Source of the DNA: Candidatus Poribacteria bacterium
Lineage (GTDB): Bacteria > Poribacteria > WGA-4E > WGA-3G
Reading direction: 5' to 3'
NCBI GenBank assembly: GCA_963663765.2
Contig: CAXXUA010000004.1
Span: 288,001 to 352,000, forward strand
DNA length: 64,000 nt
Both the position numbers and the translations under genes were made by a program. Shown piece by piece: positions 1-64,000 of the stretch; position 1 is the stretch's first letter, and the number at the start of each line of letters is the position of its first letter. A model generated the notes under the pieces. That model worked only from the letters and a program-made list of their open reading frames with translations. It did no database searches and was not told the origin of the DNA.

Positions 1-381
1 AGTTAGGGGACAGTGGGAGGGCGCGCTTACAAAGCACGCCTGCAGTTAGGGGGCAGTTGGAGGGCGCGCTTACAAAGCACGCCTGCAGTTAGGGGGCAGG
101 TGGGGGGCGCGCTTACAAAGCACGCCTGCAGGTGGGGGGCAGTTGGAGGGCGCGCTTACAAAGCACGCCTGCAGGTGGGGGGCAGTGGGAGGGCGCGCTT
201 ACAAAGCACGCCTGCAGTTAGGGGGCAGTGGGAGGGCGCGCTTACAAAGCACGCCTGCAGGTGGGGGGCGCGCTTACAAAGCACGCCTGCAGGTGGGGGG
301 CAGTTGGAGGGCGCGCTTACAAAGCACGCCTGCAGTTAGGGGGCAGTGGGAGGGCGCGCTTACAAAGCACGCCTGCAGTTA

Positions 382-469
382 TACCCAATTAACGTGAGTC
401 GTCTTGCTAAGTGTGCGGTTAGGAAACCGCACCTACCGTTGGAAAAAGATAAATTACGTTAATTTGGTA
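382..469. mobile_element. 88-bp MITE (TIR TACCCAATTAACGT/ACGTTAATTTGGTA, TTA TSD) inserted in the REP array
   Basis: Interrupts the unit gcagTTAgggggcag, with TTA at 379-381 and 470-472. Internal hairpin gtgcggttaggaaaccgcac-ctac. Other copies at 32508-32868 and 42189-42276. Confidence 0.9.
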
Positions 470-1387
470 TTAGGGGGCAGTGGGAGGGCGCGGCGGACAA
501 AGCACGCCTGCAGTTAGGGGGCAGTGGGGAGGCGCGCGGACAAAGCACGCCTGCAGGTGGTGGCGCGCTTACAAAGCACGCCTGCAGGTGGGAGGCAGTT
601 GGGGCGCGCGGACAAAGCACGCCTGCAGGTGGGAGGCAGTTGGGGCGCGCGGACAAAGCACGCCTGAAGGTGGGGAGCAGTTGGGGCGCGCGGACAAAGC
701 ACGCCTGAAGGTGGGGGGCAGTTGGGGCGCGCGCGGACAAAGCACGCCTGCAGTTAGGGGGCAGTTGGAGGGCGCGCGGACAAAGCACGCCTGCAGGTGG
801 GGGGCAGTTGGAGGGCGCGCGGACAAAGCACGCCTGCAGTTAGGGGACAGTGGGAGGGCGCGCTTACAAAGCACGCCTGCAGTTAGGGGGCAGTGGAAGG
901 GCGCGCTTACAAAGCAGCCTGCAGTTAGGGGGCAGGTGGGGGGCGCGCTTACAAAGCACGCCTGAAGGTGGGGGGCAGTGGGAGGGCGCGCTTACAAAGC
1001 ACGCCTGCAGTTAGGGGGCAGTTGGAGGGCGCGCTTACAAAGCACGCCTGCAGTTAGGGGGCAGTGGGAGGGCGCGCTTACAAAGCAGCCTGCAGTTAGG
1101 GGGCAGTTGGAGGGCGCGCTTACAAAGCACGCCTGCAGTTAGGGGGCAGGTGGGGGGCGCGCTTACAAAGCACGCCTGCAGGTGGGGGGCAGTGGGAGGG
1201 CGCGCTTACAAAGCACGCCTGCAGTTAGGGGGCAGTTGGAGGGCGCGCTTACAAAGCACGCCTGCAGTTAGGGGGCAGTGGGAGGGCGCGGCGGACAAAG
1301 CACGCCTGCAGTTAGGGGGCAGTGGGGAGGCGCGCGGACAAAGCACGCCTGCAGTTAGGGGGCAGGTGGGGGGGCGCGGACAAAGCA

Positions 1388-1490
1388 CCAAATCAACGGT
1401 ATGAATGCCATTTAGGCATTCCCCGCCTGCGGTTGGGGGTGCGCGGACAAAGCACCAAATCAACGGTATGAATGCCATTTAGGCATTCCC
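1388..1490 (+). mobile_element. Two copies of a 36-nt micro-element (CCAAATCAAC...GAATGCC-ATTTA-GGCATTC-CC) inserted in REP units
   Basis: 1388-1423 and 1455-1490 each split aagca^cgcc relative to intact units; no TSD. Confidence 0.85.
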
Positions 1491-1542
1491 CGCCTACCGT
1501 AGCCGGATTAGTAGAATTACTCAAAGTATTTTTTAATCTTCA

Positions 1543-1812
1543 ATAGGGACTATATGTTTATAGAAAATGTTTTCCACCCCACTTGAGTTCCGTAGGAATG
1601 ACATAGAAGAATAAAAATATCGTCCCTACGGGACTAAAGAACTGTGGAGAGTATTCGTTTTCTATAAACATATCGTCCCTACGGGACTATAGAGCGATGT
1701 TCATGTTTCAAAAATCTAAAACTGATGCATAAAGTTCGGTTAGGAAACCGAAACTGGATATTAACTTTCAGTAAATCTCAATAACAGAAAACTCTTAAAA
1801 CTAAATAACCCT
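1543..1812. mobile_element. Partial copy of the CAGGG-TIR MITE carrying gtccctacgggac hairpins
   Basis: Near-identical to 34640-34917 and 17620-17926; ends in the right TIR aaaactaaataaccct. Confidence 0.8.
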
Positions 1813-1814
1813 TC

Positions 1815-1901
1815 GTAGGTCGGGTAGAACTTGCGAAACTCAACACGTATGATTTAATGTAAGTTTCCAATGTCGGGTTTCGCAAGCTTTACCCAACCTA
1901 C
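1815..1901. repeat. REP doublet (REPIN-like)
   Basis: gtaggtcgggtagaacttgcgaaac ... gtttcgcaagctttacccaacctac form inverted arms; an orphan tgcgtaagtcctg TIR follows at 1913-1925. Confidence 0.75.
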
Positions 1902-1956
1902 AGTTTATTCGGTGCGTAAGTCCTGTAAGAAAACACAAACAAAAAAACGATGAAAA

Positions 1957-2076
1957 ATCCATTTAGTTGTTTTTTTCAAAATTTCCGAAATTCTTAAAAC
2001 CGAGATAAAACCATACCACAACAGGATCGAGGACACTTATGAAAAAAAATGCAAAATACAAGAAAAAAACAACTAA
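1957..2076. repeat. About 120-bp element with A/T-rich terminal inverted repeats
   Basis: atccatttagttgtttttt ... aaaaaacaactaa; an inverted homolog lies at 39712-39823. Confidence 0.65.
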
Positions 2077-2478
2077 CATTTTTCTCAATTGACACATGTT
2101 TCACAGCATAGCAAATGTATCAGGCTAATTGTTTACATTCCATTTCATAAATCATCCGTAGTGTAGGGTCACCGTTGCCTGCGATGGATATCCATTTGCC
2201 ATGAATATACCATTGTAAAGTGATGTTCCTTTGGAATACCTTTAGACGAATATGCACATGGTAAATGCTATGATTCATACCGTTGATTTGGAGAAAGCCA
2301 AAGGCACATGCATACCTAAGATATGGTGATTCCGACAAAACCTATGATACAGTCTACACACATGAAAAATATTTACAGCCCAGATGTTACTTTTATATGA
2401 TGTTTTATTTCTGTATGTGCTATACTAATTACAATTACATTTTGACTATTCACATAGACACTAAACTCAAAACATATA

Positions 2479-2600
2479 CAGGACTTACGCAGTTTTCATG
2501 ATCCAATCAAGAATTAAGACGAAAACGATGTAATTTCCAGCATTTTTTAGGTTTCCGGCGCGCTTACAAAGCACGCCTACCGTTGGGTGCATAAGTCCTG
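2479..2600. mobile_element. MITE with CAGGACTTACGCA TIRs carrying one REP hairpin
   Basis: caggacttacgca ... tgcataagtcctg, flanked by ATATA direct repeats. Confidence 0.88.
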
Positions 2601-2624
2601 ATATAAATAAACAAGGAAATCCTA

Positions 2625-3434
2625 ATGGTAAATGTTATCGTTAATGGTGCCTGTGGGCGGATGGGTAGACTGATTATCAAAGGTGTTGCTCAACAAGAGG
2701 ATATGCAAGTTGTAGGTGCAATTGAATTTGCACAACATCCAGAGATAGGAAATGATATTGGAATCGTTTCAGGTATAGGTGAATTGGATGTTAAAATCAA
2801 CAGCAAGCTCAGTGATGTAATTGAAAAGGGTGATGTTGTCATTGAATTCTCAAAACCAAACGCTTCATTAGTACATCTACGACAAGTTGTGAAAGCTGAT
2901 AAAGCAATGGTTCTTGCTACCACAGGATTTAGTTCAGACGAATTAGCAGAAATACACGAGCTCGCACCAAAGATACGCTGCGTCATGGCACCAAACATGA
3001 GCCTCGGTGTAAATGTAATGATCAAAGCACTTGAATTAATCGCAAAATCTCTTGGCGATGACTATGATATTGAAGTGATAGAGGCACACCACAATCACAA
3101 AGCCGACTCACCCAGCGGCACTGCACTCAGATTAGCAGAGACAGTTGCCAACGCATTAGGACGAGATTTGGAGGAAGTTGGAGTTTACGGTAGACATGGA
3201 ATCATCGGACCTCGTCCGAATAAACAGATCGGAATACATGCAATTCGGGGTGGTGACATCGCAGGTGACCACACCGTTATGTTTGCTACTGAGGGTGAAC
3301 GTCTCAGTGTTGTCCACCGCGCACATAGTCCTGAAGCGTTTGCTAAAGGGGCAATCCGTGCTGCAAGGTGGGTCATAAATGCTTCCAGAGGATTACACGA
3401 TGTCAGCGAAGTCCTTTTTGAACAGAGTCAATAG
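2625..3434 (+). CDS. dapB: 4-hydroxy-tetrahydrodipicolinate reductase
   Basis: GACGRMG Rossmann motif, EAHHNHKADSPSGTA catalytic motif, APNMSLGVN; RBS aagga. Confidence 0.97.
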   Translation: MVNVIVNGACGRMGRLIIKGVAQQEDMQVVGAIEFAQHPEIGNDIGIVSGIGELDVKINSKLSDVIEKGDVVIEFSKPNASLVHLRQVVKADKAMVLATTGFSSDELAEIHELAPKIRCVMAPNMSLGVNVMIKALELIAKSLGDDYDIEVIEAHHNHKADSPSGTALRLAETVANALGRDLEEVGVYGRHGIIGPRPNKQIGIHAIRGGDIAGDHTVMFATEGERLSVVHRAHSPEAFAKGAIRAARWVINASRGLHDVSEVLFEQSQ

Positions 3435-5478
3435 ATATACAAAACGTGTACTATCAAGTGTATTTCTATGCAACATTATTGCGATAATGTTAGTTCTCGG
3501 TTGCTCAAACACACCGAAAAAATCCATCGGTGTATGGAAAACCGTTTTGGAAGGGGATTGGAATGCTCGATTAAACGATGTTCATTTTGTTACTGAAACA
3601 CATGGATGGGCTGTGGGAAATGCAATCGGGCAGGTTCCTAATCATTCGCATCAGGAAGCCAGCAATTCCAATCATTCTTATAACGATGGCGCAGAAAGCA
3701 TTATTATCCATACGAACGATGGTGGTAAAAATTGGAAGAGACAACATAGTGGAATATTTGGACATCCTTTAAATAAAGTTTTTTTCCTAAGCAAGAATAA
3801 AGGATGGTGTGTTGGGGAAGCAGGTGTAATCATAACCACAATGGATGGAGGCAGAAATTGGAAACAGATTGAAACATCCACAAAACATAATCTTCATAGC
3901 ATATATTTGAAAAATAATACTGGATGGATAGTGGGTGATTGGGGAACAATCCTAAAATCTGTTGATGGTGGTAAAACTTATAAGCAAGTTGATGGTAGTT
4001 CTATCCGTAGGAAATCATTAAAAGGTATTTATTTTTTTGACAATTTAAACGGATGGATTATCACCTACAGCACACCGAATCAAAATGAACAACCAGGAAA
4101 TATCTATTTTACCGATGATGGTGGAACAACATGGCATAAACAATTCTCAACAGATTCAGCTCTTTTTGGTTTATATTTTATTGATAGAATGAATGGATGG
4201 GTGATAGGAGACAAACGTAGTCTTTATACAACAATTGACGGTGGAGAAACTTGGGAATTTGTAACTGATGGAAGCAACATAAGACATAAGGAAGAATACG
4301 GTCAACCTGAATATTTTGGGAACGAACCCCTACACACATTTACTTTATATGATATTGATGTTGTTGATAATCAGTATGGATGGATTGTTGGTGATTTAGG
4401 GGTTGTCCTTCATACTAAGTCTGTTCTGATGAAGAATGAAAAGAACGTTTGGAAACATCAACGCGGAGGTCCAAGGTTTCACAACAGTTCGGACGGTGTG
4501 CTATTAGGAGTAGATTTTGTATCAAAAAAACTGGGTTGGACGGTAGGTGAAAACGGGACTATTCTACATACCCGCAACGGTGGAATCACTTGGGAGGCAC
4601 AATCAAGTCCAACACATCTGCTTTTTGATGTTTGTATTACATCTAAAAACAGTGGATTCGTAGTCGGCGATCGTGGTACGATACTTCAAACAGATGATGG
4701 TGGAAGTAAATGGAACGCGCAAGATAGTCGTACAGCAGAATGTTTCGGAGCAACACATTTTGTAACAAAACAAAAAGGATGGGCGGTTGCTGAAGCTGGA
4801 GTAATACTTCATACGACAAACGGTGGGGAAGTATGGCTACCACAAACATCCAATACAAAACAAGACTTACTCACAGTTTTCTTTGTAGATGCTGAAACCG
4901 GATGGTGCGCCGGTAGTGCAGGTGAAATCGTTCACACCTCGGATGGTGGAAAAACATGGTCAAAACAAAAAAGTGGCACTCTATTTAACCTATTTGATAT
5001 ACATTTTACGTCAAAGAATGATGGGTGGGTTGTTGGTTTATTTGGAACATTGATATTTACTATTGATGGTGGCAAAAAATGGCAGCTTTCAACACTAACA
5101 CACCATCTCTCAAAAACAGATAGAAATAAAAATATTTGGTTAAATGCAGTCTATTTTGTTAATAAAGACGTAGGTTGGGTTGTTGGTGAGGACGGTTTTG
5201 TTTTCCATACAAAGAATAGTGGTAAAACTTGGTCTCGCAAATTCAGTAACACACAAGACTTTCTTTATGATGTGTTTTTTATTTCAAATGAAGAAGGTTG
5301 GATCGTCGGTAAAAACGGTATTGTTCTTCACACAATGGATGGTGGAGAGAATTGGAGACCTCAACGAACGGATACACGAACAGACCTTACATCAATACAA
5401 ATGAGTAGTTCACGTTCTGGTTTAGTAACTGGACAAGGTGGAACTATTTTGAAATATGAAGTCATTGAAACGGAATAA
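3400..5478 (+). CDS. BNR/Asp-box repeat beta-propeller lipoprotein (YCF48-like fold)
   Basis: Many 'GWxVGxxGxIlhTxDGGxtW' repeats; lipobox LVLG-C. ATG at 3400 has RBS agagga and overlaps the dapB end. Confidence 0.85.
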   Translation: MSAKSFLNRVNRYTKRVLSSVFLCNIIAIMLVLGCSNTPKKSIGVWKTVLEGDWNARLNDVHFVTETHGWAVGNAIGQVPNHSHQEASNSNHSYNDGAESIIIHTNDGGKNWKRQHSGIFGHPLNKVFFLSKNKGWCVGEAGVIITTMDGGRNWKQIETSTKHNLHSIYLKNNTGWIVGDWGTILKSVDGGKTYKQVDGSSIRRKSLKGIYFFDNLNGWIITYSTPNQNEQPGNIYFTDDGGTTWHKQFSTDSALFGLYFIDRMNGWVIGDKRSLYTTIDGGETWEFVTDGSNIRHKEEYGQPEYFGNEPLHTFTLYDIDVVDNQYGWIVGDLGVVLHTKSVLMKNEKNVWKHQRGGPRFHNSSDGVLLGVDFVSKKLGWTVGENGTILHTRNGGITWEAQSSPTHLLFDVCITSKNSGFVVGDRGTILQTDDGGSKWNAQDSRTAECFGATHFVTKQKGWAVAEAGVILHTTNGGEVWLPQTSNTKQDLLTVFFVDAETGWCAGSAGEIVHTSDGGKTWSKQKSGTLFNLFDIHFTSKNDGWVVGLFGTLIFTIDGGKKWQLSTLTHHLSKTDRNKNIWLNAVYFVNKDVGWVVGEDGFVFHTKNSGKTWSRKFSNTQDFLYDVFFISNEEGWIVGKNGIVLHTMDGGENWRPQRTDTRTDLTSIQMSSSRSGLVTGQGGTILKYEVIETE

Positions 5479-5601
5479 GGCTATAGAAAATTGATTGATA
5501 CATAGTAAGATGAATAACATGTAATATGGTTACACAACCTAATTACACTTGAAATAAAAAATGTCCTTTCATTAGGATATTGGATAGGAGAAAATACTAT
5601 T

Positions 5602-6780
5602 TTGATTACTCTTGCAGAACGGTTACAGAAACTTCCACCATATCTTTTTGTCGATCTTCGACAAAAAATGAATGCTGCAAAAGAACGTGGTGTGGATGTC
5701 ATCAGTCTTGGAATCGGTGATCCAGACATCCCAACTCCTGACCCAGTCGTAGATACATTTTGTAATACAATACAAGATATGGATGACCCAGATAGACACC
5801 GCTACGGTTGTGATAGTCCGGTACCAGAATTCCCAGAAGCAGTACAAAGTTTTTATCAACATCGCTTTGGTGTATCGTTATCCGATAATCAGATCGTCAC
5901 AACCCTCGGCAGTAAAGATGCAATTGTGAAAATGGCGTTAGGTATTCTAAATCCTGGAGACATAGGAATAGCTGCGAGTCCAGGTTATCCTACCTATAAC
6001 ATCGGACATGTATTCTCAAGCGCAACGACATATTATGCACCACTCTTACGACAGAATGATTTTTACATAGACTTTAGCTCTATACCAGATGAAGTAAAAC
6101 GACTTGCAAAGGTGCTTTGGATAAACTATCCAAATAATCCTACGACAGCTACTGCTGATTTGGACTTCTTTAAACGTGCTGTGGAATTTGGAAGACAGAA
6201 CAATATCCTTATTGCACACGACAATGCATATAGCGAAAATACTTATGACGGCTATCGTTCTCCGAGTATATTACAAGTAGACGGGGCTGATGATGTTGCT
6301 GTCGAATTCTTCTCTTTGAGCAAAGCATTTAATATGACTGGTTGGAGATTAGGATTTGTTGTAGGAAATCCAACAGTTGTGGAAGCAGTCAAGAAAGTAA
6401 AAGATAATATTGACAATGGGTCACTGCGTGCATTACAATTCTCTGGAGCAAAAGCACTCTCTATCGCAGATGAAGTAACACCAAAACTGAACCAAATATA
6501 CCAAAAACGTAGAGACATGGTGGTAAATGCATTAACACAAAGTGGTTGGAATGTTGATAAACCAAAAGCCACGATGTATATCTGGGCTCCCGTACCAGAA
6601 CGTTTTAATGGGTCAAGTCGTGCATTTGCTACTGCACTCCTTGAAGAAGCGGGAGTTGTTGTTACACCCGGTCTCGGATATGGCCAGTGGAGTGAAGGTT
6701 ATTACCGAATTTCACTCACATATCCAGATAATGTAATTTTAGAGGCAATCACACGGATTAGAGATTTCGCTAAAAAGTAA
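5602..6780 (+). CDS. dapL: LL-diaminopimelate aminotransferase (class I PLP aminotransferase)
   Basis: INYPNNPT, HDNAY, SLSKAFNMTGWRLG motifs; N-terminal RLQKLPPYLF; near dapB; TTG start with RBS aggag. Confidence 0.8.
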   Translation: MITLAERLQKLPPYLFVDLRQKMNAAKERGVDVISLGIGDPDIPTPDPVVDTFCNTIQDMDDPDRHRYGCDSPVPEFPEAVQSFYQHRFGVSLSDNQIVTTLGSKDAIVKMALGILNPGDIGIAASPGYPTYNIGHVFSSATTYYAPLLRQNDFYIDFSSIPDEVKRLAKVLWINYPNNPTTATADLDFFKRAVEFGRQNNILIAHDNAYSENTYDGYRSPSILQVDGADDVAVEFFSLSKAFNMTGWRLGFVVGNPTVVEAVKKVKDNIDNGSLRALQFSGAKALSIADEVTPKLNQIYQKRRDMVVNALTQSGWNVDKPKATMYIWAPVPERFNGSSRAFATALLEEAGVVVTPGLGYGQWSEGYYRISLTYPDNVILEAITRIRDFAKK

Positions 6781-6805
6781 ATATTTACACTCTATTTTGA
6801 ATCCT

Positions 6806-9800
6806 ATGAAAAAATTTATACTTATAACTATACTCAGTTCCTTTATTTTTCATGCACAATTTGTTGATGCATTTGAACAAATGAAGACATACACTGTCGC
6901 TGATGGCCTTGTAGGTCCAGTTGTACCCGTAATATTTCAGGATAGCCGTGGAGTGTTATGGTTCGGTTCTGACCGTGGGGGTGTAAGTCGATTTGATGGG
7001 AATAATTTTATTCCCTATGCTGGGGATTCTAACGTCTTTCGTGGTATTACTAAAAAAATAGTGGAGGACAAGTGGGGACATGTTTGGTTTCTAAGCCAGC
7101 ATCCTTCAGAAGGTGACGGTGTTATTAGTAGATATGATGGTACAACCTTTTCCTATGTTAATGATGGAAACTGTCTTACTGTTGATAATGCTGGAGACGT
7201 TTGGATTGGCGGTAACAATTCTATTACACGATATACTGCGTTAAATAGTCAGGAAATACCACAACCCTTTCCAATTAACATTACTGCTACATCCATTGCC
7301 AGAATAAATGTCATATTTCAAAGTAACGATGACACTTATTGGCTTGGTGGAAACGACGCACAAGGTGTACTTATTATCAGTTTTCAGCAAGATACAAATA
7401 TGTGGCAAGTTAGTACTTTAAGAAGACATGAGAATCTACCAAACATATCAAAAGAGCGTTCAGTGCATGTGATCATGCAAGATGCTGAGAATAATCTATG
7501 GTTCGGTGGAAAATCACTCCTTCTAAAATATGATGGAACACAATTTGAGGAAATTCTAAATACTACAATTGACCCTACAAAACAAACCGGGACGCCTCAG
7601 AATACATTATCACTGCAAGATCAAAATGTATATGTTAATAGTGATTCTCACGGTAGAATTTGGTTCAGCGATGAGCAGCAATTGAGTTGGTGGGATGGGG
7701 AAAAACTACAACGATTAAGGAGTTTTTCTCTGGACGCAAATCCCAATACTTTTCTACATGGCTCATTTGAAATTGAAGACGCATGGAACAAACTCTGGTT
7801 TGCAAGTCAATCTGGAGCACATCTATATGATAACAAGTATTTTGAAGAGAATACTGAAGGTGTTTTTCAAATGGATTCACCCCTTACCGATTCTCCAGAG
7901 TTAGCTCCAAAAGTATACGGTGTAGATGATGGCTTAGGAAGTGATAATATCCTGACTGTGTTTGAAGCATTAGACGGTAAAATATGGTTTGGACATGACA
8001 ATGGTGTAACATCTTATGAACCGCAACCCGTAATTGTTAATCACTCAACACGAGCAACTTTAGGAAGTAACAGCGTGAGAATGATGTACACAGACAATAC
8101 CGGGACGCTTTGGCTCAGTATACCAGGGGGTGTTGCCAAATATAACGCAGATGAAGAAAGAATTATACAATATCCGTTAATCGAAAATACAACTAAACAT
8201 ATAATTATCGGTAATGATGAGAACATAACAGATCAGATACATAATCGACGTATTGACATAATAAAACTCTTTGAAGCAGATGGATATATTTGGTTTATTG
8301 ACAAGTCATATCAAGTTCAAAACCAATTTACACATTACAGAATCTACCGCTATAAAAACGGTGAATTCGAAGATTTATCTCTCATCATACAACCTGAAAT
8401 TGGACCTGGAGGAGAACCCCTCTTTTATGATTCCCCTCCAATTGTTTCCTTAGGAACAGATCCTTGGATATCTTTAGGGGGTTGGTTATTCTTACCAAGA
8501 AGTAATGGACTATACCGCTTTACTTCTCAGGAAACATTTGAGTTAATTGAATTTCCTACTATCAGATCTCTACCACAACCAACCGATGTAATTACCGCAC
8601 TCCACTCTGATACACATAACCGACTTTGGTGTTATTATGATACCGGAGAAGTAAAACGATATTCAAATATCCAGATTCGTACAGGTCAAGTTCGTGGAAC
8701 AATCCATACAGAATTGCTCCCATTACGATCAGTCATACCAATAGTTGTGACTTCTAATGAGCAAGATGTACAATGGTTTTATAATACCTCAAGTGGACAA
8801 CTGATGTATTGGGATAATCCTGAAATTGCGAACACATTATCTGAATTACCAGGTTCTGCAAGTGGCGCCCCACTGCTAACAATACAAACGAACAAATCTA
8901 TTGATCCAGATACTACGTCAACGGAAGACAACCAAAACAATTCAAATGACAATACACAAACAAAAGAAACAGAATTGATGACTTTTGTCTTTAGAGACAG
9001 CATAAAAACATACGCTGGCACAGAACTGAGAAAAGCAATAACCGTTGAAGTAATTGATGTTAGAGGACACCAAATTACAACGAATGGTGACCTCTGGTTA
9101 GCAACTGCACTCGGAGCAATACGTTATGACTATGATACTGTTACGACTTATACAACATCGGATGGATTCCTCGTAGATGATCTGCGGGATGTACATGAAG
9201 ACCATTGGGGTAATCTTTGGTTCGCAACATGGGGCGGCGGAGTAGTCAGATATGATGGAAACAGTTTTCTATCTATTTCTACTAAGGATGGACTCATACA
9301 TAACAACGTTTCAAGTATTCATGCGACAAATGAAGAAGACCTATGGTTCGGTAGTGAAGGAGGGGCAACACAGTATCGCGCAAGTCTTGGAGTCCTTCCA
9401 TTTTGCCGAATCACTGCTGTCATCGCTGGTAAAACGTTCACAGAACCTTTCCTTGTTGATTCTGGGAAACGCACTTTTACTGATTTGACAGAACTACTAC
9501 CTGCGCGAATAAAAAATATCACTATCAATTTTGAAGGAATAAACCCTATACGTGACGATATGGAATATAGGTTCAGATTAATTGGTGTCGAAGATAACAA
9601 ATGGTCAAATGTTTCTTCAAACATAAAACAACCAAATGAAACCATAATACAAGGTGATGTAAAGCAAACCTTTTTACCAGAAGAACTTGGAGAAAATAGA
9701 CTCCCCGCGCGAATTCAATATGAAGGTTTGAAATCCGGAAACTATACTTTCTTGATAAAAGCATTTCGTGAGGGGTGGCCATATACACAGAAACCAACTG

Positions 9801-10711
9801 TCATGAATTTTACTATTGATCAACCTTTTTGGAGTCGTTGGAGAAATTATTTGCCTACTCTTATTTTTATTGCAGCTGTTGGTTCTTTGGTTTTTAGATT
9901 AGTCGTAAACCGTAGACACACTGCACAGTTACGCATTGAAATGAGGGATAAAGAAGAAGCAGAAATGCAACGTATCCGTGCTGAATTAAACGAAGCACAG
10001 AATATACAAATGGGTCTCTTGCCAGATGAATCTCCTGACACTAAGTCTTTTGATATCGCTGGTATGTCCATTCCTGCAACTCAAGTAGGAGGAGACTTTT
10101 TTGACTATCTTACAGTTGAAAACGGTAGAACTGCAATCGCTGTCGCAGATGCCGCCGGAAAAGGTATACGCGGTGCGATGAATGCTGTGCTTACGAACGG
10201 TATGCTACATGAAGTATCAAGGTTTATGTCTAAATCGGATGTTATTTTAAGAAACCTCAATGCTGGTTTAGCTCCTCGAATGTACGGACCCAGTTTCATT
10301 GCGCTTAATTTAGCGGTATTAGATGAGGACAAGAAACAAATTGACTATTCAAACGGTGGACAACCCTATCCACTACTCAAACGCGGTACCGAAATCATTG
10401 AAATAGAAAATACTGACCTACCTCTCGGAAGTAGGAAAAATGTTCAATACGAATCTACAACTATAGATTTAGAGGAAGGGGATATCTTTATATTCCACAC
10501 GGATGGATTGATTGAAGCTCTCAACGCTAACCACGATATGTACGGATCCGACCGTTTTAATGAATTAGCATCCAAAATTCCAAAGGAAAGTAGTGCTGAA
10601 GAGGTAATTCAACTCATCATAGAGGATGTACAGAGTTTTGTTCAAGAGGAAGAACAGTACGATGATTTGACACTCGTAGTAATCAAATTAACAGCAAATT
10701 CTACATTATGA
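6806..10711 (+). CDS. Membrane sensor Ser/Thr phosphatase: signal peptide, Reg_prop beta-propellers, Y_Y_Y domain, TM helix, SpoIIE/PP2C domain
   Basis: DSRGVLWFG/DHWGNLWFATWGGGV repeats; YEGLKSGNYTF; TM LPTLIFIAAVGSLVF; VGGDFFDY, ADAAGKG, HTDGLIE and DDLTLVVI motifs. Confidence 0.9.
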   Translation: MKKFILITILSSFIFHAQFVDAFEQMKTYTVADGLVGPVVPVIFQDSRGVLWFGSDRGGVSRFDGNNFIPYAGDSNVFRGITKKIVEDKWGHVWFLSQHPSEGDGVISRYDGTTFSYVNDGNCLTVDNAGDVWIGGNNSITRYTALNSQEIPQPFPINITATSIARINVIFQSNDDTYWLGGNDAQGVLIISFQQDTNMWQVSTLRRHENLPNISKERSVHVIMQDAENNLWFGGKSLLLKYDGTQFEEILNTTIDPTKQTGTPQNTLSLQDQNVYVNSDSHGRIWFSDEQQLSWWDGEKLQRLRSFSLDANPNTFLHGSFEIEDAWNKLWFASQSGAHLYDNKYFEENTEGVFQMDSPLTDSPELAPKVYGVDDGLGSDNILTVFEALDGKIWFGHDNGVTSYEPQPVIVNHSTRATLGSNSVRMMYTDNTGTLWLSIPGGVAKYNADEERIIQYPLIENTTKHIIIGNDENITDQIHNRRIDIIKLFEADGYIWFIDKSYQVQNQFTHYRIYRYKNGEFEDLSLIIQPEIGPGGEPLFYDSPPIVSLGTDPWISLGGWLFLPRSNGLYRFTSQETFELIEFPTIRSLPQPTDVITALHSDTHNRLWCYYDTGEVKRYSNIQIRTGQVRGTIHTELLPLRSVIPIVVTSNEQDVQWFYNTSSGQLMYWDNPEIANTLSELPGSASGAPLLTIQTNKSIDPDTTSTEDNQNNSNDNTQTKETELMTFVFRDSIKTYAGTELRKAITVEVIDVRGHQITTNGDLWLATALGAIRYDYDTVTTYTTSDGFLVDDLRDVHEDHWGNLWFATWGGGVVRYDGNSFLSISTKDGLIHNNVSSIHATNEEDLWFGSEGGATQYRASLGVLPFCRITAVIAGKTFTEPFLVDSGKRTFTDLTELLPARIKNITINFEGINPIRDDMEYRFRLIGVEDNKWSNVSSNIKQPNETIIQGDVKQTFLPEELGENRLPARIQYEGLKSGNYTFLIKAFREGWPYTQKPTVMNFTIDQPFWSRWRNYLPTLIFIAAVGSLVFRLVVNRRHTAQLRIEMRDKEEAEMQRIRAELNEAQNIQMGLLPDESPDTKSFDIAGMSIPATQVGGDFFDYLTVENGRTAIAVADAAGKGIRGAMNAVLTNGMLHEVSRFMSKSDVILRNLNAGLAPRMYGPSFIALNLAVLDEDKKQIDYSNGGQPYPLLKRGTEIIEIENTDLPLGSRKNVQYESTTIDLEEGDIFIFHTDGLIEALNANHDMYGSDRFNELASKIPKESSAEEVIQLIIEDVQSFVQEEEQYDDLTLVVIKLTANSTL

Positions 10712-10880
10712 TTCAAACCGTTAACTTCTTGATTTCCTTATTTGGCGTATTCTGCCGAATTCAAAAATATGATTTTTCAAACTTACGTTGGACATATTTT
10801 TGGTTTACACTAAAATCAGCATCAAACCAATGTCCTAAGAGTTTTATATGGTCGTCAGATCGCTTATTTTTATTTGTAAT

Positions 10881-12800
10881 CTATGCGTTTTTAAAACCTA
10901 TCACAGTCTGTCTATATTCCTCAGGAAGTCCGATGTCAAATCTTCGTCCTTTTACGACATATCCAGAAAACCCATCTGCTTTTCGTAAATCATCTAAACA
11001 TGAAGTAAGTTGAAACTCACCACGTTCACGCAAGTTGTGTTCAATATTCTGCTCAAGAAAACCGAATATCTGCGGTTCTATCACATAAATACCGAAGACA
11101 GTAAGAAATCTGTCCTCATCCATTCCATCTATATGCAAATGTAATCTTGCATATTCTGGATCTGGTTTTTCATAGAACTCAGTTACTGACAGCATTGTAC
11201 CTTCATCTTGCCAGATACCAGTAACACAACCGAAGTTAGAAAGTTCATCAATCGGAGTTTCTTTTAGTCCTACTACACTGTGTCCTACTTGTTCATAAGC
11301 AGATATAACCTGTTTCGCACAAGATTGTGGTTCATCTGATCCGTAGAGATGATCTCCTAACATCAAAAGGAAAGGTTCATTTCCTATCCATTCTTTTGCA
11401 CAATAAACTGCGTGTCCAAAGCCTTCTTGAACATCTTGTGTTACAAATGAGATACGACTCCCAAGTTCCAACAAGTAATCACAGTATGCTTTGTTTTCTT
11501 TACTTAGTTTGTTGTAATGTTCTATACGAGGTGGTGTTTTAAAGAAGGATTCAAAAAGATCTATATCCCGACTTTGCACGATCAGACAAACTTCCTCAAT
11601 CCCCGCATTGACAGCCTCTTCAATGATAGCCATGATTGCGGGTTTGGCGCGTCCTGCACTGTCTATAACAGGAAAGAGTTCCTTTTTCATTGCTTTTGAC
11701 GCAGGAAATAGTCGTGTACCAAAGCCTGCTGCAGGAATCACTGCTTTGCGAACATGTCGACTCGCTTCAATCACAAGCTTCAAACATGACATCTGCAAAT
11801 CTCTTTCGATTATCTCTATGACACGACGTTGGCTCTCTTCATCTTTCACGATGAATTGTGCTGATCCATCTCCTTGTGATCCCACACCTTTACCACCCCA
11901 GACATAAGGTTGAATGGGTTCGTAGTTGAGCACTTTGTGCAAAACAGGTGCAGTCAACTGTGATGGACACGCGGGGATAAGATGTTTGTCAAATTCCTGT
12001 TGAGCACGTGTCATAAGTTTACCAACTGCTTCAGCATCACCTTTACGCAGGGATTCATAAGCATCTCGAGTGATTTCCGCACTCAAAGGACCTAAGTAAT
12101 GTTGTGCATTTCGTTGTAATTCATCTTCAGCAAACGGATAACAGTGATGAAGTTGATTAAGGATTAACAGTGTATCCTTTCCTGCCCCCAAATCAACAAT
12201 AACCATATAGAGGTTGTTAGAAACACTGAACTCTTTGACGTCAATTAGGTCGCCATCAAAACTCATCAGTATAGGATGTTGATATGCACATCCTTGATCC
12301 ATCCGACCACACCGTGAAGGTGTTGTCGTTTCACCACGATAAGCATATTCCATTTCGCCTCGCGTGGTCATTTTTAGGTCATAGATTCGGTTGAATGCAC
12401 GTGCGACTAATACACTAATCGCTGCACTGGAAGAAAGCCCTTTCTTGACTGGTAAATCGGTTAGATAGTTGTCAATTTCTAAACCTTGAACACGGTAATT
12501 TGTTAAAATCTGATATGCAACACCTGCAGCATAGCTAAAAAAACTTCCTTTTTCAGCTTCCGCAAGAAGCGCTGCAGGTTCCATAGGCAATGTATAAGGA
12601 CCGTGACGCGTTCCATCACTCAGTGTTGTTTTTATGATCAGACTGGTAGGATGCGGTTGTACTTGTGCATATACCCCTTGATTCGTACTTGTTATGATAG
12701 CGTAACCTTTTTCAAGTTCTGCATTATTCAACCGATAACGACCCGCCCAATCTGTGTGTTCACCAAAAAGACAAATACGTCCAGGCACAAAAAGCTTCAT
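10881..12800 (-). CDS. Bifunctional GHMP-family sugar kinase / GalU-like sugar-1-phosphate nucleotidyltransferase
   Basis: N-terminal PGRICLFGEHTD, PVKKGLSSSAA, CGRMDQ; C-terminal KAVIPAAGFGTRLFPASK, QEGFGHAV, LGD, EKP, GEFQLT. Confidence 0.88.
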   Translation of the reverse strand: MKLFVPGRICLFGEHTDWAGRYRLNNAELEKGYAIITSTNQGVYAQVQPHPTSLIIKTTLSDGTRHGPYTLPMEPAALLAEAEKGSFFSYAAGVAYQILTNYRVQGLEIDNYLTDLPVKKGLSSSAAISVLVARAFNRIYDLKMTTRGEMEYAYRGETTTPSRCGRMDQGCAYQHPILMSFDGDLIDVKEFSVSNNLYMVIVDLGAGKDTLLILNQLHHCYPFAEDELQRNAQHYLGPLSAEITRDAYESLRKGDAEAVGKLMTRAQQEFDKHLIPACPSQLTAPVLHKVLNYEPIQPYVWGGKGVGSQGDGSAQFIVKDEESQRRVIEIIERDLQMSCLKLVIEASRHVRKAVIPAAGFGTRLFPASKAMKKELFPVIDSAGRAKPAIMAIIEEAVNAGIEEVCLIVQSRDIDLFESFFKTPPRIEHYNKLSKENKAYCDYLLELGSRISFVTQDVQEGFGHAVYCAKEWIGNEPFLLMLGDHLYGSDEPQSCAKQVISAYEQVGHSVVGLKETPIDELSNFGCVTGIWQDEGTMLSVTEFYEKPDPEYARLHLHIDGMDEDRFLTVFGIYVIEPQIFGFLEQNIEHNLRERGEFQLTSCLDDLRKADGFSGYVVKGRRFDIGLPEEYRQTVIGFKNA

Positions 12801-13257
12801 TTTTTTTCCTTAAATTTAGTAGTTCTTAGACTAATACTGTTTCTGTTGATTTTGGTAAGTGCAAAAGAGTTTTTTCTCTACATATATTATAATTTGATAA
12901 AATACTTTGGTCAACGTGACTTGCTAAGAATTGATCATAAAAAACATAAGTAATATTTCATACTCAAATTGTTAATTCACCGTTCCGTAATCTGTCCTTT
13001 ATCCGTTATATTTAATGTATTTTGAATAGATTTGGAAATCTTTTCGGTTTGAAGAGTAAACCAAAAAAATCACATAACATATCTTTTTCATTTTATTCAA
13101 TACTATGTAATTTTGAAATAGAAATAATACTAATACCTATCTCATAAATGGTTGGAGGGGTTTCTTACCCCGAATTACCAGACATACGATTCGATGAAAT
13201 TGGACATATTCGCATTTATGAGATACACGACATGTTATCAACAAGGAGAAAACAAAA

Positions 13258-13614
13258 ATGCCAAATCCAGTCATGTGGTTTGAAATAGCAGGTAAAAACG
13301 GTGATGAATTATGTGAGTTCTACCGTTCACTATTTGGTTGGGAAATCTCACCGAACACAAACGGTGTCCATTTATGCGACCCAAGTCCAGATCAAGGAAT
13401 TAAGGGACATATTTTTCCAACAACCGATGAAATGCCTTATACAAAACACATTACAATTTATATTTCAGTAGATGATCTTCAAGCAGTAGTTGAAAAGGTA
13501 GAAAGTAATGGTGGAAATATAATAATTCCTCCAACGGATATTCCCGATGATATGGGTTCTTTTGCAATGTTCATGGATCCAAGTGGAAATGTTATAGGTT
13601 TATATAAATCATAA
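13258..13614 (+). CDS. VOC/glyoxalase-family protein
   Basis: PVMWFEI, FYRSLFGW, YISVDDL, FAMFMDPSGNVIGL; RBS aaggag. Confidence 0.9.
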   Translation: MPNPVMWFEIAGKNGDELCEFYRSLFGWEISPNTNGVHLCDPSPDQGIKGHIFPTTDEMPYTKHITIYISVDDLQAVVEKVESNGGNIIIPPTDIPDDMGSFAMFMDPSGNVIGLYKS

Positions 13615-13730
13615 GTTATAACTAAGAATGACTGTATTGAAATCTCATTAAGCTCCGAAACTATCAAATCACAGTGGATGGTGATTTCAAAAATTACCAT
13701 CCTCTTTCTTTTACAATTGCTGATATGGTA

Positions 13731-16700
13731 CTATTTCAATAATGGTTTAAGCCAACGCATTGCAGTTTCAAATTCCATTCCTGCTCGATCAGCATAATCC
13801 CGCACCTGATCCTCACCGATTCTGGCAATACTGAAATACTTTGATTCTGGATGAGAGAAATACCAGCCACTAACAGAAGCAGCTGGAGACATCGCCAAAC
13901 TTTCGGTAAGTGATAACCCAATATTCTCTGTAACATTCAATAAATCAAACAGAATTCGTTTTTGGTTGTGATCAGGACACGCAGGGTAACCAGGTGCAGG
14001 ACGAATTCCACGATATTTTTCTCCTATCAATGCATCGTTAGCTAACACTTCATCATTGGCATATCCCCATATTTCTATTCGGACTATCTGATGCATGTGT
14101 TCAGCAAATGCCTCTGCTAAACGATCTGCCAATGCTTTCGCCATGATGCTGTTGTAGTCATCATGTTTTTGCTCAAACTGAGCACACAGTTCAGTTACCC
14201 CAATTCCTGTAGTAACTGCAAATGCTCCGATATAATCCTGATGGTTAGTCTCCTTAGGTGCAATGTAGTCCGCCAAGCTTAAGTTAGGTCGAGAAAAGGG
14301 CTGCTCTGTCTGTTGTCTAAGATGAGGTAATGTCGCAACAACTTTTCTTCTATCTTCGTCTGCATATATCTCTGTAACTTCTTCTACACCGTTCGCAGGT
14401 AAGATTCCAACAACTGCCTTTGCACACAGACTCTTCTTTTTAACAAATTCATTGAGTAGTGTTTTCCCATCATCCAAGAGTTTCTGAGCTTCTACTCCCA
14501 TTTCGACACTTTTCAAAATTTTTGGATATTTGCCTTTTAACCCCCACGTTGTGAAAAATGGTGTCCAATCAATGTAATCAATTAGTTTTTCTATAGGAAA
14601 TTCATCAAACACCTTTAGACCAGTCTTATGTGGTTTAGGCGGAATATATTCACTCCAGTTAGTATTGAATTTTCGCTGCTGAGCAACTTTAATAGATAGT
14701 AATTTTGTTTGTTTCCTATTTTTTTCACGCTGTTCACGTATATCATTATATTCATCACGTGTCTTATCAACGAATTGCTGTTGTTTATCCACACTCATCA
14801 AATTGCCAACAACACCTACACTTCTCGAGGCGTCTTTGACATGGATCGTTGATCCGCCATAAACAGGCTCAATTTGTACAGCAGTGTGTATCTTAGAGGT
14901 GGTTGCACCACCGATGAGAAGAGGTATTGTGAAACCTTTTCTTTCCATTTCTTCAGCAACATAAACCATCTCATCTAACGACGGTGTTATAAGTCCGCTA
15001 AGTCCAATAATATCAGCGTTTTCCTTTCTTGCAGTAGCTAAAATATCTTCTGCAGGTACCATCACACCAAGATCAATGATGTCGTAATTGTTACATCCCA
15101 GAACAACACCAACGATATTCTTCCCTATGTCATGCACATCACCCTTTACTGTAGCCATCACAATCTTTCCTCGAGACTTAATAGCACCTTCAGACTGTTC
15201 CTTTTCAATGTATGGAATAAGGTGAGCAACTGCTTTTTTCATCACGCGCGCACTCTTTACAACCTGAGGAAGGAACATCTTACCGTCACCAAAGAGTTCA
15301 CCGACACGATCCATCCCATTCATCAATGGTCCCTCAATGACCTGAATGGAACGTTCATGCTTAAGACGTGCCTCCTCTGTATCATCTTCAATAAATTCAA
15401 TTATACCCTCAACAAGCGCATGACTTAATCGTTCTTCCACTGGCAGTTTGCGCCACTCTTTATTTACTTTTCTCTTTTTACCCTTACCCTGTAAAGTACT
15501 AGCCAAATTCGTAAGTCTGTCAGTAGCATCTTCTCGTCGATTGAATATAACATCCTCAACTGCTTCCAATAGGTGTTTCGGTATGTCATCATAAACAGCA
15601 AGTTGTCCTGCATTGACAATACCCATATCCAATCCAGCATTGATTGCATGATAGAGGAAAGCAGCATGCATCGCTTCGCGAACCGTGTCATTGCCTTGGT
15701 AAGAAAATGATATGTTACTAACACCACCACTAACCAATGCATGTGGACAGGTAGACTTAATCTCACTACACGCTTGAATGAAAGCAAGCGCATATTCGTT
15801 ATGCTCAGCAATACCTGTAGCAACTGTAAGGATATTTGGATCAAAGATAATATCTTCAGCAGGAAATCCGACTTCTTCAGTTAACAATTTATACGCTCTT
15901 TGACATATCCCTACTTTTCGTTCAAGCGTGTGAGCTTGACCTTTCTCGTCAAATGCCATGACGACAACTCCTGCACCATATTTCCTAATCAGACGTGCTT
16001 TTTCTAAGAAGTCTTCCTCACCCTCTTCTAAACCTATTGAGTTGACTACACCTTTACCTTGAACACATTCTAAACCTGCTTCAATTACCTCCCATTTACT
16101 GGAATCAAGCATGATAGGGACGCGACTGATATCCGGTTCTGCTGCTATCAGGTTTACGAACTTGACCATAGCGTTTACACCATCCAATAAACCTGCGTCC
16201 ATATTGATGTCAATCAGTTGTGCACCGTTCTCAACTTGATCACGTGCCACCTCCAATGCAGTCTCATAGTCTTCATTTTTAATTAGTCTTGCAAACTTAC
16301 GTGATCCTTCTACATTTGTCCTTTCACCTACGTTTACAAAGAGAGAATCGGGTGTAATATTGAATGCTTCCAATCCACTCAGTCTACATGCCCGTTCTAT
16401 CGGTTCAGGAATACGGGGTTGATGTTCTGCAGCAACTTTTGCAATAGTCTCTATGTGTTCTGGTTGGCTACCACAGCAACCACCGACGATATTTACAAAT
16501 CCGTTCTTCGCAAATTCATGTATCCAGTCACCCATTTCTTCAGGGGTTTGTGTGTAGTGTCCAAGTTCATTCGGGAGACCAGCATTCGGATAGCAGATGA
16601 TGGGTATGTCAACGATTTTGGACATTTCTGCTAAATACGGCCGTATCTGCTCTGCACCAAAACCGCAATTCAATCCTGCTGCAAGCATATTGACATGCCG

Positions 16701-17411
16701 AATAGAATTCCAAAATGCTTCAACCGTCTGTCCTGAAAGATTACGTCCACCGCCACCACTTCTGTCAGAAGATACGATAATAGGAATATCAATATCCCGT
16801 GTTTCAGATAGAGTTTGAATTGCAAAAAGTGCAGCTTTGCAGTTGAGGGTATCCATCACCGTTTCAACAAGCAGTAAATCAACACCACCATCTATCAATC
16901 CTTCTGCTTGCGTTGTATAAGCAGAAACAAGCTGAGAAAAGGAAATATTTCTATATCCAGGATCGTTCACATCTGGAGAGATTGTACAACTGCGATTGGT
17001 GGGTCCCATACTGCCTGCAACAAAACGCGGTTTCGTTGGAGTAGAATTCTCATCAACTACTTCACGCGCAATTTGTGCAGCTGCGTAGTTTACTTGATAG
17101 GCAGTATCCTCAAGTTGGTAATCCGCCATTGAAACGGAAGTACTTGTGAAAGTATTTGTCTCAATGATGTCTGCACCTGCGTGACAGTAATTGGTGTGTA
17201 TTTCACGAACAATCTGTGGTTGGGTAATTGAGAGTAGGTCGTTGTAACCTTTGAGTTCACAAGGATGAGAGGAAAACTGATCACCACGAAAATCTTCTTC
17301 GGTAAGTCTATATGTCTGTAACAGGGAACCCATTGCACCATCAAGCACAAGGATACGTTCTTTTAGTAATTGATTTAAAAGTGTTATCCGTTCAGAATTT
17401 GCCATGCTCAT
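13731..17411 (-). CDS. metH: Cobalamin-dependent methionine synthase
   Basis: Four-domain 1226 aa protein: GLNC and GGCCG Zn ligands, [16 protein letters not shown]12 motif, [14 protein letters not shown]. Start could be 17405. Confidence 0.98.
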
Positions 17412-17595
17412 CTCTTGTATATACCAATATCATACCCATATATTATAACACGGAATAAGCATTAATTCCATTTCTTTTGGTATCACATGGATGTGTAAAG
17501 ATTTGCTCATAATACTCATTCCCATTATAGTGCATGTCTCTGTACCCTTCAATCTCGCAATTAATCTGTTACGGTGAGGTACAGAATTCGCGTAA

Positions 17596-17926
17596 TACCC
17601 TCTTGTCCATGTCTTTAGTTCCGTAGGAACGATATGTTTATAGAAAATGTTTTCAGCCCCAATAGAGTTCCGTAGGAACGACATAGAAGAATACACATAT
17701 CGTCCCTACGGGACTAAAGACATGGGGAGGGTATTCGTTATCTATAAACATATCGTCCCTACCAAATCAACGCCAAATGCGCGTGTGGCATTTGTCGGGA
17801 CTAAAGAGCGATATTCAGTTTTCAATAAATTAAAATTGATGCGTAAAATTCGGTTAGGAAACCGAACCTGGGTATTCACTTTCAGTAAATCTCAAGAACA
17901 GAAAACTCTTAAAACTGAATAACCCT
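17596..17926. mobile_element. Partial CAGGG-TIR MITE copy containing a 34-nt micro-insertion (17762-17795)
   Basis: Homologous to 34619-34917; ends aaaactgaataaccct. Confidence 0.8.
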
Positions 17927-18051
17927 CCTAATGATTCAATTCAATTGACACACCAACAAAAAAATGATAAAATATAACTGCAATATTTGAATAAGATTAA
18001 GCATCAATTGCAACAAATCTTCATAAGGATAGAAGGGGTAATACATTAAGA

Positions 18052-19356
18052 ATGAGTAAAATGATAGGACGATTTATAGGCATGTTTGCAGTTACTTTGT
18101 TGATAGGATATTTTGCTGCTGCCGATGACTGGGCGCAATGGCGTGGAACAAATAGAGACGGTGTTTGGAAAGAAACTGATATCATAGATAAATTTGAAGG
18201 TGAAGAAATACCCATACGATGGAGTGTGCCAATTGGAAGTGGATATAGCGGTCCGACCGTCGCCGATGGACGTGTCTATGTCACTGACAGACTCACAAGA
18301 CCAAAACAGGTTGAACGTGTTCTCTGCTTTGATTGGGAATCTGGAGATGAAATCTGGACATATACCTATGATTGCATATATAAAATTGAATATCCTGTAG
18401 GTCCGAGGGCAACGGTGACTATACATGACGGACTCGCTTATGCATTAGGTGCTATGGGACATTTACACTGCTTTGATGCAGCAACTGGTGACATCAAATG
18501 GAAAAAAGACCTAAATACAGAATACGATATCAATATGCCTATATGGGGTATTGCATGCGCACCACTCGTTGAAGATGACTTACTCATCGTCCAAATAGGC
18601 GGAAAACCAGAAGCTTGCGTGGTCGCGTTTGACAGAAAAACTGGTGAGGAGAAGTGGCAAGCACTTGAAGATAACGCTTCTTATGCAGCCCCGATTATAA
18701 TTGAACAGGCTGGAAAACGCGTCTTAATATGCTGGACCGGTTGGAATGTTACCGCACTCAACCCAAAAACAGGTGAATTGCATTGGAAATACCCCATGCC
18801 ACCAACACGATGGGAAATCGGTATCGCAACACCAATCTATAAAAACAATCAGCTATTTGTAACTAACTTCTATGAAGGTGCAGCACTACTAAAACTATCT
18901 ACTGATAAGCTGGATTTTGAACTCGGTTGGCATAGAAAAGGTAAGGATGAAAAAAATACGGATGCACTGCAAACAACTATGTCAACACCAATATGGATCG
19001 GAGATCATATATATGGTGTAGACAGTTATGGAGAATTGAGGTGTCTTGACGCACAGACTGGAGATCGAGTATGGGAAGACCTATCTGCTGTACCGGTCGC
19101 ACGATGGAGTACCATTCAATTTGTCCAAAATGAAGACAAAGTCTGGATGTTTAATGAACGCGGTGAATTGCTGATTACTGAACTTTCTCCAGAAGGACTT
19201 AACATTATCAGTCGTGCCAAATTGATTAAACCGACGCGAGGCCAACTGAACCGAAGAGACGGGGTGACATGGGCGCATCCAGCATTCGCATATAAACACG
19301 TCTTCGCACGAAATGACAAAGAGCTTGTTTGTGCAAGTTTAGAAAAAACAAAATAG
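18052..19356 (+). CDS. Secreted PQQ-binding-like beta-propeller protein
   Basis: Signal peptide then DDWAQWRG; 'CFDAATGDIKW' Trp-docking repeats; paralog of 46490-47803. Confidence 0.88.
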   Translation: MSKMIGRFIGMFAVTLLIGYFAAADDWAQWRGTNRDGVWKETDIIDKFEGEEIPIRWSVPIGSGYSGPTVADGRVYVTDRLTRPKQVERVLCFDWESGDEIWTYTYDCIYKIEYPVGPRATVTIHDGLAYALGAMGHLHCFDAATGDIKWKKDLNTEYDINMPIWGIACAPLVEDDLLIVQIGGKPEACVVAFDRKTGEEKWQALEDNASYAAPIIIEQAGKRVLICWTGWNVTALNPKTGELHWKYPMPPTRWEIGIATPIYKNNQLFVTNFYEGAALLKLSTDKLDFELGWHRKGKDEKNTDALQTTMSTPIWIGDHIYGVDSYGELRCLDAQTGDRVWEDLSAVPVARWSTIQFVQNEDKVWMFNERGELLITELSPEGLNIISRAKLIKPTRGQLNRRDGVTWAHPAFAYKHVFARNDKELVCASLEKTK

Positions 19357-19372
19357 AACTTCTGAGGTAAGA

Positions 19373-22300
19373 ATGGACTCAAAACTCATTACTGGAAATG
19401 GCGGGATCACGCACCCGCGAATTGACCTACAGCAAGGACAAAAACTTCACGGATTTGAAGTCAAAACCATCACTCCTATTGATGAATTGTGTGCAGTGTC
19501 CATACAACTCACACATCCACGCAGCGGTGCAAGTCTGTTACACCTCTATACAGACGACACCAGAAATCTATTTGCAATCAGTCCAATAACACCATCATTT
19601 GATGATACTGGATTACCCCATATCCTTGAGCACTGTGTCATGAGTGGATCTCGTAAATATCCTATAAAAGGCGGTTTCAACGAGGTCATGAAGATGAGTT
19701 TAGCGTCTTATGATAGTACGAATGCAATGAATTGTATCGATTATGGCTTATACTTCGCTTCAAGCAATCTAAAAAAGGACCTGTTTAATCTGGCTGAAGT
19801 CCACTTTGATTCCGTTTTTCATCCTCTTCTTAAAGAGGAGACCTTTAAACGTGAAGGGCATCACCTTGAAGTTATTGATCCAGATCAACCAACAGTAGAT
19901 CTAAAAATTAACGGGATCGTCTACAATGAAGTGAAAATTGGCTTAACTGATCCAGGATACTGTTTAAATTCTTCTGTAAAGAATAACCTTCTACCAGATA
20001 CCTGCTATGTCAACAATGGTGGTGGAAACCCACTCTTTATCCCAGATTTGACTTACGAACAACTGAAAACCTACCACCAAACATACTATCATCCACACAA
20101 CAGTTACTTTTTCTTCTACGGAAATATACCAACACAAGACTATCTCTTATTTCTGGCTGATAAATTGGCAGCTTTACCAAAGTCAGGTACCAATGTGTTA
20201 CCACATCCACTACGACCAGAAATCACACATCAGTCAAGTTGGAAATCTCCGCGAACTGTGAAGGATACTTACCCTATAAGTACGAATGAATCACTCACAG
20301 AAAAGACCTACTTGATGTTGTGTTGGCTCATCGGTGATGCAACAGATCCTGAGACTACTATCTTGTGCGGATTACTCCGCAGGATACTACTCGGTAACGA
20401 AGGAGCGCCACTACGTAAGGCAATTATCAAATCAAAACTTGGTACTGACATACGTTACAATATAGGCGGTGGAAAGTTAGGACCGAATCAAACATTCAGT
20501 GTCGGAATAGTTGGAAGTGAATCAGATCGCGCTAATACTTTCACAGAATTGGTCTTGGATACACTTGTTCAAATTGCAGACTCAGAACTTGACCAAGAAC
20601 TTATAGAAACAGCATTCCGCCAAATCACCTATGACTATCTGGAAGTCACTCCGAGTTACCCTTTTCAGATGGTTATGCGTGTTATGGATACATGGATATA
20701 CCAAAAAGAACCCACCAAATTTCTAAAGATGAGGAAACACCTTGCTGCTGTACTTCAACGTTGGAAGCAAAATTCACAGCTATTTAATGAATTGATCCGT
20801 GAGTGGTTACTTGACAATCCACATCGGTTGACAACTATCCTCACTCCTGACCATGATATGCAGGCAAGACTTGATGCTCAGGAAGAAAATCGTCTGAAAG
20901 CTATCCGCGCACAACTTACAGATGAACAGATGAAACAGATTGCTGCCGATGCCGCTGAACTTGAACATCTTAGTGGTCAACCTAATTCACCGGAGGAATT
21001 AGCAAAGTTACCACAACTGCATATCACAGATCTACCCAAGAAACCCCTTCATATTCCTACCACTCTTGAAGAGATTAACGGTTGTCCTGTGTATCTAAAC
21101 AATATTTTTTCAAACGGTGTGAACTATCTTGTGTTGAACCTTGATTTACAAGGATTGCCGCAACACCTTTGGCAGTATCTGCCCAGTTATACCGATGCAA
21201 TTGACAAACTTGGTACTGGCAAGATGAATTTTGAACAGATGGCACGTCGTAAATCATCAGCCGCAGGAGGATTAGGATGTACACCAAACTTTACAACGCA
21301 TGCACTTAATCCAAAACAATTAGTGTGTGGTATAAAATTTCATCTAAAAACACTTGATGGAAAAATTGAGGATGCGTTGAACGTTCTGCATGACCTGATA
21401 TTTGATATTAACCCACACGATAAAGATAGATTCCACAACGTACTCAATCAAACTGTAACTTCTAAACAAGACTATTACTGGGCACATGTCGCCAACCATC
21501 GCGCAGCCAGTGGACTGTCACATCGCGGTTTTCTCAAAGATATTGTCTACGGACTACCCCGCTTACGCACAAGTGAAATGTTACTCAATAGATTTGACGA
21601 TGCTTATGAAGACCTGACATGTAAAATTGAACAGATTCGAAATTTTTTATTAAACAGAAATCGTATATCAGCAAGTTTTACAGGATCTGTAGCAGCTTTT
21701 GAGGTGTTTCGTGATCGGTTTGCACAATGGATTCACGCCATGCGTGATGAACCAACCAAACCAGTACCGATAGGCTTTAAACAATTTGAGACACCACCAT
21801 GTGATGGCTTAGCTGCTCCTATACCAATTGCACATTGCACAAAGATGATTCCAGCTCCACACTATTCACATCCTGATTCTGTTCTCTTGACAATCGGTTC
21901 ACATATCTTGTTAAATGATTACATGATTCAAGAAATTCGATTAAAAGGAAATGCTTACGGTTTTGCTTTCTCATATAACCCGTTTGAATCCTTGATCTAC
22001 CAAGGCTCGCAACAGGATCCCCACATCGCACGTACTCTTAATGTGTTTGCTAATACAGTTGACTATGTTAAAAAGACGGAATGGACACAGACTGATATTG
22101 ACCGCGCAATTATTGCTAAGTCATCAGACTATCAGCAAACTATTCGTCCCAATCAAGCCTCATCTATTGCACTAACTCACCATCTTGAGGGACAAACACC
22201 AAAAATTATTGAAGAAAAATATGACCAACTGCGCTGCGCAACTCCAAAGGAAGTAAAACGGGCTCTCCTTCAAGTTCTTGAAGAAAACCAAGATAAAGCA

Positions 22301-22384
22301 CCGATCTGTGTCATAGCAAGCCGAGAGAAATTGGAAGAAGAAAATCAGAAATTAGAGCAACCGCTTGTAATTCAGGATATATAA
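19373..22384 (+). CDS. M16C insulinase-family (presequence protease-like) metallopeptidase, divergent paralog
   Basis: HILEH inverted Zn motif, KREGHH, IVYNE, IRLKGNAYG; colinear with the next gene. Confidence 0.9.
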   Translation: MDSKLITGNGGITHPRIDLQQGQKLHGFEVKTITPIDELCAVSIQLTHPRSGASLLHLYTDDTRNLFAISPITPSFDDTGLPHILEHCVMSGSRKYPIKGGFNEVMKMSLASYDSTNAMNCIDYGLYFASSNLKKDLFNLAEVHFDSVFHPLLKEETFKREGHHLEVIDPDQPTVDLKINGIVYNEVKIGLTDPGYCLNSSVKNNLLPDTCYVNNGGGNPLFIPDLTYEQLKTYHQTYYHPHNSYFFFYGNIPTQDYLLFLADKLAALPKSGTNVLPHPLRPEITHQSSWKSPRTVKDTYPISTNESLTEKTYLMLCWLIGDATDPETTILCGLLRRILLGNEGAPLRKAIIKSKLGTDIRYNIGGGKLGPNQTFSVGIVGSESDRANTFTELVLDTLVQIADSELDQELIETAFRQITYDYLEVTPSYPFQMVMRVMDTWIYQKEPTKFLKMRKHLAAVLQRWKQNSQLFNELIREWLLDNPHRLTTILTPDHDMQARLDAQEENRLKAIRAQLTDEQMKQIAADAAELEHLSGQPNSPEELAKLPQLHITDLPKKPLHIPTTLEEINGCPVYLNNIFSNGVNYLVLNLDLQGLPQHLWQYLPSYTDAIDKLGTGKMNFEQMARRKSSAAGGLGCTPNFTTHALNPKQLVCGIKFHLKTLDGKIEDALNVLHDLIFDINPHDKDRFHNVLNQTVTSKQDYYWAHVANHRAASGLSHRGFLKDIVYGLPRLRTSEMLLNRFDDAYEDLTCKIEQIRNFLLNRNRISASFTGSVAAFEVFRDRFAQWIHAMRDEPTKPVPIGFKQFETPPCDGLAAPIPIAHCTKMIPAPHYSHPDSVLLTIGSHILLNDYMIQEIRLKGNAYGFAFSYNPFESLIYQGSQQDPHIARTLNVFANTVDYVKKTEWTQTDIDRAIIAKSSDYQQTIRPNQASSIALTHHLEGQTPKIIEEKYDQLRCATPKEVKRALLQVLEENQDKAPICVIASREKLEEENQKLEQPLVIQDI

Positions 22385-22443
22385 CAAATACTTATTGACA
22401 ATCTACTTGTTAGATGTCCGAATAAATAATACTGGAGGAAAGA

Positions 22444-25400
22444 ATGGATACAAAACTCGCAGCTGAAAATGGCGGGACATTACAGCCGCCAATTGAACTA
22501 CAACAAGGACAAAACCTACACGGATTTGAAGTCAAAACTATCACTCCTATAGATGAACTACGAGCAGTAACAATTGAGTTAGTACATCATCATAGCGGGG
22601 CACGGTTACTTCATCTCTATACAGACGACACAGAAAACCTTTTCTCAGTCAGTTTCCCAACACCCCCATCAGACGACACAGGTACTCCCCACATACTTGA
22701 GCATGCTGTCTTAGCAGGATCACATAAATTTCCTGTTAAAGAACCATTCTTTGAAATGATAAAGATGAGCATGGCTACCTTCATTAACGCCATGACAAGT
22801 TCAGACCATACTCTGTACCCCGTAGCAAGCAATGTCAAAAAAGACTTATTTAACCTTGCAGAAGTATACTTTGATGCCGTATTTCACCCATTATTAACAG
22901 AGGAAACTTTCAAACGCGAAGGACACCATCTTGCTCCTGTAGATCCTGAGAACCCAACTGGTGATCTGAAGATTACCGGCATTGTCTACAACGAAATGAA
23001 AGGTGCTTTTTCTAACCCAGAATCACGTTTATATCGCACTTCATCAAACAAACTACTACCCGATACACTCTATGCGAAAGAATCCGGGGGAGACCCTGAT
23101 GCAATTCCTGAACTCACTTATACACAACTCAAGACTTTCCACGAAACCTTTTATCATCCCAGTAACGGATTTTTCTTCTTATATGGTGATATTCCAACAA
23201 GTGATTACCTATCATTTCTTGCTGAAAAACTTGAAAAAATACCAAAAAGCGAAAAAATTGCTTCATTAAAACCACTTAATCCTGATGCTACACGACAACC
23301 ACGATGGAAATCTCCACAGACTGTTAGTGATACATATCCCGTTTCACCCGATGAATCACTTTCTGAAAAAACATACCTGATGCTAAGTTGGCTCATCGGT
23401 GATGCTACGGATCCTGAAGATGTTGTCATGAGTTATATTCTCAGTTTAATACTATTCGGTAATGAAGCAGCACCACTAAAGAAAGCAATAATTGACTCAA
23501 AATTAGGAACAGATCTGATCTCTTCAGGTGTCGGTTCAATTGGTCCGAACAGTACCTTTTATGTTGGCATCAAAGGAAGTGAAAAAGACCGAACTGAAGC
23601 ATTTACATCATTGGTAACCAATACTTTGACACAACTTGCTGAATCAGTGTTCGAAAGCCAATTAGTAGAAGCAGCTTTTCAACAGTCAACCTTATATTAC
23701 CAAGAAGTTTCACCAAATTTCCCACTTCGCATGCTATTCCGAGTGATCAACGCTTGGATATATGAAATCAACTCCGACACATTCCTAAGAATGGGAGAGA
23801 ACCTCGCTACTATCCGTAAACGATGGGAAGAAAGTCCTGCTATTTTCAACGAAATGATTCAGGAACGTTTGTTGGATAACCCTCACAGATTGACCAGCAT
23901 TCTTTCACCTGACCCAACCATGCAAGCAAAAACTGATGCTGAATTGGAGAAACGTACTAAGAACATTCGGGCACAACTCAACGACGATCAAATGCTAAAG
24001 ATCGCTGCTGATGCTGCTGAATTAGACCGTATGAATGGACAACCAAATCCACCTGAAGCTTTAGCAAAGCTACCGCAGCTTAACGTCAACGACCTTCCCG
24101 ATAAACCGAAACATATACCGACAACCATTGACAAGGTTTCTGATCGAGACCTACTACGCAGTGACGTTTTCGCAAATGGGGTCAACTACTTTGTTCTGGA
24201 TATAGATATTCGCGGATTACCAAAACACCTGTGGTCCTATTTACCGAGTTATATTGATGCTATCGACAAACTCGGTGCTGCTGAAATGGATTTCACACAG
24301 ATGGCTCTCCGAAAATCTGCTTTTACTGGCGGCATCGGTTGTGGTGTTGGATTTCGTACACACGCATCGGATGCTAAGCGATCACTTCAAAACGCATACT
24401 TCCATCTCAAAGCACATGATAGCAAAATGAACGAAGCACTTGAAGTCTTACACGATCTCGTTTTTTCTGTAAACCCGCGCGATACAGAACGACTACATGA
24501 TATTATGATTCAAGCTGTCTCAGCGTACCGCACAGGTATGGTTCAAGACGGTTCAGGCACTGCAATCCATCATGCAGCCCGAGGACTTTCACCACAAGGA
24601 CACCTTTCTGAAATCGTCCACGGTCTACCACAACTCAGACAGAGCGAAACCTTACTCAACGGTTTTGACGAACTAAATACCGATCTTATGAGTCAAATAG
24701 AAGAGATAAGAGATTTCTTGCTGAATAGTCAAAGGGTGACTGCAGGATTTGTAGGTTCCGACTCCGCATACACAACAACACGTGATAAACTTAGTGCTTG
24801 GTTGAATGAAATGCGTGATGAACAGGTTGAAACAGTACAGATTGAATATCTACCCTATGATACACCCCCACGCGAAGGGTTAGCAGGACCAATTCAGATC
24901 GCACACTGTGCACATGTTATGCCAGCACCACACTACTCACATCCTGATTCAACATTGATCTCAATTGGAACACACCTCGTGCGGATGGATTATATATTGA
25001 GTGAAATCCGCTTTAAAGGTAATGCCTACGGTGCAAGATTGTCATACAGTGGCTTTGACAGCGCACTATATCAATCCTCATTCAGAGATCCACATGTAGC
25101 ACGCACAATCAATGTATTTGAGCAGACAATAGATTACATCAAGCAGGTAGAATGGACACAAACCGATATTGACCGAGCTATCATTTCATCTGCAAAAGAT
25201 GCTGAAAAACCGATTCGTCCAAGTCAAGCTGTAAGCAATGCACAGTGGTATCACATTAGCGGACAAACAAACGAAATGCGCGAACAACGTTATACTCAAC
25301 TCCGAAGTGCAACCCCAAAAGAAGTAAAACGCTCATTAATTCAACTTTTTGAAGAAAATCTGGATAAAGCAGCTGTTTGTGTCGTTTCAAGTCGTGAAAA

Positions 25401-25461
25401 ACTTGAAGCCGCAAACAATGAATTGTCAAAACCTCTTGAAATTGAAGACATATTAACCTAA
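22444..25461 (+). CDS. M16C insulinase-family (presequence protease-like) metallopeptidase
   Basis: GTPHILEHAVLAGSHKFPVKEPFF, TFINAMT, IVYNEMKG, SGGDP, IRFKGNAYG, SFRDP; RBS ggagg. Confidence 0.93.
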   Translation: MDTKLAAENGGTLQPPIELQQGQNLHGFEVKTITPIDELRAVTIELVHHHSGARLLHLYTDDTENLFSVSFPTPPSDDTGTPHILEHAVLAGSHKFPVKEPFFEMIKMSMATFINAMTSSDHTLYPVASNVKKDLFNLAEVYFDAVFHPLLTEETFKREGHHLAPVDPENPTGDLKITGIVYNEMKGAFSNPESRLYRTSSNKLLPDTLYAKESGGDPDAIPELTYTQLKTFHETFYHPSNGFFFLYGDIPTSDYLSFLAEKLEKIPKSEKIASLKPLNPDATRQPRWKSPQTVSDTYPVSPDESLSEKTYLMLSWLIGDATDPEDVVMSYILSLILFGNEAAPLKKAIIDSKLGTDLISSGVGSIGPNSTFYVGIKGSEKDRTEAFTSLVTNTLTQLAESVFESQLVEAAFQQSTLYYQEVSPNFPLRMLFRVINAWIYEINSDTFLRMGENLATIRKRWEESPAIFNEMIQERLLDNPHRLTSILSPDPTMQAKTDAELEKRTKNIRAQLNDDQMLKIAADAAELDRMNGQPNPPEALAKLPQLNVNDLPDKPKHIPTTIDKVSDRDLLRSDVFANGVNYFVLDIDIRGLPKHLWSYLPSYIDAIDKLGAAEMDFTQMALRKSAFTGGIGCGVGFRTHASDAKRSLQNAYFHLKAHDSKMNEALEVLHDLVFSVNPRDTERLHDIMIQAVSAYRTGMVQDGSGTAIHHAARGLSPQGHLSEIVHGLPQLRQSETLLNGFDELNTDLMSQIEEIRDFLLNSQRVTAGFVGSDSAYTTTRDKLSAWLNEMRDEQVETVQIEYLPYDTPPREGLAGPIQIAHCAHVMPAPHYSHPDSTLISIGTHLVRMDYILSEIRFKGNAYGARLSYSGFDSALYQSSFRDPHVARTINVFEQTIDYIKQVEWTQTDIDRAIISSAKDAEKPIRPSQAVSNAQWYHISGQTNEMREQRYTQLRSATPKEVKRSLIQLFEENLDKAAVCVVSSREKLEAANNELSKPLEIEDILT

Positions 25462-25524
25462 ACAAGAATTGTAGAATATCCATTACACGACTTCTACATA
25501 ATAATTAAAGGGAGAACAAAAACA

Positions 25525-26889
25525 ATGAAGAAATTTGGTGTTATACTGATGTGTATCTGTGCATTAGCAATAATCACAGTGTATACAACAAAAACTATTG
25601 CTGATAGTCATAAAGTAAAAAAAGAACAGACAGTCGACTATGAAAATAATTGGCATCACTGGCGGGGTCCAGATACTAACGGTACTGCTGTCAATGCTAA
25701 TCCACCAACAACATGGAACGAAGACAAAAACGTCCGATGGAAAGTACCTATTGAAGGTTTAGGACACGCAACACCTATCATTTGGAAAGATAAGATCTTT
25801 GTCCAAACTGCTATTGAGAGTGCACCAGCAAAGGTGGAATCTGAACCTCCACCTGAAGAAAATCAACGTAGAAGAAGACGAAGAGCTTTACCTACATATA
25901 AATTTGATATTATATGTTTCGACAGAAGTAATGGGGATGTCCTCTGGCAAAAAACACTACGCGAAACCGTACCACATGAAGGCATGCATAACGATTCAAG
26001 TTTCGCTTCTAATTCTCCTGTTACGGATGGCGAATACATCTATGCATACTTTGGATCCCGAGGACTCTACTGCTTAGATATGATGGGTAATATCAAGTGG
26101 GAAAAAGATATTGGAACAATGAGGAAAGCTGGAACTTTCGGCGAAGGAAGTTGTCCCATTATACACGACAATACTATCGTCATTCTACAGGACCACGAAG
26201 ACCAATCCTTTATCACTGCACTTGATAAACGTACCGGAGACGAAATATGGAAGATACTCCGCGACGAACGTACAACATGGACATCACCTATCATCGTTGA
26301 ACATAATGAAATTTCACAAATTATCGTTCCAGCAACAAACAGAACACGCAGCTACGACTTAACAAACGGTGAAGTCATCTGGGAATGTAGTGGAATGACC
26401 CGAAACGTAATCCCATCACCACTATACAAGGATGGACATGTATATATCATCAGTGGTTTCCGAGGTGCGTCACTGCAAGCAATTAACTTGGATCTCGCTA
26501 AAGGTGATATTACCGGTACAGAAGCAGTCGTATGGGAATACGATCGCGACACACCTTACGTCCCTTCACCCATGTTGAGTGGTGACATTATCTATTTCCT
26601 AAAAGGTAATAACGGTATTCTCACAGCAATTGATAGAAATACAGGGCAGGTACATTTCGGACCTGAAAGGGTGAATGGCATATCTGGTGTCTATTCATCA
26701 ATCGCAGGTGTCTCGGATCGTGTCTACATCGCAAGCCGCAACGGCACTGTCGCAGTGCTAAAACACGGACCGACGCTTGAAATTATCGCGCAGAATAAAC
26801 TTGATGATAGTTTCAACGCATCACCCGTAATCGTCGGTTCAGAGTTATTCCTGCGTGGCAAAGAACATCTCTACTGCATCGCAGAGTAA
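25525..26889 (+). CDS. Secreted PQQ-binding-like beta-propeller protein
   Basis: Signal peptide, NWHHWRGP, ASNSPVTDG, PYVPSP; paralog of 29657-31051. Confidence 0.88.
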   Translation: MKKFGVILMCICALAIITVYTTKTIADSHKVKKEQTVDYENNWHHWRGPDTNGTAVNANPPTTWNEDKNVRWKVPIEGLGHATPIIWKDKIFVQTAIESAPAKVESEPPPEENQRRRRRRALPTYKFDIICFDRSNGDVLWQKTLRETVPHEGMHNDSSFASNSPVTDGEYIYAYFGSRGLYCLDMMGNIKWEKDIGTMRKAGTFGEGSCPIIHDNTIVILQDHEDQSFITALDKRTGDEIWKILRDERTTWTSPIIVEHNEISQIIVPATNRTRSYDLTNGEVIWECSGMTRNVIPSPLYKDGHVYIISGFRGASLQAINLDLAKGDITGTEAVVWEYDRDTPYVPSPMLSGDIIYFLKGNNGILTAIDRNTGQVHFGPERVNGISGVYSSIAGVSDRVYIASRNGTVAVLKHGPTLEIIAQNKLDDSFNASPVIVGSELFLRGKEHLYCIAE

Positions 26890-26925
26890 AAAGTAATTTT
26901 ACTTAGTAGACTTTGGAATTAATTG

Positions 26926-26971
26926 GACACCAGTGTTAGGTTCGGTTAGGAAACCGAACCTAACACTGGTG
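26926..26971. repeat. Long hairpin built on the ggttaggaaacc REP class
   Basis: acaccagtgttaggttcggtt-agg-aaaccgaacctaacactggtgt; may also serve as terminator. Confidence 0.7.
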
Positions 26972-27065
26972 TTGCAGCACAAACCTTTAGTTTGTTTCCA
27001 CATCTGTACATACTAAATGAAGACTAATAAATTAGGTAATTTTATCTAACCCACCCTGGTATGCG

Positions 27066-27282
27066 GGGAATGAAAAAAGAAGCATGCGCTTATGGCATGC
27101 TCCATGATTCATACCCGGGGAAGGCTAAAAGGCATTCATACCCGGGGAATGCCTAAATGGCATTCATACCTTTGATTTCTTGATTTGGCGTTTTGTAAGT
27201 GCGTTATAAACCATAAATATTATGAACATTACATCATTTTCGTAAGAATTCTTGATTAAATCAAAAAACAGCGTAAGTCCTG
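27066..27282 (-). mobile_element. Degenerate CAGGAC-family MITE containing self-nested micro-elements
   Basis: Three gggaa(t/g)g...cattcatacc starts and two ttgattt ends (27066-27188); ends gcgtaagtcctg at 27282. Confidence 0.65.
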
Positions 27283-27430
27283 AAAGATTCTGATACGATA
27301 TTTTACAAATTCATCAAATTTTTCAAAATTAAAACACACCACTATTCATGTTTGAAATACCATATTTCTGTAGGAGCTTCCACTCGGTTATTACACGAAG
27401 GATGCTCCAGTAAATAAACAAGGATTTAAA

Positions 27431-29254
27431 ATGACACGTTTTCTTACGATTATTGGTATCGGAATTATAATATTCACTTGTTCAAGTTGTTCGACGGATG
27501 AAGATCCTTCAGATGTAGATTCCATAATGATACCTGACACTTCAGAAGAAGCCCCGAATATAATAGAAATGTTGGGTGTCGCTCTTCTCAGCGATGATGT
27601 CGTGTTAGAAGATATGCATGCAATGGAAATTGAAGAGTTTGAAGATAAAACACCTGTGCAAATTGTAACTGTTCTTGAAGGTACGCAACGTGTGACAATC
27701 AATGCACACTTTCGGGGAATACGTAATTTCGGATTCGGGTTTCCATTGTATGAATGTGAACTTATGTCTGAAGATGTTGAGAAAATGGGGGGTATCGCAT
27801 CAGGTATGTCAGGAAGTCCAGTAGGTCCCCCTGGAAAAGTAATGGGTGCACTAGCTTACGGCGACTACTTCGCTTCTGCTCCAACACGGTTCTGGGTGAC
27901 ACCAATAGACGCAATGGAGTCATTACGGGAACATCAAACCTTCGGTGATGAATTAGAAGAACGCCTTGCGGCTGCACCATCTGGAAAGATAAATTCTGTA
28001 TATGCCCCAGTGAAAACACCGCTAATGATTACTGGTATCAATCCAAGCAGACTTGAACACCTGTCAACATATCTTAAAGGTTCACGATTCGATCATTTTG
28101 ACATTTTTGCTGGTATAGGTGGAGTTCCTGCAGCACCCGTAGTGGATAGAAAATTGATGGCGGGAGATATGATTGGGGTTGCTATTGCAACAGGAGATGT
28201 CGTCAATGCTATCGGGTTCGGTACATTAACGCAAATCTATGATGATGATACTTTTGTTGCATTTGGACACCCGTTTTCATCATTTGGTGACGGCAAGACC
28301 TCGCTACCAGTATATAGAGCAGTTGTCAATGGACTTGTACCAAATCTCCAAAGTTCTTACAAATCTGTATCGGCTTATGGTGACCCAATCGGCACTATCA
28401 CGAAAGACCTTGTACCAGCGATAGTTGGACAAATCGGGGTCATACCAGAAACGATACCATTCAATATAACATATCAGAGAGCTGAAAAAGTCATAAAGAA
28501 AGAACACGAAGTCTCTTATGGATACGAACTGTATATACCAATAATTGCTGCAGTTACGCAGGACGCAATCCGTTTAGAAACAAGTCCAACCACAGTTGAA
28601 GTGACTATCAAACTTGAATTCAAAGAGTCACAGAATAGCTACTCAGAAACATTTATAAGCGTTTCTGATGACTCATATTTTGATATTCTCTTTAGAACAC
28701 AAAGAATTATTTCTACTTTTACGGATATTTTCAATAACACAACTGAGAAAGCTACATTGACATCGGTAGAGATGACAATTGAAGAGAAACCAGAAATTAT
28801 GCTCGCGACAATTCAGGAAGTGATTATGTCTGATGAAATTGTTCGTGGCACATCCACCACTGTTACTGTTGTTTTGCTGCCTCATTGGAGCGCCATTCAG
28901 GATGAAGAACGGAAAATAGAAAAGCAGGTAACACTTGAGATCCCTCAGGATCATCCTTTGGGTGATGCTTGGATCACTGTTTACGCTGAAGATTATTATG
29001 ACCCATTTTTTAGCATTTTCTTTGATGACGATTCTGATTCGGATTCTGATATGCTACCTGAGAACCTTGATGAACTTATTGAACAACTGGAAGAAAACCA
29101 GAACGAATCCCCCAGCATCATTACAATAGTTCTTTCGGATGAGATTATTTCTACGTATGATATAATCTCATCTGATGAACCTCAAAACACCATTACGGTC
29201 AATGGTTTTATTGTCACTGGGAGAAAGTCAGAATCAGTTAAGATTACACAATAA
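27431..29254 (+). CDS. SpoIVB-type S55 serine peptidase, probable lipoprotein
   Basis: GIASGMSGSPV nucleophile motif, GALAYG, VAFGHPF; hydrophobic N-terminus with Cys; acidic C-terminus. Confidence 0.8.
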   Translation: MTRFLTIIGIGIIIFTCSSCSTDEDPSDVDSIMIPDTSEEAPNIIEMLGVALLSDDVVLEDMHAMEIEEFEDKTPVQIVTVLEGTQRVTINAHFRGIRNFGFGFPLYECELMSEDVEKMGGIASGMSGSPVGPPGKVMGALAYGDYFASAPTRFWVTPIDAMESLREHQTFGDELEERLAAAPSGKINSVYAPVKTPLMITGINPSRLEHLSTYLKGSRFDHFDIFAGIGGVPAAPVVDRKLMAGDMIGVAIATGDVVNAIGFGTLTQIYDDDTFVAFGHPFSSFGDGKTSLPVYRAVVNGLVPNLQSSYKSVSAYGDPIGTITKDLVPAIVGQIGVIPETIPFNITYQRAEKVIKKEHEVSYGYELYIPIIAAVTQDAIRLETSPTTVEVTIKLEFKESQNSYSETFISVSDDSYFDILFRTQRIISTFTDIFNNTTEKATLTSVEMTIEEKPEIMLATIQEVIMSDEIVRGTSTTVTVVLLPHWSAIQDEERKIEKQVTLEIPQDHPLGDAWITVYAEDYYDPFFSIFFDDDSDSDSDMLPENLDELIEQLEENQNESPSIITIVLSDEIISTYDIISSDEPQNTITVNGFIVTGRKSESVKITQ

Positions 29255-29257
29255 ATA

Positions 29258-29331
29258 CAGGACTTACGCAATAAACAGTAGGCGGAGAATGTATAAATGG
29301 CATTCATACAGTTGTTGATTTGGTAAGTCCT
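29258..29331. mobile_element. Short degenerate CAGGAC MITE containing a micro-element
   Basis: caggacttacgca ... gtaggcg[gagaatg...ggcattcatac...ttgatttgg]taagtcct. Confidence 0.6.
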
Positions 29332-29408
29332 TGTTCAAACAATTTGGTTTTGCAAACTCAATACCAATTAAAAATAAACTTTCATTAACACCATCAACTG
29401 ATAATTCT

Positions 29409-29567
29409 CAGGACTTACGCAGTTTTCTTGATTTAATCAAGAATTATGTTGAAAATGATGTAATTAATCAGTATTTTTATAGGGTTCCAGCGCGCTTACA
29501 AAGCACCAAATCAACGGTATGAATGCCATTTAGGCATTCCCCGCCTACCGTTTTTGCGTAAGTTCTG
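29409..29567. mobile_element. CAGGAC-family MITE with a 36-nt micro-element in its REP (29506-29541)
   Basis: TIRs caggacttacgca / tgcgtaagttctg; TSD ATTCT. Confidence 0.9.
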
Positions 29568-29656
29568 ATTCTTAAAGCTTAATACCTCTGACTTATTTGT
29601 GATACTCATGAAAACTATTTAACGATTCTAATACTCTGAATAAGGAAAACAAAAAA

Positions 29657-49951: not shown

Positions 49952-50740
49952 TCAAAGCAAATCACTTGCTTGGTTTATTTCCTTTTCAGGATCTGGTATA
50001 AATTCCCTTATCTGTTCATCAACCTTTTTTGCAAAATCGAGACTCTCATCCAGTTCAGTGCGTAGACGACCAAGTTCTGTCTCATTGCTGTCGGGACTGA
50101 TTGTTAGGACACGCGCATACAGATGCGAAAGCTGAACTATGGTCTGTTGAACATCCGCAATCTGTTGTTCTCTGTGTTGTCGCAGTACTCGTCTGACAGT
50201 TTCCAATTGAGAATCTCTTGATTTTTCTTGCATTTTCAGTGTGTCTTTTAGACACTGCACTGCTTGTGTAAACAGGTCAGTTACTTTATCAGTTATTTCC
50301 GCACTCACCAAAAGGGGTAGATTTGCCATCCAACTTGCTTCTCGAACTTCCTCTTGAAAGGACTTATGCAATGAACGAAGTTCATCCAACATCTGTTCTG
50401 TTCTTCTATCACCATCTCTTGTCAACTGTTGATGTAGCGTGTTTAGTTCTTCTTCCTGTTTTTGTTGTGCTTCGTGTAATATTTCTTCATGAACCTGTTT
50501 AGCAATATCCTCTGTACCAGTAGTCCACTTTGTAATCAAGGCACCGATGGGAATCCCAATACCGACGACAGCACTACCGAATAAGTAGAGAATCTGGGGT
50601 TCTAAGTTAAAAACCCATGACGCAAATACCCCCATTGCCCCCGCTGCAAATGGGTAAATGGTGTAAGGATTGCTAATAAGATGAAGTAAGTATTTCTTAC
50701 GAAACAAATTCCTATCAATCAATGTCTTCACCAAAAACAT
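49952..50740 (-). CDS. Hypothetical 2-TM protein with a C-terminal coiled-coil domain
   Basis: Two hydrophobic segments (YPFAAGAMGVFASWVF; ILYLFGSAVVGIGIPIGALI) followed by Q/E/L heptads. Confidence 0.75.
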   Translation of the reverse strand: MFLVKTLIDRNLFRKKYLLHLISNPYTIYPFAAGAMGVFASWVFNLEPQILYLFGSAVVGIGIPIGALITKWTTGTEDIAKQVHEEILHEAQQKQEEELNTLHQQLTRDGDRRTEQMLDELRSLHKSFQEEVREASWMANLPLLVSAEITDKVTDLFTQAVQCLKDTLKMQEKSRDSQLETVRRVLRQHREQQIADVQQTIVQLSHLYARVLTISPDSNETELGRLRTELDESLDFAKKVDEQIREFIPDPEKEINQASDLL

Positions 50741-50939
50741 GCACCCGTTTTAGCGTGCAAATTGTCATTAGGTTTAGTTTATTAGACTCTCTTTAAATAC
50801 AATCAGAATATAATCAATGACTATTTAACTTTCCGCTGATATTTTAACATATCATAGAGAAGTTGTAAAGAGAAATAGCACAACAATTTTTCAATATATT
50901 TCTCATAGCGTAAGTTATTCCTCTTGGTTTCTACCCAGG

Positions 50940-51096
50940 CAGGACTTACGCACCCAACGGTAGGCGTGCTTTGTAGGCGGGGAATGCCAAAAGGCATTCA
51001 TACCGTTGATTTGACGCCGGAAACCATAAAAATGCTGATAATTACATCGTTTTCGTCTTAATTCTTGATTGGAACATGAAAACTGCGTAAATCCTG
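50940..51096. mobile_element. CAGGAC-family MITE with a 35-nt micro-element (50980-51014)
   Basis: caggacttacgca ... tgcgtaaatcctg; TSD CCCAGG overlaps the TIR of the next element. Confidence 0.9.
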
Positions 51097-51098
51097 CC

Positions 51099-51151
51099 CA
51101 GGGTTATTCAGTTTTAAATTTACTGAATAAATTGAAAACTAAATAACCCTG
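51099..51151. mobile_element. 53-bp minimal CAGGG-TIR MITE
   Basis: cagggttattcagtttt ... aaaactaaataaccctg. Confidence 0.75.
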
Positions 51152-51213
51152 CATGATATGACTTTTTGTAGCACAATTTGTTAGGTTGTGTTATTATATC
51201 ATTTCTAAATGAT

Positions 51214-51461
51214 CAATACCTTCGCCATTTTTGAGTGCTTCAGTTGAATGAGTATATAGTGTTGATCTACCATTGCTCTGTGATATTGTTAGGATTACAT
51301 AAATAAAAATAACTTCAGGTTTTCGTTGAAGTATTTTTAATTATCATAGCGTCTAATTTGACGATAGAATCTGACAGAATAATTTATATGCACAATCTGG
51401 AAGAATGTGCTACAACTGACCGCACAATCTGACAGAATGTATATTATTGGCGAAGGTATTG
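51214..51461. mobile_element. CAATACC-TIR MITE, uninterrupted copy
   Basis: 14-bp TIRs; TSD AATGAT; internal sequence matches 34305-34558. Confidence 0.88.
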
Positions 51462-51584
51462 AATGATAAAGTCTTTTTTTATATCACCAACAGTTACTCT
51501 GTGCCGTTTAAGATTACGTCTCACAGTAACCGGTAATGTGAAACCATTTCTTAGAAGTGGTTTTATTGCAAAAATAGGGGAAAC

Positions 51585-52076
51585 TTGATGATGCGTAAGA
51601 AGATGTACATATTGGTTGGTGTGCTTGCTATTCTTGTGATTGCGGGTGCTTCTTATATACTCTCTGTCCAATATGCTGAAAACAAAGCAGAGAAGGATAG
51701 GGAAGCGAAAATTTATGCTGAAAACGTGGCGAAATATAATCATTGGAAAAGCCTCACTGACATTAGTCAAAAAGCTGTAGCTTTAAATAAGAAAATAGGG
51801 GAGATTGGAGATATATCTAAAGAAGATAAAATCAGGAATTTTGAAATGTCTGAGCAGTTGTTAGATTTGTTAGGGCAGAAACGAAATTTACATGAAGAAT
51901 TTGATCGTATAAAAGGAGATGGTGATACGACCGAGCAGTTTAAGGATTGGATGGGAGTCAATGCTGCTCGAGATGCATGGCTGGAATCTCAGATACACCT
52001 TAATACACTTACTTCAATAAAGTCTGAGTTAGAAAAGGCATTGTCTGAAATAGAGAATACCATAAAACAAAAATAA
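51585..52076 (+). CDS. Hypothetical N-anchored helical membrane protein
   Basis: RKK then a hydrophobic helix, charged helical remainder; start could be 51588 or 51591. Confidence 0.65.
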   Translation: MMMRKKMYILVGVLAILVIAGASYILSVQYAENKAEKDREAKIYAENVAKYNHWKSLTDISQKAVALNKKIGEIGDISKEDKIRNFEMSEQLLDLLGQKRNLHEEFDRIKGDGDTTEQFKDWMGVNAARDAWLESQIHLNTLTSIKSELEKALSEIENTIKQK

Positions 52077-52277
52077 TGTCTTATAGTGAACTTTGAAATT
52101 ATTGGGACACTTTGATAAACATATTTTGAAAACAGAACGGACAACAAAAGTTGTAGCACAAGCTTTTAGTTTGTGCATAATGAGAAGCAAACTAAAAGTT
52201 TGCGGTACAGAAATGTCCCATTAATTATAGGTTTTACTGTATTAATTCTTACTATTACTATAAATGGCGGAGGAAAT

Positions 52278-53822
52278 GTGACGTTTGACATTATAATAAC
52301 TGAGGGGAACATTGTTGATGGAACAGGGAAACGTGATCCTTATGTCGCAGATATTGGAATTCAAGCTGATACCATTGCAGCCATTGGTGACCTTAGCAAC
52401 GCAGAAACATCAGAACGAATTTACGCAAAAGATAAAATTGTTTGCCCTGGTTTTATTGATGTGCATGTTCATTCAGAAATCTCTCTACTCGGGGGTCGAG
52501 ATCAATATGCAGCTGTGATGCAGGGTGTAACGACCCATCTAACTGCGCCTGATGGATTCGGTTGGGCTCCTTTGTCTGAACAACATGCGCGCGAACTCTG
52601 GCACTACACACAATTTGCTTATGGTGATGATGAAGTTCCACTTGATTGGGAGACACATGAAGATTACCTAAGTATGTTTGAAGATCGCATTCCTGCAAAT
52701 CTATATCCGCAAGTTCCTCACTGTGCTGTTCGACTTGGTGCAATGGGATGGGATCATCGTCCTGCAACTACAGATGAACTAATCGCAATGGAGAAAACTA
52801 CACGTCAGTGGTTGGAAGCGGGAGCATGTTGCCTATGTTTAGGACTTGACTATCAACCATCAGCGAATGCAAATTTACATGAGTTGGTATATTTGTCAAA
52901 GGTTGCTGCAAGTTACGATGCGATCTATGCCGCACATATCAGATACCAACTGATTGGTAGAAAAAAGGCTTGGGAAGAAACTATTGAAATCGCACAACGT
53001 GCTGAGATCCCTGTTCATATTTCACATGAACGCGTTGACGATGAAGCAGCAGAAATACTTGAAAAGATAGATAGAGAAGACATTGATTTGACATTTGAAT
53101 CATATCTATATCCTGCAGGTATGACACACCTTGCGATGTTGTTGCCGATGGAATACCAAACAGGTGCACCCGATACGATGTTAGCAAAACTTGAGAATCC
53201 TGATGTCCGTGAGAAGTCACTTCCATATCTAAAACAGAAATTAGGTGAAGGGAACCAGATTGTAGGATATAACAAAAATGGTAGATATATCGGATTGACA
53301 CTGACTGAGGCAGCAAAAAAGGAAGGGAAATCTAACGAGGATTTTGCCTATGATTTCATTCTGGATGAAACCGCAATAGAAACCTTTGTAATGCCGTGGG
53401 ATACTTCTCCTGAAGAAAATGAACGGACTTTGAATCGCACAGCAAATCATCCTCGGATGATGATTGCAAGTGATGGCGTTTACAATATACCACATCCGCA
53501 TCCTCGTAGTTATGGGTGCTTTGTACAGTTCCTTGGCAAGTTTGTCAGGGAACGGAAGTTACTCCCGCTGAAAGATGCAATATATAAAATGAGTGGTTTT
53601 CCAGCAGAACGATTTCGTTTATCTGATCGTGGAAAAATAAAAGAAGGACTTGCTGCTGATATTGTTGTTTTCAATCCGGAGATTGTTGCTGATCGTTCAA
53701 CGTGGTTTGATCCTGTTCAACCACCTGTGGGTGTAAACTGGGTGATTGTTAATGGCGTTGCAGTCATCAAAGATGGCATGGTAACTAAACAACTTCCAGG
53801 AAAAGTTCTTCGGAAACAATAA
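52278..53822 (+). CDS. N-acyl-D-amino-acid deacylase-like amidohydrolase
   Basis: PGFIDVHVHSE, HIR, HISH, ASDG, PHPRSYG; GTG start after ggagg. Confidence 0.88.
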   Translation: MTFDIIITEGNIVDGTGKRDPYVADIGIQADTIAAIGDLSNAETSERIYAKDKIVCPGFIDVHVHSEISLLGGRDQYAAVMQGVTTHLTAPDGFGWAPLSEQHARELWHYTQFAYGDDEVPLDWETHEDYLSMFEDRIPANLYPQVPHCAVRLGAMGWDHRPATTDELIAMEKTTRQWLEAGACCLCLGLDYQPSANANLHELVYLSKVAASYDAIYAAHIRYQLIGRKKAWEETIEIAQRAEIPVHISHERVDDEAAEILEKIDREDIDLTFESYLYPAGMTHLAMLLPMEYQTGAPDTMLAKLENPDVREKSLPYLKQKLGEGNQIVGYNKNGRYIGLTLTEAAKKEGKSNEDFAYDFILDETAIETFVMPWDTSPEENERTLNRTANHPRMMIASDGVYNIPHPHPRSYGCFVQFLGKFVRERKLLPLKDAIYKMSGFPAERFRLSDRGKIKEGLAADIVVFNPEIVADRSTWFDPVQPPVGVNWVIVNGVAVIKDGMVTKQLPGKVLRKQ

Positions 53823-53846
53823 AAGCAACAATAGGATGGTAGGACT

Positions 53847-55292
53847 GTGGAAAGGTATGACCTGACGATTATTGGTGGTGGTAGTGCAGGACTTGTTCTT
53901 GCAGTCGCTGGTGCAAAACTTGGTAAAAAGACTGCTCTTGTAGAGAAACATCGCATCGGTGGTGACTGTCTATGGACAGGATGTGTGCCTTCAAAAGCAC
54001 TACTGAAAACAGCGAAGGTATCAAACTACATTCGTAACGCAGAGAAATATGGTATTACAACAAATGAAACAAAACCTGACTGGCATAAGGTAATAGACTA
54101 TGTAAAAAGCACGCAACACATTATTCAAGAGGAACACGACAATCCTGAACGATTTCGGGATATGGGTGTTGATGTAATATTTGGAAACGGACATTTTGAG
54201 TCGCGTGATACTTTTGTCGTTGAGGATTCAGAGAAAAATCAAACACGCACACTAAAGAGTAAGCGATTTGTTATTTCCACTGGTTCTCGTCCGTTGGCTC
54301 CTGATATACCTGGATTGGATTCTTGTGATTTTCTTGACAGTGAAAATATATGGGATATTCAAGAATTACCACAACGGCTGCTTGTTGTTGGAGCTGGACC
54401 AATAGGTATTGAATTGGGACAAGCATTTCATCGGTTAGGTTCAAAAGTAACAATCTCACAACGTAGTGGACGCATTCTTACCAAAGAGGATACTGATGTT
54501 TCTGAACGGATGTTAGAATATCTTACCACAGAAGGCATTGATATCCGACTCAATACGAAAATTTCAAAAGTTGAACAACAAAATGATGGTATTAGAGTAA
54601 GGTTTGCAGATATAGAAAATGCCACATCCGAAGCAAATTGTGAACGAATCTATGATAAAATCCTTATCGCAGCAGGTAGAGCACCAAATGTTGAAGGTTT
54701 GGGACTTGACAAAATCGGTGTTAAAGTCCAAAAAAATGGGATTGTCGTCAATGGACAACTTCAGACACATGTGAAACACATTTATGCTGCAGGTGACGTT
54801 ATCGGACACTATCTATTTACACATGTGGCAGCATTTCAAGCACAGTTGCTTGTTCGTAATTTCTTATTGCCATTAGCAAAAAAGATCGATTATTCTGTTG
54901 TACCTTGGACGACATTTTGTGATCCTGAGGTTGCACGGTGCGGTTTGACTGAAGCGGAAGCACGCGAAAAATATGGTGATGTTGATGTGTTCTCATTAGA
55001 GCAGACAGATGTTGATAGAGCTGTTGCGGATGGAGAAACACACGGATTTACGAAAGTTATCGCATCAAAATGGCGTGGCAAAATATTAGGCGTTCATATA
55101 GTCGGGACAAATGCTGGTGAGATTATACACGAGTATGTTCTGGCGATGCAGGAGGGGATTCCGTTACGTAAATTGGGTGGAATGATGCACGTGTATCCGA
55201 CTTATTCAACAAGTGTATGGCGGGTAACAGCGAAATGGTTGTCAGAGGGAACACTGGTTAAGACTTTGCGGAGGTTTACAGGGACAGGATAA
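53847..55292 (+). CDS. Class I pyridine nucleotide-disulfide oxidoreductase (Lpd/MerA-like)
   Basis: GGGSAG, GGDCLWTGCVPSK, GAGPIG, YAAGDV, HVYPT. Confidence 0.88.
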   Translation: MERYDLTIIGGGSAGLVLAVAGAKLGKKTALVEKHRIGGDCLWTGCVPSKALLKTAKVSNYIRNAEKYGITTNETKPDWHKVIDYVKSTQHIIQEEHDNPERFRDMGVDVIFGNGHFESRDTFVVEDSEKNQTRTLKSKRFVISTGSRPLAPDIPGLDSCDFLDSENIWDIQELPQRLLVVGAGPIGIELGQAFHRLGSKVTISQRSGRILTKEDTDVSERMLEYLTTEGIDIRLNTKISKVEQQNDGIRVRFADIENATSEANCERIYDKILIAAGRAPNVEGLGLDKIGVKVQKNGIVVNGQLQTHVKHIYAAGDVIGHYLFTHVAAFQAQLLVRNFLLPLAKKIDYSVVPWTTFCDPEVARCGLTEAEAREKYGDVDVFSLEQTDVDRAVADGETHGFTKVIASKWRGKILGVHIVGTNAGEIIHEYVLAMQEGIPLRKLGGMMHVYPTYSTSVWRVTAKWLSEGTLVKTLRRFTGTG

Positions 55293-55314
55293 AGTGTTTT
55301 TACAATTACATAGA

Positions 55315-55569
55315 TCAATAGATTTTACTGCGATGTCCAATCCGATGGACAACTACCTCTTTTTTCTGTCTATTGAAAGTGTAGATAATTCGATAATCCT
55401 GCATTCTTTGACTGAACTTTCCTCTATCTCTACCTTTTAATGCTTTGTGCGGCCAAGTATCACAATTTTCGCATAATTGATCCAATTTTCTGCGGACTCT
55501 ACGGGCGATTGAAATATCCAAACGCCCCAAGGCATCCTCAGCCTTTTGCATGAATTCTAAACGGTACAT
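55315..55569 (-). CDS. RelE/ParE-family toxin
   Basis: MYRLEF..KA...L, ALKG, RMQDYRIIY, IGHRSKIY. Confidence 0.88.
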   Translation of the reverse strand: MYRLEFMQKAEDALGRLDISIARRVRRKLDQLCENCDTWPHKALKGRDRGKFSQRMQDYRIIYTFNRQKKEVVVHRIGHRSKIY

Positions 55570-55576
55570 TTACAGT

Positions 55577-56275
55577 CTACAGCCCTAACTTTCTCGCCAC
55601 TTCCTCAATCGGAATAGGCTTAATTTTGCCAGACTCGTAATCAGCAATACTTTGGTCGATCTCAGCAACAATATCAGGTTTTAGTTCTAATCCTTCATCT
55701 GGATCGTAGTCGTAAGCCTCCAATGCAAGTTCAAAGAGTTCATAAGCCACAAAAAATTCCCGAAATACTGCGTCCAATTGTTGAAGTGAAGGTTTCTGCT
55801 CAAGTAAACTCATGATCTTTTCGCGCACACTGAAGATTTCTTGTCTAACAAGTGTTAGGATAAGTTCGCAATACTCTTTGAATGACAATTCGGAAATCTT
55901 CATAACGGGCATCGGATCGCTTTCTAAGTAACCCCCCATCCGTCTGCACATCCGTTCTTCAAGGGTTGTTTTTCTATTGGCGTGTATATAATCAAGTTGA
56001 CGTTTTAACTTTTTGGCAAGCGGTGTGTGCGGCTCAAGGCCTTGCAGCGGATCTTCTTCATATTCTTCAAGCCAAAAGGCGATGCTTTCATAACCACAAA
56101 AGAATTCTCGAAACTCTGCTTCCAATTTCACCCTGTTCTCTGATGAAGGTTTTACGTTGAACAACTTAATGAGCCGCTCACGGACGTTAAATAAATCGTC
56201 ATGAACAAGACGTTGAAGCAATTCGTAGATCTCAATATGAGACATATCAACAAGTTTTTTCACAAGTCTCTCCAT
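55577..56275 (-). CDS. Putative antitoxin made of two tandem homologous domains
   Basis: 7 bp upstream of the toxin; C-terminal DPDEGLELKP...IPIEEVARKLGL; internal duplication. Confidence 0.7.
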   Translation of the reverse strand: MERLVKKLVDMSHIEIYELLQRLVHDDLFNVRERLIKLFNVKPSSENRVKLEAEFREFFCGYESIAFWLEEYEEDPLQGLEPHTPLAKKLKRQLDYIHANRKTTLEERMCRRMGGYLESDPMPVMKISELSFKEYCELILTLVRQEIFSVREKIMSLLEQKPSLQQLDAVFREFFVAYELFELALEAYDYDPDEGLELKPDIVAEIDQSIADYESGKIKPIPIEEVARKLGL

Positions 56276-56645
56276 TTATGTGTTAAAACTACTACATATT
56301 TTAACACAATCCATAGATACGATCAAACGCTTTTCGCTAAATTTTTAGAGAATGGAAAAAAAGTCGGAAACTATACCCTTTATCGGTTGAGAAATTTCAG
56401 GGATTCTAACCTTACGTGTGCAATTTCTGCATGCAAAATAGGCATTTATCTGAGAGTATAGTACCGACTCACCTAAGGAGGCTTAAGGGATTATTAGCAA
56501 TTATTATGCCAACGAAATTGTAAAATATATCGCTATTTGTTAGAAATTATTGCTAACTTTTTGGTCAACGTGTTGAAAAAATAGTCATTGATTTGTATGG
56601 GAAGGCGAGATAGTAAGGTTGTATTCAACGTTTTACTATAATCGG

Positions 56646-59600
56646 TTAGTCTGTTGATTCTTCAGGATTATATAAATTCTCATAGAAATACAATATTGTC
56701 TTTAGATCGTTCCAATGTTTCTCTGAGAACCAAATCTGTATAATGTCACCTTTCGTTTGCATACTGACTTCTGGTACATCTGAAACTTTAAGTGCATTAT
56801 AAAGTGTTTGTCGGACCTGAGGATCTTTTTTAACATACTCCTTATATTTCGCAGAACATAATGGACAAAGAGCTATATATTGTGCTCTATGTTCTATTGG
56901 AAAGTGGTCTTTTCTAAGTGCTTCGACTGCCTCAAAGTAATCATCATGACTATTACGTTTTTTGAAAGGCATTTCTTCTTCACACATTTGACACACCATT
57001 TTGCTGTCATCTGTATAATTTGCTGTGAGATAAGGTTGTGGTTCAATTGCCCCACGTGAAACCCTTACGCTTCTTGCTCTCTGCTCGTATTCTTTTGCAG
57101 GTGAGTTGCCTAGTTCTTTAATAAGTCGTTTTGTTCGCCGTTCCTGAGGATTGATTCTTTTGCGCAACTGCAGAGGTGATTTTCCTTGCGCTTTCCAATC
57201 CTTGTAAATATCAGCAACTTCTTCTGCTTCATCGGAAGAGTCATATCCTAACTCTTCATCACGTTTATTTCGTTCTCTTTTCTCATCTTCCTCACGTTCA
57301 ATTTGCAGCCTACGTTGTTTTTCAATTTCTATGTGTTTTTGTTGTTGTTTTGCAACTTTTCCGAATTCAATTACCTCAAGCCACTTTTGTTCTGCATCGA
57401 ATGGAAAACCGCCAGGGAGTCTCTCAATTGATGCATCACAAGGACGTACATAAATAAAATCATCACCTTCTTTTTTTGGTACCCATTTTGACTGTTTCAA
57501 ATTCCATACAAGACTAGAATGTCCTTCCTGTAACACATTAGATTGATTCCATTGAAAACGTGCTTTCAAACGATTTGAAGGTAGAGAATACATTGATTCC
57601 CAAACCAGTTTTGACTTAACAATTGAAGGATCAACTAAAAGGATTTGGAATTCGGGGATTCTATAATCTTCATCGATTCCTGTATGTCTCCAATAGCCAG
57701 ATCCAATGCCAAGATTATTTTTCCATTCAGGATGGTCAGAGGAAACTTCTTGAGGAATTGCTTCCAATTCTGTCTTAGCACCTAATTTTTTGGCAAATTC
57801 ACAAAGTTTTTTCGGATCTATTTCTGATTTCTCATACAATAAGGAGAAAAATAGGAAATCTACGTCCATATCCTCAAGCATCTTCATGTACTTATCATCC
57901 TCATAACATGCGCTCAAACCTGTATCAAGATAAGGTGTATCAAGGAACACACGATCTGCTGAAACAAACCCACCGGTAGTTTCAAAGATATAGTAATCTC
58001 TGAACAAATTTGCTTTATCGGGATCATTATCTACAAGTGCAATGAATTTTTTTATATCTATAAGATGCTGCTGTACGTCTTGATGATTCAATAAATCGTC
58101 TTTGTATCGTCGTTCCAAAATTAACTTAATTCGCTCTGCTTCGTCAATTTCACGAACACCTATTTCTTCAAGGAATGCGCGGGATTTCTTCTGCTGATTC
58201 CTATTTTGCCCTGATGAATAGACATCTTTTAAAACGTAGTTGAACCCTTCCTCGTACCTTTCGTTATCTTCAGGGAAATGGCACTCACTGCCAATTCTAT
58301 ACTCACCAGCGCTACAACGAACTATCTGGAGTTTAGATAACCTGTCTTTACGTTCACCTACAAAATAACGTGAAGATGATGGTGTACTTGATAGGAATTC
58401 ATTAAGTAAGGCATATAGTTGTTGATGCCACACGTCCGATTTTGCATTCAACCACTCAATCACTCTATCAGACACAGGCTGTAATGCTTCTATCAAGTTC
58501 TCAATTTTCCATTCAGAAATGTCTAACATGGTTAGAAAATTGTCTTCCCGCGACGAGTCTCGAAGCCGAGGATTCGCAATCCAAAGTGGTAAAGAACTGT
58601 CTATTCCAAGAAGTGTTTTCAGATCTTTATCGTCGACCAGATCGGATAAACTCCCTTCGCGTCTTGCTGTTCTAAACGTTGCTGATGCTGCGCCATGACC
58701 ACCCTGTTTCATCGGAACCAGTTTTTTCTGATTAAATTCCTTGATCAACTGTTCTTGGATAAAAAGATAAAAAATGGTTAGATTATCTTTGTCATTGGGT
58801 AGGGTCGCAAGAAATTCTACGTCTAACAATTCGCGCTCACGAATGGCATGCATTGATTCAGCAACCAAAACCGCAAGATGATCTCGCAGTTCGTCATTCG
58901 CGGGACAATCCCGGACACTGTTACGTGCAACAGTTGATGCAAAGGGAGCGTGCATGTGGAACCGCAGCTTGGATTCTTCTTTTGTAGCAGGAAAATAAAT
59001 ACAGACCTGTCCAGAGTTTAGCGGTGTGATTTTCCAGGTTTTGTCTTTAGATTTATCAATGCCGAAGGCAACTGCAATTAGACAACGTTTGAGTCTATTA
59101 TCTTCATCTCGAACTTCAATGTCCTTAGTAAACCTTAGATAATGGGTGGAATCAGGTGCTATATTTCCTGGACACATTACAGAAATCTCAATTAGGTTCT
59201 TATTATTTGAACTTTCTATTCGCTCAAGGAAACCGATTGTTGAATCTTGCAGATAGTACTCTATCTTGCTAATGTTACTTAGAAACATCAACGTGTTTTC
59301 GTTTAATTGTCGGAGTTTCGTTTCTATCTCAGCACACGCTTTTTCTGGAGGCATTTCAGAATTGTCAAAAGGAAAAACAAAACGTGTTCTCCCCTCACCA
59401 AGTGATCCTGGAGTCAGACATTCAGTTTCTGGAACAAACATGTCGCGGATTCGAAAGTGAAAGTTTCCAGATTCTATCTCTGGTGTAGAAGTATAGGCAA
59501 ATACTGCCTTAAAACCGATACCAAACTTGCCAATGCTTGTAGCATCATCTGCCTTGGTAGTGGATCCGATATTAGTTATTGATTCTACGTCCTTTATCGT

Positions 59601-59825
59601 AAACAAGTGGGTACCATTATGTTCAAACTCAAGTCTGTCTGTATAGAGAAAGAACTTAACCGCTGAAGCCTTGGCATCTTCAGCATTTTGAAGCAATTCA
59701 TAAATGAAGTGCACTTTGTCCGAGTAAAGCAATGTCAGCAGTCCCTTGAAACCCTCCATTGCCCCATTCTCAATGAGTTGTTGTCGTAATTCTTTACGTT
59801 TTTCAGACAACTGTTCAATCGTCAT
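56646..59825 (-). CDS. Sacsin/NOV-type GHKL ATPase with a C-terminal HNH-like Zn-finger domain
   Basis: FIYELLQNAEDA, HNG, IGKFGIGFKAVF, TRFVFPF, S5-like IYFP..FHMHAPF; terminal CQMC...YFEAVE...ALCPLC. Confidence 0.85.
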   Translation of the reverse strand: MTIEQLSEKRKELRQQLIENGAMEGFKGLLTLLYSDKVHFIYELLQNAEDAKASAVKFFLYTDRLEFEHNGTHLFTIKDVESITNIGSTTKADDATSIGKFGIGFKAVFAYTSTPEIESGNFHFRIRDMFVPETECLTPGSLGEGRTRFVFPFDNSEMPPEKACAEIETKLRQLNENTLMFLSNISKIEYYLQDSTIGFLERIESSNNKNLIEISVMCPGNIAPDSTHYLRFTKDIEVRDEDNRLKRCLIAVAFGIDKSKDKTWKITPLNSGQVCIYFPATKEESKLRFHMHAPFASTVARNSVRDCPANDELRDHLAVLVAESMHAIRERELLDVEFLATLPNDKDNLTIFYLFIQEQLIKEFNQKKLVPMKQGGHGAASATFRTARREGSLSDLVDDKDLKTLLGIDSSLPLWIANPRLRDSSREDNFLTMLDISEWKIENLIEALQPVSDRVIEWLNAKSDVWHQQLYALLNEFLSSTPSSSRYFVGERKDRLSKLQIVRCSAGEYRIGSECHFPEDNERYEEGFNYVLKDVYSSGQNRNQQKKSRAFLEEIGVREIDEAERIKLILERRYKDDLLNHQDVQQHLIDIKKFIALVDNDPDKANLFRDYYIFETTGGFVSADRVFLDTPYLDTGLSACYEDDKYMKMLEDMDVDFLFFSLLYEKSEIDPKKLCEFAKKLGAKTELEAIPQEVSSDHPEWKNNLGIGSGYWRHTGIDEDYRIPEFQILLVDPSIVKSKLVWESMYSLPSNRLKARFQWNQSNVLQEGHSSLVWNLKQSKWVPKKEGDDFIYVRPCDASIERLPGGFPFDAEQKWLEVIEFGKVAKQQQKHIEIEKQRRLQIEREEDEKRERNKRDEELGYDSSDEAEEVADIYKDWKAQGKSPLQLRKRINPQERRTKRLIKELGNSPAKEYEQRARSVRVSRGAIEPQPYLTANYTDDSKMVCQMCEEEMPFKKRNSHDDYFEAVEALRKDHFPIEHRAQYIALCPLCSAKYKEYVKKDPQVRQTLYNALKVSDVPEVSMQTKGDIIQIWFSEKHWNDLKTILYFYENLYNPEESTD

Positions 59826-62800
59826 TATTTACCCTTTTCACAGTTAGTACCCCATACGCTACCAGTTTTGCAGTAATATCTGCCTTTTCCGTGCCCTTCT
59901 CCAATTCCTGAATGCGTCGATTGTAATCAATCTCAGCTTTAGCAATTTCTTGTCGGCGCATCCGTTGAATGTTGGGATCAGGCACGTCCACAATTTGCTT
60001 TTCAAGCAGTGTTATCCGTTTCTGGTGACTCGTTGATAGACTTTCCTTTTGATATTCAACAGTCTCCAGGATTTCTTCTCTATGCTTCATACGTGCTTCA
60101 GTCCATAGGGAGTGGTGCCGTTCTTCCAACGCTTTCTGATCGGTTAAACTCACATCTTCACCTATATCGTTATCCTCAGCTGTTTCCAGTAAAGGACAGA
60201 GATGTGGTGTCAACACATTTGATGACGTGATCGGCATTAGAACCCAATCCTCTCTATTGCCGAGATACTCCCATTTGTAGATAGCAAATTGATAACGACC
60301 TGTTGGGACTTGATTCGTCCTAACCTTAAGCGTTACAACGATTTCTGTTGCTTTGTCCAATACTGCTGATGCCTGTTTTATCAGTGGATGAATAGGCATG
60401 ATAAACACCGCTTTAGGATGCTGCGTAGCACTTTCCGCCTCAAACGTTATCGTTAAATGCTGCTCAGTTCCCTTCAACCAGTTCTCCCACTCACGATGGA
60501 TCTTTGTCCTTTCCCTTCGCAGTTGCTGAAAATCACGTAATAAAGTGTTGCGTGCATCTTCCGAAAGACGAAGCGTTTTGCGAGATTTTTCACCGAGTAT
60601 AAACTCATGCGCTGTACCAAGTTTCTGCTGAAGATAGTGTGTAACAAGTCGCTGGACTGATGCTGGAGACAACCAAAAACTTGATGCTTCTTCTACTTCT
60701 TTCTCTATTCTTTGTTCTTTCTCCTTCCTTTGATCAGGGAGTTGAAGACTAAAAAGGTCCAATTGTTGTGCTTCCAAGTTTTCTTGCTCTTGTAAAATTC
60801 GAATTTCGTTATCTTCCAACTGTTGTAGCTTAACTATTCGTTCCTTTTGGGTCAATTCAAAATCTTCGGCTATGTTTTGAAGTTCAGTTGTTATTTCACC
60901 AAGAATTTCTTCACTTCCACCCAATGCACTCTCAAATACACCGATACGCATTAAGCACCGTTCATAAATATCCGCATCCACAGTTTCGGGAGTTATCAAA
61001 TTGATAATAGTAACGCTCTCACTCATTTGTCCTCTCCTGTCAATACGACCAATGCGTTGTTCAATTTTCATTGGGTTCCAGGGCAGATCGTAGTTTACGA
61101 TGCAATCACAGAATTGGTAATCTAAACCCTCACATCCGACTTCTGAGAACAACATGATGTCAAGACAATCGCTTTCCGTTCTTAGTTTTTTGAATCGATC
61201 GCTGAGTTCGCGACGTTCCTCATCCGGTACGCCACCATGGATCATGCCGACGCGAACGTCATCCGCTTTGAGGTGTTTGTAAAGATACGCGAGTGTGTGT
61301 CGGAAACTGCTAAAAATCATGATTTTGTTATTAGGGAGGTTTTGCCTATCACGGACAATTTCTCGGAGTTTTTCCAATTTAGAATCCGCTCCATCAAGTT
61401 TTCTTACTTTTTCAAGAAGTGCGTGGAAATGTTCCCTGATTAGTGTGACAAACTCTGGGGGTGGGATCGCATCCGCAGCGTCAGCTTCTGTCCACTCAAG
61501 TTCGTCAAGGTTACGATTTAAAATGTCTTCAAGGAATGGTTTAAGTCCATATAGGCAACTTGCCAACTGCCGACGGAGGGTTGTCATCATGAAGTTAACC
61601 CTCTTATCACCGTGAAGAATACGGAATATTTCTGCTTTTGTTTCGAGTAGTGCCGCATGGATTTCTTCCTGTTCCGGTGTCTGTGACACTTCCACGGTCT
61701 GTGACTTACGAATGGTAAACTCACCAATATCGCGTCGGCGGGTTCTGTTGATAATTCCTGAAAGGGTGTGAAGTTCCTCCATATCTGTGATGAGTTGAAT
61801 CCGCTGTTCATGCGTGACTTGTCCTTCAGTAAGATGTCTTCTAATCCTTATGAAATCAGGATTTTTACTAAGGATCGCTTGTCCCCATGCGGTTGTAGCA
61901 GCTTTGTCAAGAGCCTTCTTTGCATCCTGTATCCAACCTTTTTTTTGTGCACGTGCAGCATCAACTGCCAGATTGATAGCCGAGTTTGGTTTCGACATGT
62001 GTTCAAAACTCTCCTGGTCCAAGATCAAATCAGGACGAAGAACATTTAACAATACGTATAAATCATGACTATCGAGTTGGATAGGCGTTGCAGTCAGAAA
62101 GACAGCTGCTTCTGCGTTTTCACAGAAAAAACGGACAGCTTCATGGTTAGCAGTATTCTGATTACGGATGTGGTGAGCTTCATCTACTATGACAAGGTCA
62201 AAATGTGGTGGCGGATTAAGATCTATAAGTCCTTGTCTACTCTTTCGCTTGCGACTAGCACCTGGACCGAAAAGGAGTGTCTTATCTAACAACGAATAGG
62301 GTAGAATTATTTTCTGGTATTGCTCCGACCATACGCCATCTAAATGCATCTCATTGATGCAGTATCGTAAGGTTTTTCCATCGAGATGCGTAAAATCTTC
62401 GTCGAATCGTTTCATCTCACGATACCACTTTTCCTCAGCAACCAGTGGACGCGGACACACAATTAGGACAGATTTAAGATCACCACGCGCCTGCAGTTCA
62501 CGTAAAATAAGACCTGCCTCAATCGTTTTCCCTACGCCGACACTATCGGCAATAAGCAACCTCGGACGATCAGACTTGATAAACTTCAGGACAGGTCGGT
62601 ACTGGTACGGAATAAAGTCAATACGTGCAGCATTGAGTGAATACAACGTTGATAAGGCCGGAGATCGGATTTGAAGCGCGGTGAGGTAAGCGTGAAATTC
62701 ATCACATGAAAGGCGTGGAGAGTCGTCTTCACCTTGAACCTCAATCTGTAACTGAGATGCGTAGAAGGTTTGAACATTGTTATCAACAAAAACTTTAACA

Positions 62801-62907
62801 CTATCTTCAGGAGTTCCCGAAATTATTTCAACTATTGCTCCCCGAACTGAGGGATTTGATTTCAAAGTTACAATTTGACCTGGAGTGGCATTTAGCTTTT
62901 TTTCCAT
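59815..62907 (-). CDS. SNF2-family (RapA/DrmD-like) helicase
   Basis: LIADSVGVGKT, DEAH, LTATP, EGLDYQ, YDLPWNPMKIEQRIGRIDR; SH3-like N-terminus; 11-bp overlap with the next gene. Start 62907 or 62913. Confidence 0.92.
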   Translation of the reverse strand: MEKKLNATPGQIVTLKSNPSVRGAIVEIISGTPEDSVKVFVDNNVQTFYASQLQIEVQGEDDSPRLSCDEFHAYLTALQIRSPALSTLYSLNAARIDFIPYQYRPVLKFIKSDRPRLLIADSVGVGKTIEAGLILRELQARGDLKSVLIVCPRPLVAEEKWYREMKRFDEDFTHLDGKTLRYCINEMHLDGVWSEQYQKIILPYSLLDKTLLFGPGASRKRKSRQGLIDLNPPPHFDLVIVDEAHHIRNQNTANHEAVRFFCENAEAAVFLTATPIQLDSHDLYVLLNVLRPDLILDQESFEHMSKPNSAINLAVDAARAQKKGWIQDAKKALDKAATTAWGQAILSKNPDFIRIRRHLTEGQVTHEQRIQLITDMEELHTLSGIINRTRRRDIGEFTIRKSQTVEVSQTPEQEEIHAALLETKAEIFRILHGDKRVNFMMTTLRRQLASCLYGLKPFLEDILNRNLDELEWTEADAADAIPPPEFVTLIREHFHALLEKVRKLDGADSKLEKLREIVRDRQNLPNNKIMIFSSFRHTLAYLYKHLKADDVRVGMIHGGVPDEERRELSDRFKKLRTESDCLDIMLFSEVGCEGLDYQFCDCIVNYDLPWNPMKIEQRIGRIDRRGQMSESVTIINLITPETVDADIYERCLMRIGVFESALGGSEEILGEITTELQNIAEDFELTQKERIVKLQQLEDNEIRILQEQENLEAQQLDLFSLQLPDQRKEKEQRIEKEVEEASSFWLSPASVQRLVTHYLQQKLGTAHEFILGEKSRKTLRLSEDARNTLLRDFQQLRRERTKIHREWENWLKGTEQHLTITFEAESATQHPKAVFIMPIHPLIKQASAVLDKATEIVVTLKVRTNQVPTGRYQFAIYKWEYLGNREDWVLMPITSSNVLTPHLCPLLETAEDNDIGEDVSLTDQKALEERHHSLWTEARMKHREEILETVEYQKESLSTSHQKRITLLEKQIVDVPDPNIQRMRRQEIAKAEIDYNRRIQELEKGTEKADITAKLVAYGVLTVKRVNNDD

Positions 62908-62931
62908 AGGCATTTTCCTCTTATTACAATC

Positions 62932-63036
62932 TATGGTAGATCTTAGAATTAATTGGACACTTAACATCAGCGAGGTTAGGAAACCTCGCCTACCGTGGGA
63001 GTAGTAAGTGTATAATTATTTCGATAATTCACCATA
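62932..63036. mobile_element. TA-bounded MITE-like element with about 32-bp imperfect TIRs and a REP hairpin
   Basis: tatggtagatcttagaattaattggacactta ... taagtgtataattatttcgataattcaccata; related ends near 26905, 34950 and 52085. Confidence 0.65.
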
Positions 63037-63051
63037 CGCGAACTTTTACCC

Positions 63052-63560
63052 CATAGGTGTCAACTTAAGAAAAAGTCAAGTGCTAAATACCCCATCCCGG
63101 TAGGCGTGCTTTGTAAGTGCGTCGATAAACACAGGATTGGCAACGGCGCGCTTACAACGCACGCCTGCAGTTGAGGGGCGCGCTTACAACGCACGCCTGC
63201 AGTTGAGGGGCGCGCTTACAACGCACGCCTGCAGTTGAGGGGCGCGCTTACAACGCACGCCTTGCAGTTGAGGGGCGCGCTTACAAAGCACGCCTGCAGT
63301 TGAGGGGGGCGCTTACAACGCACGCCTGCAGTTGAGGGGCGCGCTTACAAAGCACGCCTGCAGTTGAGGGGCGCGCTTACAAAGCACGCCTGCAGTTGAG
63401 GGGCGCGCTTACAACGCACGCCTGCAGTTGAGGGGCGCGCTTACAACGCACGCCTGCAGTTGAGGGGCGCGCTTACAACGCACGCCTACCTTGAGTGAGA
63501 AAATCGAGGTTTCAAGGTTTCCCTCTTACAATAATATGAATCGCTAAGTTGACACCTATG
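63052..63560. mobile_element. MITE (TIR CATAGGTGTCAACTTA) with 20-bp target duplication, containing a REP array
   Basis: ccatacgcgaacttttaccc at 63032-63051 and 63561-63580. Confidence 0.88.
63099..63489. repeat. REP array: one GTAG-forward REP, then 11 tandem 32-bp units
   Basis: gcgcgcttacaa(c/a)gcacgcctgcagttgaggg from 63146; last unit ends CTAC. Confidence 0.95.
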
Positions 63561-63574
63561 CCATACGCGAACTT

Positions 63575-64000
63575 TTACCCCTTAACAACACCAATCGGAC
63601 GGAGACGTGCAACGCGCCGAGAAAGTCCTGCTTCGTCAACAACGCGCACTACTTCATCAACATCCTTGTATGCCTCCGGAACCTCCTCTTGAAGCGTACG
63701 TTTGCCTTCTGCTCGAACGTAGATTCCACGTTTCTCAAGGTCTTTTTGAATAGAACGTCCCTCTGTCAATGCTATTGCTTTACGGCGTGACAGAACCCGA
63801 CCTGCGCCGTGGCATGTTGTTCCAAATGTCTCCGCCATTGCGCCAGGATTTCCAACAAGCACATAAGAAGCAGTCCCCATGTCACCAGGTATCAACACCG
63901 GTTGACCAACTTCCTGATACTTCTCCGGAATTTCAGGATGTCCAGCAGGAAACGCACGTGTGGCACCTTTACGATGGACAAACAGTTCGCGTTCCTCTCC
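63575..64000 (-). CDS. rtcB: RtcB RNA ligase, 3' part (5' end lies outside the window)
   Basis: HRKGATRAF, IPGDMG, CHGAGR, EEVPEAYKD, LRPIGVVKG. Confidence 0.96.
   Translation of the reverse strand, partial: GEERELFVHRKGATRAFPAGHPEIPEKYQEVGQPVLIPGDMGTASYVLVGNPGAMAETFGTTCHGAGRVLSRRKAIALTEGRSIQKDLEKRGIYVRAEGKRTLQEEVPEAYKDVDEVVRVVDEAGLSRRVARLRPIGVVKG

Follow-up and report, generated by a model that had tools for sequence, protein, structure and literature searches.

The 64-kb stretch of DNA analyzed here (the window) belongs to a genome of Candidatus Poribacteria (6.35 Mb, 97.8% complete) and contains copies of a micro-element that consists of a 9-nt head, CAAATCAAC, followed by a G...C hairpin (7- to 9-bp stem, 4- to 7-nt loop). 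Two identical 36-nt copies of subfamily A are found on the forward strand at 1388..1423 and 1455..1490, where CCAAATCAAC is followed by GGTAT-GAATGCC-ATTTA-GGCATTC-CC and the flanks are aaagca and cgcc. They occupy, respectively, the last-but-one and the last unit of a 43-nt tandem array of a REP-like host unit, in which some 30 neighboring units are empty; the DNA fold of the 1388..1423 copy has a free energy of -6.9 kcal/mol (z -3.75). The two 67-nt units that contain these copies (1362-1428 and 1429-1495) are 96% alike, so the pair may represent a single insertion followed by duplication of the unit. The same 36-nt sequence recurs at 29506..29541 (forward strand), splitting aaagca^cgcc in a copy of a 123-nt MITE (29408-29567), and a 35-nt subfamily A copy with a TTTT loop and the head TCAAATCAAC is present on the reverse strand of another MITE copy at 50980..51014 (ccggcg^cgcctacaaagca). 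The latter uses the second CG of the host motif that is split at 29506, a site class with 35 copies in the genome. When the contigs of four public sequencing runs, which end at repeats, were compared over positions 15500-31500 of the window, the whole MITE copy around 29506..29541 proved to be absent from one related-strain contig.

Subfamily B is represented in the window by a 34-nt forward-strand copy at 17762..17795 (the head plus GCCAAATGC-GCGTGTG-GCATTTGT, flanked by gtcccta and cgggac) that sits in the 3-nt loop region of the host hairpin GTCCC-TAC-GGGAC; an empty unit lies 53 nt upstream, at approximately 17700-17722. A decayed subfamily A copy at 29285..29323 (reverse strand) is bordered by a MITE terminal repeat (caaggactta) on the head side and by cgcctactgtt on the 3' side. 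An earlier note on this DNA had named the copies at 1388, 1455, 17762, 29285, 29506, and 50980, all of which are present, and had read intact sister repeats as the empty sites, of which the window holds 48 of the form AAAGCACGCC and 5 of the form GTCCCTACGGGAC. It had missed two further copies, both on the reverse strand. One is a 124-nt composite at 27065..27188, which is inserted behind ...cttacaaaacg of a REP-like host motif and combines a lengthened head (CCAAATCAAG AAATCAAA) with three tandem subfamily A hairpin units, the last of them with a nested unit. The other, at approximately 2233..2291, is a degenerate subfamily A copy whose stem holds another small nested unit, of the type CCAAATCAACGGTATGAAT^CAT... 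Altogether, the head is matched 22 times in the window with at most one mismatch, whereas 100 shuffles averaged 7.6 matches and never exceeded 15.

A genome-wide search, of the kind suggested in the earlier note, recovered 504 head-plus-hairpin copies with a unit length of 34 to 36 nt, which fall into subfamilies A (403 copies), B (66), C (15), and B' (12), with 8 others. Most copies (466 of 504) are intergenic, being located outside long ORFs. The exact string CCAAATCAAC occurs 454 times in the genome, while the reversed head occurs 68 times and is never followed by a hairpin. The head CAAATCAAC is constant across the subfamilies, and the hairpins, one per unit, vary by compensatory changes. 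In the 34-nt class (29 distinct sequences in 101 copies), double compensatory changes were found at stem positions 2, 3, 4, 5, and 7, i.e., at 5 of the 9 positions, and 95% of stem cells are paired; when the 3' arms were shuffled, the figure was 82% and at most 88%. The boundary of the unit is ambiguous by one C, so that the junction can be read either as N^CG with CCAAATCAAC...CCC or as C^G with CAAATCAAC...CCCC, the latter giving a 9-bp stem (G...C). Local tandem duplications of an 8-nt head unit and of a 27-nt hairpin unit are found among the copies, and 27 copies, of the type seen at 2233..2291, start with GGTATGAATCAT directly after the head CCAAATCAAC. Of 563 subfamily A hairpin arms in the genome, 421 are headed, 91 lie directly behind another unit, and the remaining 51 mostly have degenerate heads; the head is required to found a new site, and headless units have founded none.

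The insertions are seamless, as the earlier note had maintained: in 253 of 370 testable copies, excision restores an exact 20-nt empty site that exists elsewhere (4 of 370 in the control), and no target duplication was detected at these exact empty sites. Insert lengths are quantized at 36 nt (134 copies), 34 nt (58 + 9), 35 nt, and 43/44 nt, and the lengths of the MITE hosts are quantized likewise. Rather than sharing one ancestral position, the copies in this genome occupy about 10 distinct site classes. Filled and empty forms are both present at seven of these (filled/empty, 192/1079, 35/206, 121/602, 62/63, 15/92, 26/541, and 19/23). The claim that the element inserts beside CG stands for 8 of the approximately 10 nonredundant site classes, even though CG makes up only 3.9% of dinucleotides, but two classes lie at G^G; CG is strongly preferred without being absolute. 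In the 34-nt class, 94 of 101 copies are flanked by C...G. Orientation is fixed: at the main site, AAAGCAC^G, there are 217 forward junctions and 0 reverse ones. Judging by folds and sequences, the element targets positions that are unpaired in other hairpin repeats, as well as sister-element loops and its own 3' end. Thus, subfamily A copies are found inside subfamily B loops (62 filled, 63 empty), in MITE copies, and at their own 3' ends, subfamily B' copies are nested in subfamily A arrays, and the GTAG REPs of this genome, a separate family, also serve as targets. The 3' junction stays the same (...CCCC|G), but more variation is seen at the 5' junction, with 0, 1, or 2 C residues, sometimes a G, and a varying number of 8-nt head units. 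Three junction classes, namely, the GTAG-REP loop, a second REP type, and one site in another species, are not clean. Donor flank appears at junctions as CCCCGGGT... in REP loops and in a CAGGATT-type repeat region and as CCCCGCCTAC in the second REP type and the other-species site, and in these classes some bases of the donor 3' flank seem to have been carried along and joined at short homology.

The family is enriched only in the genus of the host: heads number 13 to 519 per genome in the 38 family-carrying genomes of the genus and 1 to 24 in 57 genomes of the sister genus. In 87 loci from other Poribacteria, subfamily A is found in many different host contexts and is followed by CCCCG in 51. 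The site that dominates in the present genome accounts for only 1 of these 87 loci, so that site use differs between species, and the other species add further site classes. Compared with 39 other species of the genus, the flanking genes show 64 to 87% identity in coding DNA and gene order is not kept; 19- to 21-mers of subfamily A are conserved between species despite this divergence. The sole match in a viral contig is a chance 19-mer without the hairpin. In the literature on Poribacteria repeats and on small nested hairpin repeats (main texts), no description of this family was found, and a scan of the window against Rfam returned no family at threshold.

No gene associated with the family emerged from searches of the genome for Y1_Tnp, IS110, RVT_1, Resolvase, and GIY-YIG domains. 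The Y1_Tnp genes comprise four IS605-type copies, one intact RAYT, and two RAYT fragments; the element flanks none of these genes, their ends differ from it, and those of the IS605-type copies are unrelated to it. The IS110 transposase (PF01548, DEDD) has 0 matches in the genome, with the control positive in 6 of 14 genomes, and the search for Y2 transposases (PF04986) was likewise negative, with a control that was also silent in 14 of 14 genomes. As for serine recombinases, the test for IS607-type elements yielded five copies of a 1.78-kb element, whose ends, (A/G)GGTAGAGTG... and ...ATATCATCGG, bear no relation to the family. GIY-YIG gave four matches, in ORFs of 253, 582, and 625 amino acids and in an 87-amino-acid ORF with an internal stop; the family flanks none of them, and to us they look UvrC-like by length and N-terminal position. 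The mobilizer is not a Y1 transposase, reverse transcriptase (see below), IS110 transposase, serine recombinase, or small GIY-YIG nuclease recognizable in this genome. The long element with shared ends that the earlier note proposed to look for was not found either. Four head copies followed by other sequence, considered as candidates for a long parent, represent a classical MITE (inverted ends, 9-bp duplication) that had inserted into a subfamily A copy. The 131 heads without a known hairpin comprise chance matches, decayed copies, and additional hairpin variants, and include no gene-bearing element. Among the 36 ORFs located between neighboring copies, the only recurrent family is repeat-rich, and its one member that was scanned against Pfam is a WD40 protein; the other five of the six ORFs scanned are a sugar transferase, an IS4/5 DDE transposase, one with a weak sub-threshold match, and two without matches. 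The copies form regional strand runs, with a GC skew too noisy to place the origin or terminus, and are oriented without bias with respect to the ORFs beside them (74 versus 89 and 63 versus 78).

Several explanations other than an independently inserting element have to be weighed against these data. A few old insertions could have been co-amplified with MITEs, REPs, and arrays and then spread or erased by gene conversion. Hitch-hiking of this kind is real for subfamily B, whose filled state is clustered in its host (0.469 versus 0.157, a value reached in 0 of 300 shuffles), and copy number in general owes much to it; subfamily C is weakly clustered in its host (4 of 300 shuffles), loop variants of subfamily A are enriched by site, and many copies lie inside host tandem arrays. 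In the MITE host, however, the filled state is not clustered on the backbone (0.246 versus 0.336 in shuffles for one site, 0.164 versus 0.134 for the other), for seven filled copies there is an empty paralogue whose backbone, approximately 100 nt, is identical, and several subfamily A loop variants occur at one site. Filled and empty MITE copies are intermixed on the backbone; insertion or loss must have happened repeatedly, and co-amplification was not the only process. Besides, co-amplification alone cannot yield the CG bias, and neither the multiplicity of site classes nor the differences in their use between species fits it; for subfamily A it is already contradicted, and as an account of the whole family we consider it extremely improbable. 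A better case, although still an unlikely one, can be made for enzyme-free copying during replication, whereby synthesis halts at a hairpin repeat and the nascent strand jumps to a donor copy through a homology of 1 to 2 nt (C at the left side and CG or G at the right), copies the unit, and returns, in which case the CG preference would merely mirror the CG behind every donor. The one-base ambiguity of the junction, the tandem duplication of the 8-nt and 27-nt subunits, which reflects slippage at these sequences, and the failure to find a partner gene all agree with such copying, and because the three unclean junction classes carry donor flank, recombination or template switching fits them better than a precise cut. 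Against it, homologies of one or two bases predict far more junction variety than was found, while the actual boundaries are the same at many unrelated sites and in different species, orientation is strict, the head is conserved while the hairpins turn over with compensation, and headless units have founded no new sites.

Movement by a known type of enzyme encounters difficulties of its own. HUH chemistry, established for IS200/IS605, gives seamless, strand-specific insertion, just as seen here, and the family could be a REP-type element moved by a RAYT (Y1/HUH), with the head as the equivalent of the GTAG tag and cleavage at a fixed dinucleotide by the hairpin. The tag-plus-hairpin layout, the intergenic location, the high copy number, and the lineage specificity are all REP-like, and Y1_Tnp matches are found in 36 of 40 congeners in addition to the RAYT genes of this genome. 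Still, the tag CAAATCAAC is neither GTAG nor CGTC, the intact RAYT (at C4:621.6 kb) has only GTAG REPs at its flanks, few inverted doublets occur (for 504 copies, 6 head-to-head pairs within 120 nt and a single tail-to-tail pair within 60 nt), and three congeners (G001, G024, and G010) carry 51 to 111 subfamily A copies and have no Y1_Tnp match, all of which makes this route improbable. Movement via an RNA copy and reverse transcription, a route reportedly proposed for cyanobacterial small dispersed repeats, would account for the combination of a constant 3' with a more variable 5' junction and for the compensatory changes in the hairpin. However, RVT_1 has no match in this genome and is present in only 18 of 40 congeners, with two of the genomes named above (G001 and G024, approximately 100 heads each) matching neither Y1_Tnp nor RVT_1, and the lack of orientation bias relative to ORFs and of an Rfam match in the window also speaks against RNA, leaving this route with very little probability.

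We consider it very probable that the family is an insertion-competent micro-element. The fuller proposal, a genus-specific micro-element of this kind served by a trans-acting protein, is the best explanation of the data as a whole, and we give it roughly even chances of being correct. The element is a noncoding unit of 34 to 36 nt, with a conserved single-stranded head, (C)CAAATCAAC, and a hairpin that opens with G, closes with C, and is free to vary as long as the stem pairs. It inserts seamlessly and in one orientation at CG (C^G or N^CG), without target duplication, where the CG lies in or beside unpaired positions, namely, the loops and mismatches of REPs, the ends of MITEs, sister-element loops, and the 3' end of the element itself. 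Copy number grew by repeated new insertions, by hitch-hiking on host repeats, and by local tandem duplication of the 8-nt head and 27-nt hairpin units. The analysis demonstrates the architecture, the exact empty sites, the CG bias, the fixed orientation, the recurrence of insertion or loss, the requirement for the head at new sites, and the restriction to the genus. The unit would move as single-stranded DNA, and the putative trans-acting protein would read the head by its sequence and the hairpin by its shape, cutting and rejoining at C^G beside a DNA hairpin by HUH-like or other chemistry; as no partner gene was found, this enzymatic step is inferred. A more far-reaching and distinctly tentative suggestion is that the 34-nt unit represents the full cis-requirement of a new kind of single-strand transposition, the enzyme being an unrecognized genus-specific protein or a co-opted housekeeping one. 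Such an enzyme would be none of the Y1 or Y2 HUH transposases, reverse transcriptases, IS110-type or serine recombinases, or Ssn nucleases, would both cleave and rejoin DNA at C^G next to hairpins, and would belong to a class of activity that also explains the cyanobacterial small dispersed repeats; it is doubtful that all of this holds jointly.

Comparison with known systems places the family apart from most of them. True MITEs, including those of this genome, carry terminal inverted repeats and target-site duplications, both of which are lacking in the micro-element. PATEs of the IS200/IS605 type exceed 100 nt, carry a hairpin at either end, and have ends in common with a full-length IS. The present family resembles them in the absence of target duplication, the oriented insertion, and the hairpin near the end, but the analogy drawn in the earlier note does not survive, given a single hairpin, a length of 34 to 36 nt, ends not shared with the IS605 copies, and a target that is a dinucleotide instead of a 4- to 5-nt word on one flank. 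IS91 and Helitrons insert within a host dinucleotide without duplication, have no terminal inverted repeats, and combine a conserved 5' end with a hairpin near the 3' end and occasional carry-over of the 3' flank. All these traits recur here in a family that is about 100 times smaller. The closest analogues appear to be the cyanobacterial small dispersed repeats (SDRs), compared by description and not by sequence, for which we know of no mobilizer; SDR1-8 of Nostoc punctiforme and its relatives, which Elhai et al. are said to have described in 2008, reportedly measure 21 to 27 nt and are confined to heterocyst-forming cyanobacteria. Both are dispersed, lineage-restricted units of tens of nucleotides that keep a hairpin by compensatory changes between families and are nested in other repeats, small transposons, and their own copies, so that this analogy, also drawn in the earlier note, holds in nesting and hairpin compensation. 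It does not extend to size (34 to 36 nt instead of 21 to 27 nt) or to phylum, and the Poribacteria family is further set apart by the 9-nt unpaired head common to all hairpin subfamilies and by a simple CG target in many hosts. One SDR family is itself tied to a short CG-containing site, SDR5 being bound to HIP1 according to passages of PMC5861425; in the genome studied here, which is poribacterial and not cyanobacterial, HIP1 occurs 58 times, approximately as expected by chance by our estimate. The mechanism of SDRs, to our knowledge the sole analogue on record, is still termed unresolved in the relevant passages of later papers (PMC3116915 and PMC5861425).

REPs and REPINs (Bertels and Rainey 2011) likewise place a short conserved tag by a hairpin, are intergenic, and reach hundreds of copies, and REPs inserted within other small palindromes are reported in a section of Di Nocera et al. 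(2013; PMC3733652). For Pseudomonas REPINs, however, mobility resides in the doublet, and singlets were not found to excise, as stated in part of Bertels and Rainey (2011; PMC3116915), whereas the present family inserts as singlets. Ssn nucleases are described, in the sections of Chenal et al. (2025; PMC11893778) considered here, as small proteins that cut single-stranded DNA a few bases 5' of the NTS/SRM hairpin, an oriented hairpin repeat with nonpalindromic flanks that is read as single-stranded DNA, much as proposed above. Their motif is unrelated, though, the family flanks no small GIY-YIG gene in this genome, and those sections of PMC11893778 do not describe the repeats as inserting into one another.

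The family is among the smallest mobile-looking DNA elements, and such tiny elements show how small mobile DNA can be at the lower limit. It is easy to read, with its fixed head, swappable hairpins, two-base target, and strict orientation, and it offers hundreds of exact pairs of filled and empty sites along with a sister genus that lacks the family. Mobilization thereby becomes directly testable, as a 34-nt oligonucleotide represents the whole substrate, and a protein capable of cleaving and religating single-stranded DNA at C^G by a hairpin would, if found, be of practical use. Short-read assemblies are broken at every copy of the element, and the intergenic DNA of these uncultured sponge symbionts is being reshaped by such elements.

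Three identical 36-nt copies of subfamily A of the micro-element, CCAAATCAACGGTATGAATGCCATTTAGGCATTCCC, lie on the forward strand of the window (1388-1423, 1455-1490, and 29506-29541), each between aaagca and cgcc of the main host, a REP-like repeat. An inverted 35-nt A copy with a TTTT loop (50980-51014, reverse strand) is found between ccggcg and cgcctacaaagca, a decayed A copy occupies 29285-29323 (reverse strand), and a 34-nt copy of subfamily B, with the common head and the hairpin GCCAAATGC...GCATTTGT, is located at 17762-17795 (forward strand) between gtcccta and cgggac. All six had been named in the earlier note and are present where it placed them, but its list missed a 124-nt composite of a lengthened head and three hairpin units (27065-27188) and a degenerate A copy (approximately 2233-2291), both on the reverse strand. 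Head matches with at most one mismatch number 22 in the window, where 100 shuffles gave 7.6 on average and never more than 15, and uninterrupted host sequences are found there as well (AAAGCACGCC, 48 times; GTCCCTACGGGAC, 5 times). The window also carries a tandem array (1-1500) of approximately 35 units of 43 nt, GCGCGCTTACAAAGCACGCCTGCAGTTAGGGGGCAG..., which on the opposite strand read as GTAG-like plus hairpin (GGCGTGCTTTGTAAGCGCGC), and 91-nt tandem repeats (32414-32868, 42095-42367, and 379-560) that contain the head-like word CCAAATTAAC, one mismatch away from the head but not followed by a hairpin, together with the hairpin GTGCGGTTAGGAAACCGCAC.

The window corresponds to C4:288001-352000 of a 6.35-Mb genome (15 contigs, 41% G+C), which contains 454 exact matches to CCAAATCAAC and 550 to the 9-nt head CAAATCAAC; the reversed head is found 68 times, never followed by a hairpin, and HIP1 is found 58 times, approximately the number estimated for chance; the organism is no cyanobacterium. 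A genome-wide catalogue that required a perfect stem of 6 bp or more behind the head yielded 504 copies (403 A, 66 B, 15 C with the hairpin GTCAGAAGC...GCTTCTG, 12 B' with GCCGAATGC...GCATTCG, and 8 others). With the cut placed inside CG, all units consist of the 9-nt head and a hairpin whose first base is G and last base C. The B, B', and C hairpins have stems of up to 9 bp and 7-nt loops, and the A form is GGG-TAT-GAATGCC / GGCATTC-CCC with a loop of 4 to 5 nt. Other stems, e.g., GCAGCATGC, GCTGAATGC, GTCAAATGC, and GCCAAATAC, stand behind the common head in a 400-kb sample of the congener G022. Among 29 distinct 34-nt sequences (101 copies) from the window's genome and this sample, two-sided changes are seen at stem positions 2, 3, 4, 5, and 7, and 95% of the stem cells are paired, versus 82% (maximum 88%) with the 3' arms shuffled. 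DNA folding gives -6.9 kcal/mol (z, -3.75) for the A unit and -5.4 (z, -1.0) for the B copy of the window. Thus, what is conserved is the sequence of the head and the shape of the hairpin.

One to five extra 8-nt head units, multiplied by local slippage, are present in 162 of the 504 copies; slippage is also the source of 27-nt headless hairpin units. A-type arms (563 in total) are headed in 421 cases, directly follow another unit in 91, and have other contexts in 51 (mostly degenerate heads or positions behind a B' unit), so headless units do not found new sites. A second small unit, headless and of ∼30 nt (CATGG-AGCATGC-CATACGC-GCATGCT-TCT and variants; 27 + 11 copies by the first 12-mer), is found genome-wide inside the A stem after GGTATGAAT, e.g., at 2233-2291 and 27065-27115 of the window; its loop and the B-type loop are reverse complements. 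One locus, position 107367 of contig C4, is a long and perfect palindrome (GTAGGT-CCAAATCAACGGTATGAAT...ATTCATACCGTTGATTTGG-ACCTAC) in which the head and half-stem are paired with a complementary copy of themselves; it may have arisen by inverted duplication or may represent an ancestral form, and such head-to-head cases number only 6.

For the 370 copies without a following unit (excluding 126 array-internal copies and 8 others), 10 nt from each side were joined in 18 registers and the exact 20-mer was sought elsewhere in the genome. Exact empty sites were found for 253 copies, versus 4 of 370 in a control with three further bases trimmed per side, and nothing is duplicated at them, as had been claimed from the window alone. 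Inserts come in discrete lengths: 36 nt (134 copies), 34 nt (58 B and 9 C copies), 35 nt (16 copies), and 43/44 nt (27 copies, with one additional 8-nt head unit). The boundary ambiguity is one C only, the site being readable as N^CG or C^G, where ^ marks the junction. Filled and empty forms exist side by side at seven site classes: AAAGCA^CGCC (192 filled, 1079 empty), GCG^CGCTTACAAAG (35 and 206), GTCCCTA^CGGGAC (121 and 602), the B loop GCG^CGTATGG (62 and 63), AAAAT^CGGGGTTG (15 and 92), the loop CGACC[AG]G^ of the GTAG REPs, a separate REP family (26 and 541), and a MITE end, GTAG..GCG^GGGTCTC (19 and 23). Additional classes are GTAGGT^CGGGTAGAGCG, GGATTTA^CGGATTTA, and the 3' end of the element itself. 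The adjacent CG of the earlier note is found in 8 of ∼10 non-redundant classes (as grouped by us) but not in the two G^G classes; CG makes up 3.9% of dinucleotides, and C...G flanks are present in 94 of the 101 copies of the 34-nt class. AAAGCAC^G junctions (at most one mismatch) comprise 217 forward and 0 reverse cases; as CG is palindromic, this means that one strand is read.

Folding of the main host gives GGCG.GCTT-ACA-AAGC.CGCC, in which both insertion sites adjoin a C/A mismatch, and in the second host, GTCCC-TAC-GGGAC, insertion occurs at the loop/stem border. Other targets are the loops of B and of the GTAG REP and the feet of two hairpins, on the 5' side for GGGGTT-GAAA-AACCCC and on the 3' side for that of the element itself. 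Use of the element's own 3' CG produces head-to-tail arrays that repeat at exactly the length of one unit.

Both new insertion and hitch-hiking took place. A 123-nt MITE family (ends CAGGACTTACGCA...TGCGTAAGTCCTG) contains the main host motif; its 274 copies with both ends include 146 empty ones, 74 with the first CG filled, 22 with the second, 13 with both, and 19 with other insertions (2 of these also have the first CG filled). Copy lengths are 122-124 nt (140 copies), 158-160 nt (+35/36; 35 copies), 165-167 nt (+43/44; 10 copies), 183-186 nt (13 copies), and 193-196 nt (18 copies). Over ∼100 nt of backbone, the nearest-neighbour share of filled copies is 0.246 at the first site versus 0.336 (SD, 0.06) in 500 shuffles and 0.164 versus 0.134 at the second, i.e., there is no clustering beyond chance at either site, and for seven filled copies, an empty paralogue matches the backbone exactly. 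Each main site carries several A loop variants (e.g., at AAAGCA^, ATTTA in 65, GCGTATG in 28, and TTTT in 22). Filled copies are clustered for B within its host (0.469 versus 0.157; 0 of 300 shuffles as high) and weakly for C (0.31 versus 0.13; 4 of 300 as high), so host amplification accounts for much of the number of B and C copies.

The 123-nt MITE is polymorphic between strains: its copy at window 29404-29571, nested unit included, is absent in a related strain, where a 7.7-kb contig joins 29403 directly to 29568; ATTC on both sides suggests a 4-bp duplication. At four loci (C13:649206, C4:1092275, C10:15977, and C5:1822184), an A unit is interrupted by a classical MITE that has inverted ends, GGTGTGTAAAGTTTTTGCAC, and a 9-bp duplication, AACGGTATG; this MITE carries tandem 53-nt units of the second host, so nesting runs both ways. 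In a hot region (C6:300-375 kb), copies alternate with several genes for WD40-repeat proteins and number 44 on the plus strand and 3 on the minus strand; similar regional strand runs are seen on other contigs, and no tie to replication could be made.

Among the 80 matches listed for an exact 19-mer of A in the species collection, 79 are from Poribacteria and one is from an "uncultured bacterium." An A 21-mer (at most one mismatch) is present in all 24 congeners sampled (1 to 171 copies; 257 in the window's genome) and in 0 of 16 genomes from three other families of the order. The 11-mer head+G is present in 38 of 38 genomes of the genus at 13 to 519 per genome, compared with 1 to 24 in the sister genus (57 genomes) and 0 to 17 in the other 56 genomes searched (reversed control, 0 to 8). 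Unlike ratios of heads to A (519 heads and 78 A 21-mers in G022; 42 heads and one A copy in G003) indicate that the subfamily make-up varies by species. At 87 loci of other Poribacteria, intact A is followed by CCCCG in 51, the B-type loop site accounts for 19, and AAGC[A/G]^, the dominant site in the window's genome, for 1; in an alignment of 30 of them, A has a wide range of other hosts, and CG almost always follows it. Coding DNA is 64-87% alike between the Poribacteria species compared; that A is nonetheless near-identical across species implies continued activity, selection, or transfer.

The earlier note could name no mobiliser, and no recognisable partner gene goes with the family: no long element in the genome starts with the head, and none with the same ends encloses an HUH, IS110, or serine-recombinase gene. 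Six Y1_Tnp matches represent four IS605-type copies, one RAYT, and one contig-end fragment, a phmmer search added a RAYT-like fragment, and the micro-element flanks none of these genes. The IS605-type copies (C5:688.6 kb, C3:287.7 kb, C5:550.9 kb, and C5:353.1 kb), one interrupted after the Y1 gene, have ends unrelated to those of the micro-element, which removes the earlier analogy with IS200/IS605 PATEs; the ORF after the Y1 transposase looks like a putative TnpB. The intact RAYT-like gene (C4:621.3-622.1 kb) lies within arrays of GTAGGAGGGAACTCCGATTCCCGAC-type (GTAG) REPs, a second one ending after ∼60 codons (C5:1704.4-1704.7 kb) is beside second-host units, and the DNA upstream of the fragment cut by the C10 contig end is filled with the window's 43-nt main host repeat. 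Five copies of a 1.78-kb Resolvase element (C5:772 kb, C4:419 kb, C15:122 kb, C13:490 kb, and C2:138 kb), at least 99.3% alike and encoding a 202-aa serine recombinase, look like a recently active IS607-type element, with ends, (A/G)GGTAGAGTG... and ...ATCATCGG, that differ from those of the micro-element. Four GIY-YIG matches (ORFs of 253, 582, and 625 aa and a broken one of 87 aa), read as putatively UvrC-like, are not flanked by it either, and only WD40 proteins recur as a gene family between neighbouring copies. IS110 has no match in the genome. Membership in the REP/REPIN-RAYT, PATE, MITE, IS110, IS607, and Ssn/SRM groups was tested and rejected; unlike a MITE, the micro-element lacks terminal inverted repeats and shows no duplication at exact empty sites.

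The micro-element is probably insertion-competent. Uniform ends across many unrelated sites and species, a head kept in sequence with a hairpin kept in shape, a two-base target at unpaired hairpin spots, and strict orientation without duplication suggest that the unit would be handled as single-stranded DNA and that a protein would read head and hairpin and cut at C^G; the full statement, an insertion-competent micro-element with a trans-acting protein, has in our judgment an even chance of being right. Single-strand handling and seamless, oriented cutting beside hairpins are properties of HUH enzymes; profile searches of the genome found no recognisable one associated with the family, although the Y2_Tnp search, which gave no match, had a silent control. 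The copies occupy ∼10 site classes rather than the single ancestral position without CG preference that the earlier note had set as the counter-case, and pure hitch-hiking, which the clustering of B and C would fit, is the least probable reading. An RNA route is also highly improbable: RVT_1 has 0 matches in the genome, and of 40 genomes in the genus, 18 have RVT_1 and 36 have Y1_Tnp; the congeners G001 (4 contigs) and G024 (1 contig) have neither domain, yet contain ∼100 heads each. A RAYT-driven REP, for which the presence of one intact RAYT and two fragments would speak, is improbable, the intact RAYT being flanked by GTAG REPs and not by the family.

Replication-based copying is unlikely as well. 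Three classes of junction are unclean. In GTAG-REP loops, the empty form is GGGA or AGGA and the filled one [G/A]G + unit + G, with one base missing (a rare loop variant, [A/G]GGG, would render it clean); GATCG-CT-CCTAC in a second REP type has the filled form GATCG + unit + CCTAC; and at one locus in another species, ACCG-CA-CCTACC becomes ACCG + unit + CG-CCTACC. In all three classes, the bases 3' of the unit match common donor contexts (CCCCGGGT..., CCCCGCCTAC), donor-type bases being joined at short homology. These junctions are the main support for recombination or template switch, or else for read-through that occasionally runs beyond the 3' end.

The described systems nearest to the micro-element are the cyanobacterial small dispersed repeats, to which the earlier note had likened it. 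As far as their descriptions go, the likeness extends to size class, nesting, a compensated hairpin, and no mobiliser, whereas the family described here has a shared head and a CG target and belongs to a different phylum. Literature searches on Poribacteria repeats and small nested hairpin repeats yielded no description of the family, which we place in a known but unexplained kind.
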